The notes beneath the pieces are model-generated. The model had not been told where the DNA came from and did no database searches. It worked only from the letters and a program-made list of their open reading frames with translations. The translations under genes were made by a program, and so were the position numbers. This document shows, piece after piece, positions 1 through 64,000 of a stretch of 64,000 nucleotides of DNA. Location of the stretch: assembly GCA_964413095.1 (NCBI GenBank), contig CAYPRJ010000001.1, forward strand, positions 6,975 through 70,974, read 5' to 3'. Numbering within the stretch: position 1 is the first letter of the stretch; each line of letters starts with the position of its first letter. This stretch comes from Candidatus Woesearchaeota archaeon. Lineage in GTDB: Archaea > Nanobdellota > Nanobdellia > Pacearchaeales > GW2011-AR1.

Positions 1-987
1 CCATGGACTTTACCCCTTTTTATTAAAAATAAAATGATTAATCCCTTGGCTGCAGGATTAATGAGTTTTTTAGTTGATGGTTCTAGAACACTTTTGGTTG
101 CAGGAACAAGAAGTTCTGGGAAAACTTCTTTGCTCGGAAGTTTAATGTTAGAGATAATCCCAAAATACAGAATTATTGTTGTTGAGGATTCTTTAGAGTT
201 GCCTGTTGAATCTCTTAAAGATCTTAATTATGATATTTTAAGAATGAAAGTTCGTTCTGCTTTACTTAAAACTACAACAGAGGTTTCTGCTGAAGATGGG
301 ATTAGGACTAGTTTAAGATTAGGAGATTCTTGTTTAATTGTAGGAGAGGTTAGAAGTGTTGAAGCCAAGGCTCTTTATGAGGCTATGAGGGTTGGAGCTT
401 TGGCAAATGTGGTAGCAGGAACAATTCATGGTGCTTCTCCTTATGGGGTTTTTGACAGAGTTGTAAATGATTTAGAAGTTCCAGCTACAAGTTTTAAAGC
501 AACAGATTTAATTGCTGTTTGCAATCCAGTGAAAACTCCTGATGGATTGCATTCTTACAGACGTGTCATGCAACTTTCTGAAATAAGAAAACATTGGAAA
601 GAAGATCCTATCAGTGAAAATGGATTTGTTGATTTGTTAAAATATAATGTTAAAAAAGATGAGCTTGAAGCTACTGATGATTTAATGAATGGAGATAGTG
701 AGATTATAAAAGATATTGCTTCTAATGTAAAAGGCTGGGCAGGAAACTGGGATGCTGTTTATGATAATATTTTGCTCAGAGCTAAAATAAAAAAAGAACT
801 TGTAGATATTGCAAAAAAAACTGGCAAAGAAAAAATTTTAGAAGCTAATTTTAATTTACTTTCAAATCATATGTTTCATAAAATTTCTGATAAAGTTAGG
901 GAAGAAGTTGGTCTGCCTTTAAGTGAGAGAGTTTTTCCTGAATGGCAAAAATGGTTGAATGAAGAAATTAAAAAAAGAAAATTTTGA
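1..987 (+). CDS. Type IV pilus/archaellum-type secretion ATPase (FlaI/TadA/GspE family), C-terminal part; gene begins upstream of window
   Basis: Frame 1 is open from nt 1. Walker A-like GTRSSGKTSLLGSLM, Asp box/Walker B IVGEVRSVEA and His box GTIHGASP match FlaI/VirB11-family ATPases. The M at nt 34 is internal, not the start. Confidence 0.75.
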   Translation, partial: PWTLPLFIKNKMINPLAAGLMSFLVDGSRTLLVAGTRSSGKTSLLGSLMLEIIPKYRIIVVEDSLELPVESLKDLNYDILRMKVRSALLKTTTEVSAEDGIRTSLRLGDSCLIVGEVRSVEAKALYEAMRVGALANVVAGTIHGASPYGVFDRVVNDLEVPATSFKATDLIAVCNPVKTPDGLHSYRRVMQLSEIRKHWKEDPISENGFVDLLKYNVKKDELEATDDLMNGDSEIIKDIASNVKGWAGNWDAVYDNILLRAKIKKELVDIAKKTGKEKILEANFNLLSNHMFHKISDKVREEVGLPLSERVFPEWQKWLNEEIKKRKF

Positions 988-1020
988 AAGTTTTATAAAT
1001 AATATTTTCTTAGTCTGTTT

Positions 1021-1533
1021 ATGGTTGCAAGAAAAGAAATTAAGAAAAGAGTTGAGGATTATGAACGCAGAGCCAGAGTTAATGAAGAAAGAGCTGTTTA
1101 TTTGGGAAAAGGTACTAGAGCTCCTCCTCAAGAAAAAATAGATGAATTAATTAAAAAATCAACTTCTTATAGATTAAAAGCAGGGAATTATTGGTATTCA
1201 CTGGGAAATTTTCCAAAAGCAGAAAAAAATTATAACATGGCTGATAAATATTTACAGATGTATAAAAAAGGAAGTAAGGAATTAAGAGAAAAAATAGAAG
1301 GGAAATTAAATTCAGTAAAAAAGAATAAAGGATTATTATCTAAAATTTTTGAAACTAAATTTGTTGCATTTTTATCAATGATAGTATTTGGAGTAGCATT
1401 GGTTTCTATTTCTCTTAAAATGACTGGATTTGCAATAGGCAATTCAGAAAATATTTCTGCTTTTGTTAGTGTGGGTTTTTTTGTTATTGGCTTAGTTCTT
1501 GCATTTATTTATCTTAAGCATAAGGAAAAATAA
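1021..1533 (+). CDS. hypothetical protein with C-terminal transmembrane anchor
   Basis: 170-aa ORF with a charged N-terminal half and two C-terminal hydrophobic helices. It lies between the ATPase and the platform gene. Confidence 0.3.
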   Translation: MVARKEIKKRVEDYERRARVNEERAVYLGKGTRAPPQEKIDELIKKSTSYRLKAGNYWYSLGNFPKAEKNYNMADKYLQMYKKGSKELREKIEGKLNSVKKNKGLLSKIFETKFVAFLSMIVFGVALVSISLKMTGFAIGNSENISAFVSVGFFVIGLVLAFIYLKHKEK

Positions 1534-1582
1534 TTTCAAAACATTTATTAATAAATTTTCTCTTATAAAATAGAGGTGAATA

Positions 1583-1885
1583 ATGGTTGAATGGCTAACT
1601 TATGGATTACAAGTTGAAATTGTTACAATTGGATTGCTGATTTATGGACTGGCTGTTTTTTTAAGAGCTGTAAAACGTATTGATCAAGAATATAGGTTTG
1701 CAATTTTTTTAGTTTTGCTTGCTTTAATAATGGAAGTTATTCAGGGAACTATGGGAAGAATTCTTTTAACAAGCAATATAGGTGTTGAAAGTCCCCTATG
1801 GTTAGTATCACCTTTTGTTGGGGTTGTTGGAGCATATTTTTTAGTTTTAGGAGCAAGAAAATTTCTTTCAGCAAGTGAGAAGTAA
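1583..1885 (+). CDS. small integral membrane protein
   Basis: 100 aa, three hydrophobic segments, inside the pilus locus. Confidence 0.3.
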   Translation: MVEWLTYGLQVEIVTIGLLIYGLAVFLRAVKRIDQEYRFAIFLVLLALIMEVIQGTMGRILLTSNIGVESPLWLVSPFVGVVGAYFLVLGARKFLSASEK

Positions 1886-1930
1886 GTTTAACAATATATT
1901 TATTAATTGGTTTTATTTTTTTAATAAGAG

Positions 1931-4114
1931 GTGAATATGGCAAAATCTCAGAAGAAGCCAAGTGTTGATGATATTCTTAGAAAGTATGGGGCGAAGATAG
2001 AAGGAAAAATTAAGACTTCTGGTGTAAATCGAAAAGTAAAAACAGATTATAGCAGAGAGTATGTTAAATTTAAAAGTGAGATGGCTCCTGAACTTTCAAA
2101 ATTTGAAAAATGGTGTCATAGTCTTGGAAATATTTTAAAATTAAAAATTTCAGAAAAAGACGAGAAAAAAATTAAAAGACAGATTGAAATTGCACATCTC
2201 GACATAGAGCCATGGCAGGCATTGACTTTAAGTGTTGTTGCTTTTGCAAGTGTTTTTATTTTTGGTTTGTTGGCGTCTGTATTAGTAGCTTTAATTAGAG
2301 GAGGTATTTCTGAATTTCCTTTTTTGTTTTTCTTTTTAATGATTATTGTTTCTTTTTTTTCATTTTATATTGTTAATGGAATTCCTGCAAGGCTTGCTAA
2401 CAAGTGGAGACTTAAAGCTTCTTCACAAATGGTGCCAGCAATTTTGTATATTGTTATTTATATGAGGCACACACCCAATCTTGAAAGAGCAATTTCTTTT
2501 GCTTCTGAGCATTTACAATACCCTCTTGCTTTAGATTTTAAAAGAGTTTTTTATGGTGTTTCTGTTGGAAAATTTTCTACAATTAAAGAAAGTTTAGACA
2601 ACTACTTAGAGACATGGAGAGATTATTCTATTGAATTTATTGAAAGTTTTCATTTGATAGAAAGCAGTTTGTTTGAGCCAAATGAAGAGAGGAGAATTGC
2701 TTCTCTTGAAAAAGCTTTACAGGTTGTACTTGACGGAGTTTATGGTAAGATGCTTAAATTTACCCACAAGGTAAGAAGCCCTTTGACTAATGTTTATATG
2801 CTCGGAGTTGTTTTGCCGACTCTTGGTTTAGCTTTGTTGCCATTGGCTTCTGCAATGCTTGGAGGTTTTTTAAAATGGCATCATGTTCTTATTTTGTTTA
2901 ATCTTATACTTCCTTTTTTGGTTTTTTATCTTACAGATAAAATTATGTTTTTGCGTCCTGGTGGCTATGGTGAAACAGACTTATTAGAAAGAAATCCTCT
3001 GTATTCCAAATATAAAGATAACAGCCATTACACAAAAGCTTTTTTGATTTGTCTTCCTTTTTTGCTTATAGGTTTGTTGCCTTTAATTTTTCAATACACC
3101 CCAATTCCAGAAATTCTTGGTTTGCAAAGTGATTATACTTTTTCTAATTTAGGGTTGGGTCTTTTAGGAGATGAATCTATTTTTGGGTTTATAGAAACTA
3201 CTGAAGGTTTTAAGGGACCTTTTGGTGTTGGAGCTTTAGTTTTTAGTATGTTTATTCCATTAGGAATAGCTTTATTTTTTTCAACAGCTTTTAAGTCTAA
3301 GACAAAAGAATTAATTGTAGAAAGGAAAAAAACAAAGCAATTAGAAAAAGAGTTTAATAATTCTCTTTTTCAGTTAGGAAATAGAATAGGTAATGGGACT
3401 CCTCCTGAACTTGCTTTTGGAAAAGTTGCAGAATCTTCTCGCGGTTTGATAACAGAGAATTTTTTTAACAGAGTAAATTATAATATAAGGCAAATGGGTA
3501 TGAGCGTTGAGAAAGCTATTTTTGATCCAAAAATTGGAGCTATGAGATACTATCCTTCTGCATTAATTCTTACAAGTATGAGAATTCTTATAGAATCAGC
3601 AAAAAAAGGTTTAAAGATTGCTGCTAGGAGTCTTATGAGCATTTCAGAGTATGTAAAAAATATACAAAAAATAACTAGCAGACTTAAAGATTTGCTTGCA
3701 GAAATAGTTTCTGATATGAAAAGTAATATGACTTTTTTAGCTCCTTTACTTTCTGGAGTTGTTGTTGGTTTATCTATTATGATTACTTCTATTTTAGGGA
3801 AATTAAATTTAGCAAGTCTATCAGAAACAGATGTTGGAATTGGAAACTTAGATACAATTTTAAATATTTTTAATTTAGGAAACATGATTCCTCCTTATTA
3901 TTTGCAAATAATAATTGGTGTTTATTTAATTGAAATAGTTTTTATTTTAACAAGAACACTTGTGGCAATTGATTCAGGAGAAGATAAATTAGAAAAAACA
4001 AATAAAATAGGAAAAAATCTTATGAAAGGAATTACTCTTTATTTTATTGTAGCTCTTTTAGCAACTTTAGCTTTGTTTGTTTTAAGTTCTGTGGTTCTTG
4101 GAAATTTAGTTTAA
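1931..4114 (+). CDS. FlaJ/TadC-like polytopic membrane platform protein of type IV pilus machinery
   Basis: 727 aa with many TM helices and large cytoplasmic loops, immediately downstream of the FlaI-like ATPase, which is the canonical gene order. This is a family-level call. Confidence 0.5.
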   Translation: MNMAKSQKKPSVDDILRKYGAKIEGKIKTSGVNRKVKTDYSREYVKFKSEMAPELSKFEKWCHSLGNILKLKISEKDEKKIKRQIEIAHLDIEPWQALTLSVVAFASVFIFGLLASVLVALIRGGISEFPFLFFFLMIIVSFFSFYIVNGIPARLANKWRLKASSQMVPAILYIVIYMRHTPNLERAISFASEHLQYPLALDFKRVFYGVSVGKFSTIKESLDNYLETWRDYSIEFIESFHLIESSLFEPNEERRIASLEKALQVVLDGVYGKMLKFTHKVRSPLTNVYMLGVVLPTLGLALLPLASAMLGGFLKWHHVLILFNLILPFLVFYLTDKIMFLRPGGYGETDLLERNPLYSKYKDNSHYTKAFLICLPFLLIGLLPLIFQYTPIPEILGLQSDYTFSNLGLGLLGDESIFGFIETTEGFKGPFGVGALVFSMFIPLGIALFFSTAFKSKTKELIVERKKTKQLEKEFNNSLFQLGNRIGNGTPPELAFGKVAESSRGLITENFFNRVNYNIRQMGMSVEKAIFDPKIGAMRYYPSALILTSMRILIESAKKGLKIAARSLMSISEYVKNIQKITSRLKDLLAEIVSDMKSNMTFLAPLLSGVVVGLSIMITSILGKLNLASLSETDVGIGNLDTILNIFNLGNMIPPYYLQIIIGVYLIEIVFILTRTLVAIDSGEDKLEKTNKIGKNLMKGITLYFIVALLATLALFVLSSVVLGNLV

Positions 4115-4168
4115 GTATATCTTTTTTTATAAGAAAATTTAAAAACCTGAATTTAATTTTGAAAAGTT

Positions 4169-5302
4169 ATGAAAGGATATGATAGAGAAGAACAATTAAG
4201 ACAACAAGCATCTTTTTATGGGTTTAGAAAAAACCAGGAAGAAAAAGAAAGTATAAAGAAGCTTGTTAGAAAGTTATCTTTTGCCGGAGGAATAATATTG
4301 TTTTCTATGGGAGCTTGGCAAGCATCTTCGTCTTTTGTTGAAGAATTTAAGGAAAAAGAAAAAGATATCGCTAGACTTCAAAAATCTTATGATAATAAGA
4401 TTGAAGAATTTAAAAATTTAGAAGACAAAAACAAAAACTTAGAAAAAATTATTGAAGAGATTTTACCAAAATTAGAAAACAGGATAGCTAGTATAGAAGA
4501 ATCAGATCCTGGAATTATGTGGGATGCTGAAAATCTTATTAATAAATTAAGAGGGGGATATAATCAAGAGATTGATTTAAGAGAGTTAGAATCTTTGGTG
4601 ACAATTATTCCCAATAATATTACCAGAGCACAGCATACTTTGCTTGAAAGAAAACATGGAATTAATCTTTACAAACCCACTGAATCTTTTATAAAAAATC
4701 ATTTAGCAAATAATGGACATACTTATGTTACAAGTGAGCAAGGACAGAGAACACATGTTAAATTTAATGTAAATGAGTTAGATATTAGAGATATAGGAGG
4801 TAATTGGTTTTATATTGATGGGGAGCTTGGTTCTTGGAAAAAGGAAACTGTCAAAGGAATGAATGCATTTGTAAGGGATATTTTTCATAATGCAATTGAT
4901 TTATTTAATTCTTATGATAAAAGTATTTTTGTGAGGCATGAAGGGGAGATTGTTCTTTTTGAAGATTTTCATTCTGATGGCATTGAAGACCCTTATAATG
5001 ATCCTCTTGGAAGAAGTTGTATTTATGGGTTTGAGGAAGAAGGAAAAAAATATAGAGTTCAACTTTCTCATTTGAATGATGAATTACCTATAAAATTTAA
5101 ACCAGGAGACAAAGTTTATCCAGGAGATATTTTGGGAATTATTGGGAAAACAGGATTTGCTACAGGCCCACACCTTGATGTTAGATATTTTAAAAAAGAA
5201 AATAATGGGTGGAAAGAACTGATTTTATATTCAAATCGCACTTTTAATCCAGGAGAAAATTTTCTTTATGTTGACTGGATAAATAAGGACTGGAGAGAAT
5301 AA
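4169..5302 (+). CDS. M23 (LytM/lysostaphin)-like metallopeptidase with N-terminal TM and coiled-coil
   Basis: C-terminal GDKVYPGDILGIIGKTGFATGPHLDVRYF resembles the M23 signature G.TG.STGPHLHFE. An upstream HNAID gives an HxxxD motif at about 90 aa spacing. The second His of HxH is replaced by Asp. Confidence 0.55.
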   Translation: MKGYDREEQLRQQASFYGFRKNQEEKESIKKLVRKLSFAGGIILFSMGAWQASSSFVEEFKEKEKDIARLQKSYDNKIEEFKNLEDKNKNLEKIIEEILPKLENRIASIEESDPGIMWDAENLINKLRGGYNQEIDLRELESLVTIIPNNITRAQHTLLERKHGINLYKPTESFIKNHLANNGHTYVTSEQGQRTHVKFNVNELDIRDIGGNWFYIDGELGSWKKETVKGMNAFVRDIFHNAIDLFNSYDKSIFVRHEGEIVLFEDFHSDGIEDPYNDPLGRSCIYGFEEEGKKYRVQLSHLNDELPIKFKPGDKVYPGDILGIIGKTGFATGPHLDVRYFKKENNGWKELILYSNRTFNPGENFLYVDWINKDWRE

Positions 5303-5503
5303 TATCGTCTGCTTTGTTGAAAAAGTTGTTATTTTTTTGACTTATTAAACATTTTTTGACTTATTAAACAGAAAATTAGCTTCTTTGTTCGCAGATTGAT
5401 AAATTATTATTTGTGAGATTTTATTATTAGTTATTAATCGTGAGCTGAAAGCAAAAGCAATATTTTTTAACCAGATTTTAATTATTAAACAGAGTTAATT
5501 TTA

Positions 5504-5524
5504 TCTAAACATTTATTAATATCT
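5504..5524 (+). promoter_or_regulatory. conserved 21-nt promoter motif tctaaacatttattaatatct (BRE/TATA-like) 16 nt upstream of a pilin operon ATG
   Basis: An identical 21-mer occurs at 9312-9332 with identical 16-nt spacing to the ATG at 9349. A variant aaacatttattaataaat is at 1539-1556. Confidence 0.6.
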
Positions 5525-5540
5525 TCTTCTCTTTTTATAT

Positions 5541-5699
5541 ATGAGAAAAATAAAAAAAGGTGTTGTTTCAGAATATCTTCCTTGGTTATTAATAGCAATT
5601 GCAGTTCTTGCTATAGTTATGATTACTCTTTTTTTGCTGAAAGATAGGGGATTTTCTTTGATTGATAAAATAAAAGATTTATTTACAGGGGGCATATAA
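5541..5699 (+). CDS. small pilin-like protein (class III signal peptide candidate)
   Basis: MRKIKKG|VVSEYLPWLLIAIAVLAIV: basic N-terminus, then Gly, then a hydrophobic helix. The stop overlaps the next start. Confidence 0.35.
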   Translation: MRKIKKGVVSEYLPWLLIAIAVLAIVMITLFLLKDRGFSLIDKIKDLFTGGI

Positions 5700-5866
5700 T
5701 GGCAAATTTAACAGTTCCTCAGTTAATTAAAATTATTATTGGAATTGCTGTAGTTGTTGTTGTAATTCTTGGTTTATTTTTATTTTTTAAAGAACAGGTA
5801 ATAGATTTTTTTAATAATTTTATAGGAGAAGAACCTCAAAAGTTTTTTCTTAGTTTTTTAAAATGA
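5699..5866 (+). CDS. small membrane protein
   Basis: 55 aa with one TM. Its ATG overlaps the preceding stop (ATAATGG) and its TGA overlaps the next ATG. Confidence 0.3.
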   Translation: MANLTVPQLIKIIIGIAVVVVVILGLFLFFKEQVIDFFNNFIGEEPQKFFLSFLK

Positions 5867-6378
5867 GAAATAAAAAAGGATTTTTATTAGGAGAAGAAAC
5901 CCTGAAAATAATTTTAGCTTTAGTTGCTATTGGTTTTTTAATTTATTTTTTAGTTTCTTTATATCTAGCAAACAGCAAAAGTAAAGATTTGGAACTTGCT
6001 GAAGCATCTTTAGAGCATTTAATTGAAGAAATAAATTCAAAAAATAGTGAAATTGAAATTTATAATCCTGAAGGTTGGTGGATAATTTCTTGGCCTTATG
6101 AAGGGATTATTCCTAATTCTTGTTCTAATGTTGGCTGGGAAAATTGTGTTTGTATTTATAGAGGGGAATCAGGTATAGGCAAGTTTTTTAAAAATTTAGG
6201 AAGCAGAATGGGTTTAAGCAAAGATGAAAAAGAAAGATTAGCAATTATTGTAGATGATGAGGAAAGAGCTCTTTGTCTAGAAAGTGATTTTTCTTTTGAA
6301 ACAAACCCAACAAAAATACAAAATCCTCCTTTAACATTAAACATAGAATATAATGAGGAAATAATAATAACAAGGTAA
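5863..6378 (+). CDS. pilin-like protein
   Basis: MRNKKGF|LLGEETLKIILALVAIGFLIYFLV class III signal-like N-terminus, 171 aa. Confidence 0.4.
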   Translation: MRNKKGFLLGEETLKIILALVAIGFLIYFLVSLYLANSKSKDLELAEASLEHLIEEINSKNSEIEIYNPEGWWIISWPYEGIIPNSCSNVGWENCVCIYRGESGIGKFFKNLGSRMGLSKDEKERLAIIVDDEERALCLESDFSFETNPTKIQNPPLTLNIEYNEEIIITR

Positions 6379-6379
6379 A

Positions 6380-6484
6380 ATGGATTTAGATGCATTAATA
6401 AAATATTTAATATGGATTGTTTTTTTTGGATTAGCTTTGGCTGGGATGTATTTTATGCTTAAAAGATTTGGAGTAGTAGGATGA
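6380..6484 (+). CDS. small membrane peptide
   Basis: 34 aa (MDLDALIKYLIWIVFFGLALAGMYF...). The stop overlaps the ATG of the next gene. Confidence 0.25.
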   Translation: MDLDALIKYLIWIVFFGLALAGMYFMLKRFGVVG

Positions 6485-7257
6485 AAGTTAATTCAGGTAA
6501 AAAAGGTGAAATTTCAACAAGATATTTAATTATGATAATAATTTTAATTGCAAGTTTTGCTATAATTTTGTTTTTTATTTTTAGATTGAATTTACAAGAA
6601 ACAGGTGATAAAGAAATTTGCCATAATTCTGTTGTTTTAAAATCAAAAGGAAAAGGACTTGTGGGAGATTTGGATTGCAAGACAAATTATGTTTGTATTT
6701 CTGGAGGAAAAGATTGTGAGGGAATAAATCCTACTACTACAATTAAGGTTGATCCTAAAAACAAAGAAGAAATTATGAAGGCAATAGCAGAAGAAATGGC
6801 AGATTGCTGGTGGATGTTTGGGGAAGGAGAATTGGATTATTTAGGTTTAGGAGAAGAAGGACTCTCAAAAACAACTTGCGCAATGTGTTCTATTATTAAG
6901 TTTGATGAAAAGATATTAAAAGAAGATTATAAAATAACTTATACAGAATTTTATGAATATCTTAATACAATTAAAAAAGATGAATCTCAGACTTATTTAA
7001 CTTATTTGTATGATGTTTATAATATTAAAGAACTTCAGGAAAACTTTTTCTTAGATAAGGATATTGAGAAAAATTTTATTTTAACAAAAGATAGATATGC
7101 AATTGTAACAGGAGTAAAAAAAGGAGCTACAATTAAGGTTTTTGGAAAAGATATTAATTTGCCTTGGTTTAAGAGAAATTTAATTCCTTCTTATTATATT
7201 AAATCTGAAAGTTTAAGTGAAGAGTTGGGTTGCGATGAGTATGTTACTAAGGCTTAG
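6481..7257 (+). CDS. pilin-like / Cys-containing secreted protein
   Basis: N-terminal KKGE then a hydrophobic helix. 258 aa with multiple Cys pairs in the mature part. Confidence 0.4.
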   Translation: MKVNSGKKGEISTRYLIMIIILIASFAIILFFIFRLNLQETGDKEICHNSVVLKSKGKGLVGDLDCKTNYVCISGGKDCEGINPTTTIKVDPKNKEEIMKAIAEEMADCWWMFGEGELDYLGLGEEGLSKTTCAMCSIIKFDEKILKEDYKITYTEFYEYLNTIKKDESQTYLTYLYDVYNIKELQENFFLDKDIEKNFILTKDRYAIVTGVKKGATIKVFGKDINLPWFKRNLIPSYYIKSESLSEELGCDEYVTKA

Positions 7258-9253
7258 AAAGATACTCTTTAGAACGTTTTGTTAAGTATAGTAGACCATG
7301 GTAAGTATCTATACCTTCTTCTTTAAAACTCTCAATGAATTTTTTATTTAAATTAGGTAACATAAAGATGAAATTTCTTCCCATTCTTTTTCCAAGTTCT
7401 GAAACTTTTCTTATAGCTTCTTCTTCTGGGATGTTTTTCTTTTCATAACTTTCAACTAATTCTTCAATTGGAGAAATGAAATTTCTTTTAATAAATCCAT
7501 TTAATTCTTCTTTACTCATATTATAAAGAGTCCTTTGAAATTTTGCTGCTTCTCTAAAATATTCTCCAGATTTAGAGATGGGTATATCTAAAATTTTGTA
7601 GGGATCTTCATCATATACTTCGTTGAGATAAAATTCTCCTCCTATTCTTTTTTGGTAATTTATTAAAGAATCAAGATAAGCTCTTTCAGTGTTTATATCC
7701 AGTTCTTCATCTAATATAAATATTGGAACAAAACCCTTTGATATAAAGGCCATACCTACATTTCCGTATCCAGGGAAACCGAATGTCTCTTCTTTACCCA
7801 CCTTATTTAGAAAGTCCCACGCATCTGTATTTTCCTTAAACTGCCAAATTTCTAGTTGTAGCATATTTGGATCAGATGCTTTTAAGGATTGAATGTTTTC
7901 TGTGTTATATAAAGCAGCTCCTAGACCTATAAGGTTTAGTTCATCCAATTCCCAATTTTCTTCTCTCATCTTAGCTATTTCTCTTTTATTAAGGATGTAA
8001 GGAAGTGTTCTTCCTTCAATATCTTGGATAAGTGAGATTCCTTCCAACTCCTCTCCTTGCAAGAAATAATCCTCTAATGTTTGAGGTCCTCTTTCGGCAA
8101 GTTCCTTTTCTTGTTGAAAAAGAATTTTTGAGAAATTAACTAGGTTTGCATAATAATCATCTAAATTTTTGCTGAAAACTTTAGAGTTCATTCCAAGATT
8201 TGCTTCTAATCCTCCCAGCATTTTCCAAGATGATTTTTCAGAATTTATTGCTAAAGAACCTTCTATTTCTGCACTTGGTCCAGCAATGCCGTAAACTAAG
8301 AAGTTTAGTCTTGGTTCAACATATGCATTTAAATTAGAAATCTTAGAAAGTTCAGGAGGAGAGAAATTAAAAGAGTTTGAAAAATCACTATCTTTATCCC
8401 ATTTTTTATCTTTATATGAAACTCCAGCACTTATAGAATTTTCTTCTGTTATAGAAGTTTCTATTGGAGAAATACTTCCCTCTAATCCAATATATAATTG
8501 TAATTCTGGTTTTATTATTATTGGCAGAGGAGTTCCTGGGATTACTCCTGCATTAAAAGGGGGGAAATTATATTGAGCGATTTTTATTTCTTTATTTATA
8601 TCTTCGAGGGATTCAGAAGAATTTATTTCTAATTCATATCCAATATCAGATTTATTTCTAAAAGATAATTCTTTTAAGGAGTTGTTTTGAATGTCACAAT
8701 TTATAAAAAATTTTGAATAAAAATTGAAATTTCCGTTTGCAGTTATTTGGTCTTCTGTAGTAGTTTTGTCTCCATCAGCATCATATAAAACAATTTCTTT
8801 GAAATCGTGATTTATATTAAGAGAACCTGCTTCATGGTGTTTTTTAAATGTTCCTTCTTTAGTTTTAAGAATATATTCTCCTGAAGGAGGGGATACTTCT
8901 AATTCAAAAGATGCATTTTTTACAGCCTCTTCTAAAGTGGCATCTTCTATTTGTATTGTCTTTTTATCTTCAGAAACATTATTTACTTTTTTTAAAAGTC
9001 CATAAGGGGTTGAATCGCTAATTCCTGTAGAGACTATATCTCCTGTAGAAAAAGAAACAGGTTCTGAGAAATCTATTCTGTTTTCTCCCACTGATGAAAT
9101 ATTTTTAATATCCTTTTCTGACAAAACAAGAGTATAAGGAGAAAGTTCATTTTTTGGTCCCAATAATGAAGAGATTTCTTTTTGACATCCTGCAAACAAA
9201 ACAGAAGCTCCTAGCAAAGCTCCAGCGATAATATTTCTAAGGTTTTTCTTCAT
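7247..9253 (-). CDS. secreted lipoprotein of unknown function (possible pilus-associated adhesin)
   Basis: N-terminus MKKNLRNIIAGALLGASVLFAGC has a lipobox Cys after a signal peptide. 668 aa, embedded among pilin genes. Confidence 0.5.
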   Translation of the reverse strand: MKKNLRNIIAGALLGASVLFAGCQKEISSLLGPKNELSPYTLVLSEKDIKNISSVGENRIDFSEPVSFSTGDIVSTGISDSTPYGLLKKVNNVSEDKKTIQIEDATLEEAVKNASFELEVSPPSGEYILKTKEGTFKKHHEAGSLNINHDFKEIVLYDADGDKTTTEDQITANGNFNFYSKFFINCDIQNNSLKELSFRNKSDIGYELEINSSESLEDINKEIKIAQYNFPPFNAGVIPGTPLPIIIKPELQLYIGLEGSISPIETSITEENSISAGVSYKDKKWDKDSDFSNSFNFSPPELSKISNLNAYVEPRLNFLVYGIAGPSAEIEGSLAINSEKSSWKMLGGLEANLGMNSKVFSKNLDDYYANLVNFSKILFQQEKELAERGPQTLEDYFLQGEELEGISLIQDIEGRTLPYILNKREIAKMREENWELDELNLIGLGAALYNTENIQSLKASDPNMLQLEIWQFKENTDAWDFLNKVGKEETFGFPGYGNVGMAFISKGFVPIFILDEELDINTERAYLDSLINYQKRIGGEFYLNEVYDEDPYKILDIPISKSGEYFREAAKFQRTLYNMSKEELNGFIKRNFISPIEELVESYEKKNIPEEEAIRKVSELGKRMGRNFIFMLPNLNKKFIESFKEEGIDTYHGLLYLTKRSKEYLSKP

Positions 9254-9311
9254 TCCACCATATACTATTTTTTATATTTAAATATTATTATAGTCCTTTT
9301 CATTGCTTTTT

Positions 9312-9332
9312 TCTAAACATTTATTAATATCT
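9312..9332 (+). promoter_or_regulatory. second copy of the 21-nt pilin promoter motif
   Basis: Exact match to 5504-5524. The ATG at 9349 is 16 nt downstream. Confidence 0.6.
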
Positions 9333-9348
9333 TTGTGTTTTTTAAAAT

Positions 9349-9747
9349 ATGAAGAATAAAAGAGGTGCAAATATTTTAACAGAGAACCTTATTTTTATTA
9401 TTTTGAATTTGGTTTTTATAAGTATTTTAATTATTTTTTTATTTTCTAAGACAGGAAGTGCTGCTGTTTTAGAGGAGAAATATGCTAAGCAAATAGCTTT
9501 GATAATTGATTCCGCAAAACCACAAATGACAATTAAACTTAATATGAAAGATGCTATTGATAAAGCAAAAAAAGAATGGGATGAATCAAAAATAGATGAA
9601 ATAGTGAAGATTAATGGCAATATTGTCTCAGTAAAACTTAGAGAGAAGGGAGGTTATAGTTATTCATTTTTTAATGATATAGAAGCTAATGTATATCTTG
9701 ATACTACAAATAATGAAGAATATATTATTACAGTAAATGAAAAATAA
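9349..9747 (+). CDS. pilin-like protein
   Basis: MKNKRGA|NILTENLIFIILNLVFISILIIFLF: KRG then a hydrophobic stretch typical of archaeal prepilins. 132 aa. Confidence 0.45.
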   Translation: MKNKRGANILTENLIFIILNLVFISILIIFLFSKTGSAAVLEEKYAKQIALIIDSAKPQMTIKLNMKDAIDKAKKEWDESKIDEIVKINGNIVSVKLREKGGYSYSFFNDIEANVYLDTTNNEEYIITVNEK

Positions 9748-10930
9748 AAAGCTAAGTTGGAAATTGAATAAAAAAGGGGACAAAATAATCTCTGTTTATT
9801 GGTTTGTAATTTTGTTTATTGTAGTTGCAGCTGTTGTTTATATGGCCTATCTTTTTTATGGAACTCCTTATGATGCAAGAGCTGTTGAAGCAAGAGTTTT
9901 AAAAAATAAAATTGCAGATTGTTTATCTGAAGGAGGATATTTAAAAGAAAAAGTTTTAACAGAAAATTTCAAGGATAATTTTTTAGAGAAATGCGATTTA
10001 AACTTAAATGTTGAGGATGCTTATGGTTGGGAAGATGACCAGTATTATATTAAGGTGAGTTTTTATGAATTTGATAATGATTTTTCAGGTAATTTAGGAA
10101 ATTTAATTGAAGAGATAGAAGTTGGAAATATTAATTTAGTTTCTTATGCCATTCAAGAGCAAAAAGAAAAAAGCAAAAAAGATGAGATGGATACAATTGT
10201 GATTCATTATACAGAAGGTTTTTCTGCCAGAGGAGCAATTGAAACAATAAAAGATAATAATTTAAGTGTGCATTATATGATTGATAGAGATGGAACAATT
10301 ATTTCAAAAGAAAATGCTGATAACTTTTTGGAAGGAGGAGAAAAAGCCTTTGTTGGAGAAGATGAGAGAGGAGCTCATGCTGGATGTTATGATATCAGGA
10401 AAGGAGAAGAAAGAAGAAAATGCACTGAAGAAGATTTTGAAAATTTAAATTCAATTAATAATAGTTGTGATTTATTTGATTTAAACGAGGAAGAAAAATG
10501 TTGTATTCCTAGTTTTAACACGCATTCTATTGGAATAGAGCTTGTAAATCTTGGTTCTAAGTGTAATGAAGAAACTGTTTTAACAGAAAATTATTGCGAG
10601 GATAATGAAGTAGAAATTTGTGGAAAAAAATGGGAGAATTTCACTGCAGAACAAATTAGTTCTTTAATGAATTTAGCTTCAGAAATTGCTTCAAGAAATA
10701 AGATTCCTATTGACAGGGAGCACATAATTGGACATGACGAGATTGCTTTTGGGTTTAAATCAGATCCTGGTCCTGCATTTCCCTGGAAAAGCTTTATAGA
10801 AAATTTGAAAATTAGAGAAACACTAACTCCTAATTTAGAAAGAAGTTTTTATGTTTTAGATAAAAATACTAATGAAAAATATGTAATTAAAATTTTGACA
10901 ATTGTAAGAAAAACAGAAAAAAATGCTTAA
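9737..10930 (+). CDS. N-acetylmuramoyl-L-alanine amidase (amidase_2 / AmpD-PGRP family) with N-terminal membrane anchor and Cys-rich insertion
   Basis: IVIHYTEG...SVHYMIDRDGTI, GAHAG, NTHSIGIELVN, and HIIGHDEIAFGFKSDPGPAFPW match the amidase_2 Zn-amidase blocks of T7 lysozyme and AmpD (GH..i..K.DPGP.F). Confidence 0.8.
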   Translation: MKNKKLSWKLNKKGDKIISVYWFVILFIVVAAVVYMAYLFYGTPYDARAVEARVLKNKIADCLSEGGYLKEKVLTENFKDNFLEKCDLNLNVEDAYGWEDDQYYIKVSFYEFDNDFSGNLGNLIEEIEVGNINLVSYAIQEQKEKSKKDEMDTIVIHYTEGFSARGAIETIKDNNLSVHYMIDRDGTIISKENADNFLEGGEKAFVGEDERGAHAGCYDIRKGEERRKCTEEDFENLNSINNSCDLFDLNEEEKCCIPSFNTHSIGIELVNLGSKCNEETVLTENYCEDNEVEICGKKWENFTAEQISSLMNLASEIASRNKIPIDREHIIGHDEIAFGFKSDPGPAFPWKSFIENLKIRETLTPNLERSFYVLDKNTNEKYVIKILTIVRKTEKNA

Positions 10931-11447
10931 TAAGATTTTAATAAGAAAAAAAGCTCAGATTGGGGAAACTATAACATGGGTAGTTGCAACTATCATTATA
11001 ATTGTTATTCTTGCATTTTCAATTTTTGTTACATCATCATTAACAAAAGGAAAAGGAATTTCAGGAGCAGGGAATGGTAAAGAAATTGGAGTGATTAATG
11101 AAAAAGATTTAATTGCTGCAAAATCTTTATCTAGCTATTTATTGACAAAAGATGCTTCTGGAGAAATTGTTTTTGAGCAGATAAAAACCGAAGGAAATTT
11201 AAATGATTTTAATGGAGAATTAGCTGAGGCAATTTTTGAGGGGCTTTATAGTAAAGATTACTCTCATGTTATTTGGTTTGGAGTGGTTAAAAATGTAGGA
11301 TTATTTAATAATGATTATTTTGGTAGTAGGGGAAAGACAGTACAGCGAAAAGGAGGAGATACAGTTCCTGGATATTATTCTTCTGTTGGTGAAAAATTAA
11401 TGTTAGATGAAAATAAATGGTTGGAATTAATCTTAATGGATGATTAA
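10923..11447 (+). CDS. pilin-like protein
   Basis: N-terminal basic stretch then TITWVVATIIIIVILAFSIFV helix. 174 aa. The start overlaps the upstream stop. Confidence 0.35.
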   Translation: MLNKILIRKKAQIGETITWVVATIIIIVILAFSIFVTSSLTKGKGISGAGNGKEIGVINEKDLIAAKSLSSYLLTKDASGEIVFEQIKTEGNLNDFNGELAEAIFEGLYSKDYSHVIWFGVVKNVGLFNNDYFGSRGKTVQRKGGDTVPGYYSSVGEKLMLDENKWLELILMDD

Positions 11448-11793
11448 AATGAGAAAAATCACAAAAAATAAGAAAGCAGATATTCCTGTGACAATTTTAG
11501 TAATTGGTATTGTTGCAGTTTGTGTTTTGGCGATTATAAGTTTTGTAATCTCTGGAAGTTCAAATCAAACAGGAGTCGAAGCTTTTGAAGAAATAGATTC
11601 TTATGTTGAAAAATTTTATTTTTATTTAAATGCTGGTTTTTCAGAAGAGGAAGCTTTGGAAAAAGTTTCTGCAGAAAAAATTTCTGGAAAGAATTTGGAA
11701 ATGAAAATTGAGGAAAATAATTTAATTATAAAAAAATATTATAAAGAAAGAGATGTTGTTTTGGATATTAAATATGCAAAGCCCTTGAAATAA
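11440..11793 (+). CDS. pilin-like protein
   Basis: N-terminal KNKKADIPVTILVIGIVAVCVLAIISFV. 117 aa. The start overlaps the upstream stop. Confidence 0.35.
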   Translation: MIKMRKITKNKKADIPVTILVIGIVAVCVLAIISFVISGSSNQTGVEAFEEIDSYVEKFYFYLNAGFSEEEALEKVSAEKISGKNLEMKIEENNLIIKKYYKERDVVLDIKYAKPLK

Positions 11794-11831
11794 TTGGAAA
11801 GTTTTATAAATAAAATATTCTTCAAATATTT

Positions 11832-12323
11832 ATGTTGAATAAAAGAGGTCAGGGTTTAAGCACTAATGCTATAATATTAATTATTTTGGGTGTTGTTGTT
11901 TTAGTTATTTTAATAATAGGATTTACTCTTGGATGGGGAACCTTGAAAGACAGAATAACTGGTGGAGGAAATAATGTTGATGATGTTGTTCAGGAATGTA
12001 GTTCAGCATGCGCTACTTTAAGCAGATATAGTTATTGTTCTGCAAAAAAGGAATTAAAAACAGAAGATGAAACATTAACTAATGTTACTTGTTATTATTT
12101 AGCTGAAAAGCAACCACAATATGGAATTGAAAAATGTTCTGCTTTGAGTTGTGATTATGTGTTTGTAGATGTAGATGTAAATGAAGGAGAGACAATTGAA
12201 GACAAGTGTAAAGATAATGAAGAAAATGCAATTCAGGCATTAAAAGGAGAGACAATTCAGGCCTTAATAGATAATGAATTAATTAGTCATGATTGTCCTG
12301 CACAATCTGAAACTGCTGAATAA
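11832..12323 (+). CDS. archaeal type IV pilin (class III signal peptide)
   Basis: MLNKRGQ|GLSTNAIILIILGVVVLVILIIGF has the canonical KRGQ prepilin-peptidase site. The mature part is Cys-rich. Confidence 0.55.
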   Translation: MLNKRGQGLSTNAIILIILGVVVLVILIIGFTLGWGTLKDRITGGGNNVDDVVQECSSACATLSRYSYCSAKKELKTEDETLTNVTCYYLAEKQPQYGIEKCSALSCDYVFVDVDVNEGETIEDKCKDNEENAIQALKGETIQALIDNELISHDCPAQSETAE

Positions 12324-12673
12324 ATTAATTTTCTAAAAATATTTAAAGTATTTTTTCTTATTTAAATTATGGATTATAATTCAGGAAGCGACAAGAGGAA
12401 AAAGAGAAAAGATAAGAAAAAAGATAAAAAGAAACACCCTTATAAAAAAGGTGGGAAGAGGAGAACGCAGAAGAAGTAATCTTGTTGAAAATATCTATTA
12501 TCTGCCATTCACTACTCTCCAACCTCCCAATTAGCTGCTCATTATTATTCCAGAAATTTGCTTATTAACTTTAATCAATCAATTTGCGAAGCAGCATTTT
12601 TTCAACTAAAGATTCTGATACACTAATAATTCTAAATACAAAATAATTTAAATAAACCACACATTTTTACTTA

Positions 12674-13522
12674 ATGGAAGAGGTGATTTTTTTAATAATT
12701 TTAGCATTAATCTGGATTATTTTTGCTGTTGTTCAGGATTTAAGAAATAGAGAAATTGCTAATTGGTTAAATTTTTCTTTAATAATTTTTGCCTTGGGGT
12801 TTAGGTTTTTTTATTCTCTGTTTTCTGAAACAGTGAGTTTTTCTTTTTTTTATCAAGGACTTTTAGGTCTGGGAATTTTTTTTGCATTAGGAAACTTGCT
12901 TTATTATAGTAGAATGTTTGCAGGAGGAGATGCAAAACTTATGATTTCTTTAGGGGCTGTGCTTCCTTTTTATAATGTTTTTTTTGACAATCTAAAAAAC
13001 TTTGTATTATTCTTTTTAATCTTTTTAGTTGTTGGTGCTTGTTATGGTTTTATTTCAAGTATTATTGTAACAGTAAAAAACTTTCAACCATTTAAAAAAG
13101 AATTTTCTTCACAAATAAAATCAAGAAAAAAAATATTATATGTTTTGATGGTTTTTGGTTTGGTATTAATGATTTTAGGATTTTTTGAAAATCTTTTTTT
13201 TCTTTTTGGTATTTTTTCTTTTATTTTCCCCTGGTTCTATATCTATGCAAAATCTGTTGATGAAGCATGTATGATTAAAAAAATCGAAGTGAAAAAATTA
13301 AGAGAAGGAGATTGGCTTTATAATAATGTAAAAATTGGGAAGAAGATAATTAAGGCAAAATGGGATGGTTTATCAAAAAAGGAAATCAAGGAGATAAGGA
13401 AGAAAAAGAAAAACGTGAAAATAAGAGAAGGAATTGCTTTTAGTCCTGTTTTTTTAATTAGTTTTATAATTTTGGCTTTATTTTATTTTTTGAAAATAGA
13501 TTTATGGAATTTTATAATTTAA
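12674..13522 (+). CDS. prepilin/preflagellin peptidase (A24 family, PibD/FlaK-like) with Lys-rich C-terminal extension
   Basis: Polytopic membrane protein with VQDLRNREIANW (first Asp motif) and FAGGDAKLMISLGAV (the GxGD-type second catalytic Asp motif of A24 peptidases). Confidence 0.65.
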   Translation: MEEVIFLIILALIWIIFAVVQDLRNREIANWLNFSLIIFALGFRFFYSLFSETVSFSFFYQGLLGLGIFFALGNLLYYSRMFAGGDAKLMISLGAVLPFYNVFFDNLKNFVLFFLIFLVVGACYGFISSIIVTVKNFQPFKKEFSSQIKSRKKILYVLMVFGLVLMILGFFENLFFLFGIFSFIFPWFYIYAKSVDEACMIKKIEVKKLREGDWLYNNVKIGKKIIKAKWDGLSKKEIKEIRKKKKNVKIREGIAFSPVFLISFIILALFYFLKIDLWNFII

Positions 13523-14140
13523 TTAAGGAATTCTCTTTGGCAACCAAATTTTTTCTTTTATTTTTTTAGTTTTAGGTTTTTTTGATTTGTTTTCTCTTTG
13601 TTTGTTTTTTTCTAAATCTTGCTGAAGTTGTTCAAGTTCTTCTGGTTTTGCTTGGTTTCTTTTTGATTCAGGAGTTTCATTGTTATAAATTGGAAGAATA
13701 TTTATTATTTCATGACCAAAAAGATTTGAGGAAAATGTTTTTACTTCTTTTGGTTTAAGTTTTGATTTTATTTTTTTTGTTATTTGTTCTTCTAAGGTTT
13801 TCATTTCTTTTGGTAATTTTTCTGGAGATGAAATATGCTCTTTTGGAACTATAAGTGTATGTCCTTTTGATATTGGATTTATTTCAAGAATTGCTATAGA
13901 CTTTTCATTTTCTTCTATTTTATAGGATTTTGTATCACCAAAAATTATCGAGCAAAAAATACACTGTTGCTGGTTTTGGTTTTTTATCAGGTTATTTTGT
14001 TCTAAGAATTGTTCAAGTTGCTCATTGTTCATTGAATTTACCTGATTTATTGCAGACTCTTTTTTATCTTCAGGAAAAGTAGATTTTATCTGTTGTATTA
14101 TTTCTTCTTTTATTTTAGAAGATTGTTCATCTGATAACAT
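13523..14140 (-). CDS. HIT-like (HINT-fold) protein with Q/N-rich N-terminal region
   Basis: CIFCSIIFGDTKSYKIEENEKSIAILEINPISKGHTLIVPKEH matches the HINT N-terminal block. The histidine triad is degenerate (FGHEIINILP). Confidence 0.5.
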   Translation of the reverse strand: MLSDEQSSKIKEEIIQQIKSTFPEDKKESAINQVNSMNNEQLEQFLEQNNLIKNQNQQQCIFCSIIFGDTKSYKIEENEKSIAILEINPISKGHTLIVPKEHISSPEKLPKEMKTLEEQITKKIKSKLKPKEVKTFSSNLFGHEIINILPIYNNETPESKRNQAKPEELEQLQQDLEKNKQRENKSKKPKTKKIKEKIWLPKRIP

Positions 14141-14170
14141 AGATTTATATTAAAATTATAATTAATAAAT

Positions 14171-14443
14171 TTATCCAAAAGCTCTTCTCATATCAACAAC
14201 TTCAATAGAATTAATATTTTTGATTTCTTTTAATTTTTCTTCAATTGGTTCTATAGGAGTTTCTTCATCAATATCAAAAGAAGTTATAACTGCTTTTAAT
14301 CCGAATGCTATTGGCTCTTCTTCAAATGAGGTTCTTTTTCCGTTGTTTTTTTCAATTATCTCTTTTGCAGATTTTTTAATATCTTCTAAATCCACTTCTG
14401 GAGAAGACGGCATAATTTTTATTTTAACTAATACTATTCCCAT
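14171..14443 (-). CDS. ef1b: translation elongation factor aEF-1 beta
   Basis: 90 aa. MGIVLVKIKIMPSSPEVDLEDIKK...EEEPIAFGLKAV...IEVVDMRRA matches archaeal EF-1beta. Confidence 0.8.
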   Translation of the reverse strand: MGIVLVKIKIMPSSPEVDLEDIKKSAKEIIEKNNGKRTSFEEEPIAFGLKAVITSFDIDEETPIEPIEEKLKEIKNINSIEVVDMRRAFG

Positions 14444-14488
14444 AATTTTAGTGTAATTTAATGTGTTTATAAGTTTTCTGATGTTTAT

Positions 14489-14652
14489 AGTATCTCTGAT
14501 ACTTATAAATGGTATTCTTATTTTTCAATAACTTGGCTCACTTCATTCGCTATTAATAAATATAATTAATGCTAAAACCAACGAGGATTGCAGTTATTTG
14601 TGGATTAATTTGAGCTGATAGGCGAACTATTTTTCATTCAAAAAAACTCATC
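14489..14652. repeat. ~165-bp element, copy A of an inverted repeat pair (partner at 60348-60510, about 95% identical)
   Basis: Direct comparison: the reverse complement of 60348-60510 aligns to 14489-14652 with about 5 mismatches or indels. Confidence 0.85.
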
Positions 14653-14707
14653 GGAGACTAGTTTAGTTTATAATAATACTTAAAAAGATTTAATCTTTTT
14701 TTATTAG

Positions 14708-15655
14708 ATGGCTGATGGAAATTATGAGAGAATTTTGAATAGAATTTCTAAGTCTTCAGGATTAGATAAGGAAGAAGTAGAGAGAAGAGTTGAAGCTAAA
14801 AGAGCAAAACTTTCTGGTCTTATTAGCCACGAAGGAGCTGCGCAGATTATTGCTGCTGAGCTGGGAGTTAATTTTGATAATGAAAGATTGAAGATTAATG
14901 AATTATTACCTGGGATGAAAAAAGTCAATGTTGTTGGAAAAGTTATTAATTTATTTCCTGTAAGAACTTTTGTTAGAAATGGTAAGGAAGGAAAAGTAGC
15001 AAATCTTATTATTGCTGATGAAACTTCAAATATGAAACTTGTTTTATGGGATGTTAATCATATTGAGTTGATTGAAAAAGGAAAAATTGACAAAGGAAGT
15101 GTGATTGAAGCTATTAATGGGGGTGTTAGAGATAATGAAATACATCTGGGTAGTTTTTCTGAATTGAAATTAAGTGATAAGAATTTAGAAGATAAAGATA
15201 TTAAAAAAGAAAAAGTTTACAAAGAAAGAAAAATATTTGATTTCAAAATTTCAAGCAATATCAAAGCAAGAGCTTTTATTGTTCAGGTCTTTGAGCCTAG
15301 ATTTTTTACTGTTTGTCCTGAATGCAAAAGAAAGGTTGTATCAGAAGGAGAAAACTTTGTTTGTTCTGAGCATGGGAAAGTTACTGGAGAAAAAAGAGCA
15401 GTTATGAATGTTATTCTTGATGATGGCAGTGAAACAATTCGTTCAGTTATTTTTCATGATAAATTAAAAGATTTAGGAATTACAGATTTAGAAAATCAAG
15501 AGACATTATCAAAACAAAAACAAGAACTTTTAGGCAAAGAAATGTTTTTTTTCGGAGCTGTTAGGAACAATAATTATTTTAATAATTTGGAATTTATAAT
15601 AGACAAAGCAGAGGAAGTAAATCTTGACGAATTGTTGCAAGAGCTAGAGGGTTAA
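14708..15655 (+). CDS. rpa: replication protein A (RPA/SSB) with OB fold and C-terminal zinc ribbon
   Basis: The N-terminus LISHEGAAQIIAAELGV is typical of archaeal RPA. OB-fold region, and CPECKRKV...CSEHGKV is a Zn ribbon. Confidence 0.6.
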   Translation: MADGNYERILNRISKSSGLDKEEVERRVEAKRAKLSGLISHEGAAQIIAAELGVNFDNERLKINELLPGMKKVNVVGKVINLFPVRTFVRNGKEGKVANLIIADETSNMKLVLWDVNHIELIEKGKIDKGSVIEAINGGVRDNEIHLGSFSELKLSDKNLEDKDIKKEKVYKERKIFDFKISSNIKARAFIVQVFEPRFFTVCPECKRKVVSEGENFVCSEHGKVTGEKRAVMNVILDDGSETIRSVIFHDKLKDLGITDLENQETLSKQKQELLGKEMFFFGAVRNNNYFNNLEFIIDKAEEVNLDELLQELEG

Positions 15656-16105
15656 ATGTTAATAAGAACACATTTGGTTATAACTCTTTTTTTTGTTATT
15701 CTTTTTTTATCTAAAGTAGAGAGCAAATTATCTTTTGTTTTAATTGCAGTTATTGCGACAATTATTCCAGACATTGATTCTCCTTTTTCTAAAATAGGAA
15801 AAAGAAAAACTTTGAAAGTTTTGCAGTTTTTTACTAAACATCGTGGAATGATTCATAGTTTTACTTTTCTTTTTTTAATTGTTCTTTTTTTTGCTTTGTT
15901 TTTTCCAGTGATTGCATTGCCTTTTTTCTTAGGATATAGTTTGCATTTAATTGCAGATAGTTTTACAATTAAAGGAATAAAGCCTTTTTATCCTTTGAAA
16001 AGAAGGATTTTTGGAAAAATTAGAACAGGAGGTAGAGTAGAGACAATTATTTTTGTCATTTTTTTGATTGCTGATTTAGTTTTGATTCTTTTAAGGTTTT
16101 TCTAA
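15656..16105 (+). CDS. membrane-bound metal-dependent hydrolase-like protein (DUF457/YdjM-like)
   Basis: IPDIDSP...HRGMIHS motifs in a 4-TM protein. Confidence 0.4.
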   Translation: MLIRTHLVITLFFVILFLSKVESKLSFVLIAVIATIIPDIDSPFSKIGKRKTLKVLQFFTKHRGMIHSFTFLFLIVLFFALFFPVIALPFFLGYSLHLIADSFTIKGIKPFYPLKRRIFGKIRTGGRVETIIFVIFLIADLVLILLRFF

Positions 16106-16158
16106 CATATCTAAAACATCCAAATAATCTTTATAAATAAGAGAAATTTTAATTATTT

Positions 16159-19100
16159 ATGGCTACTAAAAAAGATGTTGAAGAAATTAAGAATGCTGTT
16201 TCTGGAGAGGAGAAGGAGGAAAAAGAGCCTCAGCTTACAGATTTGCCGGGAATTGGTCCTGCAGTAGCAACAAAGCTTGAATCTGCAGGAATATATGATT
16301 TAATGTCTTTAGCTGTTATGGGTCCTGCTGAGTTAGGGAATATTGCTGGTGTTAGTGCTGGTGTTGCAAGAAAAGCTATTCAAGCAGCGCGTAGTATGTT
16401 GAAACTAGGTTTTACAGATGGCTTTGAATATGCACAGAGAAGAGCTAATGTTAATTATATTACTACTGGAAGTAAAAATATTGATAATCTTCTTGGGGGA
16501 AAAGGTGTAGAAAGCAGAGCAGTTACAGAAGCATTTGGAGCTTATGGTTCTGGAAAGTGTGTAAGTAAAGACACTGCGGTTAGTTATTTTAATGATACAA
16601 GGATGCATGTTGAGCAGATACAGGAAACTTACAATAAATACAACAAAAATAATGAGTTTAAGTTTGAGGAAGGATTTGCTGTCCCTGTTTCAAGCGTAAA
16701 GGTTCTTGCTTGGAATAAGGGAAAATTAAAAGTTGCAAGAGCTTCACATTTATATAAGGAAAAAGTAAAGCAGTTATTCTTAGTAAAAACAAAAAGAGGC
16801 AGGGTTTTAAAAGTTACAGGAAAACACAGGATTTTAAGTTTTGATAATGGGGTTAAATGGAAAAAAACATCGGATTTAAAAAAAGGAGACTTAATTGCTT
16901 CTCCAAGAAAATTAGATTTGGTTACAGAAAATATTTATGATGAAGATGATGCTTATTTTTTGGGGTTGTTTGTAGCAGAAGGAACTTCAAATCCTTTTTC
17001 AATTTCAACTGGCTCTGAAAAAATAAAGAATTGGGTTTGCAATTACATAAAAAATAAATTTAGATATGTTCCTCTGGTGAGATATAATCAAAGAGGTGAA
17101 AAACCAGTTTATACAATTTTATCAAAAAATAAAACCCGCGGAATAATGGCTGGACTTGATAAATGCAACTCCTCTAATAAGTTTATTCCTGAAGCTATTT
17201 TTCTTTCAGATGAAAATGTTGTTTCTTCATTTTTAGGAGGATATCTTGATGGAGATGGAGAGGTTTCTAAAACAGATGTCTCTGCGACTACAAAAAGCTC
17301 TAAACTGGCTACACAATTAAGTTATTTGTTTTTAAGATTGGGAATTAGCGTAAGTATTAAAGAAAGAAAAAATGAAAAATATGGAAACTATAAGGTAGTT
17401 AGGGTAAGTGGTGAAGATAGAAAAAGGCTAAAAAATGTTTCTTTTAAGATAAAAAGATTTTCTCCTGATATAAGAAATAGTGCTTATGGCTATCCTCGAA
17501 AAATAATTTCTTTTCTTCACCAACTTTATAAAGAGTGTCTTGGAGGTAATAGGGGAAGATTAAGAAAAGAAGTAGGCAAAAGAAGTTTGGACAGAACTGT
17601 TTATTCTAATTTAATAAACCAATATCAGGGAAAGGTGGTAAATACAAAAACATTTAGAAGAATAGAAGATGTTTTTGAAAAACAGAAAGACAGATTTGTT
17701 CATATTTTAAAGAAACTCGAAGATGAAGAATTTAGCCAGGAAATTTTAAATGAAATCTATCCTAGTTTGCCTTTTGCTTTTAGTTCATTGGCAGAAGATA
17801 TGGGCCTGAAGAAAAAAAGCATAAGAAATTATTATCATAGAAATATTCCTAATTCAAAAAAAGAGATTTTAAAGAATCTTATTTTTAATGAATTAAAAAC
17901 CAGGGTTGATATGATTTACCTGGCTTTGGAAATTATTTCAGAAATAAAGATGTTTAATTGGGATGTTGTGGAGAGTGTTGAAGTTATTGATTATGATGAT
18001 TATGTTTATGACTTTGTTGTTCCAGAGGGGCATTCTTTTATTGGGGGCAATCTTCCTACAATGATGCATAATACTCAGCTTGGTTTAACTCTTGCTGTTA
18101 ATGTTCAATTGCCTGTTGAAAAAGGTGGTGCAAATGGAAAGTGTGTTTTTATTGATACAGAAGGAACTTTCAGACCAGCGCGTATAAAACAAATTGCTGA
18201 AATTTTAGGAGCCAATCAAGAAAAAGTTTTGAAAAATATTTTAGTTGCAAGAGCTTTTAATTCAGATCATCAAATTTTGCTTTTAGAAAAAATCTCTGAA
18301 ATGGTTAAACAAGGAGAACCAATTAAATTATTAATTGTTGATTCTTTAACTGCACATTTTAGAGCAGAGTTTTCAGGAAGAGGACAATTAGCAGACAGGC
18401 AGCAAAAATTGAATAAATATCTTCATAATTTAATGAGGCTTGCTGAACAGCACAATCTTGCAGTTTATGTTACAAATCAAGTAATGGCAAATCCTGCGCA
18501 GATGTTTGGAGATCCTACAACTGCAATTGGGGGGAATATTGTGGGACACGCTTGTTTAACAGGAGATAGTTTAATTCAATTAGCTGATGGAAGTATAAGG
18601 GAAATTAAAAATATTAGTAAGAATAATGTTATTTCTGGAAATTTAAATAAATTAAGCTTTGAACAAGCAGGCTCTGAAAAAACTTTTATCAATCCAGACA
18701 TCAAAAAAATTTACAATATTAAAACAACAAATCAAATAAAGTGTTCTCCTCTCCATAGATTTTTTTCAATAGAAAATTTTTCTATTATTGAAAAAGAAGC
18801 CAAAGATTTGAGAGAGGGGGATTTTATTGCTCATGCAGGAAGAATTGAGATAGGGGGAGAAGAGCAGGAGTTGCCGACTCTAAATTTAAGAAGAATTGGA
18901 AAAATATCTAAAGATGAGGGAAAATTAATTTCAGAGGAGCTTGGAAAAGGAAATATTTCAAGAAATGAAATATGCAAGAAAGTGGGGATAACTTCAAGGC
19001 AGTTTAGAAGGGTTTTAAATCAGTCATATCCTACAAATATTAAAGTTTTTGATGCTTTAAAAAAGCATTTTGCAAATAATCTTCAGTTACAGGTTGTTCC

Positions 19101-20166
19101 TTTTTATACTTATAAACATCAGAATATTATGATTCCTGAAACTTTAAATCCTCGGTTAGCACAAATTTGTGGCTATTTTATTGGTGATGGAAATTTTGAG
19201 GCAAGAGGTTTAAGATTTAGAGATGAAAGGGAGGGGGTTTTACAATTTTACAATAAACTCTTTTCAGAAACATTTAGGATTCAGGGAAAGATTTCTAAAA
19301 TGAAAAATAAAAATTGTTTTACTTTAAATATTAATTCAAAAGAAATTGCTGATTTTTTTAGACTTATTCTTCCGGATATTTTTGATTATGTTGCTAAATC
19401 CAAGAAAGATGTGGTAGCAGGTTTTATCAAGGGCTTTATTGATGCAGAAGGGCATGTCAATAAAAAAAGACCAAAAATAACAATTGCTCAAAAAGAAAAA
19501 CTAATTTTAAGATATTTGCAATTATTTTTGCTGAGATTTGGAATCAGAAGTTTTTTGAGATTTGATGGTGGTAAGAAAAAAATTTCAAATCTTTCAATAA
19601 GAGATCGGAGCGTTAAGGATTATTTGCAGATTGGTTTTAGTGCTGAAAGTAAACAGAAGCAATTATTAAAATGGATAAAGCATGTTAATAAGACATATCA
19701 AAAAGAAATGATGCCTATTCAAAGAAACGAGATTTTAGAACTTCTTAAAAGTGTTGGGTTAAAACCCTCTTTAATCATTAAGTCTAGACCCTCTTCTTAT
19801 AAATGGATAAATGGGGAGGAGTTAAAAAAAGCACATAATGCTCTCATGAATAGTAGAGTAAATGATAGACAAATAAAACAGAAAATTGAATTTATATTTA
19901 AACTATTAAATTCAGATATAAGATTTGAAAAAATTAGAAAGATATCAGTTTCTGAAAATAAAGGAAAAGAATTATTTTATGATTTTTCTGTTCCTAAAAA
20001 GGAGAATTATATGGCTAATGGTTTTATTGTTCATAACTCCACATACAGAATGTATTTAAGAAGAGGAAAAAAAGATTCACGAGTTGCAAAGTTAATTGAC
20101 TCTCCGAATTTGCCAGATAATGAAACAGTTTTTTATCTTACAGAGTCTGGTGTTAGAGATGAATAA
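16159..20166 (+). CDS. radA: DNA repair and recombination protein RadA containing two inteins
   Basis: The N-terminal HhH domain, Walker A GAYGSGK|..|TQLGLTLAV, Walker B LLIVDSL and C-terminal GGNIVGHA|..|STYRMYLRRGKK...LIDSPNLPD are contiguous RadA sequence once two intein blocks are removed. Confidence 0.9.
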   Translation: MATKKDVEEIKNAVSGEEKEEKEPQLTDLPGIGPAVATKLESAGIYDLMSLAVMGPAELGNIAGVSAGVARKAIQAARSMLKLGFTDGFEYAQRRANVNYITTGSKNIDNLLGGKGVESRAVTEAFGAYGSGKCVSKDTAVSYFNDTRMHVEQIQETYNKYNKNNEFKFEEGFAVPVSSVKVLAWNKGKLKVARASHLYKEKVKQLFLVKTKRGRVLKVTGKHRILSFDNGVKWKKTSDLKKGDLIASPRKLDLVTENIYDEDDAYFLGLFVAEGTSNPFSISTGSEKIKNWVCNYIKNKFRYVPLVRYNQRGEKPVYTILSKNKTRGIMAGLDKCNSSNKFIPEAIFLSDENVVSSFLGGYLDGDGEVSKTDVSATTKSSKLATQLSYLFLRLGISVSIKERKNEKYGNYKVVRVSGEDRKRLKNVSFKIKRFSPDIRNSAYGYPRKIISFLHQLYKECLGGNRGRLRKEVGKRSLDRTVYSNLINQYQGKVVNTKTFRRIEDVFEKQKDRFVHILKKLEDEEFSQEILNEIYPSLPFAFSSLAEDMGLKKKSIRNYYHRNIPNSKKEILKNLIFNELKTRVDMIYLALEIISEIKMFNWDVVESVEVIDYDDYVYDFVVPEGHSFIGGNLPTMMHNTQLGLTLAVNVQLPVEKGGANGKCVFIDTEGTFRPARIKQIAEILGANQEKVLKNILVARAFNSDHQILLLEKISEMVKQGEPIKLLIVDSLTAHFRAEFSGRGQLADRQQKLNKYLHNLMRLAEQHNLAVYVTNQVMANPAQMFGDPTTAIGGNIVGHACLTGDSLIQLADGSIREIKNISKNNVISGNLNKLSFEQAGSEKTFINPDIKKIYNIKTTNQIKCSPLHRFFSIENFSIIEKEAKDLREGDFIAHAGRIEIGGEEQELPTLNLRRIGKISKDEGKLISEELGKGNISRNEICKKVGITSRQFRRVLNQSYPTNIKVFDALKKHFANNLQLQVVPFYTYKHQNIMIPETLNPRLAQICGYFIGDGNFEARGLRFRDEREGVLQFYNKLFSETFRIQGKISKMKNKNCFTLNINSKEIADFFRLILPDIFDYVAKSKKDVVAGFIKGFIDAEGHVNKKRPKITIAQKEKLILRYLQLFLLRFGIRSFLRFDGGKKKISNLSIRDRSVKDYLQIGFSAESKQKQLLKWIKHVNKTYQKEMMPIQRNEILELLKSVGLKPSLIIKSRPSSYKWINGEELKKAHNALMNSRVNDRQIKQKIEFIFKLLNSDIRFEKIRKISVSENKGKELFYDFSVPKKENYMANGFIVHNSTYRMYLRRGKKDSRVAKLIDSPNLPDNETVFYLTESGVRDE
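16558..18072 (+). mobile_element. RadA intein 1 (505 aa) inserted in the P-loop, with LAGLIDADG homing endonuclease domain
   Basis: Starts with Cys right after GSGK, ends ...MMHN before TQL. LAGLIDADG blocks are LGLFVAEGTS and LGGYLDGDGEV. Confidence 0.85.
18553..20037 (+). mobile_element. RadA intein 2 (495 aa) with LAGLIDADG domain
   Basis: Starts CLTGDSLIQLADG, ends GFIVHN|S. LAGLIDADG blocks are ICGYFIGDGNFE and VAGFIKGFIDAEGHV. Confidence 0.85.
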
Positions 20167-20499
20167 TTAGTAAGTTTTTAATTAATTAAACTGGTGAGAA
20201 ATGTTATTAATAAATTTATCTTGTGTAAGTATCTAATAGGATAGTAGAATAATTAAATCTGCCATAAATCAATAATGCAGTTATTGTAAGAGGATAACCT
20301 AATGAGATTAATGTTGGTAAAATTATAAGATCTTTTATTATACCCTCTATAACTAATTTTTTATCTTTTTCATCAGGCCTGTTTTTTATCAGTGTTCCCC
20401 GCGAGGAATCAAACCCGAGTTTGCCGATCACAAGGGTATATTTTTTATTCGTTAAACTAAGGGATTTGCAATTTTTTTTGAGTTTTTGAAACGTAAAAA

Positions 20500-20958
20500 C
20501 TATTCAACTAATTCTTGTTTGTTAAACCAAAGTGTGATTTCTCTTTCTGCACTCTCGACGCTGTTAGAAGCATGAATTACTGTTTCATGGCAATTTGTTA
20601 TGCTGTGAATTCTTCCGTATTTTCCTCTAAGGGAATTTGGAGTTGCTTTGTCAGGATTTGTTTCTCCAACAAGGTTTCTTATTTTTTGAATTGCGTTTTC
20701 TCCTTTATATATAATTGCAATGACATTTTCATTTCCATGTAATTCTCCTGTAATGTGTTTTATTAATTCTTCAAAAAAAGGCTTGTTTTTGTGTTCACTG
20801 TAATGTTGTTCTGCAAGTTCTTTTTGAACATTCACAAGTTTTAAGCCAATCATTTTTAATCCAAGATTATCAATATCATAAATAATATTTCCTGCAAGTT
20901 TTTTTGCCATGGCATCTGGCTTTATTAGGACGAGAGTTCTTTCTTTATTCTTTTCCAT
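20500..20958 (-). CDS. ndk: nucleoside diphosphate kinase
   Basis: ERTLVLIKPDA...NVIHASNSVESAEREI are canonical NDK motifs. 152 aa. Confidence 0.9.
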   Translation of the reverse strand: MEKNKERTLVLIKPDAMAKKLAGNIIYDIDNLGLKMIGLKLVNVQKELAEQHYSEHKNKPFFEELIKHITGELHGNENVIAIIYKGENAIQKIRNLVGETNPDKATPNSLRGKYGRIHSITNCHETVIHASNSVESAEREITLWFNKQELVE

Positions 20959-21057
20959 TGGATTATTTTAGAAAATTAATTTATAAATTTTTGTAATTAA
21001 AAAAAAACATTTATAAAGGATAGTTTTTTATATTAACTATAATTTAATATTAAAGAG

Positions 21058-22335
21058 GTGGAGATGGAGCAAAAAAAATATTCAAAAGAGCTTTTGATAG
21101 GGATTTTTATTTTTGGAATAGCATTAACAATTTTTTTAGGAAGTTTTGTAGTTGCAGATTTTTATAATAAAGTAACAACCACTTATGTTCAAAATGGAAC
21201 TAACATAACAGTTCTTGTTTTTAATATTTCTAACACAACTGCAGCAAATGGAACAGAAAGTCCAACTTTGTTACATAATATAACAATAAATAATACTGGA
21301 ACTAGTGCAGTGGGAAATAATATAACAAGGGTTACTATCACAAATGGTACTTGGATATTTTCTAATGCCTCGCTTAATGGAATTCCATATATTATAGCTA
21401 TAGATAAGAATATAACACATGAGATGAATTTAACAATAAATTTCACAATAAATTCAAGTATGCAAACAGATGGAGCAACAATCCAGGCAAATATTACAGC
21501 TTTGGAAAATAGCTCAGGAGCTCTTAATTATACTGCATTACCTTTCAATTCTTCTACAACCACAATTGATGGAGCAGGACCAACAGTTAGCGCATCGTGT
21601 AATGATGTGAATAAAGGAGATGCATTAGATTGTTCATGTTCAGCAAGTGATAATGTTGGAGGAGTTAATTCAACCTCAACTAAAACTGATTCAGATTCAG
21701 GAACAGGAACACAGGAGCATACTACATCTCTTGGGTTTACATTCACGTGTAAAGCGACAGATTGGTTTGGAAGAACAAATAGTACTACTGCAAAATATAT
21801 TGTAAGTGAAACCTCATCTAATAGAGATAGAGGAACAAGCGGAACTACGGGAACAACATGGTCAACCCACGCAATAACTCAAGAGCAATTTCAAAACGGA
21901 TATACTAGCCAAATTCAAGTAAACAAGAGAATAAGAGTCCAAGTTGAAGGAGAAGATCATCATGTTGGAGTTAAGGAGGTAAGTAGCGAGACAGTAAAAT
22001 TAGAAATTTCTTCTGAGCTTCAAGAAGCAAATCTTGCAATAGGAGATTCAAGAAGATTTGATGTTACAGGAGATGGTTATTATGATATTCTTGTGACATT
22101 AAATGATATTGTTGATGGCAAAGCAGATTTGACAATTAAGTCAATACACGAGGAAATAACAGAAGAAACAGAACAAGAGGAAGCTGAAAAAGAAACTACT
22201 TCTACAGGCGAAGGTGAAGAAGAGCCTATAAGTGAAGAAGAAGATTTAACTTGGTTGTGGATTGTTATTGGTGTAGTTGTTTTAGCTGCTGTAATTGGTG
22301 GTGGAGTTGCGGCTAAAAAAAGAAAGAGACAATAA
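21058..22335 (+). CDS. surface (S-layer-like) glycoprotein candidate with N-terminal signal/TM, dense N-glycosylation sequons and C-terminal TM anchor
   Basis: More than 25 N-x-S/T sequons in the first 200 aa. C-terminal hydrophobic helix followed by KKRKRQ. Confidence 0.45.
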   Translation: MEMEQKKYSKELLIGIFIFGIALTIFLGSFVVADFYNKVTTTYVQNGTNITVLVFNISNTTAANGTESPTLLHNITINNTGTSAVGNNITRVTITNGTWIFSNASLNGIPYIIAIDKNITHEMNLTINFTINSSMQTDGATIQANITALENSSGALNYTALPFNSSTTTIDGAGPTVSASCNDVNKGDALDCSCSASDNVGGVNSTSTKTDSDSGTGTQEHTTSLGFTFTCKATDWFGRTNSTTAKYIVSETSSNRDRGTSGTTGTTWSTHAITQEQFQNGYTSQIQVNKRIRVQVEGEDHHVGVKEVSSETVKLEISSELQEANLAIGDSRRFDVTGDGYYDILVTLNDIVDGKADLTIKSIHEEITEETEQEEAEKETTSTGEGEEEPISEEEDLTWLWIVIGVVVLAAVIGGGVAAKKRKRQ

Positions 22336-22366
22336 TCTTTTTATTTATGTTTATTTTTCTTTTTAG

Positions 22367-24700
22367 ATGGATAATTTAACAAATAAAGATGTAATCTTTT
22401 CTGACTTTCATATACATTCACGATTTTCTAGAGCTTGTAGCAAAAATATTACTTTTGAGAATTTAACTAAGTGGGCGAAAATTAAAGGGCTTAACTTATT
22501 AGGTACTGGAGATTTTACTCATCCAATTTGGTTTAAAGAGATTAAGGATAAATTAATTGATAATGGAAATGGTTTTTACCTTGATTCTGCAACAGGTTTT
22601 CCGTTTATTATTACAGGAGAAATTTCTTTGATGTATTCTCAAGGAGGAAAAGGAAGAAGAGTTCATCTTGTATTGCTTGTTCCTTCAATTGAAATTGCTG
22701 AGAAGATAAATTCTTATTTTGATAAAAGAGGAAGAAGAGATTATGATGGCAGGCCTATTTTTAAAATTTCATGTGAAGATTTTGTTAAAGATATGATGGC
22801 TATCTCTGAAAGCATTGAAATAATCCCTGCTCACATTTGGACTCCCTGGTTTGGTATTTTCGGAAGCCAAACAGGATTTGATAGTTTAAAAGAAGCTTTT
22901 GGAGAACAAGTTGAAAATATTCATGCAATTGAAACCGGGATCTCATGTTATGATTCTAAAACAGAGATTTTAACAGAGAAAGGTTGGAAATTTTTTAAAG
23001 ATGTAAATAAATCTGATAATATTTGTACACTTGATCCAGAAAATTATAATATTGAATTTCAAAAGCCTCTTAATATTTTTAAAAGAAAATATAAAGGTAA
23101 AATGTATAAATTAGAAACTAAGAGAGTAAATCTTTTAGTTACCCCTAATCATAAGCTGTTTTATAGCCACTGTGATTTTAGAAAGAAACCAAATTTTTCT
23201 CTGAAAAAGGCAGAGTTATTATTCAATAAATCAAAAAGGTTTAAGAAGGATGGGAACTGGAGAGGGAAAAATCAAAAATATTTTGTTTTACCAAAAGTGA
23301 GAATTAAGCATGGAAGCAAATATTACTCAGGTGAGAGAAACAAAGAGATTAAGAAATTTCCAATTAAAGAGTGGTTGAGATTTTTTGGTTTTTGGATTGC
23401 CGAAGGATGTACACATCAGGGAAAGAATGGAGATTATGGGGTTTATATTTTTAATGATAAAAAAGATGTTCTTTTGGAAATGAAAAAGATTTTAGAGGGT
23501 TTTGGATACAGACCTTATCTTGATAAAAATATTCTTAGAGTAAGAGATTTTCAATTATTTAAATATCTAGATCAGTTTGGAAAATCTGGAGATAAATATA
23601 TCCCTTTAGAGATTAAATCTCTTTCTAAGGAATTGCTTCAACTTTTTTTTGATTATTATATTAAGGGAGATGGCCATAGATATGGAAGAAATAACAAAGG
23701 TCTTTCTGCAACAACTATCTCTAAAAAATTAAGAGATGATTTACAAGAAGTAGCTTTAAAATTAGGAATGTCTGCATATTATAAATTACATAATAAAAAA
23801 GGAACATCCATAAACTCTCTTCCAGTAGCAAAATCAAAAGGTTATAAACAATCTAAAGATTCTTGGAATGTTTATTTTATTAAAGAAAATCTTCATACAG
23901 TTATTCCCTCTACTATTAAAAAATGGAATTATAAAGAGAAATGGATTCAGTATAATGATTATGTTTATTGTGTTCAAGTTCCAAATCATGTGATTTATAT
24001 TAGAAGAAACGGCATTCCTGTTTGGTGTGGTAATTCAGACCCTGAAATGAATTGGAAAATTAAAGAGCTGACAGAGAATAATATTTCAATTGTTAGTTTT
24101 TCAGATGCTCACTCTCACTGGCCATTTAGATTAGGAAGAGAAACAACTATTTTCAAAAAAACAAATTCATATAAAGAAATTATAAGACAAATTAGAGAAA
24201 ATGATTTTATTGGAACAATTGAAACAGAGCCTGCCTATGGAAAATACCATTGGGATGGACACAGAAATTGTAATTTTTCTTGTTCTCCGAATGAAGCAAA
24301 AGAGCTTAATTATATTTGCCCTATTTGTGGAAATCCTTTGACAAGAGGAGTAGAAAACAGAGTTGAATTCTTAGCAGGAAATCCAGAGAATTTTAAACCA
24401 AAAAGTGCAAAATTTTTTTACAAACTTCTTCCTTTACATGAGCTAATTGTTTTAGTTTATGGAGGAAGTTTACAAAGCAAAAAAAACTGGGAAATTTATG
24501 ATTCTTTGATAAAAGAATTTGGAAATGAGTTCAATGTTTTGCTGAATGTTTCTAAAGAAAAATTATTAAGAATTAATTTAAATGATAAATTAGTTGAGAT
24601 GATTTTGAAAAACAGAGAGGGTAAGATTAAAGTCAAGCCAGGTTATGATGGTGTTTATGGAGAGGCATTGTTAGAAGAGAAACAATCAAAATTATTTTAA
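22367..24700 (+). CDS. endonuclease Q (EndoQ, PHP-fold) containing one intein
   Basis: The N-terminus DFHIHSRFSRACSKNITFENLTKWAKIKGLNLLGTGDFTHP matches the EndoQ PHP domain. C-terminal Zn finger CPICGNP. Intein blocks in between. Confidence 0.6.
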   Translation: MDNLTNKDVIFSDFHIHSRFSRACSKNITFENLTKWAKIKGLNLLGTGDFTHPIWFKEIKDKLIDNGNGFYLDSATGFPFIITGEISLMYSQGGKGRRVHLVLLVPSIEIAEKINSYFDKRGRRDYDGRPIFKISCEDFVKDMMAISESIEIIPAHIWTPWFGIFGSQTGFDSLKEAFGEQVENIHAIETGISCYDSKTEILTEKGWKFFKDVNKSDNICTLDPENYNIEFQKPLNIFKRKYKGKMYKLETKRVNLLVTPNHKLFYSHCDFRKKPNFSLKKAELLFNKSKRFKKDGNWRGKNQKYFVLPKVRIKHGSKYYSGERNKEIKKFPIKEWLRFFGFWIAEGCTHQGKNGDYGVYIFNDKKDVLLEMKKILEGFGYRPYLDKNILRVRDFQLFKYLDQFGKSGDKYIPLEIKSLSKELLQLFFDYYIKGDGHRYGRNNKGLSATTISKKLRDDLQEVALKLGMSAYYKLHNKKGTSINSLPVAKSKGYKQSKDSWNVYFIKENLHTVIPSTIKKWNYKEKWIQYNDYVYCVQVPNHVIYIRRNGIPVWCGNSDPEMNWKIKELTENNISIVSFSDAHSHWPFRLGRETTIFKKTNSYKEIIRQIRENDFIGTIETEPAYGKYHWDGHRNCNFSCSPNEAKELNYICPICGNPLTRGVENRVEFLAGNPENFKPKSAKFFYKLLPLHELIVLVYGGSLQSKKNWEIYDSLIKEFGNEFNVLLNVSKEKLLRINLNDKLVEMILKNREGKIKVKPGYDGVYGEALLEEKQSKLF
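22946..24034 (+). mobile_element. EndoQ intein (~363 aa) with LAGLIDADG domain; C-terminal boundary uncertain by 3 residues
   Basis: Starts CYDSKTEILTEKGWKF (block A), LAGLIDADG block FFGFWIAEGC, block F/G YVYCVQVPNHVIYIRRNGIPVWCGN|S. The terminal motif is atypical, GN rather than HN. Confidence 0.6.
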
Positions 24701-25123
24701 GTTGAGAATGTATTCTTTAAGTTTTGGATGGAATGAAGTTGTAAAATAATTTTCAAGTTCTTCTGGGTTGACCCATTTAAGTTCTTCAAAATCTTCACCT
24801 ACTTTTTCCTCTCCTTTAATTATCTCACATAAAAAATAAATCGCTAATAAATCTCTTTTTTCTGGATAGGTTTTTGCAAATATTACACCAAGACTTTCTG
24901 CATCATAACCAGTTTCTTGTTTTACTTCTCTTTTAATTGATTCTTCTAATTCTTCTCCATGTTCTGGGCGGCCTCCAGGAAATGCCCACGTTAAATTTTC
25001 TATTTCTTCATCTTTTTTTCTTTTTCCAATAAGTATTTTTTTTGTTTCAGGATCAAAAATTATTCCAAGCACAATTGGAAAATATGCTTTTTCTAATGTC
25101 TTTTGATTTTCTTCTTCCATCAT
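24692..25123 (-). CDS. NUDIX hydrolase
   Basis: The Nudix box GGRPEHGEELEESIKREVKQETGY is present. Confidence 0.8.
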   Translation of the reverse strand: MMEEENQKTLEKAYFPIVLGIIFDPETKKILIGKRKKDEEIENLTWAFPGGRPEHGEELEESIKREVKQETGYDAESLGVIFAKTYPEKRDLLAIYFLCEIIKGEEKVGEDFEELKWVNPEELENYFTTSFHPKLKEYILNLK

Positions 25124-25180
25124 GTTCTTAGTTTCAAAAATGTCTATTTAAACCTTTTGTCCTACTTTTTTATAGTAAAT

Positions 25181-25897
25181 TTATTTTTCTTTTACATTCA
25201 GTGAAAGCCCTTTTTGTTTAGATGCTTTTTCAATTTTTGAGGTAGTTTCTTTGATTTTTTTATCTGCGTCTTTAGGGTTGTCTGATTCTGCTTTTATAGA
25301 GTATTTTCCTGCAGAAATATATTTTATTTCAACATCCTTTATGCTTCCTAAAATATTTTTTATTAATTCTAATCCATTTGGTTTTGTGGATGTTAAATAG
25401 ATTTCTCTTTTTATAGAAATTTTTTTTGGTTTTTGTGTTTTTAAAATGTCTAAAACTTTTTTTGCGTCTTCTTTATTGATTAATTTTTCTAATATTTTTG
25501 GATTCTCCTTAACTTCTTCAAAAAAATCAAAGATTTCTTTTTCCTTTTCTATTTTTTTTATTGTTTCTTCTACTTCTTTTCCTAACACACTTTTTAATAT
25601 ACTTATGTAACTTTTTTCTTTTTTCTCTCTTTCTAATGCTTCTTTTTTTTCTTTTTGAGTTACTCTTCGTAAGGATAATTCTATATTTCCCCTGGGAGAA
25701 ATTCTTAAAACTTTGCAGACTATTCTTTTTTTTGGAACAACATAACTTCTTAGATTACGAATTCTTCCTGGAGCTATTTCATTTATCACAATACTTCCTT
25801 CAAGTTCTTTTCCTGCTAAATGCACTTTTACAAAAACCATAGTTCCAACTATTTTTTCAACAGTGCATATAACTATGTCTCCAGATTCTATTTCCAT
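25181..25897 (-). CDS. eif2a: translation initiation factor aIF-2 alpha subunit
   Basis: The N-terminal S1 domain has the eIF2alpha pattern (GDIVICTV...RISPRGNIELSLRRV) and the C-terminal domain has ISAGKYSIKAE (compare YLGAPRYRI). Confidence 0.6.
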   Translation of the reverse strand: MEIESGDIVICTVEKIVGTMVFVKVHLAGKELEGSIVINEIAPGRIRNLRSYVVPKKRIVCKVLRISPRGNIELSLRRVTQKEKKEALEREKKEKSYISILKSVLGKEVEETIKKIEKEKEIFDFFEEVKENPKILEKLINKEDAKKVLDILKTQKPKKISIKREIYLTSTKPNGLELIKNILGSIKDVEIKYISAGKYSIKAESDNPKDADKKIKETTSKIEKASKQKGLSLNVKEK

Positions 25898-25962
25898 AAT
25901 TTATGAAGAAAAATCGCAGTTTTAAAGGTTATGATATTTTTTTCTGGATAAAACTTGCATAA

Positions 25963-27303
25963 TTAAACTTTTACAAGTTCAATTTCTAAATTCTTTTTTA
26001 AGGTTTTTATAAATTCATCTTCTTTTTCTTTGTGAATCATGCATCCTGCAGCATTTTTGTGACCTCCAACTTCTCCTCCAATTTTCTTTACAATACTATT
26101 TAAGATTTCTCTTATGTTTCTTTCATCTTCTCCTACTTTTCTTGCTGAAACTTTTATTTTATCTTCATAATATGCCATGGTTGTTATAATTGTTCCTTCT
26201 GTGTATATTGAAGAATTTGAGAGAATACTTGCTATTGTTCCTATTATTGTGTCTTTTATGTTGTCTTTTGCATTTATTATAATAAATCTATCTCCTGTTA
26301 TTTTCTCTGTTTCTGAGACAAATTTTAATGCAGATATTATTAATTGTTTGTATTTTACATGAATATGCTCTGCTTCTTTTTTTGCTTTTGAAATTTCCAT
26401 GCAGAACTGGAGTGCTAAATCACTTCTTCCTAGTTTTGAACAAGCATTTATTATTGCGCTAAGTTCTCTTGCATCTTCTAATTTATTGAAGATTTTTATT
26501 AAAAAAATATCTCCTATTATTGAATTGTTTTTTGCTTTTGGATTTCTTAGCATTATTGCAGTTACTAATTTTGACATGTCCTCTTTATTGAGTTCTATTA
26601 AACTTTTGCATTTTCCATTAGAACTACTTCCGTTCAGTCCAGCTTCTCTTAGTAGTTCAGTTACTCCTTCTGCATTTCCTGTAACTCCGGGGATATAGGG
26701 TGCAGAGCAATATTCTAAAACTCTGTTCAAAGGTCTGGTTGAAGGATAGATAAGAAGCCCTCTTTTTCTTTGTAAATCTCCGTCATTTAAAATTTCATTA
26801 TTTAATTTTTCAATATTTTTTTCTAAAGAATCCCCTATCATTCCTAAAACTGCAAGTTTGGCAAATTTTCTGTTTTCTTGATTTATCTCTTTACAGAATA
26901 AATAGGTTAATCCAGAACTGCTTATTTTTTCTTTTCCATTAATCATAGGATTTACCATTCTTACATTTTTTGGTATTTCTCTGATTACTTCATGGTGGTC
27001 TATTATAAAAACATTCTCTAAATTTGTCTTTTCAATTTCATCTAAGCTTCCTGATGCTAAATCTAAAAAGAGAGTTAGTTTATCTTTAGAAAGATTTTCA
27101 ATAAAGTTTCCTTCAATTCTTTTGACAATTTTTAAAGAGAATGGTTTATCTAATTTCTTTAATGTTTGAATCATGATGGCAGCAGAAGTAATTCCATCTG
27201 TATCAAAATGACTTATTATTTGAATCTCTTTATTCTTTGATTTTTCTAAAAATTCTTTTGTTATATTCTTGATTCTAAATTCTAAATTTTCCTCTTTTTC
27301 CAT
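25963..27303 (-). CDS. DHH-family phosphoesterase, archaeal RecJ/GAN (Cdc45-like) homolog
   Basis: DHH motif SHFDTDGITSAAI near the N-terminus and DHHA1 motif GGGHKNAAG near the C-terminus. Confidence 0.65.
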   Translation of the reverse strand: MEKEENLEFRIKNITKEFLEKSKNKEIQIISHFDTDGITSAAIMIQTLKKLDKPFSLKIVKRIEGNFIENLSKDKLTLFLDLASGSLDEIEKTNLENVFIIDHHEVIREIPKNVRMVNPMINGKEKISSSGLTYLFCKEINQENRKFAKLAVLGMIGDSLEKNIEKLNNEILNDGDLQRKRGLLIYPSTRPLNRVLEYCSAPYIPGVTGNAEGVTELLREAGLNGSSSNGKCKSLIELNKEDMSKLVTAIMLRNPKAKNNSIIGDIFLIKIFNKLEDARELSAIINACSKLGRSDLALQFCMEISKAKKEAEHIHVKYKQLIISALKFVSETEKITGDRFIIINAKDNIKDTIIGTIASILSNSSIYTEGTIITTMAYYEDKIKVSARKVGEDERNIREILNSIVKKIGGEVGGHKNAAGCMIHKEKEDEFIKTLKKNLEIELVKV

Positions 27304-27319
27304 TTTTAAAAGAAATTAA

Positions 27320-27661
27320 TTATTTTTTAAAATATTTTTTGAGTCTTCTTAGTTTTGCAAAAATTCTGTCTTTTTCTCTTATAGATCTTTTATCTTGTTT
27401 GTTGCTTTTACAATGTTCTTGAATTTTTTCTAATTTGTTTTCAAGATTTTTTATATCTGGATTAACATAATTTCCTTTTTCTTTTAAAATTCTTAATATT
27501 TTTTTATTATATTCTTTTATATGTATCCCTTCTTTTTTTAATGTTTCTCCGATTTTTTCAGCTGTCAATCCTTTATTAGCTAATTCAACTATTTTTTTCT
27601 CTAGTTCTTTTTCTGTTGGTTTTTGTTTTTTTACTTTTTTTGTTGTTTTTTTCTGAACCAT
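27320..27661 (-). CDS. rps15: 30S ribosomal protein uS15 (S15P/S13e)
   Basis: LANKGLTAEKIGETLKKEGIH and the C-terminal KLRRLKKYF match archaeal S15. Confidence 0.75.
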   Translation of the reverse strand: MVQKKTTKKVKKQKPTEKELEKKIVELANKGLTAEKIGETLKKEGIHIKEYNKKILRILKEKGNYVNPDIKNLENKLEKIQEHCKSNKQDKRSIREKDRIFAKLRRLKKYFKK

Positions 27662-27745
27662 CTTTTAGAAAAATATTGTGGGCTTTTAAATTTTGCTATG
27701 TTTGATTAGTGAAAGATATTTAAATTATAATAGTTTTTCTTAGTT

Positions 27746-28537
27746 ATGGGGAAAAGCATAGGTATTATAAGTCTTAAAGGGGGTGTTGGAAAGACATCTA
27801 TTGTTGCTGGATTAGGCGCTTCTATTGCAAATTTTGATAAAAAAGTTTTGTTGGTTGATGGAAATCTTTCTGCTCCTAATTTGGGTTTTCATCTTAATGT
27901 TATAAATCCTAAGATTAGTTTACACCATGTTTTAACAAGAAAAGTTAATCCAAGTGATGCAATTTGTTCATTAAGAAATTTTGATATAATACCTGCTTCT
28001 GTTTTTGATAGTTCGAGAGTTAATAATTTTGCTTTGAAAAATAGAATTAAATTTCTTAAAAATAAATATGATGTTATTTTATTTGATTCTTCTCCTGCCC
28101 TGAATGAAGAAACTCTTGCAGTTATGCTTGCTTCTGATTCTTTGTTTGTTGTAACAACTCCAGATTATCCTTCTTTGAGTACTACAATAAAAGCAATTAA
28201 AGAAGCTAAGCAAAGAGGAACTTCAATACATGGTTTAATTTTAAATAAAGTTAATAATAAAAATTTTGATATTTCTCTTAATGAAATTGAAAAGATTGCA
28301 GAAGTTCCTGTTCTTGCAGTTTTGCCTTATGATATTAATTGTCTTAAAGCTCTGTCTGAATTGGTTCCTTTTGCAGATTATAAACCTAATTCAGAGGGGA
28401 GTAGAGAACTTAGAAAACTGGCAGCTGCTTTAATAGGAGAAAAAGGTAAAGAAAAGGGTTTTAAGAGAATTTTTAGATTTATTCCAAAAAAGCAGGACAT
28501 TAACAGAGAAGTTTTTTATGAGAGTTTTTTTAGTTAG
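27746..28537 (+). CDS. MinD/ParA-family P-loop ATPase
   Basis: Deviant Walker A ISLKGGVGKTS. 263 aa. Confidence 0.8.
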   Translation: MGKSIGIISLKGGVGKTSIVAGLGASIANFDKKVLLVDGNLSAPNLGFHLNVINPKISLHHVLTRKVNPSDAICSLRNFDIIPASVFDSSRVNNFALKNRIKFLKNKYDVILFDSSPALNEETLAVMLASDSLFVVTTPDYPSLSTTIKAIKEAKQRGTSIHGLILNKVNNKNFDISLNEIEKIAEVPVLAVLPYDINCLKALSELVPFADYKPNSEGSRELRKLAAALIGEKGKEKGFKRIFRFIPKKQDINREVFYESFFS

Positions 28538-28784
28538 CTTCAAATTTATCTAATATATTTTCATTATATTTCTTGATGAACTTTCCTGCTTCATCCATCT
28601 CTTCTATTGTTGATGCTATATGCATATTAGCTCTTTCTTCAAGTTTTGCTCTTATTCTAACTGGTGTTTTATCTAATTGTTTATGAAACCAGATTTTATT
28701 GATATTATTATTGCCTTGGACATATATATAATTCCCCTTTATTCTCTTGACTAAGAAATATTCCCAGGCCATATCTGTGAGCAA
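28530..28784 (-). CDS. hypothetical protein
   Basis: 84-aa ORF with no recognised motif. Confidence 0.25.
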   Translation of the reverse strand: MLTDMAWEYFLVKRIKGNYIYVQGNNNINKIWFHKQLDKTPVRIRAKLEERANMHIASTIEEMDEAGKFIKKYNENILDKFEAN

Positions 28785-28813
28785 TAATAAATATATTTAA
28801 TAATTTCTGTCTT

Positions 28814-29074
28814 TTGTTATATATTCCAAAAACTTATAAATTAAAAAATCAGAACTCCTATCAATTTTGTTTTACTAATTATAATAAACATTTACTTAGA
28901 GGTGTTAGAAATTCTCTATTGAGTATTGGTATTAATTGTTCAAAAATTAGTAGTAGGGATATTTATATTACTAAAAAATCTGAATTAAGAAAGTTTTTAA
29001 AACTAATAGGGTTCAATAATGATAGGCATCTTAAAAAAATTAAGATGTGGAAACTTGATAGCCCCATAGTCTAG
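28814..29074 (+). pseudogene. truncated paralog (C-terminal half only) of the LAGLIDADG protein at 40711-41334, abutting a tRNA
   Basis: LLRGVRNSLLSIGINCSKISS aligns to LIKGVSKLCDELNLNCSKIKI of the 207-aa LAGLIDADG protein. No LAGLIDADG motif is retained. The stop lies inside the 5' end of the downstream tRNA. Confidence 0.45.
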
Positions 29075-29202
29075 CGGTCAAATTCTTTTGTGCTGTAAAA
29101 AGTACATAGAAGACTATAGATACAGCCCTTTGGACAGGAGATTTAATAACTAAGTCAAATGATGGAAAGGCTGTGACCTCGGTTCGAATCCGAGTGGGGC
29201 TA
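29060..29202 (+). tRNA. tRNA-Gln(TTG) candidate with two introns (D-loop ~36 nt, anticodon loop ~34 nt)
   Basis: Acceptor AGCCCCA/TGGGGCT, T-arm CTCGG-TTCGAAT-CCGAG, anticodon stem CAGCC/GGCTG with loop CTTTGG..A. Folded by hand, so the anticodon is tentative. Confidence 0.5.
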
Positions 29203-29285
29203 TTTATTTTTTTAATGAGGATAATATTTTCTTATAAATATCAAGATATATAATATTCTTATGGTGCTCTTACTAAACTGATTTT

Positions 29286-29645
29286 TTGTTTGGAAAAATA
29301 TTTATACTACTGTTCTTGATTAAGATTATGAAACCAGCGCAGTTAACTTCTGAAGAAGAATGTTTAGTTAATTGTGAAAAGGAAAAAATTTTATTAGAAA
29401 TTATTAAAGGTATGGATTTAAAAGAAATGAAATCTTTTGATTGTTATCAGCCCCGTGATTTAAAGCATTATAATTCTTTGGAGAAATATTGGTGTGATAC
29501 AGAAAGACATCTTATAAGAGATAAATTGCATAAAGAGCCTAATGATTTGGAGTTAATAGAAGATGCTAAGGTTAATCATAACTTTGAAAGATTTAGAGTT
29601 TGGTATGTTTTGAATTTTCCAGAAAAAGTAAAGAGAAAAGATTAA
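29286..29645 (+). CDS. hypothetical protein (likely starts at internal MKPAQL, nt ~29328)
   Basis: ORF only. The Cys pattern CLVNCEKE...CYQP...WCD is unassigned. Confidence 0.3.
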   Translation: MFGKIFILLFLIKIMKPAQLTSEEECLVNCEKEKILLEIIKGMDLKEMKSFDCYQPRDLKHYNSLEKYWCDTERHLIRDKLHKEPNDLELIEDAKVNHNFERFRVWYVLNFPEKVKRKD

Positions 29646-30376
29646 TGTTTATATCTTCCTCTTTTTTCTACTTTGTTTAATTGATTTAATGTTTTTTTAG
29701 CATCTTTTGATTTTTTATAACCTTTAAGGAATTGTTCATAGAGTGTTTTCCAATTTTTGAAGTGTTTTGATTCAAGTGCTTGACGCAATAAATGGATATC
29801 AACTGCTTTGTCCTCATATTTCCTACTTATAAAACCTAAGCCAAAGTCTATGAAGAAGATTATAGGTTCGCTTCGCTCACTTATTGATTTAGATTTTGTT
29901 AAAGTTTTAGTTTGTTGAGAGTTTTTGTTATTAGCATCTAAATTATCAATCTGCGAGAGTGAGCGAGCAGGAGTCTCAAATGCCGATGGCACGAAAATCA
30001 TATTGCTTGTGGTTAAATCTCCATGAATTATATTTTCATCATGAAGTTTTGCTACTTGATTTCCTATTTGTTCGCAAATTTGTTTTTGTTTTGTTAAAGA
30101 AAAATCATCTAGATGTTCAGAAAGTTTTTTGCCGTCGATAAAAAGCATTTTTATAATTGTCTTATCTTTTGATTCTTGAGGAGTTGGTGAATTTATTATT
30201 TTGCCTGCTTTTGTTAAAAGTTTTTTTTCTGCTTTTGTTCTTCGTTTTCTGATTGTTTCATCAAGTTCTTTTAATCTATAAGATTTTGGAATTCTGTCTT
30301 TGATAATGATATTATTCTTTTTATCTAAAATGATTTTTGCTTCAGCTCCTTGTTGTATTAAGGTTTTTTGTGTCAT
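29642..30376 (-). CDS. bud32: KEOPS complex Bud32-type atypical protein kinase with low-complexity insertion
   Basis: IIHGDLTTSNMI catalytic loop, FIDFGLGF and AVDIHLL match the Bud32/RIO-type kinase. Confidence 0.7.
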   Translation of the reverse strand: MTQKTLIQQGAEAKIILDKKNNIIIKDRIPKSYRLKELDETIRKRRTKAEKKLLTKAGKIINSPTPQESKDKTIIKMLFIDGKKLSEHLDDFSLTKQKQICEQIGNQVAKLHDENIIHGDLTTSNMIFVPSAFETPARSLSQIDNLDANNKNSQQTKTLTKSKSISERSEPIIFFIDFGLGFISRKYEDKAVDIHLLRQALESKHFKNWKTLYEQFLKGYKKSKDAKKTLNQLNKVEKRGRYKH

Positions 30377-30851
30377 GATTATTTTGCAAGATTTTATTTA
30401 TTATATTCGTTGTTGAATATCCTTTTTCAATTGGAAAAGTTATAAATTTCCCGTTCCATAATTTTAATAATTCTTTTTCCTGACTTATTCTTTTCTTTAT
30501 AAAAGTTCCTCCTTTTACATGTATGTCTGGTTTTATTCTTTTTAATATTTCTAAGGGAGTTTCTTGTTCAAAGATTATTATATAATCTATGTATTGAATT
30601 CCTGAGAGTATTATTGCCCTATCTTTTTGATTGAGTATTGGTCTCCCCTCCCCTTTGTTTTTCTTTATTGAGGAATCTGAATTTAATAGAACAATTAATA
30701 TATCTCCTCTTTTCTTTGCTTTTTCAAAAATTCTAATATGTGCAGGATGAATTATATCAAAAGAACCATTTGTGGTTACAATTTTTTTATTTTGCTCTCT
30801 TATTTTCTCTATAATAGGTAATGCTTCTTTTAATGTTTTTAATTTCTTCAT
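30342..30851 (-). CDS. D-glycero-beta-D-manno-heptose 1-phosphate adenylyltransferase (RfaE/HldE domain II, cytidylyltransferase fold)
   Basis: TNGSFDIIHPAHIRIFEKAKKRGD is the GxFDxxHxGH nucleotidyltransferase motif. 169 aa, adjacent to the kinase domain gene. Confidence 0.6.
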   Translation of the reverse strand: MKKLKTLKEALPIIEKIREQNKKIVTTNGSFDIIHPAHIRIFEKAKKRGDILIVLLNSDSSIKKNKGEGRPILNQKDRAIILSGIQYIDYIIIFEQETPLEILKRIKPDIHVKGGTFIKKRISQEKELLKLWNGKFITFPIEKGYSTTNIINKILQNNHDTKNLNTTRS

Positions 30852-30907
30852 TTTATTTATTTAAAATTCAAATTTTTGATTTATATAGCACCAAAGAATA
30901 GTATAAA

Positions 30908-31870
30908 TTATTTTTGGTTATAAATAGAAGATTGAAGTTCTTTAAGAGTTACTTTTGCAGTTCCTGGTTTGGCTATAACTATCCCTGCTGCGTAATTTGC
31001 AATTTCTGCTGATTGATTTAAGTTAGCACTTGAAGCTAAAGATAGAGCAATTGCCGAAATGACTGTATCACCTGCTCCAGTAATATCAAAAATTTTTTTT
31101 GCCTTTGTAGGTATGTCATGAACCCCCTTATTAAAAATACTCATTCCCTCTTTTCCACGAGTAATAATTATATTTGTGTTTAAATCCTCTGTTAATTTTT
31201 TTCCTGCATAATGAATATCTTTTAGTGAGTTATAATCTAAATTTTGAGAAATCATTTGTATAGATTCTTCTTTATTTGGGGTAATTAGGTAAATATCTTT
31301 ATAGCTATTCATATTTTTGGGTTTTGGGTCTGCAATTATTCTTTTTCCTGTAGCACGTAAGTAATTTATTAAAGACGAATTTACTACCCCTTTTGCATAA
31401 TCTGAAATAACTATTAGATCTGAATTTTTTATCATCTCATAATGTTCTTTTAAATTTATTTTTTTAGGAGCTATTTCTTCATCATCTATTCTTGTAATTT
31501 GTTGGCCATTGGATATTATTCTTGTTTTTTGTGTTGTTTTTTTATTATAAAAGGGGATAAAATGAATATTTTCTTTTTTAATTATCTCTTTGAATTTTTC
31601 TCCTGCAAAATTTTTTCCAATACTTCCAAAAAGAGTCACTTTTCCTTCAAGAGAAGAAATATTTGCTGCAACATTTGCAGCTCCCCCTAAAGTATAAATT
31701 TCATTTTCTAATTTTACAACTGGGACTGGTGCTTCTGGACTAATTCTCACAGAATTTCCGTAGATAAAATGGTCAAGAATTAGATCTCCAATAACAATAA
31801 TTTTTTTATCTTTGAAATTTTTTGTTATCTCTAATAAATTTTTTTTGCAAGAAGAATTAAAAAATTTCAT
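30908..31870 (-). CDS. PfkB-family sugar kinase, RfaE/HldE domain I-like (heptose 7-phosphate kinase)
   Basis: The GGAANVAANI and DITGAGDTVISAIALSLA motifs of the ribokinase/HldE kinase family. Confidence 0.6.
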   Translation of the reverse strand: MKFFNSSCKKNLLEITKNFKDKKIIVIGDLILDHFIYGNSVRISPEAPVPVVKLENEIYTLGGAANVAANISSLEGKVTLFGSIGKNFAGEKFKEIIKKENIHFIPFYNKKTTQKTRIISNGQQITRIDDEEIAPKKINLKEHYEMIKNSDLIVISDYAKGVVNSSLINYLRATGKRIIADPKPKNMNSYKDIYLITPNKEESIQMISQNLDYNSLKDIHYAGKKLTEDLNTNIIITRGKEGMSIFNKGVHDIPTKAKKIFDITGAGDTVISAIALSLASSANLNQSAEIANYAAGIVIAKPGTAKVTLKELQSSIYNQK

Positions 31871-31882
31871 TTTGAAATTTCT

Positions 31883-34800
31883 TTATAGCCGAAATTTCCC
31901 TCCTTTCATAAACTTCTTAGCCATTTTCATAAGTTGCTTTTGTGACATGGCTTTTTCTGGGTTCATACCAGACATGCCTTCTTTAATCATTTCATTAAGC
32001 ATTTTGTATTGTTTTAATAAAGAACGAACATCACTTCCATGAACTCCTGCTCCTTTTGCTATTCTGGCAATGCGGGAAGTTTCTTTTTCCAAGAGCTCTG
32101 GATTTTCTTTTTCTTCTGGTGTCATTGATTTAACTATATGCTCCCATTTTGAAATTTTAGCTTCTTGATTTTCTAAGAGATTTTCAGGAACCTTTTTTTC
32201 TATGTTCGCAAAACCAGGAACCATGTTTTTTATTTTATCTAAACCTCCCATAGAGCCCATTGATTTAACTTGTTCTATAACATCTTCAATAGAAAGTTTT
32301 CCTTCCTGAAGCCGCTTTTGCATAGCTTCTTGTTTTTTTCCTCCTGTTGCTGATTTTATTTTTTCAATCAAGGACTGCAAATCACCCATACCAAGAAGTC
32401 TTGAGAGAAAATTTTCTGGATTAAATTCTTCTATGTCATTTGCTTTTTCTCCTGTTCCTATAAAATAAACAGGAGCCTTCACTTCATTACAAGCTGTTAA
32501 AGCTCCTCCTGCCTTGGCAGTTGAGTCCATTCTCGTTATTATAACTCCAGAGATATTTACTGCTTCTTTAAATTGAGAAGCTTGTTGGTGTGCTGCCTGC
32601 CCAATATCTGCAGGCATAACTAGGATGTTTTCAGTTGGTTTTATTGTTTTTTCTAGTTGTTTTATCTCTTTAATTAGCTCTTTGTCTAAAGTGTGTCTAC
32701 CTGCTGTATCAATAAGAATTAAATCATAATCTTTCAGTTCTCTTTCAAACTTTTTCCAGATTTTTATTGGATTTTTTTCTTTGGCATCTATGAAGCAATT
32801 TAAATTATATTTTTCTGCAAGTTGTTTTAATTGTTCTGGAGCTGCTGGTCTATGTGTGTCCAATCCTACAAGAGCAACTTTGTGCCCTCTTTTAGCGTAA
32901 TAATTTCCAATTTTTGCAATTGTTGTTGTATTGTGCACAACTATTCCATCAGCCAAAAAACTGTGATTATCTTCCACTGTTAAATCATAAACAAATTTTT
33001 CATCATTTTTAATATGATTAATCTCTTTTACTGGAGTCCAACAAATATTAGAAGATGAAAGAAGTTCAAAAGATTTTAACAGAGGCTCTAATTTACTTTT
33101 ATGTATAATTTGTAAATATTGCATTCCTCTTTCAGTTAGAGAATTTTTAATTCCTTTTTCTACAAATCCTTCTTGTTTCAAATGTTTTAAAATACCATTA
33201 ACTGCCCTATATGAATATTTATTTGATATGGATATATTATTTGAGATATCATTTAAGATACCCAAAAAAACTCCTTCTTTTTTCATTCTGTAATATAATA
33301 GGAGTTTTTTCAATTGTTCTTTTGAGATCAATCCTTTTTTTTCATATATTCCATAGCTATAAACCGCATTTTCTTGTATTTCTCCTATTGAGAAACCAAG
33401 AGCAAACCTTAATGCTTTTAATGAATTTCCTAAAGGAATCATGTCTTGATTCCCTGCTCCTTGTATCTTTCCAATCTGATTATACTTTTCTGTTATTTTT
33501 TGTTTGTAATTTATCAAATATCCTATTTTTTCAGAATAAATCTCAGCATATTTTCCTTTAATATATAATGTCCAATAAGAAATATTATTAATAATCTTTT
33601 TAGATATAGATGATAATATTCCAAGTCTTCTAAGGAGTAAGGACATTTGTTGTAGATTTATGTAGCTTTCTGATGATACTTCTATATACCTCTTATTTTT
33701 GCTTGGTGAAGAATCACAATCAAAATAAGCTTTTATGAATGACCTAATTACTTCATTATTTGAAAGCATTATCTGCTTTGGGATTTCAAGATTTCTTCCT
33801 TTCTTTCCTACGTTAAATCCAAATTTCTGTAATATTTTAACTAAAGTAACTGAATTTAATCTAATGTAGTAAAGATTTTTACTTCTCTTATCTTTTGTTA
33901 AAGTAGGAGTTAAATTAAAAATAATTTTGGATAGCTCAATAATTCTATTTATTATTTCAATATCCTCGTTTGATATATGTATACTTCTTTCGCTAATATA
34001 ACCATCACCTATGACATATCCTATAAATTCTGACAATTCTTGAGTTAGATGAAGGGGAAAAGATATTATTTTACTACTCTTTACATGTTTTAATCTTAAG
34101 AAATTATATTTTTCTTTTTCTATAAATTCTATTGGTATTCTTCCTTTGTTAATAATTGAGGTAAGGTAACTATAATTTTTTTTATATTTTAAATTACTGT
34201 ATCCCTCCTTTATTGAATTGTATTTTTTTAAGATATTTTGTTTAGCTTCTTTGGGGGTTAAATAAGCTTCTAAATTGAGATTTTTTATATAATCGAATAA
34301 ATTTATTGTTTTCCCTTCTATTTCTATTTTATTGGGAATAGATATGAAATCCTCTTTTGTTAACTCATCAGCCCTTATTTGAGTGATTTGTCCATTTTTT
34401 AGGACAAAAAAGGGATGCTCTGGTGTTACTTTAATTGAAGAGTCATTTCCATTACCAATTTTGACTTCAATCAATTCATCTTTTTTTAATTTCCATAAAT
34501 AAGTCGCTTTTTTATTCTCAATTTTTAAAGTTTTAGGATTAAATGATGGGATCTGTAATCTTTTATCTTGTATGTTGATTATTTTTCCATCCTCTATATT
34601 TTCTTCTAAATCTTTATATCTTTCATATAATTTTTTTGCTTTGATTATCTCTCCATTTCCCAGCTGGATTTTACTTTCTGAATGAACACATTTTCCTGCT
34701 CCATATAAACCAAGGAGTATAATTCTGTTTTGTTCTTTGCTTTGTAAAGCTAATTGTTTATGCTCTCCAAGAATTTCAACTAACTCATCATGTAATAGTT

Positions 34801-35023
34801 TTATTATATGTTCTTTTTTGTCTATTTCTTTTATTTTTTCATCTAATGCAGTTTTTTTTATTTTATCACTTAAATCCTTAACTAAAGACACATTTACATC
34901 TGCTTCAATCATAGCTCTTTGCAAATCTCTGACAACAGAATCAACAAGATTTTTATCTAAGAATATAGCATTAGCTATTTTGTTTGTTGCTTTTCTTAAC
35001 ACTTCTCCTAATTTTTCTAGCAT
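31883..35023 (-). CDS. srp54: signal recognition particle protein SRP54 containing one intein
   Basis: N domain, G domain with GLYGAGK|..|TTTIAKIG, DTAGRH, and an M domain with a Met-rich C-terminus. 1046 aa because of the intein. Confidence 0.9.
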   Translation of the reverse strand: MLEKLGEVLRKATNKIANAIFLDKNLVDSVVRDLQRAMIEADVNVSLVKDLSDKIKKTALDEKIKEIDKKEHIIKLLHDELVEILGEHKQLALQSKEQNRIILLGLYGAGKCVHSESKIQLGNGEIIKAKKLYERYKDLEENIEDGKIINIQDKRLQIPSFNPKTLKIENKKATYLWKLKKDELIEVKIGNGNDSSIKVTPEHPFFVLKNGQITQIRADELTKEDFISIPNKIEIEGKTINLFDYIKNLNLEAYLTPKEAKQNILKKYNSIKEGYSNLKYKKNYSYLTSIINKGRIPIEFIEKEKYNFLRLKHVKSSKIISFPLHLTQELSEFIGYVIGDGYISERSIHISNEDIEIINRIIELSKIIFNLTPTLTKDKRSKNLYYIRLNSVTLVKILQKFGFNVGKKGRNLEIPKQIMLSNNEVIRSFIKAYFDCDSSPSKNKRYIEVSSESYINLQQMSLLLRRLGILSSISKKIINNISYWTLYIKGKYAEIYSEKIGYLINYKQKITEKYNQIGKIQGAGNQDMIPLGNSLKALRFALGFSIGEIQENAVYSYGIYEKKGLISKEQLKKLLLYYRMKKEGVFLGILNDISNNISISNKYSYRAVNGILKHLKQEGFVEKGIKNSLTERGMQYLQIIHKSKLEPLLKSFELLSSSNICWTPVKEINHIKNDEKFVYDLTVEDNHSFLADGIVVHNTTTIAKIGNYYAKRGHKVALVGLDTHRPAAPEQLKQLAEKYNLNCFIDAKEKNPIKIWKKFERELKDYDLILIDTAGRHTLDKELIKEIKQLEKTIKPTENILVMPADIGQAAHQQASQFKEAVNISGVIITRMDSTAKAGGALTACNEVKAPVYFIGTGEKANDIEEFNPENFLSRLLGMGDLQSLIEKIKSATGGKKQEAMQKRLQEGKLSIEDVIEQVKSMGSMGGLDKIKNMVPGFANIEKKVPENLLENQEAKISKWEHIVKSMTPEEKENPELLEKETSRIARIAKGAGVHGSDVRSLLKQYKMLNEMIKEGMSGMNPEKAMSQKQLMKMAKKFMKGGKFRL
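32930..34690 (-). mobile_element. SRP54 intein (587 aa) in the P-loop, with LAGLIDADG domain
   Basis: Begins CVHSESKIQLGNGE after GAGK and ends DGIVVHN|TTT. LAGLIDADG blocks are FIGYVIGDGYIS and the surrounding DOD blocks. Confidence 0.85.
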
Positions 35024-35176
35024 TTTATATTAAATCCTATGAGACGGTAACTTTAAAATTTATTGCTTCTTTAGATTATTATGGAAAGAGATGAAAAATG
35101 TCATTGTGGAGCTAAGGCAACTTGTCCTAATGTTTGGGCTAGACCTATTAACCTAATAGAACTAGTTCATAGAGAA

Positions 35177-35392
35177 TTAATAAAGTTGTGGTTTTGAATT
35201 ATACTGGTTTTTTAAGTTCTTCATGTAAATTGAGGGAATCTTAAGAATTGTTACAATCTCATCAGTTTCCAGATTTTTCCTTTCATAATAAGAGGAGTGC
35301 TTTTTTTGTTGTTGAATCTGCTTTTCTATTTCTTTTATTTCCAGTCCTGTTTGTCTTCCTGCTTGAAATAGGGTTTTTATCAGATTTGTCAT
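35177..35392 (-). CDS. hypothetical small protein
   Basis: 71-aa ORF. Its upstream region contains a duplicated ftsY 3' end. Confidence 0.2.
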   Translation of the reverse strand: MTNLIKTLFQAGRQTGLEIKEIEKQIQQQKKHSSYYERKNLETDEIVTILKIPSIYMKNLKNQYNSKPQLY

Positions 35393-35443
35393 TTTTTAAT
35401 TATAATCCAAGTCTCTTAATAAATTTTTCCTTGTCAAATAAAA

Positions 35444-35575
35444 GAAACCAGCGGGTTTCTTTTTAACTTCCTCTAAATACTGAACGGCGACTCAGGAATT
35501 AAAATTCCTGGAACTTCAACTTTCACAAGATTGAAGTTTTTTAATTTCCTCCAATGAAATCGCAATGACTGCAGA
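35444..35575. repeat. repeated intergenic element, copy 1 (partner 42036-42120), possible small ncRNA
   Basis: Shared blocks aacttcctc.aa..actgaacggc and aatttcctccaatgaa.tcgcaatga. Begins with hairpin gaaaccagcgggtttc. Copy 1 carries an extra ~50-nt insertion with two hairpins. Confidence 0.6.
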
Positions 35576-35584
35576 AAAATTCAT

Positions 35585-36685
35585 TTATAATCCAAGTCTC
35601 TTAACAAATTTCTTTTTATCAAAAGGTTCAATTTTGTCATAAGCCTGTCCTGTGCCGAGGTAGAGAATTGGTTTTTTTGTTATATAGCCAACACTTAATG
35701 CAGTTCCGCCTTTTTCGTCTATGTCTGCTTTTGTTAAAACTATTCCATCTATTCCTATTGCCCAGTCAAAACTTTTTGCTTGTTCAATTGCATCGTTTCC
35801 TGTAATGCTTTCTCCTACAAAAATTTTCAAATCTGGTTTTGCAACTTTTGATATTTTTTCAATTTCTTTAATTAAATTTTTTGCAGTATGCATTCTTCCA
35901 GCAGTGTCTATTAACACACAATCAATGAAATTCTTTTTTGCATATTTTATTGCATCAAAAGCAACTGAAGCAGGATCACTTCCATATTCATTTGCTATTA
36001 CTTTTGTTCCTGTTTTTTCTCCATGCTCTTTTATTTGTTCTATAGAAGCAGCTCTGAATGTATCTGAAGCAGCAATCACACAAGAAACATCTTTCCCTTT
36101 TAACTGCTCTGCAACTTTTGCAATTGTTGTTGTTTTTCCTGAACCATTAATGCCACAAAATAAAATAACATAAGGCTCTTTACTTTGGTCAGAAAGTTTC
36201 TCTTTAATTTTTTCAGATAAATCAAAAGGCTCTATGAGAATTTCATTAATTATTTCTTTAAATGCATCTTTGATTTCTTCTTCTACTTCTTTTTTTAAAA
36301 GTTCTTTTCCAACAATTTTTTCTTTGAGTTGTTTGATAATTTTTTTAGAAACATCTAAAGCAACATTATTTTCTAAAAGGAGCATTTCAAGTTCTTCAGC
36401 ATAAATATTGAATTTTTCTTCAGAAATTTTAATTTTTGAAACTCTTGAAGTTATTTTTTTGAAAAAACCTTTTTCTCCAGGTTTTGGCTCCTCTTTTTCA
36501 ATTTCACTTTCTATTTCTGAAATTTTTTCTAAGTCAGGTTCATATTTATGTCCAGCAACATCGTACTTTTTTGGTATTTCTATTTCTTTCTCAGTTTTTT
36601 CTTTGTTTTTTTTAGAAACTTTTTTTGTCCAGTTTTGTATTTTCTCTTTTAATTTTCCAAACATATTTTTATGAATGTACTGCAA
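35585..36685 (-). CDS. ftsY: signal recognition particle receptor FtsY
   Basis: ILFCGINGSGKTTTIAKVA, DTAGR and the C-terminal G domain. 366 aa. Confidence 0.9.
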   Translation of the reverse strand: MQYIHKNMFGKLKEKIQNWTKKVSKKNKEKTEKEIEIPKKYDVAGHKYEPDLEKISEIESEIEKEEPKPGEKGFFKKITSRVSKIKISEEKFNIYAEELEMLLLENNVALDVSKKIIKQLKEKIVGKELLKKEVEEEIKDAFKEIINEILIEPFDLSEKIKEKLSDQSKEPYVILFCGINGSGKTTTIAKVAEQLKGKDVSCVIAASDTFRAASIEQIKEHGEKTGTKVIANEYGSDPASVAFDAIKYAKKNFIDCVLIDTAGRMHTAKNLIKEIEKISKVAKPDLKIFVGESITGNDAIEQAKSFDWAIGIDGIVLTKADIDEKGGTALSVGYITKKPILYLGTGQAYDKIEPFDKKKFVKRLGL

Positions 36686-36701
36686 TTTATAATGCTTTTT
36701 A

Positions 36702-37979
36702 TTGAGTATAAATTTTTATAAACAAGTGTTTCTCTATTATAATATGAAAGGAATATTAGTTATAATTGATGGGATGGGTGATTTGCCGCATAAGCTTTTG
36801 GAAGGCAAAACTCCTTTAGAAGCTGCAAATACTCCAAATCTTGATTTTTTTGCTACAAGAGGAGAGCTTGGTTTTTTATATCCTGTTAAACCAGGGTTTA
36901 TTCCAGAATCTGATGAAGCAATTGTTTCTATTTTTGGAAATGATTTGATTTCTAGTACAAGAGGGCAGTTAGAAGCAATTGGAGCAGGAATAAAAATGAC
37001 TCGTGGAGATTTAGCTTTAAGAGTTAATTTTGCAACAACTAATGAAGAAGGAGAAATTATTGATAGAAGAGCAGGAAGAACACTTACAAATTCTGAAGCA
37101 GAAAAACTTGCTAAATCAATTAATAAAATAAAAATGCCTGTTGATTTTGTTTTTAAAGCAACTATTCAACATAGAGGGGCACTTGTTTTTCGTGGTGGTT
37201 TTTCAGATAATATTTTACCAAATGATATGACTTATATTCAAGGAAAATCAAGCAGTATTTCTAGAATTAAAAACTGCAAGCCAACTGATGATGATGAAAA
37301 TTCTCAGTATACTGCAAATGTTGTTAATGAATTTTTAGACAAGGTTTATGAAGTTCTTAATAAACATCCAGTAAATGAGGAAAGAAGGAAAAAAGGTTTG
37401 TTGCCTGCTAATTATCTGCTTGTTAGAGGAGCAGGAATTGAATATCCTAAATTAAAAAAATACAAAAAATGGATATCTTTAAGTTATATGCCTCTTGAGA
37501 TAGGATTTTCAGAAGCTAGTGGCATGGATGTAATGAGTTTCAAATATCCTGCTTTAAAAAAATTAGATGCTTATGAAAATCTTTGGGAAGGTTTGAAAAA
37601 AGCATGTAAATTCTGTGCTAAGGAAATAAAGAAAAATCACAAGAAATTTGATTATGCTTATATTCACTTAAAAGAAACTGATTTGCCTGGGCACGATAAC
37701 AAGCCAATTGAAAAAAAAGAAATGATTGAATATATTGATAAAAATTTCTTTAGTTTTTTGAGAAAATTTACTCCTTCAAAAGATATTAAAATTGCTGTAA
37801 CAGCAGACCATTCAACTCCTTGCAAACTTAAAGATCATTCAGCAGACCCGGTTCCTGTTTTATTGTATAATAATTCTCTGCCAAAAGAAAAACACTTTTG
37901 TGAAAAAGAAGCAAGAAAAGGAACTTTAGGTAGAATTGTGGGAAAAGAGTTTTTAGAAAGGATAAGATTTGATAAATAG
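36702..37979 (+). CDS. apgM: 2,3-bisphosphoglycerate-independent phosphoglycerate mutase, archaeal type
   Basis: ILVIIDGMGD...TPNLD and the overall apgM pattern. The likely true start is MKGIL at ~36744. Confidence 0.8.
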   Translation: MSINFYKQVFLYYNMKGILVIIDGMGDLPHKLLEGKTPLEAANTPNLDFFATRGELGFLYPVKPGFIPESDEAIVSIFGNDLISSTRGQLEAIGAGIKMTRGDLALRVNFATTNEEGEIIDRRAGRTLTNSEAEKLAKSINKIKMPVDFVFKATIQHRGALVFRGGFSDNILPNDMTYIQGKSSSISRIKNCKPTDDDENSQYTANVVNEFLDKVYEVLNKHPVNEERRKKGLLPANYLLVRGAGIEYPKLKKYKKWISLSYMPLEIGFSEASGMDVMSFKYPALKKLDAYENLWEGLKKACKFCAKEIKKNHKKFDYAYIHLKETDLPGHDNKPIEKKEMIEYIDKNFFSFLRKFTPSKDIKIAVTADHSTPCKLKDHSADPVPVLLYNNSLPKEKHFCEKEARKGTLGRIVGKEFLERIRFDK

Positions 37980-38036
37980 TTTATTCTAATTATTAAATAT
38001 AGCAATAATTAAAAATCTTGAAGAACTTTTTGAAAT

Positions 38037-38591
38037 ATGATAACATATAATGATATTTATGAGGCTTCCAGAAAGGAAAGATATTCTGAACAGTTGCAAA
38101 AATTGCCTAAGAATTTTATTTCAGATGTTGCAGAATATTTGAGAGATAAAAAGAGTATTTCATCCAAAGAGGAAGGAATTTTTTCTGATGTTGTTACAAA
38201 AACAAAAAAACAACTTGAAAATGCAAGGACTTTATTTAAGGAATTGGTTTTGAGGAGGAGAAAAAAGATTTTAAATTTAGTTTTGATTGCAGGAGAGACA
38301 GGAATTTCAAGACAGGATTTTGAAAATATGATTGATTTTGAGAAACGATTTTTTGAAGAACTTATGAAATGTGTTGAGAATTTTGATAAAGAACTTGATT
38401 ATGCTTTGAATGGAGAAAATGAAGAAAAACAAAAAAATACTCTTGTTATTTTCAAAGAGAATGTTGAAGAATTTGTTGGTATGAATGGGGAGAAAATGGG
38501 GCCTTTTGAAAAAGGACAGATAGCTAATCTTCCTTATGATATTGCTAGTATTCTTATAGAAGACAAGAAAGCTGAAAAAACAGAAGAATAA
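38037..38591 (+). CDS. GINS complex subunit (Gins51/Gins15-like) candidate
   Basis: The N-terminal L..LPKNFISDVAEYL pattern resembles the archaeal Gins51 A domain. 184 aa. Weak. Confidence 0.35.
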   Translation: MITYNDIYEASRKERYSEQLQKLPKNFISDVAEYLRDKKSISSKEEGIFSDVVTKTKKQLENARTLFKELVLRRRKKILNLVLIAGETGISRQDFENMIDFEKRFFEELMKCVENFDKELDYALNGENEEKQKNTLVIFKENVEEFVGMNGEKMGPFEKGQIANLPYDIASILIEDKKAEKTEE

Positions 38592-38703
38592 TTATGAATT
38601 CTTATTCAAAGCAAAAAATTTAAAAAGTATTATGAATATATATTCATAATAGGAATCTTAGGTTCCTGAAAAATTAAAATAAGCTTTATGGCTAGGAGAA
38701 AAA

Positions 38704-38988
38704 ATGCCAAGAGGAGATAAAACAGGACCATTAGGAGAAGGACCAATGACAGGAAGAAGAATGGGTTTATGTGCAGGATTTAATGCTCCAGGTTTTATGA
38801 ATTCAGGATCTGGCAGAGGTCTTGGATTTAGAAGAGGATTTGGCAGAGGATTCAGAAGAGTTTTTATACCTTTTGCACAACCACAAGTAATAACAGAGAA
38901 AGAAGAAAAACAAATGCTTGAAGAAAATTTAAAGTCTTTGAAGCAAGAAATGGAAGAAATACAAAAAAGACTAAAAGAGCTTAAATAA
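38704..38988 (+). CDS. DUF5320-like protein (MPRGD...GPMTGR Gly/Arg-rich N-terminus, coiled-coil C-terminus)
   Basis: MPRGDKTGPLGEGPMTGRRMGLCAGF resembles the DUF5320 N-terminal signature. Confidence 0.4.
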   Translation: MPRGDKTGPLGEGPMTGRRMGLCAGFNAPGFMNSGSGRGLGFRRGFGRGFRRVFIPFAQPQVITEKEEKQMLEENLKSLKQEMEEIQKRLKELK

Positions 38989-39035
38989 GTTTTTTAACTT
39001 CTTTTTCTTTTTTAAGCATAAAATAAAAAATAAAA

Positions 39036-39527
39036 ATGCCAAGACCTATTAGAGCCAGAAGAATTTATTTTGATCCTGAAATAACTTATTTTAAACCTGC
39101 AGGAATTATGTTGAGAGATTTAGAAGAAGTTGTTCTAACAAAAGAAGAATTAGAAGCTATACGATGGATTGATCTTGAAGAAGTTGGACAGGAAAAAGCA
39201 GCTAAAAAAATGAAAGTAAGTCAGCCAACTTTGTCTAGGATTTTGATTTCAGCAAGAAAAAAAATAGCTAAAGCATTAATTAAAGGTTATGCTATAAGAA
39301 TAAAAGGAGGTGATTTTAAGATGGCAATTCCAAGAGGTTTAGGACGTGGAATGAGAAATAGAGTTCCTGTTGGAGGAGGCAGAGGCAGAATGGGTGGTCC
39401 AAAAGCTGCTGGTCCAGGAGGAAATTGTGTCTGTCCAAAATGCGATTATAAAGAACCGCAAGTAAGAGGACAACCCTGCATGAACAAAAAATGTCCTAAA
39501 TGTGGAACAAAAATGAGAAGAGAATAA
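39036..39527 (+). CDS. DUF134/UPF0251-family putative DNA-binding protein with C-terminal Gly/Arg-rich segment and zinc ribbon
   Basis: MPRPIRARRIYFDPEITYFKPAG...L..EE.EAIRWIDLEEVGQEKAAKKMKVSQPTLSRIL (sigma-70 region 4-like HTH), then CPKCD...CPKCG. Confidence 0.55.
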   Translation: MPRPIRARRIYFDPEITYFKPAGIMLRDLEEVVLTKEELEAIRWIDLEEVGQEKAAKKMKVSQPTLSRILISARKKIAKALIKGYAIRIKGGDFKMAIPRGLGRGMRNRVPVGGGRGRMGGPKAAGPGGNCVCPKCDYKEPQVRGQPCMNKKCPKCGTKMRRE

Positions 39528-39528
39528 G

Positions 39529-39948
39529 ATGAATGAAAGTTCAAAACAAGCTGTAATAAAATCAGTTAGAGCTTTAGGAAAGATGTTACCTTTAATTTTT
39601 GGAACAATCTTACTTGTAAGTTTAATTTCTGTTTTGATTCCAAAAACTTTTTATACAAAAATTTTTACAGAGTCTTTTCTTGATCCTTTGTTAGGAAGTT
39701 TAATTGGTAGTATTTCTACTGGTACACCAGTAGTTAGTTATATTATCGGGGGAGAACTTTTGAAACAAGGTGTTGGTTTTTTAGCTGTTACAGCATTTTT
39801 AGTTGCATGGATTACTGTAGGAATGGTCCAGCTTCCTGCAGAAATAGTAATTTTGGGAAAAAAGTTTGCTTTAATTAGAAATTTTAGTGCGTTTCTCTTA
39901 GCTATAATAGTTGCTCTAATTACAATTTTCTTTTTTAATTTAATATGA
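39529..39948 (+). CDS. membrane protein (putative permease subunit)
   Basis: 139 aa, 4 TM helices. The stop overlaps the next ORF. Confidence 0.3.
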   Translation: MNESSKQAVIKSVRALGKMLPLIFGTILLVSLISVLIPKTFYTKIFTESFLDPLLGSLIGSISTGTPVVSYIIGGELLKQGVGFLAVTAFLVAWITVGMVQLPAEIVILGKKFALIRNFSAFLLAIIVALITIFFFNLI

Positions 39949-40445
39949 AAATAAAAAAAATTTCAGGAAAATGGTATTTTTTAATAGCTGTAGCTGCTGT
40001 CTATGTTTTTCTATTATTTTTTAAAACAGAATTATTTATTTCTACTTCAAATTTTTTTCTTGATATTTTGAAAAAGATTATTCCTATTTTTCTTATTGTT
40101 TTTATTTTAATGTCTTTGTCAAATTATTTTTTTACTCCAAAGTTTGTTTCAAAACATCTTAAAAGCAAGGGAATCAAAAAATGGTTTTTTGTTATTATCG
40201 GAGGAGTTTTGTCAACAGGAGCAGTTTATATGTGGTATCCTCTGCTAGCTGATTTAAAATCAAAAGGTTTGTCTTATGGTTTAATTGCTTGTTTTCTTTA
40301 TAATAGAGGGATTAAAATTCCATTAATTCCTTTAATGGTTTATTATTTCTCTTTAAAATATGTTATTATTTTGAGCCTTGTTATGATAGCTGTCTCTGTT
40401 ATTCAGGGAGTAATTATAAACAGAATTATGGAAGTTAGAAAATGA
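39945..40445 (+). CDS. membrane protein (putative permease subunit)
   Basis: 166 aa, about 5 TM helices. Confidence 0.3.
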   Translation: MKIKKISGKWYFLIAVAAVYVFLLFFKTELFISTSNFFLDILKKIIPIFLIVFILMSLSNYFFTPKFVSKHLKSKGIKKWFFVIIGGVLSTGAVYMWYPLLADLKSKGLSYGLIACFLYNRGIKIPLIPLMVYYFSLKYVIILSLVMIAVSVIQGVIINRIMEVRK

Positions 40446-40584
40446 ATTGTATCTAAGTAAGTTTGTTAATTCTTTATTTTGTTTTTTTATGAATGGAAGG
40501 AAGATTATAAGCATTATTTTTTTATGTTAATTGGAATTTGATTAACTTTAGCTTATTAATACAATGCTATCTGTGATAGTATGA

Positions 40585-40720
40585 AGCCTGTGGAGGGATT
40601 CTAACCCCCGGCCTACTGCTGGCTTTCTGAACATGTAGTTGGCTCAGATACAAGGCAGTTGAGCATATCTTAACCTTTTAGAGTCACAGATATTCCGCTC
40701 TAACACTGAGCTACACAGGC
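40585..40720 (-). tRNA. tRNA-Thr(TGT) with two introns (~36 nt after the D-arm, ~28 nt at 37/38)
   Basis: Reverse complement: acceptor GCCTGTG/CACAGGC, D-arm GCTC..GAGC, anticodon stem ACTGC/GCAGT with loop CTTGTA|intron|A, T-arm GGGGG-TTAGAAT-CCCTC. Confidence 0.6.
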
Positions 40721-41334
40721 TTAATATTAGACAGAGTTATATTCTTTAAAAAGTTTTGTCCCTTCAATCTTAATGGAAGTTTATTATCAAATCTTATATA
40801 ATAAAAAGGAATTTTATTTGTATAATTTATTTTTATTTTGGAACAATTTAGATTAAGTTCGTCGCATAATTTACTTACCCCTTTTATTAAATTAAATCTT
40901 TTCTGTTTAAGCTGAATTCTTTTATTATACACAGAACCATCTGTATCAACTAATCCTGCTAGATAATTTAGTGCACAAGTTTTATTTGTTTTAACTATCT
41001 TTGGGATTTTCCCAAATTTCTTCTTTCCAATTTCACTTTCTAATTTTACAAAATAAAAAAATAACCCTGCGTTTTCTATCTTTAAATAATATGAATTTTG
41101 TTTTCTATTATCTTTGTTAATCTTTCCATTAACTGAAAAAAGTTTGTTTAACACGTTTCTAATGTAATCAATATAGATTTCACTCCCTGAATAAACTCTG
41201 AGAAGATAATGATAACCTCCTTTTTTTCTTTTCGTTATACTTAAAGAACCATCACCTTCTATAACTCCTAAAAGATATGCAATATCTTTATTTATTGTGG
41301 GTATGTTTATTTCACTCCTTCTTGTTTTTATCAT
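40711..41334 (-). CDS. free-standing LAGLIDADG homing endonuclease-like protein
   Basis: Two LAGLIDADG motifs, YLLGVIEGDGSL and YLAGLVDTDGSV. 207 aa. The stop codon lies inside the 5' acceptor stem of tRNA-Thr. Confidence 0.8.
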   Translation of the reverse strand: MIKTRRSEINIPTINKDIAYLLGVIEGDGSLSITKRKKGGYHYLLRVYSGSEIYIDYIRNVLNKLFSVNGKINKDNRKQNSYYLKIENAGLFFYFVKLESEIGKKKFGKIPKIVKTNKTCALNYLAGLVDTDGSVYNKRIQLKQKRFNLIKGVSKLCDELNLNCSKIKINYTNKIPFYYIRFDNKLPLRLKGQNFLKNITLSNIKPV

Positions 41335-41474
41335 ATCTCTTTCTACTTTGTGATATATTCCTTTATTGGATAATTCTTTATTCCTTTATTGGATAATTCT
41401 TTAGATATCTTTTTAATCATCTTTTAGAGCGTCTGAACTGCACTTAATAAGAAAGATTTAGTTTAAAAGATTTC

Positions 41475-42023
41475 TTATTGTTTAGATGAATTTTCTTCCT
41501 CAACTTCTAAAACTCTTATATCGCAGAAACTTAATGGATAAATTTTTTTGAGTTCTGAGCTTAATTGTTTTTGCAGTCTGTTTTTTAATATTTCTTCAAA
41601 AAGTTGTTCAGGTGTTTTGTCTTTTGTATATTCTATTAAGAATTTTTTTGCTCTTTCTCTTAAAGTTTTTCTAATAACTCTGGAAACTTTTCTTCTTGTG
41701 ACTAAAAAAGGTTTTATTCTTATTTGCGCGTTTTTGCAGTTTGTTAAGAGAGAATCTTCAACCTGATTAGTTCCTTTTCTTACAACTCTTTTTAAAAAAT
41801 AAGGCATTATTTTTATTTTCTGCGGAATTGAACTAATTTCTTCTCCTTCTGTTTTTACTTTAAATTGTATGATTGCCCCTTTTCCTCTTAAAATTCGTGT
41901 TAAATCAAATCTTATTATTCTGTTGTTTAATTCTTTTGGTTCATATGCTAAAAGTTGTGTTTGATTTTCTATTAAGGGAATTTTAACTTCAAAGAATTTT
42001 TTTCTGCGTTTTGCTCTTGCCAT
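41475..42023 (-). CDS. rps3ae: 30S ribosomal protein eS1 (S3Ae)
   Basis: MARAKRRKKFFEVKIP...KKIYPL...IRVLEVEE is the S3Ae pattern. Confidence 0.8.
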   Translation of the reverse strand: MARAKRRKKFFEVKIPLIENQTQLLAYEPKELNNRIIRFDLTRILRGKGAIIQFKVKTEGEEISSIPQKIKIMPYFLKRVVRKGTNQVEDSLLTNCKNAQIRIKPFLVTRRKVSRVIRKTLRERAKKFLIEYTKDKTPEQLFEEILKNRLQKQLSSELKKIYPLSFCDIRVLEVEEENSSKQ

Positions 42024-42035
42024 TTAAAAAAAACC

Positions 42036-42120
42036 CGCTGGTTTCTTCTGAACTTCCTCGAAGCACTGAACGGCAATTTCTAATTTCCTCCAATGAAGTC
42101 GCAATGAAATTTTTGTACCA
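42036..42120. repeat. repeated intergenic element, copy 2 (partner 35444-35575)
   Basis: See copy 1. On the minus strand it ends in hairpin aaaccagcggguuu plus a T-run, which is terminator-like. Confidence 0.6.
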
Positions 42121-42142
42121 GTTTTGTTTAATTGTTTGAACA

Positions 42143-42457
42143 TCATTCTTGAATTAATTTATTTGTTCTTTTATTTTTTGTTGAAGAACGATATTTTGAT
42201 TTTTTACATTCTTGGCATGTATACATAATATTTGGTTTTTTTGTTGTTTTAGTTTTTCTTTTAAATTTACTTACTGCTGGCTTAGACCATCTTCCAAGAT
42301 TACCTATTCCTCTTGCTCTTCCTCTCAGAGCAGCTCTTTGTTTAGAACCTCTTTTAAGTGAACCTCTTTTTGCTCCAGTTGATACTAATTTAATTTTTTG
42401 TTCTGTTTTTTTCTTACAATGTGGGCAATATCTTTTTGTTGTTTTAGGAATTTTCAT
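42143..42457 (-). CDS. rpl44e: 50S ribosomal protein eL42 (L44e)
   Basis: MKIPKTTKRYCPHCKKKTEQ...GIGN.GRWSK...YTCQECKK is the L44e zinc-ribbon pattern. Confidence 0.65.
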   Translation of the reverse strand: MKIPKTTKRYCPHCKKKTEQKIKLVSTGAKRGSLKRGSKQRAALRGRARGIGNLGRWSKPAVSKFKRKTKTTKKPNIMYTCQECKKSKYRSSTKNKRTNKLIQE

Positions 42458-42610
42458 TTATTTTTTCTCCAAATTCCTGAAACTTAAAAAATTCTTTGAA
42501 ATTTTTTTCAGTCGTAGGAATTTTCATGTTGAGAGAAGAAAAATTTAATTTATAAGGCTTTCCCACCCACTCCACCCATGAAAAAGGAATAATTAGAATT
42601 AAAAATAAAA

Positions 42611-42719
42611 TGGTCCTGCGCGGAATTGAACCGCGGTTTTATCCATTTTGTGAACAGCTTACAGATTTAAGTGAACTGAACTCGTCAAGGACATGTCTTA
42701 GCCACTGGACTACAGGACC
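42611..42719 (-). tRNA. tRNA-Val(GAC) with ~37-nt anticodon-loop intron
   Basis: Reverse complement: acceptor GGTCCTG/CAGGACC, D-arm GTC-AGTGGCTAA-GAC, anticodon stem TGTCC/GGATA with loop TTGACG, T-arm CGCGG-TTCAATT-CCGCG. Confidence 0.6.
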
Positions 42720-42770
42720 CCTTAGTATTATGTTAGAAATATTTAAATAGTTTATTTTTATGTTATTGTT

Positions 42771-42965
42771 ATGAAGAGGATATTTAAAATAATAATTTTT
42801 TTAGTGTATTTGGTTTTTGGAATTTATTTTATAAACTCTTTTTTGAATTTTTTTGAAATTTCAGAATTCTTTGCTAATTTTAGTAAATGGATAAATTTAA
42901 TTGGTGGTATTTTGATTCTTATTGGAGGAATTAATTATTTAAGAGCTGGAAGAGAGCGCTATTAA
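42771..42965 (+). CDS. small membrane protein
   Basis: 64 aa, two hydrophobic helices. Confidence 0.2.
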   Translation: MKRIFKIIIFLVYLVFGIYFINSFLNFFEISEFFANFSKWINLIGGILILIGGINYLRAGRERY

Positions 42966-43123
42966 TTTTTTAAAAATTTTTTCTATTTCTAATTTAATTT
43001 TAATTGCTGGTTTTTTAGGTATTAAAAAAATTATTCTTAATTACTAAGTAAGTTAGTAATTAAGTTATTAAGAAACATTTAAATAAGGAAAATTATTGTA
43101 AATAATAAGAAAAGAAGTTACAA

Positions 43124-43255
43124 ATGAAAAAATATCTGCTTTTAATTGAAGATGAGAAACTTTGGAACAAATTTAAGAATTCTATTAATAAAGATATCAA
43201 TACAGAGATAATTAATTTAATAAAGAAAAAACTCAATATAGAGGTAAAAAAATGA
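43124..43255 (+). CDS. ribbon-helix-helix (CopG-like) small regulator candidate
   Basis: MKKYLLLIEDEKLWNKFKNSINKDINTEIINLIKKKL has a beta-strand then two helices as in RHH proteins. The stop overlaps the ATG of the downstream gene. Confidence 0.4.
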   Translation: MKKYLLLIEDEKLWNKFKNSINKDINTEIINLIKKKLNIEVKK

Positions 43256-45069
43256 GAAATAAAGGACAGGTGACAATTTTTATAATAATTGCAATAATAA
43301 TAGTTAGTGCTGTGATTGGTTTTTTTGTTTTAAGAGATACAATTAGTTTTAAAATGATTCCAAGTAGTGTAGAGCCAGTTTATACTACTTTTCAATCTTG
43401 TTTAGAAGAAGAAGTTTTGATAGGTGTTAATGTTTTGGAAAGTCAAGGAGGTTATATAGAACTTCCTGGATTTAAAGCAGGTTCATATTACTCTCCTTTT
43501 TCTTCTCAGCTTAATTTTCTGGGAAATGAAATTCCCTATTGGTATTACTTATCTGCAAGCAACCTTGAAAAAGAACAAGTTCCTTCAAAAAAAGATATGG
43601 GGGAGCAACTTGAAAAATTTGTTGAAGAAAACATAAGAGAATGCGTATTTGATGAATATTATGAGCAGGGTTTTGAAATTGATATGGGAGAACCAGAAGC
43701 TCAAATTGTGATTTTAGATAAAAAAATAAACTTAAATTTAGATATGGATTTGAGTATTAGTAATGAAAAAGATAAAGTATTAGTTGAGAACCATGATATT
43801 TCTGTTGATTCAAATCTAGGAAATCTGTATGATTCTGCAAAAGAAATTTATGAAGAAGAGCAAGAGAATTTATTTTTAGAAAATTATGCTGTGGATAATT
43901 TAAGATTGTATGCTCCTGTTGATGGAACTGAGTTAAGCTGTTCTCCTGAAATTTGGAATGCAGATAATGTCTTTTCTGATTTGCAAGAAGCAATTGAGTT
44001 TAATACTTTGTCTTTGAAAACACAGGGAAATGAAAACGATTATTTTGTTATTGATACTTCTGTTGATAATACTAGATTTATTAATTCAAAAAATTGGCCA
44101 AGTTATTTTGAAGTTGTTCCTTCTGATGGAAATATGTTAATTGCAGAGCCAATAGGCAATCAAGAAGGACTAGGAATTTTAGGATTTTGTTATGTTCCTT
44201 ATCATTTTGTTTATGATTTAAAATATCCTGTTTTAGTTCAGGTTTATGAAGGAGAAGAAATTTTTCAGTTTCCTTTAGTAGTTTCTATAGAAAAAAATAA
44301 GCCAAGAAAACCATTGAATGCAAGTGCTGGGAATGTCAAGGAATCTGAAGTTTGCAAATATCAAACTACTCCTGTGGAAATTAGAACTTATGACAGAAAC
44401 TTAAATTCTATTGAATCAAAAATAACTTATGAATGTCTTGGTGAAACTTGTTATATTGGAGAAACTTCTTCTGGTGTTTTAGAGAATAATTTTCCTCAAT
44501 GTGTTAATGGTTATATAGTTGTAAAATCAAACGGTTTTAAAGAAACTAAGCATCTTTATTCAACAACTCAGTCAGGAAGTGTAGATATCATATTAGATAA
44601 ATTATATGAAATGGAACTTGAATTGAGTTTAGATGGAGCAAGTTATAATGGTGAAGCAATGGTTACTTTTATTTCTGGAGATGATTCAAAAACAATTATT
44701 TATCCAGAGCAGAATTCAATTGAACTAAGCGAGGGACAGTATGAAATACAAGTTTATATTTATGAAGAATCTTCTTTGAATCTGGAGTCAACTACTTCAG
44801 AACAGTGTGTTGATGTTTCTTCTGGTTTAGGCGGAGTTTTTGGAATAACAGAGGAGAAATGTTTTGAGATGGAAATTCCTTCGCAAATTGTTTCAAGTGC
44901 TTTATCAGGAGGAGGCAAAGAGAATTATTATATTCTAGAAAATGAATTAATAGACTCTAATATTATTAAGATAAACGCAGAAAGTTTACCAAAGCCAAAA
45001 ACAATTGAACAATTGCAAGATAATTATTTATTATTTGAAAATAAAGAGTTGGGAATTGTATTTAGATGA
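43252..45069 (+). CDS. large secreted pilin-like/adhesin protein with class III signal peptide
   Basis: MRNKG|QVTIFIIIAIIIVSAVIGFFVL is a KGQ prepilin-type N-terminus. 605 aa, Cys pairs. Confidence 0.45.
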   Translation: MRNKGQVTIFIIIAIIIVSAVIGFFVLRDTISFKMIPSSVEPVYTTFQSCLEEEVLIGVNVLESQGGYIELPGFKAGSYYSPFSSQLNFLGNEIPYWYYLSASNLEKEQVPSKKDMGEQLEKFVEENIRECVFDEYYEQGFEIDMGEPEAQIVILDKKINLNLDMDLSISNEKDKVLVENHDISVDSNLGNLYDSAKEIYEEEQENLFLENYAVDNLRLYAPVDGTELSCSPEIWNADNVFSDLQEAIEFNTLSLKTQGNENDYFVIDTSVDNTRFINSKNWPSYFEVVPSDGNMLIAEPIGNQEGLGILGFCYVPYHFVYDLKYPVLVQVYEGEEIFQFPLVVSIEKNKPRKPLNASAGNVKESEVCKYQTTPVEIRTYDRNLNSIESKITYECLGETCYIGETSSGVLENNFPQCVNGYIVVKSNGFKETKHLYSTTQSGSVDIILDKLYEMELELSLDGASYNGEAMVTFISGDDSKTIIYPEQNSIELSEGQYEIQVYIYEESSLNLESTTSEQCVDVSSGLGGVFGITEEKCFEMEIPSQIVSSALSGGGKENYYILENELIDSNIIKINAESLPKPKTIEQLQDNYLLFENKELGIVFR

Positions 45070-45362
45070 AAAAAAGAGTAGAAAAAAAACTTTTGAATTT
45101 ATTAAAAATAGCCAGCTTGATATTAGGAGTTATAGCAATTGTGCTTTTAATTATTGCTATTATTAAAAATGTTATATAAAAATGAGATAGTTGACAATAG
45201 AATGGATAATAAATGTAGTGAATTTTCTAATTTATATTTTAATATTTGTCAGAGCCATAGCAGCAGGATATTTCAATACTTTCGATTTGTTTGCTACATT
45301 AATCGGAGTTTTAGCAGGAGTAATGTTTTTGACATTCAAAATACTAAGGAGCAAAGAACAAA

Positions 45363-48300
45363 ATGAATAAGCAAAAAGCAAATAAAATTGAAAGATTTTT
45401 TTTAGCAGGAATTTTGTTAGTTGTTTTAATCTCTTTTGTTTCAGCGTCGTATTCTTTGTCAAATTTTGGTATTGGTGATTCTGATAAATCTTTAAGTTTT
45501 GATGATAAAAGTTGTGAAGCTGGACAGGATTTTCTAATAAAAATTTCTTCTTTTGGATGTACACCAAGTGTTGTTAGAAGTGATTTGCTTGAAGAACAAA
45601 ACGTTCCTGTTTTTTGTCAGCTTTCAGCCACAAAATTAAATCCTTTGATTGATGTTGAAGCTATTGAAAGTATTTCATTTAAAGGAGATTATCCAGATGC
45701 AGTTTCTGGTATTGGTTTTTATCCTGCAAAATCTGCTTTAAGTGCTAAACAAGATATTAATTATCCTGTTTTGAATAATATTGGTTATGTTACTATAGTC
45801 TTGAAAGAGCAAGCCAATGAATCTTCAATGCCAGATGTTGTCAAAGGAAATTTAACTGCTAATATAAAATATGATATAAAAAATGCTTTTGGTGTTGGAA
45901 AAGCTAATTTTTATCTTCCGAGTTTAACAGATGAAGAATGGGAAGAAAGATATTTTCAATATGGTTTTTGGGAGAAAAAAGGATATTTAAGAGCAGAAAA
46001 TATTGAATCAAACAGTGCAACAATTTCTGTTTATAATAAAAATTTGCAAAAAACATCTAGTGTTAATTTAGAAAAAGGAAAAACTTCTAAAGAAATTTAT
46101 ATTCCAGGTTTTGATTATTGTCAGGGAAGTTTACAGTTGAGGTTAGATAGTGTAGAAGCTGCAGATACAAGAGCAAGATTAAGAGTAAATGAAGATATTG
46201 TTGAAGTTGCAAGAAGAGAGAAGTTTTTAGATAATAAATGTACTGTTATTGGTTTAGAAAGAGATGGTTTAGTTCAAAATGTAGAAATTAGATGTGATGA
46301 AGATGAAGGAAGGAAAACCATTACACTAAGAATTGAGCCAAAAATTAAAATTAGTATTGATGGAGAAGAAAGAGAAGTAGGAGTTGGAGATTATTTATAT
46401 GAAGATGAGGAAAAAAATGAATTTGTGTATTTAGGGCATATAGGAGCAAAAAAAGACAGCACCAACATAGAAGATATTTATTTATTTGTTGTTAGATTAC
46501 CTGAGTTTGAAAAAAAATTAAGCCAAGATAAAATTTCTTCTATTGGAAATTTTGTTGATAAACTTGAGTATAAAGATTTAACTGGAAATGTAGTGACAGA
46601 TGTGCTGTTAAATTCTTTGAGATTATTTGGAGCAGGAAGTGAAGCATTATTTAGGCGTATTGTTGAAGGACAAGCTTATAGAATTGTTTCTTATCCTGAA
46701 ATAGAAGAGGTTTTTGGGCAAGAAATTCAAATAATTGATTTTGTTGATGTTCAAGATAAAGAACTTAATGGAGCAGAAGAATATTATCAAAATGCTATAG
46801 GTGATTATAAAAATATAGTTGAGAATTTTGCTGGAGAAAAATATCCAGAAAATAGCAGAGTTAACTTAGGAGAAGAAGCTTTATATCAGCAGATAATTCT
46901 TGCAAGAGATTTAGGACAAGGAAAAACTATGGTTGATTTATGCGAGAACTTTAAAGAAAAATATCCTGATTCTGATATAGACCTTAGTGATTGTGATGAT
47001 AGTTACAAACTTTCTAATTCAGAGATTTCAACAGATTATGTTAAAATTAATGGAAAAACTGAGAAAATTTCTTTTGATGGAATTTATGAACCAGGATTTT
47101 ATGATTATGGAGCAGAAGTTTTAGTTGAGGGGCCTAATGGTGAAAGGTCATTATTGTATCTTTCAAAGGATCAAACTATTAATTTGGATGATTTTAGAGA
47201 TGAAGAAAATCTAAATGAATTTATTCAACTAGTTTCTCTTGATGATGATTCTGCTAGATTAAAGATAAATCTTGCTGAAACTGGTTTGAAAAAATTGATT
47301 TCTTCAGATAATAAAAATCTGAAAAAAGATATTTCTGAAAGTTTTGGAAGTGATTATATTTTTACATTAAAAGATATACATCTTGAAAAATCAGCAAAAG
47401 TTTCTGTGATTCCTAATATTAATAATGTTGGAACAGAGGCGAATTTTAGTTTTCAAATTGGAATAGAAAAAAGATGGAATTTAACTTTAGCTCCTGATAC
47501 AATTGAAAAAAGGATTGATGCTTTGAATGGAACAATTGGCAAATTGCAGAATATTTCTGATACTCTTGGAGACGTAATTAAAGTTGGAAAAACTGCATGT
47601 CTTGGTACAGGAGCTGTTTTAACTATTAAAAATTTCTTAGCTAATCTTGAGGGAACAGGAATTGCAAGGCAAAAAGTTATGAGAGGAGAAAATGGTTGGT
47701 ATGAGAAATGCACTGATTTAGTTGAAAAAGGAGAATATGTTTCTTTAGAACAATGTTTTCTTGAAAACTCTGATAAGATTGATAAAGATGTTGAAGAGGT
47801 AACTGAAATAATAAATAAACAAGATAAAGAAATAAAAAAAATTCAAGAGCAGTTCACCGAGAGTAAATTTTTATCTGAAAAAGTTGTTGATACAGATAAA
47901 TTTATGGAAGAATTCACTGAAAAAGTTCAAGAAGAGATTTCTGTTTTAGGAAATAGTTTTGAAGATCCAAGAGGTAAGGGAGAGAGTATTAATATTGAAG
48001 AAATGAGAAAAACTCTTTCTTATGAAGGATGGAAACAAGGTTATTATAGTACAGAGAAACTTAAAGAAATAGAACTTGCTTTAATGGTTTTGGAATCTGG
48101 TGCTGATGAAGATTTGAAAAATATTTATAGGGAGAGACTTTATTCTGACCTTTCAGAAGTGCAAGCGAACTCAGAAAGTTTTGCAGAAATTTCAAATTTA
48201 GCAAATGACTTGAATGTTCAATCAAGCCAGATTTCATTTTTAGAAGTTGGAGAAAGAGTTAAGGAAATTACTTATGGTGGTTTAACAAATAAAGATACAG

Positions 48301-51300
48301 AAATACAAGAAATTGATGAGAATGTTCCTGTTTCTGTTTTGCAAACTTCTAGGGGAGATAAGCTTATACTTATTTTAGATGATTCTTCAGGAACAGAGAT
48401 TTTACCTATTAAAAGAGATGAAGATGACTCTTTAGTTGTTTATGGTGTGAATGGCAATAGGCTCTCTTCAGAAGAGCTTTCTGGAAGTTTAGTTAAAGAA
48501 TTAGATCAGATTTATTTTAAGAAATATGATAAATCTTCTTATGAGAATTCTTATAAAAACGCAGAATTGAAATATTATGAAACAGAGCCGTACAAAGGTT
48601 TTCCTGCTATTGTGCCTTTTGATTTAGGTAATGGTTGGTATGCAGCAACAAAACAAACAATTTCAACTGGAGCAAGTATTGCAAGTTATGATAAATCTGG
48701 GCAAGTTAATAGTTTTTATTTGTGCAATGTTGGAAAAAATGGAATACAGGAATTTTACTCTTCAGCAGGAGATGATAATTGCAGAGGATTTAATTTAGGA
48801 ACAGGGCAAGCTTATGACCAGTTTGCTGGTTTAAAAGAGAAAGAAACAAAAGATTTAGTGGAGTGTGCAGTTGATGCTATTGAACAAGCTTCTGATGCAT
48901 ATGAATCAGAGGTTAGTAGAGTTAGAATAAGAACTAGTTGTGGAGGAACAGTAACTTTAAAGGTTGGTGAGCCAGCAGCAGATATTCCTGATATTCAGTG
49001 CCAGGATTTTATGTCTCCAAAGGATTGTAATTTGCTTTTTAATGTTTGTGATCCTTTTATTTGCCCTTCAAGTAGGTGTGATTTTGGAGGAGCCTACCCT
49101 GTAAAAGATGTTGTTCAATCAGGAATAATTGGAAGTTTAATTCTTTGTCTTCCAAATGCCCAAGAAGGAATTGCTGTCCCAGTTTGTATAACTGGAATAA
49201 AAGCAGGAACTGATGGCTGGCTTTCTGTTATGGAATCTTATAGAGATTGTTTGCAAGAAAGTTTAGAGACAGGAAAAAATATGGGAATATGTGATGAAAT
49301 GCATAGTGTTTATTTATGTGAGTTTTTCTGGAAGCAAGCACTTCCTTTAGCTGATTTAGCAGTACCAAAAGTATTGGAGGCTTTTTCAGGACAAGGTACT
49401 CAAGGTGGAGGAGAATATCTTTCTGTTCAAAATGCTTGGGAAAATGCAGAAAATTCTTTAGATTATTTTACTCAGTCTTATGCAACTGAATCTTATAAAG
49501 CATTTCAGGCAAGATCTACAGGAGAAGCAGGAACTTTAGTTTGCAAAACATTTGCTTCAGCAGCATATGCTGATACAGGAAGTTTATTTGATGCAATGAC
49601 TGAAGCAGAATCACCAGCACAGTATCATGGGAACTTTGAAGAGATTACTTTTAGCACTGTAACTTCACCTCCAACTTCTCATTATAAGGTGTTTTATCAT
49701 ATTTATGCAGGAGAAAATTCTGGAGCTTATTATAAAGTTTATTTGAAAGGAAGTTCTGAAAGCTTTTATCAGGATGCTTCAAGAACCAGACAAGTAGCTT
49801 CAGGATATGTGGCTGCAGGAGATTATGCTTCTGAGACAGAAGATTTTACTGCTCCTTCTGGCTATACTCAGATGTGTATAAATGTTAATGGAGAAGAAGA
49901 GTGCGGTTTCAAAGAAGTTTCAACTTCTTTTGCTGCTGATTATATTACAGATAGTTATGCGAAAGAGCAGATTGAAAAATCAGATATTACTACAGAGGAG
50001 GAATGTGTTTCAGGAACTGTCAGTGTTTATAGTTTGCTTGATTTGAATCTTCAAAGTTCTGTTGAGGAATTAATTGACCCTGCTATTTATGAAAAAGGAA
50101 TAACAAGAGTTTGTGCTACAGACAATCCTGGAAAAGGAACTGATCCTTATTCAGGAACTGAAGATTCAAGGTGGGTTGAAGTTGGTTATTGTGATTCAGA
50201 GAATATGAAATGCTGGCTTGATACTAAAAGCATTAAAGATGCAATAGAACTTGAAGGTGTAGAAGAAGAAGCATTAGATACAGTTACAAAAAGTTATATG
50301 GATATTTTGAGAGAAGAAGGAGATTATCTTTCTGAAAAGGAGTTTGAAAAGAAACTTGAAGAAATTGAGGAAGAAGAAAATTCAGAAGAAAAAATTAAGT
50401 TAGTTGAAGAAATTCTTGACAGAGTTTTCCTTAATAATAAAAGAGCTTACTTGTTATTGTTAAGAGGAAATGCTTATGGAGATTTGGCTTTAAATGCATT
50501 TAGAGGAGTAATATCTAAAGTAACTGGAGGAGAAGCTGGTGGAAGTGCTGGTGTTGGAGATGAGACTGGTGCTGAGACAGGTGTTGAAGGAGATATGTCA
50601 GATATAGAGAAAACTTATGAAATAGATAGAATTGGTTTTAAAATAGATGATAAAGAAGCTGAGTTTAAAGAAGATGTTAAAAAGCAAGCAGATGAAGATG
50701 TTGAGCTTGTTGTAGAATATGAGTATAATTGTGAATATGCAGAGTATCAAGTTTTTTCTCCTCAAGGTTTCTTTAAGGGTTTAGTTAGTGGTTTTGATTG
50801 GAATAAGCAAGTTTCTGGAAGAATTGATAAAGAAAGAGTGGACTTGCTTTTGAATAAACTTGATGAAGAGACTTATTATGTTAATGGTTATTGTTTTGAT
50901 GAAAAAGGGAATTCAAAGAAAACTAAATCTAATAATTTAATTGTAGCAGAAGTTTCTGGAGAAGAAATTATTGAAACTCCTTCTTTGTTTGATAGGTATG
51001 AAAAAATTGTGGATGAAAATGATGAGAATTTGTTTGATAAATATGCTGAAGAGAATTTGCCAGAAGGATGGAATCCTAATAAATTTAAAGCTTTACTTGT
51101 TGCTATTGCTATAAGACAGAGTAATCTTGGTTATCCTGAAGGAATTTATGATCCAAGATGGATTATGGAATATGGCTGGGAAGTAAGAGAAGACAAATTA
51201 CAAAGAATAGAAAAGTATGTTTGCCAAGAAGGAACTGATGTTAATGGATTATCTTCTGAAGAAGTTTTAAAGTGTGCAGAAGCACAAATTAAAGATGCTT

Positions 51301-51533
51301 CTAAAACTTTGAAGTTTGCTTTGGATAAGAGTGTGAATAAAGAAAGTGATTACTCAAAATGTGATAAAACAATTTATAGGTTAAGAAGTGATTCTTTGAT
51401 AAAATGTGTTTTAAGTGTTTATATGACTGGAGAGAATTCTAAGATTATTGGAGAGAGTGAAGGAGAAAAATATGCTAAAGAAGTAATGGAAATAATGAAA
51501 GAGTGGGAAGATTATTTTTCTAAGAATTCTTAA
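45363..51533 (+). CDS. giant secreted surface protein (2056 aa) with Cys-rich central module
   Basis: N-terminal signal peptide FFLAGILLVVLISFVSASYS, a 6.2-kb uninterrupted ORF, a central dense Cys cluster (CQDFMSPKDCNLLFNVCDPFICPSSRCDF...), and an acidic linker EEEENSEEKIK. Confidence 0.6.
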   Translation: MNKQKANKIERFFLAGILLVVLISFVSASYSLSNFGIGDSDKSLSFDDKSCEAGQDFLIKISSFGCTPSVVRSDLLEEQNVPVFCQLSATKLNPLIDVEAIESISFKGDYPDAVSGIGFYPAKSALSAKQDINYPVLNNIGYVTIVLKEQANESSMPDVVKGNLTANIKYDIKNAFGVGKANFYLPSLTDEEWEERYFQYGFWEKKGYLRAENIESNSATISVYNKNLQKTSSVNLEKGKTSKEIYIPGFDYCQGSLQLRLDSVEAADTRARLRVNEDIVEVARREKFLDNKCTVIGLERDGLVQNVEIRCDEDEGRKTITLRIEPKIKISIDGEEREVGVGDYLYEDEEKNEFVYLGHIGAKKDSTNIEDIYLFVVRLPEFEKKLSQDKISSIGNFVDKLEYKDLTGNVVTDVLLNSLRLFGAGSEALFRRIVEGQAYRIVSYPEIEEVFGQEIQIIDFVDVQDKELNGAEEYYQNAIGDYKNIVENFAGEKYPENSRVNLGEEALYQQIILARDLGQGKTMVDLCENFKEKYPDSDIDLSDCDDSYKLSNSEISTDYVKINGKTEKISFDGIYEPGFYDYGAEVLVEGPNGERSLLYLSKDQTINLDDFRDEENLNEFIQLVSLDDDSARLKINLAETGLKKLISSDNKNLKKDISESFGSDYIFTLKDIHLEKSAKVSVIPNINNVGTEANFSFQIGIEKRWNLTLAPDTIEKRIDALNGTIGKLQNISDTLGDVIKVGKTACLGTGAVLTIKNFLANLEGTGIARQKVMRGENGWYEKCTDLVEKGEYVSLEQCFLENSDKIDKDVEEVTEIINKQDKEIKKIQEQFTESKFLSEKVVDTDKFMEEFTEKVQEEISVLGNSFEDPRGKGESINIEEMRKTLSYEGWKQGYYSTEKLKEIELALMVLESGADEDLKNIYRERLYSDLSEVQANSESFAEISNLANDLNVQSSQISFLEVGERVKEITYGGLTNKDTEIQEIDENVPVSVLQTSRGDKLILILDDSSGTEILPIKRDEDDSLVVYGVNGNRLSSEELSGSLVKELDQIYFKKYDKSSYENSYKNAELKYYETEPYKGFPAIVPFDLGNGWYAATKQTISTGASIASYDKSGQVNSFYLCNVGKNGIQEFYSSAGDDNCRGFNLGTGQAYDQFAGLKEKETKDLVECAVDAIEQASDAYESEVSRVRIRTSCGGTVTLKVGEPAADIPDIQCQDFMSPKDCNLLFNVCDPFICPSSRCDFGGAYPVKDVVQSGIIGSLILCLPNAQEGIAVPVCITGIKAGTDGWLSVMESYRDCLQESLETGKNMGICDEMHSVYLCEFFWKQALPLADLAVPKVLEAFSGQGTQGGGEYLSVQNAWENAENSLDYFTQSYATESYKAFQARSTGEAGTLVCKTFASAAYADTGSLFDAMTEAESPAQYHGNFEEITFSTVTSPPTSHYKVFYHIYAGENSGAYYKVYLKGSSESFYQDASRTRQVASGYVAAGDYASETEDFTAPSGYTQMCINVNGEEECGFKEVSTSFAADYITDSYAKEQIEKSDITTEEECVSGTVSVYSLLDLNLQSSVEELIDPAIYEKGITRVCATDNPGKGTDPYSGTEDSRWVEVGYCDSENMKCWLDTKSIKDAIELEGVEEEALDTVTKSYMDILREEGDYLSEKEFEKKLEEIEEEENSEEKIKLVEEILDRVFLNNKRAYLLLLRGNAYGDLALNAFRGVISKVTGGEAGGSAGVGDETGAETGVEGDMSDIEKTYEIDRIGFKIDDKEAEFKEDVKKQADEDVELVVEYEYNCEYAEYQVFSPQGFFKGLVSGFDWNKQVSGRIDKERVDLLLNKLDEETYYVNGYCFDEKGNSKKTKSNNLIVAEVSGEEIIETPSLFDRYEKIVDENDENLFDKYAEENLPEGWNPNKFKALLVAIAIRQSNLGYPEGIYDPRWIMEYGWEVREDKLQRIEKYVCQEGTDVNGLSSEEVLKCAEAQIKDASKTLKFALDKSVNKESDYSKCDKTIYRLRSDSLIKCVLSVYMTGENSKIIGESEGEKYAKEVMEIMKEWEDYFSKNS

Positions 51534-51720
51534 TAGTTAAATTACGCGGGAGAAAGGATTCGAATGAAAACTTCTGACTCTGAAATCACACTTCCAGCAA
51601 CCTGAATCCTATTTATGCGGGAGAAAGGATTCAAATTCAAAACCTCGCGGTTTTGTATCCAGATGCAACTTCCTCTTTTTGCCTTTGAAGGAAGTTATCA
51701 TATAGTTCGAATCCTATTTA

Positions 51721-51858
51721 TGCGGGAGAAAGGATTCGAACCTTCGCAGGCACTAAGCCAACAGGTTTCTTCGAGTTAGTTTGCGTTATTTGTGAGACAT
51801 AATCTCTCGCAATCTTCTCGCCTAAGCCTGTCCCGTTTGACCACTCCGGCACTCCCGC
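51721..51858 (-). tRNA. tRNA-Leu(TAG), class II with long variable arm, 54-nt intron at 37/38
   Basis: Reverse complement: acceptor GCGGGAG/CTCCCGC, anticodon stem ACAGG/CCTGT with loop CTTAGG|intron|A, variable arm TGGCTTAGTGCCTGC, T-arm GAAGG-TTCGAAT-CCTTT. Confidence 0.7.
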
Positions 51859-52012
51859 ATTCAAGAGGAGTGGGAAAACTCGTTTGACCCGAAAGTTCTC
51901 GTGAACTTCCTGTAGCCCTTAATTTGAGCGAGGGCTTGAGTTCTCCGGCACTCCCGCATAGAATTAAAGAGAATTTTGAATATAAAAAGCTTTTTAGAAT
52001 TAATGGTTGAGA

Positions 52013-53011
52013 TTATTTCTTTTTTAAATCAGCTTCTTTTTGTTTTATTTTTTCTTCAAGTTTTAATTTTTCTATGAGTTCTTTATAACGATTTCTTATT
52101 GTAACTTCTGTTATGCCTGCAATATCTGCAACTTCTCTTTGTGTTTTTTTCTCGTCGTTCATTAAAGCTGCCACATATAAAGCTGCTGCAGCAATTCCTG
52201 CTGGTCCACGTCCTGAAGTTAATTCAACTTTTTCTGCTTGTTTTAAAATTTTTAATGCGTCGTTTTGTGTTTTTGGAGAGAGTTTTAATATTGAGGAAAA
52301 TCTGGAAATATAATCTTTTGGAGAACTTTGTTTTACTTTTATTCCTAACTTTCTAATTATGAATCTGTAAGTTCTTCCTATTTCTTTCCTCTCAACATCT
52401 GAAGCAGTTGCCATCTCGTCTAATGTTCGTGGGATGTTGTAACTTCTGCAAGCAGCATATAAACAAGCTGCAATTACTGATTCCATGCTTCTCCCTCTTA
52501 CTAAACCTCTTTGTAAAACATAATTGTAAATTCTCGCAGCTTCATCTCTTACTACATTTGGCAAATTTAAATAAGAAGCAATAACTCTAAGTTCTGCCAT
52601 TGCTAATCTTAAATTTCTTTCAATAGAAGTTGAAACTCTTTCTTGCCATTTTTTTAGCCGTAAAAATTTCCGAGTTTGTCCTGGTTCTAGTTTGTAGATG
52701 TCTGAAATTTCTCCAACATTTGTTGTTAGACCTTTGTCAAATTTTTGCATACTTATTGGAGCTCCACCACGACCTTTTTTTTCATCTTTGTCAAAACTTC
52801 CAGATAAATCTATTCCTGTATCTGTCATTTTTTCTTCTATGACAAGACCACAATCATTACAAATAATTTCTCCTAAATGAGGATCATAAGTAATATTTAC
52901 ACTTCCACATTCAGGACATTTTTTTATAGAGGTCATTTGAGTTGTTTTTAGCCATTTTAAGACTAAAGAAATTTTGTTACTTAGAGGTTGGTAAAAAGGT
53001 TTATAAACCAA
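52013..53011 (-). CDS. tfb: transcription initiation factor TFB (TFIIB homolog)
   Basis: N-terminal Zn ribbon CPECGS...CNDCG, the B-linker and two cyclin repeats. 332 aa. Confidence 0.9.
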   Translation of the reverse strand: MVYKPFYQPLSNKISLVLKWLKTTQMTSIKKCPECGSVNITYDPHLGEIICNDCGLVIEEKMTDTGIDLSGSFDKDEKKGRGGAPISMQKFDKGLTTNVGEISDIYKLEPGQTRKFLRLKKWQERVSTSIERNLRLAMAELRVIASYLNLPNVVRDEAARIYNYVLQRGLVRGRSMESVIAACLYAACRSYNIPRTLDEMATASDVERKEIGRTYRFIIRKLGIKVKQSSPKDYISRFSSILKLSPKTQNDALKILKQAEKVELTSGRGPAGIAAAALYVAALMNDEKKTQREVADIAGITEVTIRNRYKELIEKLKLEEKIKQKEADLKKK

Positions 53012-53145
53012 CTTTGTACAGCGTTTATAAACTTTTCGTCATTTATAAAGCTTTCGGTTCTGTTTTTTGTGTGATGTCTTAAAATAAGTTTACAAATATT
53101 AAATCCCTAAGAATATTTATAAAAAAGAATTTCTTAAAAGATAAT

Positions 53146-53535
53146 ATGAAAAGGTGGATAATTTATGGATTGATTTTTCTAATATTTCCCTTGTTAGTGG
53201 TTCTCGCAAGTTTGTTAGAAATCAATGTTTTTAGAAACATATTTAACATTCCAGCATTATTTCTAGGGATGTTTCTTCTTGGAGCACTTATAGGAGAATT
53301 TACTGATAGAATTAATGCCATGACTACAAAAAGGAACAAGAAAAGAACATATGTGCTGCTTGGATGTTTATGGGGGCTAACATTTTTTGTGTTAACATTC
53401 ACTTTTTTCTACAGGGCAATCTATTTAACTGGATTAAATGAAGATTTAATTTCTATATTTAGTCTGGGATTGATGGTCGTTCTTACTCTAATTGGAGCAT
53501 ATATAGGATATATATTCTGGAAGAGAAGCAAATAG
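53146..53535 (+). CDS. membrane protein, unknown function
   Basis: 129 aa, 4 TM helices. Confidence 0.3.
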   Translation: MKRWIIYGLIFLIFPLLVVLASLLEINVFRNIFNIPALFLGMFLLGALIGEFTDRINAMTTKRNKKRTYVLLGCLWGLTFFVLTFTFFYRAIYLTGLNEDLISIFSLGLMVVLTLIGAYIGYIFWKRSK

Positions 53536-53600
53536 TATTTAAGGTATTCTTAGACGTTTCTTCAATATAATTAATTTTGTAAGAACAGTTTGGTTTTTGG

Positions 53601-53972
53601 TTAGGCTTTTTCTGATTCGATCAAAATTCCGTTAACAACACTTTCCTGGCTTGGACGGTTTGTTATTTTTACTTTTCCAAGTTCTGTATCTACAATTGTT
53701 CCCTTTGTCAAGATATTTTGCCTTGCAAGAAATCTGTTTGAAGGAGTTTCAAGAACTTTTTTAATTTCAACTTTTTTTGATTTATTATCTTTTAGAACAT
53801 TTACAAATTTTCCTTGAAGCAAAAATGTCTTTTCTTTTCTTCCTCTGACTTTTCTTTTTCTTCTTTTTTCTTCTCCTAATTTTACAATTTTTTTCTGTCC
53901 TGATTTTTCAAATAATTTTCTTTTTGTAGTTTTCTTATATTTTCCACCAGTAATTTTTCTTCCTTTTTTCAT
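53601..53972 (-). CDS. rps8e: 30S ribosomal protein eS8 (S8e)
   Basis: GRKITGGKYKK...TKGTIVDTELGKVKITNRPSQESVVNGILIE matches S8e. Confidence 0.8.
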   Translation of the reverse strand: MKKGRKITGGKYKKTTKRKLFEKSGQKKIVKLGEEKRRKRKVRGRKEKTFLLQGKFVNVLKDNKSKKVEIKKVLETPSNRFLARQNILTKGTIVDTELGKVKITNRPSQESVVNGILIESEKA

Positions 53973-54299
53973 GTTAAAGAAGAATAAAATTGATTTAAAT
54001 ATCTTTTTATTGTAATAATTTATATAAATATAAATTCTATGAAAATTTATGAGATATATAACAGTAAATTATAATCTAGCAAACAATCTTAATCTTAGAT
54101 ATGATACTTTGGAAAAAGTTATTGATGGATATGACTTATTGGTTGTAGCATCTGGCAATATTTCAATAGAAAAGTCTATTAATTTTTCCTTTCAAAGAAA
54201 ACCTTGATTTGGAACTGTTAAAAGCAGAATTATTTTCAATTCAAATAATCTAGTTTTTGTTAACGAAATATTTATAAATAAATTAAACACAGATTAATT

Positions 54300-54548
54300 A
54301 TGAATGGAATAGAAAGACCTTTAGATTTGTTGAATAATTCAAAAGGCAAAGAAGTTTTGGTGCACCTGAAAGGAGACAGGCAATTTGTGGGAACTTTGTT
54401 AGCATTTGATATTCATCTTAATCTCGTCTTGGATAACATAAAAGAAATCCAAAACAGCGAGATAAAAAGAAATTTTGGAATAACTTTTTTAAGAGGAGAT
54501 ACAATAATTTTTATTTCACCTGCTTCTACTGCTATGAAGAAAGAATAG
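54300..54548 (+). CDS. Sm-like archaeal protein (SmAP/LSm)
   Basis: Sm1/Sm2 motifs: VLVHLKGDRQFVGTLLAFDIHLNLVL...RGDTIIFI. Confidence 0.8.
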   Translation: MNGIERPLDLLNNSKGKEVLVHLKGDRQFVGTLLAFDIHLNLVLDNIKEIQNSEIKRNFGITFLRGDTIIFISPASTAMKKE

Positions 54549-54585
54549 TCATAACAAATAAAAACTCTTTTTTCTTTATTGATTT

Positions 54586-55488
54586 ATGTCAGAGAAAATA
54601 AAAATTGTTTTTTTAGGAACTTCTGATGCTGTTCCAACACCCTCTAGAAATCATACTGCTATTTTGTTGAGCTATAAAGGAGAAAATATTTTAATAGATT
54701 GTGGAGAAGGAACGCAGAGGCAATTTCGCAAAGCAAAAATAAACCAGTGTAAGCTAACAAAAATTTTAGTTACTCATTGGCATGCTGATCATATTTTAGG
54801 AATACCTGGCTTGTTGCAAACATTAGCTCTAAATGAATATAATAAGCCACTTGAAATTTATGGACCAAAAGGAACTAAAAAATTTATGAAAAAAATTTTA
54901 GAGACTTTTGTTTTCAGAGGAAAACATCCTTTAAAGATAAAAGAGGTTAAAGGGAAATTTCTTGAAACAAAAGATTTTTTTCTTGGAGCAAAATCTATGA
55001 CTCATGGAACTCCTTGTAATGGTTATACTTTTGCTAAAAAAGGTGAAATAAAAATTGATAAAAAAAAATTAGAGAAAACAAATATAGCTTTTGGAAAATG
55101 GCTTCAAAAATTAAAACAAGGAAAAGATATTGTTTACAAAGGGAAAAAATATAAAGCAGAAGATTTGACATTTAAAGAAGAAGACAAAAAGATTTCTTTT
55201 ATTCTCGATACTTCAATGAACAAAAAAATTGTTTCTTTTGTAAAAAATTCTGATTTGCTTATTTGTGAATCAAGTTTTGGAGAAAATCTTAAAGAAAAAG
55301 CTAAAGAATACAAGCATTTAACTGCAAGTCAAGCAGCTCAAATTGCAAAAAAAGCTAATGTGAAAAAACTTGTTTTAACACATTTAGGACAAAGATATGA
55401 AAAAAATAAAAAAGATATTTTGAAAGAAGCAAAAAAAGTTTTCAAGAATGTTTGTATAGCAGAAGACTTTGATAAGCTTGAAATTTAG
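54586..55488 (+). CDS. rnz: ribonuclease Z (tRNA 3' endonuclease), metallo-beta-lactamase fold
   Basis: FLGTSDAVPT...ILIDCGEGTQRQ...ILVTHWHADHILGIPGLL. Confidence 0.8.
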   Translation: MSEKIKIVFLGTSDAVPTPSRNHTAILLSYKGENILIDCGEGTQRQFRKAKINQCKLTKILVTHWHADHILGIPGLLQTLALNEYNKPLEIYGPKGTKKFMKKILETFVFRGKHPLKIKEVKGKFLETKDFFLGAKSMTHGTPCNGYTFAKKGEIKIDKKKLEKTNIAFGKWLQKLKQGKDIVYKGKKYKAEDLTFKEEDKKISFILDTSMNKKIVSFVKNSDLLICESSFGENLKEKAKEYKHLTASQAAQIAKKANVKKLVLTHLGQRYEKNKKDILKEAKKVFKNVCIAEDFDKLEI

Positions 55489-55504
55489 AAAAGATTAAAA
55501 AGAT

Positions 55505-55738
55505 TTGATTCTTATTTTTAGAATGAGCATGCTTGGAGATTATATGTGTCCTTTTATTGATGGATGTGAACCTTGTATTTCAAAAAATGATTGTCCTTCT
55601 GATCCTGAAAATTGTTCATACTACCAAATGATGATTTTTAAAGCTAAACACGAGATGAGAGATATGTCTAACAAAGAATTAACTGATTACTTTGATACAA
55701 AGGATTTAGCTTTAGAAACATGGGATTTTGGTGATTAA
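55505..55738 (+). CDS. hypothetical small Cys-containing protein
   Basis: 77-aa ORF (CPFIDGCEPCISKNDCPSDPENC). Confidence 0.2.
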   Translation: MILIFRMSMLGDYMCPFIDGCEPCISKNDCPSDPENCSYYQMMIFKAKHEMRDMSNKELTDYFDTKDLALETWDFGD

Positions 55739-55913
55739 TTTTTTGAATTGGTTAATAGAAAGATTTTAAATATTCTATTTTTCTTTGATTAATAGTGAGC
55801 CCCTGTAGCTCACGTAAGAAACCAAGGTTCCTTGACGTTCAACCTCCTTTGTGGCACTGTTGGGTGATTTCAAGTTGCCTTCGGTGAAATCGCGGACGCT
55901 ACAGGAGACAAGC

Positions 55914-56037
55914 CCCTGTAGCTCAGCCTGGATAGAGCGACTGCCTTCTATGCTATTGGCAGTGTCGTACATTGTTGCGATTATTTGTCTTCAGCGGATA
56001 GCAGTAGGCCGCAGGTTCGAATCCTGTCGGGGGCATT
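55914..56037 (+). tRNA. tRNA-Arg(TCT) with 49-nt intron at 37/38
   Basis: Acceptor GCCCCTG/CGGGGGC, D-arm GCTC-AGCCTGGATA-GAGC, anticodon stem ACTGC/GCAGT with loop CTTCTA|intron|A, T-arm GCAGG-TTCGAAT-CCTGT. Confidence 0.65.
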
Positions 56038-56128
56038 TAGGATTCGATAAATTAGTTTAAACGCATTCAAATAGGAAGGTTAAGCGAAGGAAACTTCGTG
56101 TCCTCGCTTCGAATCCTGTCAGGGGCAT

Positions 56129-56986
56129 TTGAAAAAAATGAAAAGCAAAAAAGAGGTGGAATTAAAATTTCCCTTAAGTAAAAAAGAAAAATATGTAGCA
56201 ATGCTTGCTCCTAGTTTTGTTGTTGATTTCTCTTATCCTAAAATAATTCATCAACTTAGGGAATTAGGTTTTGATAAAATTGTTGAATTGACTTTTGGAG
56301 CAAAAATGATTAATAGAGATTATCATAAAAAATTGAAAAAATCTAAAGAATTAGTTATTGCAAGTGTTTGTCCTGGTGTTGTTGAAACAATAAAAAATAA
56401 ATTTCCAAGGTATAAAAAAAATCTTATTAAAGTTGACAGTCCCATGATTGCTACAGCAAAGATTTGTAAAAAAATTTATCCAAATTATAAGATAGTCTTT
56501 ATTTCTCCTTGTGATTATAAAAAAACAGAAGCACAGAAAACAAATTATATTGATTATGTTGTTGACTATGGAAGATTGAAAAAATTACTCAAAAAAATTA
56601 AGATTAAAAAGAAGGGAAAAATTTTGTTTGATAAATTTTATAATGATTACACTAAAATTTATCCTGTTGCAGGAGGGCTCTCAAAAACAGCGAATCTTAA
56701 AGGATCTTTAAAAGAAAATGAGGTTATGATTATTGATGGAATTAATGATGTTATTAAATTTCTTAAAAAACCAAAAAAAGGAATAAGGTTTCTTGATGCT
56801 ACTTTTTGCAAGGGAAGTTGTGTTGGAGGTCCTTGTATAAATTCTAAATTACCTATTAAATTGAGAAAAAAGAAGATTTTGAATTATTTAAAAAAAGCAA
56901 AACAAGAGGATATTCCTGATACTAGAAAAGGAATTATTAAGAGAGCTAAAGGAATTTCTTTTTCTTCTAATTTCCCAAGCAAATAA
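56129..56986 (+). CDS. minimal [FeFe]-hydrogenase H-cluster domain-like protein (HydA/Narf-like, 285 aa)
   Basis: LAPSFVV..LRELGFDKIVELTFGAKM, L1-like IASVCPGVV (TSCCP with the first Cys replaced by Val), L2 ISPCDYKKTEAQ (MPCxxKxxE) and L3 FCKGSCVGGP (CxxGCxxGG). Confidence 0.6.
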   Translation: MKKMKSKKEVELKFPLSKKEKYVAMLAPSFVVDFSYPKIIHQLRELGFDKIVELTFGAKMINRDYHKKLKKSKELVIASVCPGVVETIKNKFPRYKKNLIKVDSPMIATAKICKKIYPNYKIVFISPCDYKKTEAQKTNYIDYVVDYGRLKKLLKKIKIKKKGKILFDKFYNDYTKIYPVAGGLSKTANLKGSLKENEVMIIDGINDVIKFLKKPKKGIRFLDATFCKGSCVGGPCINSKLPIKLRKKKILNYLKKAKQEDIPDTRKGIIKRAKGISFSSNFPSK

Positions 56987-57017
56987 TTTAAATAAGGTTT
57001 TCTTTTATTTTGAATAT

Positions 57018-57090
57018 GCGGAGGTGGCACAGTGGCTACTGCATCTGGTTGCAGCCCAGATTTTCGTGGGTTCGAATCCCACCCTCCGCT
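57018..57090 (+). tRNA. tRNA-Cys(GCA), intronless
   Basis: Acceptor GCGGAGG/CCTCCGC, anticodon arm TCTGG-TTGCAGC-CCAGA, T-arm GTGGG-TTCGAAT-CCCAC. 73 nt. Confidence 0.85.
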
Positions 57091-57260
57091 TAAACAATCT
57101 AAGGATTGTTTAATGGACGTGACTCTTCGAGTCCTAACTCGGTCATTGAAAAGTCGTTATTGATAAATTAAATTTGTCGCTTTCCAATAACCTCGCCCTC
57201 CGCTTATCTGTTACGTATAGGTATAGTGGACATTTAAAAAATAAAAATCAGGATTGTAAA

Positions 57261-57674
57261 ATGAAAACCCATACAAAATATTTGAAAATACATACTAAAG
57301 AAAGAATAGAATTTGTTAATATAACTTCTAAAATTGAAGAAGCTGTTAGAGAATCAGGAATTAAAGAAGGAATTGTTTTGGTAAATCCAATGCACATAAC
57401 AGCCTCGGTTTTTATTAATGATAATGAATCTGGTTTGTTAAATGACTTTAAAGAATGGCTGGAAAAACTCGCTCCAAAAGACTTTCAGTATAAGCACCAT
57501 CAAACAGGAGAAGATAATGCTTACGCACATTTGTGGAGAACAATCATGGGCCGAGAAACTACAATTGCAATCAGCGACGGGGAACTTGACTTTGGTCCTT
57601 GGGAAACTATTTTTTACGGAGAATTTGACGGACAAAGAGAGAAGAGAATTTTGATTAAGGTTTTGGGTGAATAG
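57261..57674 (+). CDS. YjbQ/UPF0047-family protein
   Basis: [14 protein letters not shown]...[34 protein letters not shown] matches the UPF0047 signature. The ORF-table start at 57174 runs over the tRNA trailer, so the true start is probably the M at 57261. Confidence 0.6.
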
Positions 57675-57716
57675 TAACTACATAAAATATTTAAATAAGA
57701 AAATGTAGTTATTAAT

Positions 57717-59390
57717 ATGGCATTCATTGTTAAGCAGAAAATTCATGGAAAAGATTATTATTATCTTAGGAAAAGTTTTAGAAAAGGAGATAAAGTTATA
57801 AGCAAACACATCGCATATCTTGGCAAGACTAAAAAAGAAGCTGAGAAAAAAGCTAAAAAGATTTTGAAAAAAATGGAAGGAAAAAATATAGAGAATAAAG
57901 AAAAAAATAGAATAGAAATCAAAAAAATTTCTATTGATGACATGGCGAAGTTTTGCAAAAGAAAAGGTTTTGTTTATCCTTCTGCTGAAATTTACGGAGG
58001 TTTTTCTGGTTTCTGGGATTTTGGGCATCTTGGAACTGAATTAAAAAATAATATTAAAAAAGAATGGTGGGATTTTTTTGTAAGGCAAAGAGAAGACATT
58101 GTTGGAATTGATGGAGCTGTTATTACAAATCCTAAAGTTTGGGAAGCGTCAGGACATGTTAAAAATTTTATAGATGTTTCTGTTGTTTGTAAAAAATGTG
58201 GAAATAAAACAAAAATTGATAAGTTTGAAATAGGAAAAGTTAAATGTGAAAAGTGCGGTGGAGATTTTGAAGTTAAAGAAGAATTTAATCCAATGTTTAC
58301 AACACGGGTAGGACCAACAAAAGAAAATTCTATAACCTCTTATTTAAGACCAGAGACAGCACAATTAATTTTTACTAATTTTAAGTTTGTTCAAGAAAAT
58401 GCAAGAATGAAATTACCTTTTGGAATTGCTCAGATTGGAAAAGCTTTTAGGAATGAAATAGCTCCAAGAGATTTTTTATTTAGAACAAGAGAATTTGAAC
58501 AAATGGAGATAGAATATTTTATTGAACCAGGAAGTAAATGTCCTTATAAATTAAGCACTGAAAATAAAAAAATTTTAGTTTATTCAGATAAAATGCAGGA
58601 GAAAGGCGAAGAGCCGATAAGAATGAGTTTTAAAGAAGCTTATGAGAAAAAAATAATAAAAACTGATTGGCACGCTTATTGGCTTGAACAAAATTTTCTT
58701 TGGTTTATTAATCTTGGAGCAAATCCTGAAAAGTTTAGAATAAGGCAGCATATTTCAGAAGAAAAATCACACTATGCTTTGGATACTTGGGATTTGGAAT
58801 ATAATTTTCCTTTTGGTTGGAAAGAATTACAAGGAATGGCTAATAGAACTGATTTTGATTTAAGGCAACATCAAAAAAATTCAGGAGTTAAATTAGAAGT
58901 TACTAATGATAAAGGAGAAAAATTTTTACCTCATGTAGTTTGTGAACCAAGTCAAGGAATTGAAAGAGCAATGTTAGTTTTTTTATTTGATTCTTATTTT
59001 TACGACGAGAAAAGAGATAATATCATTTTAAGATTAAATCCAAAACTTTCTCCAATTAAAGTTGCAGTTTTTCCTATAGTTAAAAGAAAAGACATGGAAA
59101 AAATTGCTACAGAAATTTATAATGATTTAAAAAAAGAATTTAATGTTCTTTATGATAAAAGTGGAAGTATAGGTAGAAGATATTCTAGACAAGATGAAAT
59201 AGGAACACCTTTTTGTGTAACTGTCGACGAGGATTCTTTAAAAAATAAAAACGTTACAATTCGTGAAAGAGATACTGGAGAGCAAGTTAAAGTTAAAATA
59301 AAAAATTTAAAGAATGTTTTATCTAAATCAGTTAAAGATGAATCAATTTTAACTTTAGGAAAAAAAATTAATACAAGGAAACAAAATTAA
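57717..59390 (+). CDS. glyS: glycyl-tRNA synthetase (archaeal/eukaryotic type) with ~70-aa N-terminal extension
   Basis: Class II motifs (FRNEIAPRDFLFRTREFEQME, the Zn-ribbon insertion CKKCGN..CEKCGG and the C-terminal anticodon-binding domain). Confidence 0.85.
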   Translation: MAFIVKQKIHGKDYYYLRKSFRKGDKVISKHIAYLGKTKKEAEKKAKKILKKMEGKNIENKEKNRIEIKKISIDDMAKFCKRKGFVYPSAEIYGGFSGFWDFGHLGTELKNNIKKEWWDFFVRQREDIVGIDGAVITNPKVWEASGHVKNFIDVSVVCKKCGNKTKIDKFEIGKVKCEKCGGDFEVKEEFNPMFTTRVGPTKENSITSYLRPETAQLIFTNFKFVQENARMKLPFGIAQIGKAFRNEIAPRDFLFRTREFEQMEIEYFIEPGSKCPYKLSTENKKILVYSDKMQEKGEEPIRMSFKEAYEKKIIKTDWHAYWLEQNFLWFINLGANPEKFRIRQHISEEKSHYALDTWDLEYNFPFGWKELQGMANRTDFDLRQHQKNSGVKLEVTNDKGEKFLPHVVCEPSQGIERAMLVFLFDSYFYDEKRDNIILRLNPKLSPIKVAVFPIVKRKDMEKIATEIYNDLKKEFNVLYDKSGSIGRRYSRQDEIGTPFCVTVDEDSLKNKNVTIRERDTGEQVKVKIKNLKNVLSKSVKDESILTLGKKINTRKQN

Positions 59391-59500
59391 TGAAGTAATT
59401 TGTCGACGGAAAATTGTTTTGAAAATTTTTTGAGATTTTTTTTACAAAAACTTTATAAATAAATGATTCTTAATATAATTAATTAAAAGAGGGGTGAAAA

Positions 59501-59698
59501 ATGGCAAAAGCTAAAACACCAAAGCAGATTGCAGTGAAGATAAAATCTCTTAAGAAACAAGTAACAAAACTTGAACAACAAAAGAAGAAAGCAGCTGCTG
59601 CTAAGAAGAAGACTTCTAAGAAAAAGTCAACCAAGAAGAAATCAACTAAGAAGAAGTCTACAAAAAAGAAGTCTGCTAAGAAGAAAAAAAGAAGATAA
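59501..59698 (+). CDS. small lysine-rich basic protein with tandem (KKKSTK) repeats
   Basis: 65 aa. TSKKKSTKKKSTKKKSTKKKSAKKKKRR is encoded by 15-nt tandem repeats, behind an N-terminal coiled-coil. Confidence 0.4.
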   Translation: MAKAKTPKQIAVKIKSLKKQVTKLEQQKKKAAAAKKKTSKKKSTKKKSTKKKSTKKKSAKKKKRR

Positions 59699-59736
59699 GA
59701 ACAATCTTTTAATTATATTTTTTATTTAATCTATTT

Positions 59737-60114
59737 TTAATTATATTTTTTATTTATGAGAGTATGAATTCCTATTGCAGAAAATATTCCTAATGAATCA
59801 ATAAATATGTCAGTTATACTTGCATCTCTTAAAGGGACAAACATTTGGTGAAATTCATCGAATATTGCATGTATTATGGAAATTGTTAATACTAGAATAA
59901 TTGTTTTTAGAGTAATATCTTTTTTACCTTTTATTAAGATAAATAAGAAGAAAGTAAATAGAAAAAAAGCAGTTAAATGATATGTCCTTGGGATCCAGGG
60001 GTTTCCCCCTATTCCAGTTGAAGATGCTCCAGTAATACTTGAAAAAAGGAATATTTCCAGTGTAATGAGGACTGTTATTATTAATGCAAATAATCTATTT
60101 TTGAAAAGTTCCAT
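59737..60114 (-). CDS. VanZ-like membrane protein
   Basis: 125 aa, 4 TM helices. The family call is weak. Confidence 0.3.
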   Translation of the reverse strand: MELFKNRLFALIITVLITLEIFLFSSITGASSTGIGGNPWIPRTYHLTAFFLFTFFLFILIKGKKDITLKTIILVLTISIIHAIFDEFHQMFVPLRDASITDIFIDSLGIFSAIGIHTLINKKYN

Positions 60115-60153
60115 TTTTGGAGATTGGTTTTTTTGTTTAAAAGAATTACTATG

Positions 60154-60225
60154 ATGTCTCTGGAGGGAGTTTAACCCTCGACTTCTGCCTCATGAGAGCA
60201 GCGCTCTGACGCTGAGCTACAGAGA
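60154..60225 (-). tRNA. tRNA-Met(CAT) (elongator or Ile2-type), intronless
   Basis: Reverse complement: acceptor GTCTCTG/CAGAGAC, D-arm GCTC-AGCGTCA-GAGC, anticodon arm CTGCT-CTCATGA-GGCAG, T-arm GAGGG-TTAAACT-CCCTC. Confidence 0.8.
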
Positions 60226-60347
60226 CAAGATTACTAGAGAAAATTGATTTAAAAGTTTTAGTATTAAAGGCTTTGATAAAACATAAGAATTTCTTAACTT
60301 CCTGCTCATTACTCGCAGGTTTTTTTAGATTTAATAGAACTATCTCA

Positions 60348-60510
60348 GATGAGTTTTTTTGAATGAAAAATAGTTCGCCTATCAGCTCAAATTAATCACA
60401 AATAACTGCAATCCTCGTTGGTTTTAGCATTAATTATATTATCAATAGCGAATGAAGTGAGCCAAATTATTGAAAAATACGAATACCATTTATAAGTATC
60501 AGAGATACTC
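60348..60510. repeat. ~165-bp element, copy B (inverted relative to 14489-14652)
   Basis: See copy A. It lies immediately 5' of tRNA-Met on the minus strand. Confidence 0.85.
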
Positions 60511-61177
60511 ATAGAAGACGAAATTTTAATGAATAAACTAAATAGATTTTAGATTTAATTTTAATAAAGATAGTTAAAAATTTTACATTCTTTAGATTTA
60601 ATAAAGAAACGACTATGTTCAATTTACAATTTAATCTACAACACAATTTTAATTTATAACACAAAAAGAAGTGATAAAAATAAAAAAATAAACAGGAATT
60701 CACCAAAGCTGTATTAAAGAAAAAAGGGAAAAATAAAGAGGATTATTGAAAAAATTATTTTCTATATTTTTTCTTTGTATTCTCTTTCATCCTGTTGCTC
60801 TGCTTGTATCTTGTATGTTGCTTCTTGAGAAGGTTGATTTGATTCTATTATAAGGCAGCCTTCAGGATTTTCAGCCCATATGGCTCTTTTTTCCCACATT
60901 AGTTTCTCTTCTATTGTTCTTAGATTTTCTTCATTACTCATTCTTACCTCCGATATTTAATTTTGCTCTGTAAACCAGGACCAGATTCAAAGTATATAAT
61001 AAATTTATAAGAATCAAAAGCCCAGTAAAATTAATACAGAGCTTTAATCACAGATATACTTTTTGTTTTATTCTTAAAGTACAGCTGTGAATTATTCATT
61101 CTTTTTTTAATATTATAAAGTTTATATATTTTTCCGTAAAAAATAAAAAAAGAAGAAATAGTAATAATTAATTTTAA

Positions 61178-61504
61178 CTAACTATTGTTTTTAACTAAAG
61201 TTATCTCAATTGTAGATACACTAACTTTTTTTCCTTCTTTGTTTTCAAATTCTTCACTGCCTGTTTTTATTTCCTTTATTTCAACTTCTTGGTCTTTTAG
61301 AAATCTCTTTTTGACAACTTCTGCAATGTCAACAGCTCTGCTTATGAATTTTCCTCTTGCTTTTACAATCACTTCGTTTTTTCCCTTGGTTGTGAACTGC
61401 ATAACAACACTTGTCACATAATTCATAAAAGGTTTAGTTCCAACATAAACAACATTTTCATCTTCGGCAGATTTGTTGGGTTTGTTTTCAAGTTCTTCAG
61501 TCAT
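61178..61504 (-). CDS. albA: DNA/RNA-binding protein Alba
   Basis: [21 protein letters not shown]...[24 protein letters not shown]...STIEITL. Confidence 0.85.
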
Positions 61505-61532
61505 TTTTGTTACCTTAGTTTATTTAGTTTAA

Positions 61533-61712
61533 TTAATGTTTTTGTTTTTTTAATTTTGTTATTAATCCTGCTATTTGATTTCTTATTTTTTTGCTAGGTG
61601 CTGTATTTTTAAGAATTTTTTTGTTTTCTTCAAAATTGTTAGTGAAAGGTATATCTTTTTCTAAGAGAGTTTTTGCAGCTTTTTTTATTGATTTTGATTT
61701 TATTTTACCCAT
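61533..61712 (-). CDS. rps17e: 30S ribosomal protein eS17 (S17e)
   Basis: Translates to MGKIKSKSIKKAAKTLLEKDIPFTNNFEENKKILKNTAPSKKIRNQIAGLITKLKKQKH. This 59-aa protein is below the ORF-table cutoff. Confidence 0.7.
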   Translation of the reverse strand: MGKIKSKSIKKAAKTLLEKDIPFTNNFEENKKILKNTAPSKKIRNQIAGLITKLKKQKH

Positions 61713-61753
61713 GTTAATTTGTTCTATTTCAAGTTTTTAAAGTTTATTGAAAT

Positions 61754-62620
61754 TTATTCTTCATTTATTTTTTCTATCTGGTCAAGTTTTTCTATTGCGT
61801 CAATTAATTTCCTTGTTTTTTTCAATGGCTCTCCCATACTTAGAATTTTATAATCCAGGTTACTTTCTAATGCCTTTTTATATGCTTTTACAATATCTTC
61901 TTCATCGATTCTTTTTTTATTGTAAGCCACCAGCAATAAATCCTTTCCAGAATCTTTTATTTTCATTATTAATTCATTTTTGTTAAAAGATTCAATGTCT
62001 AAAATTTCAGTTGACTTTGATATTAAAAATTCTTTTACTTTATTGAAAAATTTTTGATTTTTCTTTGAGCTTTGTTTTTTCTTTTTAGATTTTTTATTTG
62101 TTGTTTTCTTCTTTTTTGGTTCTTTGTCAAAAATCTCTAATTCTTTTTCTTTTTTAACCTGAGGTTCTGATTTGGGTTGTTCAGATTTTTCTTCTTTTGG
62201 GATTTCTTCTTTGGCTGTGAAATATCTCCAGAAAATTTCATCTGAATTTGGTTTTTTGAAAGGTATTGCAAAATCCTGGATATTTCTAAGAGCTACTCTT
62301 ATTGCAGGAACTTGTTCTCTGTCTGATAAAATTTTTTTCTCTTTTAGAATTTGGAATGCATCTTTTTCTCTACTCTTTAAATATTGTGAAAAATTTTCTA
62401 ATTTTGGCTCTTGTCCTGGAAGAAAATATATCGGAGAACTGCCGACTTTCATATTACTTATTTTTATCTTTTTTTCTGATAATAGTTCTGATAAAAAAGC
62501 AGAAGTGAAGAGTATACTTTGTTCTATTTCTCTTGCTATTCTTGCAGGAAGGCTTGGCCCTTTTGCCTTAAGAACAGATATTATTTTCTCTTTTAATGGT
62601 GTTGTATCTTGTGTTGGCAT
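61754..62620 (-). CDS. hypothetical protein with N-terminal winged-helix-like domain and Lys-rich linker
   Basis: ORF only, with no confident family assignment. Confidence 0.3.
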   Translation of the reverse strand: MPTQDTTPLKEKIISVLKAKGPSLPARIAREIEQSILFTSAFLSELLSEKKIKISNMKVGSSPIYFLPGQEPKLENFSQYLKSREKDAFQILKEKKILSDREQVPAIRVALRNIQDFAIPFKKPNSDEIFWRYFTAKEEIPKEEKSEQPKSEPQVKKEKELEIFDKEPKKKKTTNKKSKKKKQSSKKNQKFFNKVKEFLISKSTEILDIESFNKNELIMKIKDSGKDLLLVAYNKKRIDEEDIVKAYKKALESNLDYKILSMGEPLKKTRKLIDAIEKLDQIEKINEE

Positions 62621-62654
62621 AATTGAATTAAATGTAATAGAATTATAAAGTTTA

Positions 62655-63173
62655 TTATGGCCTTATCCATCCCACTTCATAATATGTGACATCTCCTTCT
62701 TCATCAACAATTGCTAGAAGTAAGTTCTTTTTTGTAGAGTGTGCTATTCTTGTTTTTGCTGAAAATTCGTGCCAGGTTAATTTTCCAGATTCATGGTCTG
62801 TGAATACAAGCCATTTTGCATGTTTTTTTCCTGGGCGTGCTCCTTTTTCATAAACTCTAAATTCTGCACCAAATTTCAATGCTGTTTTTACTATATAACC
62901 TCTTTCTCTTAAATCTTTAAACACAGGATATTTTATTTGAATTTTCTTATCTATTCTTCTTAACTTTGATATTAGGTCCTTTTTTGAAATTTTTTTGGTT
63001 TTTGAAAATGCTTCTGCTTTTCCTTTTTCAACTAAGAATAAAACTTCTGATGGGGAGTATTGGATTTTTTCTCCTACAGGCTCACCAAAACAACTTTTTT
63101 TATATAGAGAAAATGCTTCTGCATCATTGCTTGAGATTATTTCTCCTATGATATATATTTTAATTTTTTCCAT
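62655..63173 (-). CDS. endA: tRNA-splicing endonuclease EndA
   Basis: The catalytic C-terminal domain ALKFGAEFRVYEKG...HAKWLVF with the conserved Tyr, His and Lys. 172 aa. Confidence 0.8.
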   Translation of the reverse strand: MEKIKIYIIGEIISSNDAEAFSLYKKSCFGEPVGEKIQYSPSEVLFLVEKGKAEAFSKTKKISKKDLISKLRRIDKKIQIKYPVFKDLRERGYIVKTALKFGAEFRVYEKGARPGKKHAKWLVFTDHESGKLTWHEFSAKTRIAHSTKKNLLLAIVDEEGDVTYYEVGWIRP

Positions 63174-63385
63174 CGTATCTCCTATGTTCGACGAGGTAAT
63201 TTTCGCTTTGCGAAAATAAGACGAACTTTCTTGAATAAATTCAATTATTAATTAAAGAAAATGATAATATTTAAAAATATGGTTTTTTTTATTGAACTTA
63301 TGAAGCTGATACAATTAGTTTTAGTTCTTGTACTTGTGTTAGTGGTGGCTCTTTTATAGAGTCATTAATTAAATTTTTTTATAAA

Positions 63386-63625
63386 ATGGCTCTTGAATTT
63401 ATTTCATCTGAGGGGATTTTTAACGGAAAGAGAATTTCTATACCTGAAGGAGCAAATTGTTATAGGATTAAATCTGAAAAAATTAAATTTTTCAGAAAAG
63501 ATTTAGAAGGAATTGAGAGAGTTAAATTTATTCCAAAAAATCCAAAGCCAAGAAAAATGAGTTTTGAAGGAGTAGAAAAAAATGCACATAATATTGAGTA
63601 CGGAGAACCTGTTTTTTATGAATGA
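63386..63625 (+). CDS. hypothetical protein
   Basis: 79-aa ORF. Confidence 0.25.
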   Translation: MALEFISSEGIFNGKRISIPEGANCYRIKSEKIKFFRKDLEGIERVKFIPKNPKPRKMSFEGVEKNAHNIEYGEPVFYE

Positions 63626-63658
63626 AAATATTTTAAACTACAAAATTAATATAATAAT

Positions 63659-64000
63659 ATGAAAACAAGTTTTAAAACAATAGAAAAAAGGTGGCAGACT
63701 GAGTGGGAAAAGAAAAGAATTTTTGAAATATCTCGAAAGTCAAGCACAAAAAAAGAAAAATATTATATTTTAGAAATGTTTCCTTATCCTTCTGGTTCTG
63801 GATTGCATATGGGACATGCTCTTAATTTCACAATAGGAGATATTTTTGCTAGATACAAAAGAATGAAAGGATTTAATGTTTTACATCCTATGGGTTATGA
63901 TGCTCTTGGTTTGCCAGCAGAAAATGCTGCTATAAAAGTAGGAGAACATCCAAAGAATTATACTAAGAAATCTATAAGGTATTTTACTAAGCAGATGAAA
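63659..64000 (+). CDS. leuS: leucyl-tRNA synthetase, N-terminal part (continues past window end)
   Basis: [54 protein letters not shown] has the class I HIGH region typical of LeuRS. The frame is open to nt 64000. Confidence 0.8.

What the first reader, a model, noticed from the sequence alone, without database searches (positions are those of the whole stretch)
9737..10930. Membrane-anchored amidase_2 (AmpD/T7-lysozyme fold) with Cys-rich insertion, encoded by an archaeon
All amidase_2 blocks are recognisable: IVIHYTEG, SVHYMIDRDGTI, GAHAG, HSIGIELVN and HIIGHDEIAFGFKSDPGPAFPW. The Zn-ligand positions (His, His, Asp/Cys) are preserved. An ~80-aa insertion rich in Cys (CTEED...CDLFD...CCIPSF...CNEE...CEDNEVEIC) sits between blocks, and there is an N-terminal TM anchor. 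It lies in the middle of the pilin operon and its ATG overlaps the preceding stop, so it is probably co-expressed with pilins.
Basis: partly seen in the sequence, partly recalled or inferred. Interest (0 to 1): 0.7.

Follow-up and report, generated by a model that had tools for sequence, protein, structure and literature searches.

The report
Cell-wall amidase nested in archaeal pilus-operon protein
A tiny DPANN archaeon (Nanoarchaeia) has a bacterial-cell-wall-cutting enzyme spliced into a loop of a conserved membrane-anchored protein of its pilus-like operon; relatives carry no enzyme or a different wall-cutting enzyme in the same protein, which suggests the machine is used against bacterial walls.

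Summary

The new point is that the amidase is itself an insertion. Residues 1-145 and 367-397 form one conserved ~170-aa scaffold: basic leader, a "KKG", a TM helix, then a helix and a four-strand sheet. That scaffold is a widespread Woese-/Pacearchaeota protein (1,255 representatives at 50% identity). It fills a fixed slot in a syntenic type-IV-filament operon (ATPase, polytopic membrane protein, about nine prepilin-like small proteins, A24 peptidase). At this slot, relatives carry no insert, an SLT lytic transglycosylase in another loop, or Amidase_2. In some lineages the same amidase is fused to the next gene's product.

The "Cys-rich insertion" is really two expanded loops. All 65 family members have an even Cys count in the domain, consistent with disulfides and an extracytoplasmic location.

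Most likely function: a surface-displayed murein amidase coupled to the filament machine and acting on bacterial peptidoglycan. Incorporation into the filament is unproven, because no pilin HMM or fold match was found. Murein hydrolases in DPANN are already reported; this architecture and operon coupling appear not to be.

The parts
34..987 (+). C-terminal part of the type-IV-filament assembly ATPase (T2SSE/VirB11 type), cut by the start of the window
   Evidence: Pfam T2SSE E=1.8e-13. Full-length 760-762-aa orthologues sit at the head of the same operon in L001, L003 and L005. 75-84% identical across loci.
1931..4114 (+). 727-aa polytopic membrane protein, putative filament platform protein
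   Evidence: About 9 hydrophobic segments. No Pfam hit. Always follows the ATPase; 65-72% identical in 11 loci. The platform role is inferred from position only.
4169..5302 (+). M23-like (LytM-type) protein, an addition specific to this window's locus
   Evidence: Pfam Peptidase_M23 28.2 bits, just under the cutoff of 28.7. HNAID motif present, but HxH reads 'PHLD'. Absent from the other loci. Only one homologue found.
5541..5699 (+). 52-aa prepilin-like protein (MRKIKKG|VVSEY + hydrophobic helix), candidate short filament subunit
   Evidence: Sequence. Conserved at 45-74% identity in all loci. Only weak N_methyl/Flp-like signals.
5699..5866 (+). 55-aa hydrophobic protein, start and stop overlapping its neighbours
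   Evidence: Read from the DNA. Weak Flp1_like/TrbC hits. The L004 counterpart hits Flp1_like at E=3.6e-5.
5863..6378 (+). 171-aa prepilin-like protein (KKG|FLLGE: G, then E at +5)
   Evidence: Syntenic in all loci.
6481..7257 (+). 258-aa prepilin-like protein with 8 Cys (KKG|EISTR)
   Evidence: Syntenic in all loci.
9349..9747 (+). 132-aa prepilin-like protein (KRG|ANILTE) immediately upstream; its stop overlaps the amidase ATG
   Evidence: 49-67% identical in all loci.
9737..10171 (+). N-terminal half of the scaffold (aa 1-145): Lys-rich leader, 'KKG-DK', TM helix (aa ~17-41; 9785-9859), helix 48-63, strands 103-112 and 120-130; C62 and C86
   Evidence: Aligns collinearly with scaffold-only proteins P0140, P0079, P0125 and P0135. 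The scaffold profile matches P0001 aa 10-147. AF2 secondary structure.
10172..10834 (+). Inserted Amidase_2 module (aa ~146-366). Zn ligands H157, H333, D343; catalytic E268, K341; Y180. Cys-rich loop A at 10385-10516 and loop B at 10556-10630.
10835..10930 (+). C-terminal part of the scaffold (aa 367-397: ERSFYVLD...YVIKILTIVRKTEKNA), the last two strands of the sheet
   Evidence: Aligns with the C-terminus of scaffold-only and SLT-bearing proteins. Strands 368-375 and 381-390 in the model.
10923..11447 (+). 174-aa prepilin-like protein (KKAQIG|ETITW). In some lineages this protein carries the amidase at its C-terminus.
   Evidence: N-terminal match to P0072, E=4e-8. L006 arrangement.
11440..11793 (+). 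117-aa prepilin-like protein (KNKKA|DIPVT)
11832..12323 (+). 163-aa prepilin-like protein with 8 Cys (KRGQ|GLSTN)
12674..13522 (+). A24-family prepilin/preflagellin peptidase
   Evidence: Pfam Peptidase_A24 E=1.3e-12. NCBIfam FlaK_Arch partial hit. Conserved at the operon's end in all loci with enough flank.

Best explanation
The gene encodes an extracytoplasmic, disulfide-stabilised, zinc-dependent N-acetylmuramoyl-L-alanine amidase module. In sequence it is closest to the periplasmic or lipoprotein amidases AmpDh2, AmiD and AmpDh3. During evolution the module was inserted into a surface loop, between strands 2 and 3, of a conserved ~170-aa protein that is anchored at its N-terminus. That protein fills a fixed slot in the type-IV-filament (TFF) operon of Woese-/Pacearchaeota-type Nanoarchaeia.

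Proposed mechanism: the Lys-rich leader stays in the cytoplasm. The hydrophobic helix holds the protein in the membrane, or in the filament core if the co-encoded A24 peptidase cleaves after the KKG. The scaffold presents the amidase outside the cell. There the amidase cleaves the MurNAc-L-Ala bond of bacterial murein that the cell or its filament touches, which would serve attachment, wall breaching or feeding.

Shown here: the fold, the catalytic residues, the nesting, the operon slot and the cargo swapping. Inferred: the outside location (from topology and Cys parity), murein as the substrate, and physical coupling to the filament.
For: - Catalytic set: H157, E268, H333 and D343 invariant in 86/86 sequences, K341 in 82/86, Y180 in 84/86. 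The H333/K341/D343 spacing equals that of the aligned GH..K.D block in AmpDh2, AmiD and AmpDh3.
- Nesting: the window protein's aa 1-~145 and ~367-397 align collinearly with 165-200-aa proteins that lack any enzyme. In those proteins the amidase position is a ~16-aa Cys-bounded loop. The scaffold profile hits P0001 in two stretches. AF2 secondary-structure elements of the full protein and the bare scaffold correspond.
- Fixed operon slot: identical gene order in every locus with enough flank, namely ATPase, polytopic protein, 3-4 small proteins, slot, 3 small proteins, A24 peptidase. This holds whether the slot protein carries Amidase_2 (L001, L003, L007-L015, L087), SLT (L005) or nothing (L004). 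Start/stop overlaps are conserved.
- Cargo: every identifiable insert in this scaffold is a murein hydrolase, either Amidase_2 or SLT, and the two sit in different loops. The same amidase clade is also fused to the slot+1 protein.
- Extracytoplasmic location: one N-terminal TM behind a Lys-rich leader. The Cys count in the domain is even in 65/65 members (4, 6, 8 or 10), and 61/65 have exactly two scaffold Cys.
- Literature: Woese-/Pacearchaeota are already reported to encode extracellular murein lytic transglycosylases and are proposed to interact with bacteria (PMC8204110, PMC9723730). Archaeal peptidoglycan hydrolases (PGHs) can kill bacteria (PMC12352652).
Against: - No biochemical data exist, and the substrate is inferred by homology only.
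- The sequence after the KKG is charged (A/G-D/E-K), and a strict FlaFind-type cleavage motif fits only 3/263 family members. The protein may therefore be an uncleaved bitopic membrane protein and not a filament subunit.
- Hosts or targets of these archaea are unknown. All cultivated DPANN have archaeal hosts (abstract of PMC11291902, listed).
- I could not scan whole genomes for murein synthesis genes, so action on the archaeon's own wall is not formally excluded.
Confidence: 0.6

Rival explanations
1. A true modular minor pilin. The A24 peptidase cleaves after KKG, the hydrophobic helix enters the filament core, and the amidase is displayed on the filament, most likely at its tip, as a contact-dependent device for cutting bacterial walls. 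This is a sharper version of the best explanation, not a contradiction of it.
For: Same operon as the A24 peptidase and about 8 other proteins with basic-G/A-hydrophobic N-termini, several with a G/A followed by E at +4 to +6. [KR][GA] lies just upstream of the hydrophobic helix in 73% of 263 family members. A domain inserted into the sheet of a carrier module parallels GspK and the bacterial 'modular pilins', which are predicted to sit at the tip (PMC8179133). The same amidase was also captured by the neighbouring small protein.
Against: No pilin HMM or fold match. The strict cleavage motif fits only 3/263. A nearly invariant D/E-K follows the Gly, which is atypical. No filament has been observed for these organisms.
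Confidence: 0.3
2. A self-directed 'space-making' hydrolase, analogous to VirB1 or FlgJ, which opens the archaeon's own wall polymer so the filament machine can assemble.
For: Bacterial trans-envelope machines commonly have dedicated SLT or amidase partners (established knowledge). Here both SLT and amidase variants occur in a machine operon.
Against: Many orthologous operons have a cargo-free slot protein (most of the 1,255 representatives are 160-185 aa), so a hydrolase is not needed for assembly. Murein is normally absent from archaea, and the murein hydrolases of Woese-/Pacearchaeota have been read as directed at bacteria (PMC8204110). Organisms with different cargo states are about equally close to the window's organism: the polytopic protein is 71-72% identical in the SLT locus L005 and the amidase loci L003 and L015. 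That pattern fits accessory, swappable cargo.
Confidence: 0.05
3. A membrane-tethered scavenging enzyme that strips peptides from free peptidoglycan fragments or necromass for nutrition. The operon position would reflect co-regulation only, with no physical link to the filament.
For: These archaea have minimal biosynthesis, and peptidoglycan from dead bacteria has been proposed as an amino-acid source for Pacearchaeota (PMC11537232). The fold search does not support a pilin.
Against: The enzyme is not a free-standing gene. It is spliced into a conserved machine component, twice independently with different enzymes, and a third time onto the neighbouring component. That is hard to explain by co-regulation alone.
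Confidence: 0.2
4. A catalytically inert peptidoglycan-binding adhesin (PGRP-like) used only to stick to bacteria.
Against: All three Zn ligands and the catalytic Glu are invariant, and the Lys is kept in 82/86. Non-catalytic PGRPs characteristically lose a Zn ligand (established knowledge).
Confidence: 0.05
5. A bacterial or phage gene wrongly placed in an archaeal assembly (contamination, prophage endolysin).
For: Two homologous contigs are labelled Omnitrophota and Patescibacteria. Endolysins share the fold.
Against: Both contigs carry the same archaeal operon, and L087 also carries aEF-1beta, RPA and RadA, so they are mis-binned. In about 13 independent assemblies the gene lies at the same chromosomal position next to archaeal housekeeping genes. 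No phage genes are nearby.
Confidence: 0.01

Closest known systems
AmpDh2 / AmpDh3 (Pseudomonas aeruginosa) and AmiD (E. coli): periplasmic or outer-membrane-lipoprotein Amidase_2 enzymes
   Different: The archaeal protein has two Cys-rich expanded loops. It lacks the C-terminal domain of AmpDh2/AmiD, is nested inside another domain, is anchored by an N-terminal TM helix and not a lipid, and is encoded by an organism not known to make murein.
T7 lysozyme / AmpD
   Different: Both are cytoplasmic. The third ligand is Asp here, as in AmpD, not Cys as in T7 lysozyme (established knowledge). The NCBIfam AmpD equivalog model scores only 50 bits against a cutoff of 143.
Bacterial modular pilins and GspK (Raynaud et al. 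2021, PMC8179133)
   Same: A functional module is grafted onto a small N-terminally anchored carrier encoded in a TFF operon. In GspK the extra domain is inserted into the carrier's beta-sheet, as it is here.
   Different: The carrier here is not demonstrably a pilin. The organism is an archaeon. The module is a murein hydrolase; neither 'hydrolase' nor 'peptidoglycan' occurs in that paper's main text.
Sulfolobus bindosome (sugar-binding proteins with class III signal peptides assembled by the Bas system; PMC3047682)
   Same: An archaeal precedent for non-pilin functional proteins that use prepilin-like N-termini and a TFF-related assembly system for surface display (abstract).
   Different: The cargo there is solute-binding proteins for ABC transporters, fused at the end and not nested. 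The lineage and operon are different.
Large extracellular SLT/GH23 proteins of Woese-/Pacearchaeota (Castelle 2021, PMC8204110; Vigneron 2022, PMC9723730) and archaeal PGHs (Strock 2025, PMC12352652)
   Same: Same organisms and the same inferred target, bacterial murein. Extracellular.
   Different: Those are giant (up to 3,000 aa) free-standing proteins or catalytic-plus-wall-binding modular PGHs with Sec/Tat signals. This is a ~400-aa protein with no recognised binding domain, a prepilin-like N-terminus and a fixed slot in the filament operon, so it lies outside the Strock screen criteria.
VirB1 / FlgJ-type machine-associated murein hydrolases
   Same: A murein hydrolase (SLT or amidase) genetically embedded in a trans-envelope machine operon.
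   Different: Those open the producer's own sacculus. Here many orthologous operons lack the enzyme, and the producer is not known to have murein.

Membership tests
Amidase_2 (PF01510) zinc N-acetylmuramoyl-L-alanine amidase / PGRP fold | Profile HMM match above the curated cutoff | tested here: met
   76.4 bits against a cutoff of 26, near full-length profile coverage.
Amidase_2 (PF01510) zinc N-acetylmuramoyl-L-alanine amidase / PGRP fold | Three-dimensional fold | tested here: met
Amidase_2 (PF01510) zinc N-acetylmuramoyl-L-alanine amidase / PGRP fold | Zn ligands His-His-Asp/Cys | tested here: met
   H157, H333 and D343 invariant in 86/86 sequences and aligned to the conserved H / GH / D columns of AmpDh2, AmiD and AmpDh3. 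The residue numbering of ligands in those structures is from memory.
Amidase_2 (PF01510) zinc N-acetylmuramoyl-L-alanine amidase / PGRP fold | Catalytic Glu and Lys | tested here: met
   E268 in 86/86, K341 in 82/86.
Amidase_2 (PF01510) zinc N-acetylmuramoyl-L-alanine amidase / PGRP fold | Hydrolysis of the MurNAc-L-Ala amide bond | not testable with these tools
   Needs an enzyme assay.
AmpD (cytoplasmic 1,6-anhydro-MurNAc-L-Ala amidase, NCBIfam NF008758 equivalog) | Equivalog model score above cutoff; cytoplasmic location | tested here: not met
   50.1 bits against a cutoff of 143, partial match only. The N-terminal TM and even Cys counts point outside the cell.
Type IV pilin / class III signal-peptide protein | Encoded with a TFF ATPase, a platform protein and an A24 prepilin peptidase | tested here: met
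   Conserved operon.
Type IV pilin / class III signal-peptide protein | Short basic leader ending in G/A, followed by ~20 hydrophobic residues | tested here: inconclusive
   The consensus is KNKKG-(A/G)-(D/E)-K-IISVYWF..., and [KR][GA] is present in 192/263. The strict [KRDE][GA][ALIFQMVED][ILMVTAS] pattern fits only 3/263.
Type IV pilin / class III signal-peptide protein | Match to curated pilin or archaellin N-terminal models | tested here: not met
   No pilin family among the Pfam or NCBIfam hits of 48 scaffold proteins.
Type IV pilin / class III signal-peptide protein | Pilin fold of the globular part | tested here: not met
Type IV pilin / class III signal-peptide protein | Cleavage by the prepilin peptidase and incorporation into a filament | not testable with these tools
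   Needs proteomics or cryo-EM.
Modular PGH as defined by Strock et al. 2025 (catalytic domain plus cell-wall-binding domain) | Presence of a recognised peptidoglycan-binding domain | tested here: not met
   Amidase_2 is the only Pfam family detected.
Phage endolysin | Phage or prophage genomic context | tested here: not met
   Fixed chromosomal position next to housekeeping genes in about 13 assemblies.

The most novel reading that the evidence does not exclude
The conserved filament machine of Woese-/Pacearchaeota is a contact-dependent tool for breaching cell walls. One of its subunits is a swappable carrier that presents a murein amidase or a lytic transglycosylase on or at the filament. 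On this reading, cargo-bearing lineages are episymbionts or predators of bacteria and not of archaea.
Probability: 0.3. Interest if true: 0.8.

Novelty: new variant of a known kind. Interest (0 to 1): 0.6.

Why it matters
Whether the very abundant, uncultured Woese-/Pacearchaeota live on bacteria is an open question. All cultivated DPANN have archaeal hosts. Earlier hints came from giant free-standing SLT proteins. Here a murein-specific enzyme is built into a core component of the cell's only obvious surface machine, and related genomes swap it for a second murein-specific enzyme or for nothing. That gives three things: a concrete marker (the cargo state of one orthologous gene) for predicting which lineages touch bacterial walls; a small protein of ~350 soluble residues that can be expressed and assayed; and, as far as I could find, an archaeal counterpart to bacterial 'modular pilins', with an enzyme as the module. 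It also shows that screens for archaeal peptidoglycan hydrolases that require a wall-binding domain and Sec/Tat signals miss a whole family.

Tried and rejected
- Pilin HMMs: none matched in Pfam or NCBIfam.
- Donor lineage: the NJ tree of the amidase domain (110 columns, 50 bootstraps) was too weak. The loop-B-lacking member P0057 was pulled towards Firmicutes, and no bacterial sister group was resolved. A first attempt timed out.
- Disulfide pairing from the model: coordinates are not exposed, so only Cys parity and column occupancy could be used.
- M23-like neighbour as a recurrent partner: rejected. It is absent from all other loci and has a single homologue.
- Bacterial origin of the 'Omnitrophota' and 'Patescibacteria' homologues: rejected, because both contigs carry the archaeal operon.
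- Organism names via cluster look-up: none were returned.
- Literature: two archaeal TFF censuses (PMC4858521; bioRxiv 10.64898/2026.04.22.720090) do not mention amidase or peptidoglycan.
Full report
**1. The observation**

The ORF is at 9737..10930 on the + strand and is 397 aa long.
- Pfam Amidase_2 (PF01510) matches at E=3.3e-21 and 76.4 bits, against a cutoff of 26. The match covers aa 150-346 and profile positions 4-131 of 131.
- The NCBIfam AmpD equivalog model matches only partially, at 50 bits against a cutoff of 143.
- The ATG overlaps the upstream ORF, whose stop is at 9745-9747, by 11 nt. The ORF's own end overlaps the next start (10923) by 8 nt.
- An in-frame TTG at 9764 would give the N-terminus MNKKGDKII, as in many homologues. 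Either start keeps the genes tightly packed.
- The window is archaeal. Four of six tRNAs are 109-138 nt long, meaning they contain introns (ARAGORN finds only the two without introns). RadA, aEF-1beta and an RPA-like protein lie just downstream. GC content is about 28%.

**2. The amidase domain**

An AlphaFold2 model built on 86 aligned sequences has mean pLDDT 88.5.
- A family profile matches AmpDh2 at E=5e-37 over the whole domain, AmiD at 4e-27, AmpDh3 at 9e-24, AmpD at 1.5e-21 and T7 lysozyme at only 1e-4.
- The aligned motifs are iviHYt, SiHYiI, AxHAG, NxxSIGIELVN and IiGHxxiaxxrKxDPGPxFPW.
- Across 86 sequences, H157, E268, H333 and D343 are invariant. K341 is kept in 82 and Y180 in 84.

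**3. The "Cys-rich insertion"**

Compared with AmpDh2, there are two expanded loops on either side of the catalytic-Glu strand, not one 80-aa insert:
- Loop A, aa 217-260: 44 residues against about 10.
- Loop B, aa 274-298: 25 residues against about 10.

C217, C229, C255 and C256 are each present in 62 of 65 family members. C276 is present in 53 and C287 in 49. None of these positions is Cys in the bacterial relatives.

Every one of the 65 family members has an even number of Cys in the domain: 4, 6, 8 or 10. In addition, 61 of 65 have exactly two Cys in the flanking scaffold. Such parity is what paired disulfides would give. Together with a single N-terminal TM segment behind a Lys-rich leader, it argues that the protein folds outside the cytoplasm. 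I could not read model coordinates, so specific Cys pairs are not assigned.

**4. The amidase is itself an insertion**

About 78 homologues cover about 97% of the protein at 37-56% identity. Three outliers were informative:
- P0079 (221 aa) has the N-terminal and C-terminal regions but no enzyme.
- P0080 and P0081 have the same ends around an SLT-type domain (Pfam SLT at 45 bits for P0080).

Searching with P0079 found more than 190 clusters of 165-200-aa proteins, labelled hypothetical in Woesearchaeota, Pacearchaeota, Nanoarchaeota and archaeon GW2011_AR19. An exhaustive profile search found 1,255 representatives at 50% identity. Most are 160-185 aa. About 20 of the top 150 are long and match in two stretches.

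An explicit alignment shows the following:
- Window aa 1-~145 align collinearly with the bare scaffold. This part runs leader, KKG-DK, TM, "PYDxR", "ADCL", "EC.LNF", "QYY", "GN.NL".
- Window aa ~367-397 ("RSFYVLD...YVIKIL..VRKTEKN") align with the bare scaffold's C-terminus.
- The amidase replaces a ~16-aa Cys-bounded loop of the bare scaffold.
- The SLT domain sits in a different loop, after the second helix. SLT-bearing proteins keep the Cys-bounded loop.

The AF2 secondary structures agree between the two forms. The full protein has H12-41, H48-63, E103-112, E120-130, then the amidase, then E368-375 and E381-390. The bare scaffold has H6-36, H43-58, E100-108, E120-128, E150-159 and E165-174.

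All identifiable cargos among the long members are Amidase_2 or SLT. Four remain unassigned.

**5. The operon**

The gene order is: T2SSE ATPase, a ~725-aa polytopic protein, two ~50-aa proteins, proteins of ~170, ~250 and ~135 aa, the SLOT protein, proteins of ~170, ~120 and ~110-160 aa, the A24 peptidase, then (on the reverse strand) HIT and aEF-1beta, then RPA.
- This order is kept in every locus with enough flank.
- The slot holds the amidase form in the window, L001/L002, L003, L007-L015 and L087. It holds the bare form in L004 and the SLT form in L005.
- In L006, a bare slot protein is followed by a slot+1 protein with the amidase at its C-terminus. Those fused amidase domains fall among the nested ones in a rough tree.
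- Organisms with different cargo states are about equally related to the window's. The polytopic protein is 71% identical in L005 (SLT), 72% in L003 and L015 (amidase) and 65% in L001 (amidase). That points to repeated swapping.
- Nine window proteins in the block, including the amidase, begin with a basic leader, then G/A, then about 22 hydrophobic residues.
- Record titles of the nine species-representative genomes with the nested form name Nanoarchaeia, Nanoarchaeota, Pacearchaeota or Woesearchaeota. The contigs labelled "Omnitrophota" and "Patescibacteria" carry the same archaeal operon and are mis-binned.

**6. Is the scaffold a pilin?**

In favour: the operon context and the N-terminal layout. 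Against:
- No pilin model matches in Pfam or NCBIfam.
- Foldseek finds nothing below E=0.07.
- The consensus KNKKG-(A/G)-(D/E)-K-IISVYWF fits a strict FlaFind-type pattern in only 3 of 263 proteins, although [KR][GA] is present in 73%.

I therefore do not file the scaffold as a pilin. I describe it as a prepilin-like, N-terminally anchored component of the filament operon. Processing and incorporation into a filament remain open.

**7. Mechanism and rivals**

- **Best supported (0.6):** a surface-displayed, active murein amidase that is structurally part of a filament-machine component and acts on bacterial peptidoglycan.
- **Sharper version, display on the filament tip like a modular pilin (about 0.3):** GspK is a precedent for a domain inserted into the carrier's sheet (PMC8179133). 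The Sulfolobus bindosome is an archaeal precedent for functional proteins with class III signal peptides (PMC3047682).
- **Self-wall remodelling (unlikely):** most orthologous operons have no cargo, and murein is normally absent from archaea (PMC8204110).
- **Pure scavenging:** possible (PMC11537232), but it does not explain why the enzyme was spliced into machine components three separate ways.
- **Inert adhesin:** disfavoured by the intact catalytic set.
- **Contamination or prophage:** refuted by synteny.

**8. What is known**

Murein hydrolases in these archaea have been reported:
- Giant SLT/GH23 proteins (PMC8204110, PMC9723730).
- Diverse modular peptidoglycan hydrolases (PGHs) in Nanoarchaeota (PMC12352652).

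The Strock screen required a wall-binding domain and scored only Sec/Tat signals, so it would miss this family. Two censuses of archaeal type IV filament systems mention neither amidase nor peptidoglycan. Public records already name the protein "N-acetylmuramoyl-L-alanine amidase", so the domain call itself is not new. The nested architecture, the fixed operon slot and the cargo swapping appear to be undescribed in the literature I could search.

**9. Verdict**

The finding is a new variant of a known kind. Interest is 0.6: no new enzyme chemistry, but a clear and testable link between the DPANN surface machine and bacterial cell walls.

Noticed in passing
window 4169-5302 (+): M23/LytM-like protein sitting between the polytopic-protein gene and the small-gene block. 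Pfam scores 28.2 bits against a cutoff of 28.7. The HNAID motif is present, but the HxH motif reads 'PHLD'. The N-terminal half has a TM segment and looks coiled-coil-like. It is absent from all related loci, and only one homologue exists among 5.8 billion clusters. It may be a second wall-directed protein in the same locus.
   Followed up: partly
window 7247-9253 (-): 668-aa ORF with a lipobox-like N-terminus (…LFAGC) and no Pfam hit. It lies on the opposite strand in the middle of the + strand operon. Only a partial similarity (29% over ~150 aa) is seen at the same place in L003.
   Followed up: partly
window 16159-20166 (+): RadA is 1335 aa long because of two intein/LAGLIDADG homing-endonuclease insertions. 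Orthologues in L001, L003, L005 and L087 are intein-free (324-343 aa).
   Followed up: partly
window 22367-24700 (+): A second ORF with intein-splicing and LAGLIDADG domains. The host protein was not identified.
   Followed up: no
window 45363-51533 (+): A 2056-aa ORF with no Pfam match at E<=0.01. It may be one of the giant surface proteins typical of these archaea.
   Followed up: no
window 40585-40720, 42611-42719, 51721-51858 (-) and 55912-56035 (+): Four tRNA genes of 109-138 nt (intron-containing) are found by Rfam but missed by ARAGORN, which reports only the two intron-less tRNAs.
   Followed up: no
L012 (DATJPO010000041.1, 'Omnitrophota') and L087 (DATJQE010000025.1, 'Patescibacteria'): Both contigs carry the Nanoarchaeia filament operon, and L087 also carries aEF-1beta, RPA and RadA. 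The bacterial labels are binning errors in public MAGs.
   Followed up: yes
L017 2553-10382; L027 7365-11378; L019 6909-8516: Other archaeal Amidase_2 proteins have the same HAGC…C loops in very different architectures. L017 is a 2610-aa Woesearchaeota protein that also has an M15-like 'HAYGSAIDIN' motif. L027 is a 1338-aa protein with a prepilin-like N-terminus, the amidase and an SLT-like region. L019 is a 536-aa M23-like-plus-amidase protein in a Methanosarcinales-labelled MAG.
   Followed up: partly
window 6481-7257 and 11832-12323 (+): Two other prepilin-like operon proteins each contain 8 Cys, which suggests disulfide-rich extracellular domains across the whole set.
   Followed up: no
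window 5541-5866 (+): Two ~50-aa hydrophobic proteins with overlapping stop and start codons (TAATG, ATGA) head the small-gene block. The L004 counterpart of the second one hits Flp1_like at E=3.6e-5, so these may be very short Flp-type filament subunits.
   Followed up: partly

Follow-up and report, generated by a model that had tools for sequence, protein, structure and literature searches.

MITEs are about 50–800 bp long and usually end in terminal inverted repeats of at least 10–15 bp. The SM-type MITEs of Sulfolobus and other archaeal IS-derived miniature elements are reportedly non-autonomous and about 100–350 bp in length; they are said to be mobilised in trans, to be flanked by direct repeats, and to carry clear terminal inverted repeats in common with identifiable IS families of the same genome. 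Bacteria harbor intergenic repeats of comparable length, such as those of the Neisseria Correia, ERIC, and RUP types, which are about 100–170 bp long and whose copies number in the tens to hundreds. They can contain signals resembling promoters and terminators, and co-transcription is frequent among them. Their terminal inverted repeats are long (26 bp in Correia, with a TA duplication). MITEs are already known from archaea and reach a high density in some DPANN genomes (PMC11602168).

The window analysed here, a 64-kb stretch of archaeal DNA, contains two near-identical copies of a short repeat in inverse orientation. The homologues of its RPA and GlyRS genes are annotated as Pacearchaeota, Woesearchaeota, or Nanoarchaeota, and the best non-self matches are merely 70–72% identical, which indicates a poorly sampled DPANN lineage. 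We regard it as reasonably probable that the repeat is a lineage-specific, non-coding, non-autonomous, MITE-like mobile element of ~172 bp, with two or more insertions into AT-rich intergenic DNA of a Pacearchaeota-type archaeon.

Extent and composition of the repeat

An inverted pair of ~165 bp at ~95% identity had been claimed in the original prediction and is recovered here: copies A (14489–14657, + strand) and B (60509–60343, − strand) align over 169 columns at 96.45% identity (blastn; E = 1.5e-75), and all of the mismatches quoted at the time (cttat/cgtat, aacttgg/aatttgg, and ttaataaatat/ttgataatat) are found in the alignment. The copies diverge by ~3.6%, comprising 4 substitutions and 2 single-base indels, and their flanks become abruptly dissimilar on both sides (MAFFT). 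The arms of the inverted repeat are contiguous over three segments (14489–14559 with 60439–60509, 14559–14602 with 60397–60440, and 14603–14657 with 60343–60397), the only breaks being the two 1-nt indels. No third copy or fragment was detected in the 64-kb window (blastn with word size 7; nhmmer). With limits set by testing identical boundary offsets in both copies, the element and its parts are as follows.

14488–14660, + strand: copy A, 173 bp, non-coding, between the divergent ef1b and RPA promoters
60340–60510, − strand: copy B, 171 bp, in the spacer 5' of the tRNA-Met promoter, interrupting the third unit of an array of ATTAAATCTAAA copies
14489–14503, + strand: 5'-terminal palindrome AGTATC-TCT-GATACT, which includes the left arm TATCTCTGAT of a weak terminal inverted repeat
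60495–60509: counterpart of the 5'-terminal palindrome in copy B
14650–14660, + strand: 3' end of copy A, ATCGGAGACTA, which serves as right arm of the weak terminal inverted repeat
60350–60341, − strand: right arm of copy B, ATCTGAGATA, also a weak terminal-inverted-repeat arm

14501–14510, + strand: internal TATA-like box ACTTATAAAT that lacks an A-rich BRE and makes a mediocre promoter candidate whichever strand is read
14630–14634, + strand: T5 run, which from its sequence alone could be an archaeal termination signal for a hypothetical ~100-nt transcript
A few bases downstream of 14630–14634: T7 run on the minus strand, corresponding to the A7 tract in AAAAAAACTC

The 6-bp palindrome to which attention had been drawn earlier is thus present at the 5' end of both copies. 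The GC content of the element is 29.5%, compared to 13–18% for the enclosing spacers and 29% for the window overall, so that the element is compositionally foreign to its immediate surroundings. It contains no ORF of at least 25 aa; a single 26-aa ORF overlaps its left edge.

Insertion sites, element ends, and gene content of the window

The genomic context given in the original prediction, with copy A in the divergent spacer between ef1b and RPA and copy B upstream of the minus-strand tRNA-Met gene, is correct, as is the observation that the two copies point the same way with respect to the downstream gene. Between the end of the element and that gene lie 47 nt for copy A and 112 nt for copy B. 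The opposite orientation of the copies, together with their matching polarity toward downstream genes, is most likely a product of chance (1 in 2). The genes and promoters concerned are these.

14171–14443, − strand: ef1b (Pfam EF1_GNE), flanking copy A
14708–15655, + strand: RPA (OB fold/DUF2240/Rep_fac-A_C), flanking copy A
60153–60227, − strand: tRNA-Met(CAT), with copy B ~112 nt upstream
14465–14473, − strand: ancestral ef1b TATA box GTTTATAAG, outside the element, conserved in relatives L096, L097–99, and L100–101
14672–14686, + strand: ancestral RPA promoter AATAATACTTAAAAA, outside the element, conserved in the same relatives (L096, L097–99, and L100–101)
60259–60247, − strand: ancestral tRNA-Met promoter AAAACTTTTAAAT, outside the element, conserved in relatives L102 and L103

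The gene block around copy A (Peptidase_A24, HIT, and ef1b on the minus strand, then RPA on the plus strand followed by YdjM and RadA) is kept in four relatives, whose RPA proteins are 66–72% identical to that of the window. The spacer between ef1b and RPA measures 264 nt in the window, as against 85 nt in L096, 80 nt in L097–99, and 105 nt in L100–101; alternatively, an NDK gene stands in its place. Site A is empty in all of these and in L106, relatives that are distant (~70% amino-acid identity). Two motifs are conserved in the spacers of L096, L097–99, and L100–101, namely GTTTATAAG, ~20 nt away from the start codon of ef1b, and AAYAATACTTAAAAA, ~25 nt away from that of RPA. Both fit the promoter pattern of the window, in which TTTAWAWA accompanies an A-rich BRE between about −38 and −24, and are the two divergent core promoters of ef1b and RPA. 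Because these promoters flank copy A, the copy is an insertion between pre-existing promoters and the source of neither. When copy A and one GTTTA are removed in silico, an 86-nt spacer results in which 20 nt separate the ef1b TATA box from the RPA promoter, exactly as in the closest relative, L096.

Only one other public contig carries an identical RPA gene (L068; Logan SRR7048220, 1988 nt). It starts at window position 14668, 7 nt past copy A, which fits an assembly break near the repeat and is uninformative on its own.

At site B, relatives L102 and L103 have S17e, then within ~40 nt a conserved AAACTTTTTAAAT-type promoter with tRNA-Met, and then VanZ. Compared to these relatives, the interval from S17e to tRNA-Met is 1.3 kb longer in the window (60114–61533), the additional DNA being made up of Alba, a 59-aa ORF without a Pfam match, an AT-rich spacer, and copy B. 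Since the tRNA-Met promoter is retained ~80 nt past the end of copy B, copy B is not its source. The AT-rich surroundings of this copy contain a short array: the 12-mer ATTAAATCTAAA is found exactly at 60324–60335, 60548–60559, and 60591–60602 on the minus strand and nowhere else in the window, and its copies lie ~43–50 nt apart once copy B is taken out. These 12-mers could be protein-binding sites. Joining the flanks of copy B with one flanking repeat gives ATTAAAATTTCGTCTTCTATTAAATCTAAAAAA, which is identical to unit 1 of the array (ATTGAACATAGTCGTTTCTTTATTAAATCTAAAGAA) at 28 of 36 positions, a short paralogous repeat serving here as the basis for the empty site. Excision of copy B thus restores an array unit, suggesting that site B, too, arose by insertion into pre-existing sequence.

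Read at the level of sequence, both copies interrupt DNA that is otherwise continuous, the divergent-promoter spacer of ef1b and RPA in the case of copy A and one array unit in the case of copy B. As both sites appear derived, a third, source copy would exist or have existed. Direct repeats resembling target-site duplications abut both copies at one and the same offset, 1 base outside AGTATC and 3 bases outside GAGA.

14483–14487: left repeat of copy A, GTTTA
14661–14665: right repeat of copy A, GTTTA
60511–60516, − strand: upstream repeat of copy B, TTCTAT
60334–60339, − strand: downstream repeat of copy B, TTCTAT

Repeats 5 bp or more in length in both members of a pair, at any one of the 28 offsets common to them, arose by chance in 0.06% of 200,000 random window draws and in 0.17% of simulations with low-GC flanks, figures to be read in light of the unequal lengths of the duplications (5 bp in A, 6 bp in B) and of limits that were drawn post hoc. 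The terminal inverted repeat spans 8 bp in copy A, with 7/8 positions paired (P = 0.28 versus random 173-mers), and 10 bp in copy B, where TATCTCTGAT pairs with ATCTGAGATA at 9/10 (P = 0.036 versus random 173-mers). The end motif TATCTCNGAT has three matches in the window, compared to 0.53 expected, and all are at element ends.

A mechanism can be proposed in which a staggered cut in the target, followed by fill-in, would generate the duplications. The mobilising enzyme would be a transposase acting in trans, encoded elsewhere in the genome or since lost, and its probable recognition site would be the near-palindromic TATCTC-N-GAT motif, found at either end of the element. No cellular function needs to be invoked for the element, which neither supplies nor disrupts the neighbouring core promoters.

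Among 50 ORFs of the window scanned with Pfam, no transposase, integrase, invertase, or recombinase was identified; what they encode is housekeeping functions, several inteins, and a LAGLIDADG endonuclease that is free-standing. A check against related genomes had been suggested in the original prediction; in 83 kb of sequence from relatives' loci, nhmmer and blastn did not detect the element. Searches for exact k-mers from the element returned, to the extent that each collection was covered, chance matches only, for the 18-mer AACCAACGAGGATTGCAG in GTDB representative genomes and viral contigs, for the 18-mer TTGAGCTGATAGGCGAAC in JGI metagenomes, and for GAGCTGATAGGCGAAC (the 16-mer core of TTGAGCTGATAGGCGAAC) and the 18-mer AGTATCTCTGATACTTAT in viral contigs. 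All but one of these matches fall in loci of >38% GC, and the similarity never extends past 17–27 nt. Comparison of the element with phages and plasmids (blastn, distant mode) gave no match.

Other kinds of insert and repeat occur elsewhere in the window. The load of homing elements is high (16159–20166, 22367–24700, 31883–35023, and 40711–41334). The RadA ORF is 1335 aa long, compared to 328–346 aa in intein-less relatives, apparently owing to two intein/LAGLIDADG inserts (from reading the translation by eye); a 777-aa protein and SRP54 each contain an intein with LAGLIDADG, and one of the intron-bearing tRNA genes has a free-standing LAGLIDADG ORF immediately upstream. The spacer between SRP54 and FtsY, unusually long at ~560 nt, contains a 44-nt direct repeat (35395–35438 and 35580–35623; 84% identity, 185-nt period).

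The tRNA genes are also unusual. Four of six have insertions in the anticodon loop (40585–40720, 42611–42719, 51721–51858, and 55912–56035), measuring 51 and 57 nt in the two that were aligned and, judging from gene length, roughly 35–65 nt in the other two. ARAGORN found only the intron-less tRNAs (n = 2), and a tRNA-splicing endonuclease gene is located at 62655–63173. Two of the intron-bearing genes are ringed by nested duplicates of their own termini (55798–56130, + strand, and 51545–51958, − strand). For the tRNA at 55912–56035, a second copy of the first 15 nt (AGCCCCTGTAGCTCA) is found 113 nt upstream, and one of the last 23 nt, 96% identical, is found 92 nt downstream; for that at 51721–51858, a duplicate of the 5' end (GCGGGAGTGCCGGAG) lies 99 nt upstream, and the 3' end (TCGAATCCTTTCTCCCGC) occurs twice more downstream. 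The trailers have TAGGATTCGA(AC), whose complement is part of the T-arm, and Rfam and ARAGORN detect the inner tRNA alone. Possible interpretations of these duplicates are additional introns of a non-canonical type, tRNA genes that are nested or split, and att-type scars. A duplication of the same kind is seen in L103 (7970–8140, − strand), where the 3' end of tRNA-Met and ~35 nt of trailer are repeated ~110 nt downstream.

Alternative readings of the pair

It is possible, if unlikely, that the repeat is a small non-coding RNA gene in two copies, residing on, or identical with, a mobile unit. Such a gene would consist of the TATA-like box at 14501–10, a ~100-nt transcript (roughly 14534–14634) closed by a GGCUCA/UGAGCU stem, and a T5 terminator, and several features are consistent with this layout: ACTTATAAAT lies ~25–30 nt upstream of a GC-richer core, T-runs within the core do not exceed 3 and the core ends at the T5 run, the 29.5% GC of the element clearly exceeds the GC content of the spacers around it, and each copy is predicted to form a terminal stem of 6 bp. 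The putative promoter, however, lacks the A-rich BRE and scores 5.7 bits (+ strand) and 6.7 bits (− strand), compared to a training-promoter median of 11.0 bits, in a position weight matrix derived from 32 upstream regions of the window, and the GC content falls well short of the 51–60% of the tRNAs in the window. Rfam searches of the whole window and, permissively, of 14300–14800 gave no match to the element at gathering or at E ≤ 10. Fold z-scores for both strands, calculated for the whole unit and the ~100-nt core, range from −0.03 to −0.46 (−0.30 and −0.46 among them) and resemble those of shuffled sequence; the minimum-energy folds differ between the copies, with a single-G indel altering the inner fold. 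Three of the six differences between copies fall inside the putative transcript, all six being spread as under neutrality, and the element is missing both at the syntenic sites and in the 83 kb of relatives' sequence. The structured ncRNA put forward in the original prediction is not borne out by these results. Readings of the element as a C/D-box or H/ACA RNA, a tRNA half, or a tiny ORF were dismissed by eye, there being no C box and the 14-aa and 12-aa ORFs being frameshifted between the copies.

The pair might also have arisen through a single duplication that involved no transposase, for instance by templated repair or by a 170-bp stretch being copied ectopically from one site to the other, in which case it would be neutral and not part of a mobile family. 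The occurrence of just two copies in the window, the weak terminal inverted repeats, and a window lacking a transposase are all in keeping with this. We nevertheless think it improbable, since both sites, rather than one alone, look derived, and since the direct repeats of 5–6 bp that abut both copies at the same offsets are not predicted by repair-type copying.

A more elaborate proposal, to which we give little credence, is that the element is a mobile small-RNA or regulatory module complete in itself, having a weak TATA box, a transcript of ~100 nt, and an oligo-T stop, and that it would spread with target-site duplications in the absence of real terminal inverted repeats; its two inverted copies might also allow the 45.7-kb interval to flip by homologous recombination. 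If true, the element would belong to a non-autonomous type so far undescribed from DPANN archaea.

The idea of a mobile promoter cassette, raised in the original prediction, fares differently in its two halves. Mobility is supported by the derived sites and the flanking duplications, whereas a role as a promoter, or as a palindromic transcription-factor site (AGTATC-N3-GATACT), for the downstream gene seems very improbable. That role would account for the identical polarity of both copies toward the next gene and for the palindrome and TATA-like box at the 5' end of the element. The core promoters of RPA, ef1b, and tRNA-Met, however, are ancestral, lie outside the element, and are conserved in relatives that lack it. 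The distances to the downstream gene are unequal (47 nt and 112 nt), the TATA-like box is ~160 nt from the 3' end of the element and faces the T5 run, and a shared polarity is expected by chance for two copies in 50% of cases.

We attach hardly any probability to the copies being the functional limits of a 45.7-kb segment that is invertible or was rearranged recently, also proposed originally, or termini of a large inserted element: inverted repeats of ~170 bp at 96% identity are long enough for homologous recombination, but both junctions retain their ancestral neighbours (ef1b and RPA; tRNA-Met by the S17e block), the order and orientation of RPA and GlyRS are the same in the relative contig Ga0366840_1000335, the interval contains housekeeping genes (among them RadA, SRP54, FtsY, TFB, GlyRS, ribosomal proteins, and tRNAs), and Pfam revealed no invertase or integrase in 50 ORFs of the window. 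The ancestral neighbours and the matching gene order imply that the assembled orientation is the ancestral one. Recombination between the copies could still take place. Terminal repeats of an integrated virus or casposon were rejected on account of the housekeeping content of the interval and the ancestral state of both junctions, and an IS200/IS605-type (PATE) element on account of the flanking duplications.

Comparison with described elements

A MITE-like repeat, which the original prediction had kept as a fallback, is the reading nearest to the evidence, although its assignment to the class is incomplete: the size, the lack of coding capacity, flanking duplications within the range of 2–10 bp, and the empty sites are those of MITEs, while the arms of the element, at 8–10 bp and imperfect, fall below the 10–15 bp of MITE terminal repeats. 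For annotation, the value of this reading lies in a small, previously unseen mobile repeat in a reduced DPANN genome. The element would explain the unusually long spacer between tightly conserved divergent promoters, is a likely cause of assembly breaks, and is a possible substrate for inversion. It would also point to recent transposition-type activity in the lineage despite there being no transposase nearby. A new mechanistic question would arise only from a demonstration of transcription or of an unusual mode of mobilisation.

No sequence similarity was found to bacterial repeats of the Correia, ERIC, and RUP types, whose long terminal inverted repeats the element lacks, and it is like them in size and intergenic placement. 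With the SM-type MITEs of Sulfolobus and other archaeal IS-derived miniature elements it shares an archaeal host, its size, and direct-repeat flanks; the difference lies in the clear link of those elements to IS families of their own genome. It differs from prokaryotic MITEs, including those of archaea and DPANN (PMC11602168), in that its terminal inverted repeats are only 8–10 bp, imperfect, and statistically marginal, in that two copies are present in the window, and in lacking a parent IS or transposase in the window or a sequence relative in the collections searched. It resembles them in being small, non-coding, and intergenic, in occurring as near-identical dispersed copies in either orientation, and, further, in its short target-site duplications and its absence at orthologous sites in relatives (PMC11602168).

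What the first reader, a model, noticed from the sequence alone, without database searches (positions are those of the whole stretch)
28814..29202. LAGLIDADG endonuclease genes fused head-to-tail to intron-containing tRNA genes at two loci
At 40585-41334 a 207-aa double-motif LAGLIDADG ORF ends with its stop codon (TAG) inside the acceptor stem and positions 8-10 of tRNA-Thr(TGT). At 28814-29202 an 86-aa ORF is homologous to the C-terminal third of that protein (LIKGVSKL..LNLNCSKIKI versus LLRGVRNSLLSIGINCSKISS) and likewise terminates (TAG) inside the 5' end of the two-intron tRNA-Gln candidate. Both pairs are co-oriented. Established knowledge: free-standing LAGLIDADG enzymes are normally intron- or intein-borne. 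Inference: this could be a homing-endonuclease family that uses tRNA genes as a landing site, or a domesticated enzyme co-transcribed with the tRNAs. The 86-aa copy looks like a decaying pseudogene.
Basis: partly seen in the sequence, partly recalled or inferred. Interest (0 to 1): 0.7.

Follow-up and report, generated by a model that had tools for sequence, protein, structure and literature searches.

The report
Endonuclease genes parked beside tRNA genes
Two selfish DNA-cutting-enzyme genes in this tiny (DPANN) archaeon each sit directly in front of one specific tRNA gene, and related genomes show they come and go at exactly that spot and carry the tRNA gene along, a habit not described before for this enzyme class; both copies in this window are damaged.

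Summary
A double-motif LAGLIDADG ORF (40711-41334, -) ends with TAG at nt 8-10 of a two-intron tRNA-Thr(UGU). An 86-aa ORF (28814-29074, +) ends with TAG at nt 13-15 of a two-intron tRNA-Gln(UUG).

They belong to two distinct families, not close paralogues. Every relative whose DNA I could read abuts the same tRNA: Thr(UGU) in over 20 DPANN loci, Gln(UUG) in six.

The genes look like free-standing homing endonucleases, not domesticated proteins:
- Both catalytic Asp are invariant (61/61) and the fold is I-DmoI-like.
- Of 59 syntenic S3Ae/tRNA-Thr loci, only 3 carry the gene and 1 a remnant.
- Two contigs with 98% identical flanks carry endonucleases only 50% identical and different tRNA-Thr alleles.

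The gene sits behind the tRNA's old promoter, and its 3' end supplies a new TATA box.

The 86-aa ORF is a deletion remnant of a roughly 230-aa gene. The 207-aa ORF has also lost its true start to a 23-bp duplication.

Distant relatives overlap tRNA genes in either orientation. The cleavage target and activity are untested. I found no published description.

The parts
40711..41334 (-). 207-aa double-motif LAGLIDADG ORF of the tRNA-Thr-linked family. Its last 10 nt, including the stop TAG, are tRNA nt 1-10.
   Evidence: Pfam LAGLIDADG_3 at E=5e-13. 72 homologues at 41-74% identity. D28 and D132 are invariant in 61/61. The AF2 model has pLDDT 92 and resembles I-DmoI and intein endonucleases.
41335..41420 (-). 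Ancestral 5' end of the same gene (ATG at 41418-41420), now out of frame. It reads MIKKISKELSNKGIKNYPIKEYITK*.
   Evidence: Translation. Deleting one 23-nt repeat unit restores a 228-aa ORF whose N-terminus matches the orthologues.
41356..41403 (.). Perfect 23-bp tandem duplication (2.1 copies) that frameshifts the endonuclease gene after codon 14.
   Evidence: Tandem Repeats Finder, 100% matches.
41423..41441 (-). Conserved 5'-UTR motif GCAGTTCAGACGCTCTAAA just before the ancestral ATG. Function unknown.
   Evidence: Single match in the window, 0.01 expected. The same motif precedes the ATG in 13 of 19 endonuclease-bearing loci.
41461..41469 (-). TATA-like box (CTTTTAAAC on the - strand) just after the S3Ae stop. 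It occupies the position of the tRNA-Thr promoter in endonuclease-free relatives and is inferred to drive the endonuclease gene here.
   Evidence: Sequence. Comparison with endonuclease-free loci such as L089, which have the same GAAATCTTTTAAAC after the S3Ae stop.
40746..40753 (-). Second TATA-like box (TTTTTAAA, TTTTAA starting at -31 from the tRNA) inside codons NFLK of the ORF. Inferred tRNA-Thr promoter.
   Evidence: 21 of 23 endonuclease-free and 10 of 18 endonuclease-bearing loci have such a hexamer starting at -30 to -32.
40585..40720 (-). tRNA-Thr(UGU) gene with two introns (40660-40695 and 40620-40647; boundaries uncertain by 1-2 nt).
   Evidence: Rfam 40.9 bits. The in-silico spliced 72-mer is called Thr(tgt) by ARAGORN.
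28814..29074 (+). 86-aa remnant of a tRNA-Gln-linked LAGLIDADG gene. Only the C-terminal part of domain 2 survives and both catalytic motifs are gone (LYIPKTYKL where relatives have LYDTDGSVYKL). The last 15 nt are tRNA nt 1-15.
   Evidence: Orthologues of 59-135 aa and full-length relatives of 214-235 aa. Window 28834-29134 aligns to L134 2935-3234 at 83%, with about 900 nt missing upstream.
29030..29041 (+). A/T-rich TATA-like stretch CTTAAAAAAATT at -30 to -19 of tRNA-Gln, inside codons HLKKIK. Inferred tRNA-Gln promoter and the likely reason this end of the dead gene is retained.
   Evidence: Sequence. Synonymous divergence is lower in the last 36 codons (dS 0.46-0.50) than in the first 45 (0.88-1.17).
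29060..29202 (+). tRNA-Gln(UUG) gene with two 34-nt introns (29082-29115 in the D-loop, 29135-29168 after the anticodon loop).
   Evidence: The spliced sequence is called Gln(ttg) by ARAGORN. Pre-tRNA fold z=-5.0. Orthologous tRNAs are found in L010, L012 and L134.

Best explanation
These are free-standing LAGLIDADG homing-endonuclease genes. They lie in no intron and no intein, and their niche is the immediate flank of one particular tRNA gene.

In the ancestral arrangement a TATA box lies about 30 nt upstream of the tRNA. In endonuclease-bearing alleles the gene lies between that promoter and the tRNA. The gene sits behind the old promoter. Its own 3' end carries a replacement TATA box at the correct distance and, in some lineages, the first 7-18 nt of the tRNA.

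I infer that the enzyme cuts endonuclease-free alleles in or next to the tRNA gene. Recombinational repair from an endonuclease-bearing genome would then copy the gene together with the neighbouring tRNA allele. This is 'intronless homing' with co-conversion. Once fixed, the gene decays from its 5' side, while its 3' end survives because it now holds the tRNA promoter and start.

In this window both copies are at the decay stage. The Thr-linked gene carries a fresh frameshift, and the Gln-linked gene is an 86-aa stump.

Shown: the position, sporadic distribution, catalytic residues, fold, cassette swap and decay series. Inferred: nuclease activity, the target site, and which promoter drives what.
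For: 1. Position. All 9 loci recovered through exact homologues, and 12 further loci in DPANN genomes, have a co-oriented tRNA-Thr(UGU) from 18 nt of overlap to 37 nt downstream. This covers assemblies labelled Pacearchaeota, Woesearchaeota, Nanoarchaeia and Aenigmatarchaeota, down to 43% identity, and holds even where the upstream gene differs (L007).
2. Second family. It has 42 members, with tRNA-Gln(UUG) overlapping the ORF end in six loci with three different upstream contexts. The C-termini spell the tRNA-Gln 5' end in several reading frames.
3. Active-site signature. D28 and D132 are invariant in 61/61, and the beta-strand motifs (KRKxGGYHY, QLKQK, NYTxxPFYYIRFDN) are strongly conserved. 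The AF2 model has pLDDT 92, and its best solved matches are intein endonuclease domains and I-DmoI.
4. Sporadic presence. In an S3Ae-anchored sample of 80 metagenome loci, 59 show a tRNA-Thr 5' end downstream. Only 3 have the full gene and 1 a remnant. The rest run from the S3Ae stop through a TATA box straight to the tRNA.
5. Horizontal replacement. L049 and L056 are 98% identical over 1473 bp upstream and 90% over 609 bp downstream. Their endonucleases are only 50% identical and their tRNA-Thr genes match at 53/72. L049 and L015 have S3Ae regions only 75% identical, yet their endonucleases are 66.5% identical and their tRNAs match at 65/72. So the tRNA allele follows the endonuclease allele.
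6. Decay. Remnants that keep only the 3' end still abut the tRNA: L027, L028 and L100 for Thr, and a 135/109/103/86/62/59-aa series for Gln. The window's own gene has a frameshift.
7. Promoter layout. A TATA hexamer starts at -30 to -32 in 21 of 23 endonuclease-free loci and in 10 of 18 endonuclease-bearing loci.
8. L134 keeps an orphan copy of tRNA-Gln nt 1-22 (20/24 matches, 0/1000 shuffles), 22 nt after a TATA box and upstream of the endonuclease ORF.
9. Breadth. Distant relatives read into tRNA genes in sense or antisense, as confirmed on DNA in L026 and L137.
Against: - No cleavage data exist, and I could not infer the target.
- The 5' 25 nt of endonuclease-linked and endonuclease-free tRNA-Thr alleles can be identical (L004 versus L039). 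The spacers also look alike. So it is unclear how an endonuclease-bearing allele escapes self-cleavage.
- The endonuclease is as conserved as, or more conserved than, the neighbouring ribosomal protein S3Ae (50-72% versus 29-58% identity to the window). This also fits a host-useful function.
- No close relatives occur in viral contigs that could act as vectors.
- The swap evidence rests on one contig pair plus one comparison.
- The region between S3Ae and the convergent downstream gene is generally variable, so ordinary recombination could contribute.
- The idea that the endonuclease 5' UTR is a degenerate tRNA-Thr fragment failed its test.
Confidence: 0.65

Rival explanations
1. A domesticated LAGLIDADG protein, analogous to WhiA or to organellar maturases. 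It would serve the host by binding the tRNA gene or its transcript for regulation, processing or intron handling, and would be co-transcribed with the tRNA.
For: Strong sequence conservation and uniform length. The protein is more conserved than the adjacent S3Ae. The link to one tRNA is strict and co-oriented. The ORF overlaps the tRNA 5' end in several lineages.
Against: The gene is absent from 55 of 59 syntenic loci of close relatives, which still have tRNA-Thr with or without introns. Remnants and frameshifts are common, including both copies here. Both catalytic Asp are invariant, unlike typical domesticated relatives (the last point is my own knowledge). The tRNA keeps its own TATA box. 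Divergent alleles are swapped between near-identical genomes.
Confidence: 0.1
2. Former intron passenger. The gene originally sat inside a bulge-helix-bulge intron of the tRNA, as I-DmoI-type enzymes sit in rRNA introns. A later duplication of promoter plus 5' exon inside that intron freed it. On this view today's short intron and the orphan 5' exon are leftovers. This rival concerns origin and is compatible with the best explanation.
For: In L134 an orphan copy of tRNA-Gln exon 1 plus the first 2 intron nt lies upstream of the endonuclease ORF. It breaks at exactly the position of the D-loop intron in the functional copy. Several endonuclease-free tRNA-Thr loci have duplicated 5' pieces of 13-25 nt followed by 50-110-nt inserts that carry a new TATA box (L098, L101, L111, L073). 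The closest solved relatives include archaeal intron-encoded enzymes.
Against: No locus was found with the ORF actually inside a tRNA intron. Thr-family endonuclease-bearing loci show no significant orphan fragment. L003, L015, L016, L020, L049 and L056 have intron-less tRNAs. The small inserts have no detectable endonuclease remnant.
Confidence: 0.15
3. Inert junk. The ORFs are dead relics, and their adjacency to tRNAs only reflects the fact that DNA next to a tRNA promoter cannot be deleted.
For: Both window copies are damaged. Remnants retain only the promoter-bearing 3' end, and synonymous divergence is lower there.
Against: This explains why remnants are retained. It does not explain why intact genes with invariant catalytic residues are always at this site. 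It also does not explain why two families each pick one tRNA, nor the allele swap.
Confidence: 0.07

Closest known systems
I-DmoI and related archaeal intron-encoded monomeric LAGLIDADG endonucleases (I-Tsp061I and others)
   Same: A single chain with two LAGLIDADG motifs and one catalytic acidic residue per motif. Similar size, about 200 aa. The profile matches I-DmoI at E about 1e-9, and Foldseek gives E about 1e-10 with TM 0.6-0.7.
   Different: Those enzymes are encoded inside rRNA introns and home into the intron-less rRNA allele (my knowledge). Here the ORF lies outside any intron, next to a tRNA gene. Rfam finds no group I intron in the window. Sequence identity is only about 22%.
Intein-borne LAGLIDADG domains (PI-PfuI, Tli VMA intein)
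   Same: These are the best sequence and structure matches (1dq3 at E=1.7e-12; 7qsu at Foldseek 1e-11). The same window carries such inteins in RadA and SRP54.
   Different: There is no Hint or splicing domain and no host protein; the ORF is free-standing.
Free-standing homing endonucleases of T-even phages (Seg and Mob proteins; SegB lies in the T4 tRNA gene cluster). This comparison rests on my own knowledge, not on a tool result.
   Same: A stand-alone endonuclease gene is wedged between conserved genes. It is inherited preferentially together with flanking markers ('intronless homing' with co-conversion). Here the neighbouring tRNA allele travels with the endonuclease.
   Different: Those enzymes are GIY-YIG or HNH proteins in phage genomes. 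Here the enzyme is a LAGLIDADG protein in cellular DPANN archaeal chromosomes, strictly tied to one tRNA, with promoter capture and ORF-tRNA overlap. No close relatives occur in viral contigs.
Free-standing endonuclease genes in fungal and algal organelle genomes that insert at gene ends and carry a duplicated piece of the host gene (general knowledge; reviewed in PMC8393795, which I did not read in detail)
   Same: The endonuclease gene overlaps the end of a host gene and brings a replacement copy of that end. The orphan tRNA-Gln 5' fragment in L134 is an example.
   Different: In organelles the host gene encodes a protein and the duplicated part is its 3' end. Here it is the 5' end and promoter of a tRNA gene in an archaeal chromosome.
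Group I introns with LAGLIDADG ORFs in DPANN archaea (Nawrocki et al. 2018, PMC6125680)
   Same: The same host groups (Pacearchaeota, Woesearchaeota) and the same Pfam families.
   Different: All 39 of those introns lie in rRNA genes. The genes here are next to tRNA genes and not inside a ribozyme.

Membership tests
LAGLIDADG endonuclease, monomeric two-motif type (207-aa ORF) | Two LAGLIDADG motifs, each ending in a catalytic Asp or Glu | tested here: met
   LLGVIEGDGS (D28) and LAGLVDTDGS (D132). Both Asp are invariant in 61/61 homologues. Pfam LAGLIDADG_3 at 5e-13.
LAGLIDADG endonuclease, monomeric two-motif type (207-aa ORF) | Pseudo-dimeric alpha-beta-beta-alpha-beta-beta-alpha fold with a beta-sheet DNA saddle | tested here: met
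   The AF2 model has pLDDT 92 and pTM 0.88. Foldseek against the PDB returns intein endonuclease domains and I-DmoI at probability 1.00.
LAGLIDADG endonuclease, monomeric two-motif type (207-aa ORF) | Site-specific double-strand DNA cleavage | not testable with these tools
   Needs purified protein and substrate.
LAGLIDADG endonuclease, monomeric two-motif type (207-aa ORF) | Intact full-length reading frame | tested here: not met
   A 23-bp tandem duplication frameshifts the ancestral first 21 codons in this window. The orthologues are intact.
Homing (mobile) endonuclease gene | Presence/absence polymorphism at one homologous site | tested here: met
   3 full copies and 1 remnant among 59 S3Ae/tRNA-Thr loci.
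Homing (mobile) endonuclease gene | Phylogeny discordant with flanking host genes (horizontal spread) | tested here: met
   L049 and L056 have flanks 98% identical, endonucleases 50% identical and tRNAs matching at 53/72. This is one pair only.
Homing (mobile) endonuclease gene | The enzyme cleaves the endonuclease-free allele at or near its own insertion site | not testable with these tools
   The target could not be inferred. No consistent difference separates endonuclease-linked from endonuclease-free tRNA 5' halves.
Intron- or intein-encoded endonuclease | The ORF lies within a self-splicing intron, a bulge-helix-bulge intron or an intein | tested here: not met
   The ORF lies 5' of a complete tRNA. 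The window has no group I or II intron hit and the protein has no Hint domain.
LAGLIDADG endonuclease (86-aa ORF) | LAGLIDADG motif with a catalytic residue | tested here: not met
   The window has LYIPKTYKL where orthologues have LYDTDGSVYKL. Pfam gives 21.7 bits, below the 22.5 cut-off, and matches only profile positions 23-82. The ORF is a remnant of a family member, not a functional member.
Domesticated LAGLIDADG protein (WhiA-like or maturase-like) | Vertical inheritance and general presence in the clade; catalytic residues often lost | tested here: not met
   The gene is sporadic and its catalytic Asp are invariant. The WhiA LAGLIDADG Pfam match is only 21.1 bits, below its cut-off.

The most novel reading that the evidence does not exclude
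Endonuclease-plus-tRNA cassettes may act as gene drives for tRNA alleles in DPANN and other archaea. On this reading each endonuclease variant is linked to a tRNA allele it cannot cut and replaces sensitive alleles. The unusual abundance and scattered positions of introns, and the partial 5' duplications in these tRNA genes, would then be scars of or defences against these enzymes. Alternatively the free-standing genes could be escaped passengers of tRNA introns. Either way, a long-standing proposal would become directly testable: that disrupted archaeal tRNA genes evolved as protection against mobile elements.
Probability: 0.15. Interest if true: 0.85.

Novelty: new variant of a known kind. 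Interest (0 to 1): 0.62.

Why it matters
Homing endonucleases are usually treated as passengers of introns and inteins. Free-standing ones are best known from phages and organelles.

Here two families live in cellular archaeal chromosomes, each beside one specific tRNA gene. They appear to capture its promoter, supply a new one, overlap its first nucleotides and take the tRNA allele with them.

If the enzymes cut tRNA genes, this is a new route by which tRNA alleles, and perhaps their introns, spread horizontally in genome-reduced archaea.

There are practical consequences as well:
- Gene callers will keep reporting short 'hypothetical proteins' that are in fact dead endonuclease ends serving as tRNA promoters.
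- C-terminal peptides such as ..SPIV, ..ESNPR or ..GFEP flag ORFs that run into tRNA genes.
- The families offer new compact meganuclease scaffolds, probably with conserved targets.

Tried and rejected
1. The endonuclease 5' UTR as a degenerate orphan tRNA-Thr 5' fragment. Local alignment against each cognate tRNA with 2000 shuffles gave p>0.06 in all 18 loci tested, and the window's extended upstream region also showed nothing. I rejected this for the Thr family. An orphan is significant only in L134 of the Gln family.
2. The small inserts flanked by duplicated tRNA-Thr 5' ends (L098, L101, L111, L073 and others) as internally deleted endonuclease cassettes. An HMM search of six-frame translations found no remnant in them, so this is unresolved.
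3. Introns as a correlate of endonuclease presence. The difference is not significant (10/16 versus 13/37, Fisher p=0.08).
4. A diagnostic difference between endonuclease-linked and endonuclease-free tRNA-Thr 5' halves or spacers, which could explain immunity or reveal the target. None was seen.
5. dN/dS of the 86-aa remnant, to decide whether it is still a protein. The value of 0.25-0.28 at dS about 0.7-0.8 is uninformative, because most of the divergence may predate the deletion.
6. Viral carriers. IMG/VR holds only distant LAGLIDADG genes, none next to a tRNA.
7. Bacterial distant relatives (L029-L034). None has a tRNA nearby, so the association is not a general LAGLIDADG_3 property.
8. Literature. 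Five searches found no description of tRNA-flanking LAGLIDADG genes in archaea. The library is not exhaustive.
9. Group I intron context. Rfam finds none in the window.
Full report
**What is in the window**

The window is AT-rich archaeal DNA. It carries ribosomal protein genes (L44e, S3Ae), inteins in RadA and SRP54, and several intron-containing tRNAs. The nearest public relatives are annotated Candidatus Pacearchaeota or Nanoarchaeota, which are DPANN archaea.

*Locus B.*
- ORF 40711-41334 (-) encodes 207 aa and matches Pfam LAGLIDADG_3 at E=5e-13 in two stretches.
- Rfam finds a tRNA at 40585-40720 (-), 40.9 bits.
- Removing introns of 36 and 28 nt gives a 72-nt tRNA-Thr(UGU) that ARAGORN accepts.
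- The stop codon TAG is tRNA nt 8-10.

*Locus A.*
- ORF 28814-29074 (+) encodes 86 aa.
- It runs 15 nt into a sequence that standard tools do not call correctly as it stands (Rfam 14 bits; ARAGORN with introns allowed gives a spurious tRNA-Ile(aat)).
- After removal of two 34-nt introns this sequence is a clean tRNA-Gln(UUG).
- The precursor folds far better than shuffles (z=-5.0).

**Are the two ORFs related?**

Only distantly.
- Direct comparison is marginal: E=8.5 by tblastn in the window, 0.012 as a single pair, and Pfam 21.7 bits against a 22.5 cut-off.
- The 86-aa ORF has orthologues at 50-74% identity of 135, 109, 103, 62 and 59 aa.
- The 135-aa orthologue (P0073) keeps the second motif LRGLYDTDGSVY. 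It matches LAGLIDADG_3 at 2.9e-11 and the 207-aa protein at 6e-6.
- A search seeded with P0073 found 42 proteins, including full-length two-motif members of 214-235 aa.

These are therefore two separate families within LAGLIDADG_3.

**The Thr family**

*Protein.*
- The 207-aa protein has 72 homologues at 41-74% identity, nearly all of 207-242 aa.
- Both catalytic Asp (D28, D132) are invariant in 61 of 61 full-length members. The beta-strand segments that contact DNA in this fold are strongly conserved.
- An AlphaFold model has pLDDT 92. It matches intein endonuclease domains and I-DmoI (Foldseek E about 1e-10 to 1e-11). The family profile matches PI-PfuI (1.7e-12) and I-DmoI (about 1e-9) by sequence.

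*Context.*
- In nine loci recovered by exact protein look-up, the gene is followed by a co-oriented tRNA-Thr(UGU).
- The same holds for twelve more loci from GTDB genomes labelled Pacearchaeota, Woesearchaeota, Nanoarchaeia and Aenigmatarchaeota, down to 43% identity.
- The ORF end lies 10-37 nt before the tRNA, or overlaps it by 7-18 nt, in six loci including the window.
- The upstream neighbour is usually S3Ae. In L007 it is not, so the tie is to the tRNA.
- The linked tRNA has 0, 1 or 2 introns at various positions.

**Is it a resident host gene or a sporadic insertion?**

I anchored a metagenome scan on the neighbouring S3Ae protein, which is blind to the endonuclease. It returned 80 loci with S3Ae 56-67% identical to the window's.
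- In 59 of them a tRNA-Thr 5' end lies downstream.
- An HMM search of all six frames found the full gene in only three (L049, L056, L110) and a 29-residue remnant in one (L100).
- The common arrangement is the S3Ae stop, a TATA-like box (cTTTTAAA) and, about 25 nt later, tRNA-Thr(UGU).
- The TATA hexamer starts at -30 to -32 in 21 of 23 simple endonuclease-free loci.

In endonuclease-bearing loci a TATA box with a similar spacer precedes the gene. In 13 of 19 loci it is followed by a conserved 5'-UTR motif, (TT)ACAGTTCAGACGCTCTAAAA, directly before the ATG. A second TATA hexamer lies at -30/-31 from the tRNA, inside or at the end of the ORF. In several loci the stop codon TAA is part of that TTTTAA. 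I read this as promoter capture by the endonuclease gene and promoter replacement for the tRNA. This is an inference, with no transcript data behind it.

**Evidence for horizontal movement**
- Contigs L049 and L056 are 98% identical over 1473 bp up to and including the UTR motif and the first bases of the ORF. They are 90% identical over 609 bp further downstream.
- Between those flanks, the endonuclease genes are only 68.5% identical at the DNA level by a sensitive search and 50% at the protein level. The tRNA-Thr genes match at 53 of 72 positions.
- L049 and L015 have S3Ae regions only 75% identical. Their endonucleases are 66.5% identical and their tRNAs match at 65 of 72.
- L089, an endonuclease-free relative (S3Ae region 89% identical), carries a third tRNA-Thr allele.

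So the tRNA allele follows the endonuclease allele rather than the chromosome. That is what co-conversion during homing would produce. The evidence is limited to these few contigs, and the whole interval up to the next convergent gene is variable.

**Decay**

L027 keeps only residues 122-189, L028 residues 169-203 and L100 residues 172-200. All three still abut tRNA-Thr.

The window's own Thr-linked gene is also damaged:
- The conserved UTR motif lies at 41423-41441 (-) and is followed by an ATG at 41418-41420.
- That frame stops after 25 codons, because of a perfect 23-bp tandem duplication at 41356-41403.
- Deleting one unit restores a 228-aa ORF whose N-terminus (MIKKISKELSNKGIYHKVERD-MIKTRRS...) matches the orthologues.
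- The 207-aa ORF therefore starts at an internal Met.
- It may still be translated, or it may be a very recent pseudogene. An assembly artefact is not excluded.

**The Gln family and the 86-aa ORF**

Family members end in ...SPxV...IAPSSSGQIL or ...QPRGVVD. All of these are translations of the tRNA-Gln 5' end (AGCCCCnUAGUCUAG or AGCCCCGUGGUGUAG) in different frames.

DNA confirmed an overlapping tRNA-Gln(UUG) in six loci: L010, L011, L012, L134, L135 and L136, with three different upstream contexts.

L134 is syntenic with the window (ParA-like gene, small reverse ORF, endonuclease, tRNA-Gln, RIO kinase, SRP54 with intein). It carries a 224-aa gene where the window has 86 aa. Window 28834-29134 aligns to L134 2935-3234 at 83%, and about 900 nt are missing from the window. 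The window copy also lost the remaining motif (LYIPKTYKL where relatives have LYDTDGSVYKL). It is a deletion remnant.

Its last 36 codons have lower synonymous divergence than the first 45 (dS 0.46-0.50 versus 0.88-1.17). They contain an A/T-rich box, CTTAAAAAAATT, at -30 to -19 of the tRNA. I infer that the stump is retained because it is now the tRNA-Gln promoter and start. dN/dS of 0.25-0.28 cannot decide whether a peptide is still made.

L134 also has an orphan copy of tRNA-Gln nt 1-22 plus two intron nucleotides:
- It matches at 20/24 positions, a score that 0 of 1000 shuffles reach.
- It lies 22 nt after a TATA box and upstream of the endonuclease ORF.
- It breaks at the position of the D-loop intron in the functional copy.

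**A wider pattern**

A profile search of 1.84 billion representative proteins gave 21 clusters at E<=1e-30 and 618 at E<=1e-10. Among 111 hits of 150-370 aa:
- 19 end in peptides that are antisense translations of a tRNA T-arm and acceptor end (GFEP, ESNPR, NRTPDL, RIRTCDL).
- 8 end in sense translations of a tRNA 5' end.
- The antisense motifs occur 19 times in 3330 tail residues and 7 times in 26004 body residues (p=3e-13). The motif list was drawn up after seeing the tails.

DNA confirmed the convergent arrangement in two loci. L137 overlaps an intron-containing tRNA. In a Hadesarchaea genome (L026), a 263-aa ORF ends ...EWARRESNPRSLPCKGSVC and overlaps a reverse-strand tRNA by 58 nt.

One Thr-family representative (P0119) appears to read on to the anticodon loop, from its C-terminal peptide ...RSSAGRARDL. 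I read its last two codons and stop as GAC TTG TAA; its DNA was not examined.

Distant bacterial and viral LAGLIDADG loci have no tRNA nearby.

**Interpretation**

The best-supported reading is a free-standing homing endonuclease whose niche is the flank of a specific tRNA gene. It would spread by break-induced recombination that also converts the neighbouring tRNA, followed by decay.
- Not shown: nuclease activity, the target, and how the carrier allele avoids being cut. The 5' halves of endonuclease-linked and endonuclease-free tRNA-Thr genes can be identical.
- The domestication alternative fits the high conservation but not the sporadic distribution, the decay or the swap.
- An origin from an ORF-bearing tRNA intron is possible. 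The L134 orphan exon and the duplicated 5' pieces in L098, L101, L111 and L073 point that way. No such architecture was found, however, and the Thr-family UTR is not a recognisable tRNA fragment.

**Novelty**

The enzyme class, its fold and the concept of free-standing homing endonucleases are known. I found no description of any of the following in five full-text searches:
- the strict pairing of two archaeal LAGLIDADG families with single tRNA genes;
- the promoter and 5'-end overlap architecture;
- the co-travelling tRNA allele;
- the wider sense and antisense overlap with tRNA genes.

The LAGLIDADG-bearing group I introns reported from DPANN archaea are all in rRNA genes. I class this as a new variant of a known kind.

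Noticed in passing
window 41356-41403: A perfect 23-bp tandem duplication frameshifts the ancestral start of the Thr-linked endonuclease gene. Removing one unit restores a 228-aa ORF. It could be a very recent inactivation or an assembly artefact.
   Followed up: yes
L098:~648-790, L101:~575-665, L111, L073/L074, L059, L079, L089 (endonuclease-free S3Ae/tRNA-Thr loci): A copy of the first 5-25 nt of tRNA-Thr sits at the normal start position after the TATA box. The copies are perfect 14-mers in L098 and L101. A 10-150-nt insert with its own TATA-like box follows, and then the complete tRNA. No endonuclease remnant is detectable in the inserts, and their origin is unexplained.
   Followed up: partly
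L004, L021, L028 (between endonuclease ORF end and tRNA-Thr): A degenerate duplicate of the tRNA 5' end (GCCTGTA..TTAG..) lies directly upstream of the real tRNA start. It may be a repair scar.
   Followed up: no
L134:~2198-2221 and 2259-2500: An orphan tRNA-Gln 5' fragment lies upstream of the endonuclease ORF. The ORF also has an N-terminal extension with weak helix-turn-helix similarity (HTH_19 E=1e-4, below the cut-off, scored after replacing the in-frame TAG with Gln). Representatives of about 300 aa (P0252, P0254) suggest the full ancestral protein carries this extension.
   Followed up: partly
window 41423-41441 (-) and 13 of 19 endonuclease-bearing loci: A strongly conserved 5'-UTR motif, ACAGTTCAGACGCTCTAAAA, directly precedes the endonuclease ATG. 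It is better conserved than the protein, and the left recombination boundary of the L049/L056 swap lies there. Its function is unknown.
   Followed up: partly
window 16159-20166 (+) and 31883-35023 (-): RadA (Rad51 family) carries two inteins and SRP54 carries one. Each intein has a LAGLIDADG_3 endonuclease domain, so the window holds five LAGLIDADG-derived sequences in 64 kb.
   Followed up: partly
window 42611-42719 (-), 51721-51858 (-), 55912-56035 (+): Three more intron-containing tRNA genes found by Rfam. None has a LAGLIDADG ORF next to it. Their anticodons were not determined, because ARAGORN's calls for multi-intron tRNAs are unreliable.
   Followed up: no
L001:~3870-3960 and L057: The 3' end of the S3Ae gene (..CTTGCACTTTGCGAGATTAGAGTTCTTGA..) is partially duplicated in the spacer before the endonuclease gene or tRNA. 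This is another sign that the spacer is a rearrangement hot spot.
   Followed up: no
L053, L105, L116 (tRNA-Thr anticodon loop): The anticodon loop reads CCTGTAA, so position 33 would be C instead of the near-universal U.
   Followed up: no
L007:560-1537 (-): A reverse-transcriptase (RVT_1) gene lies about 2.5 kb from the endonuclease/tRNA-Thr pair in this locus. L007 also has an intein in SufB.
   Followed up: no
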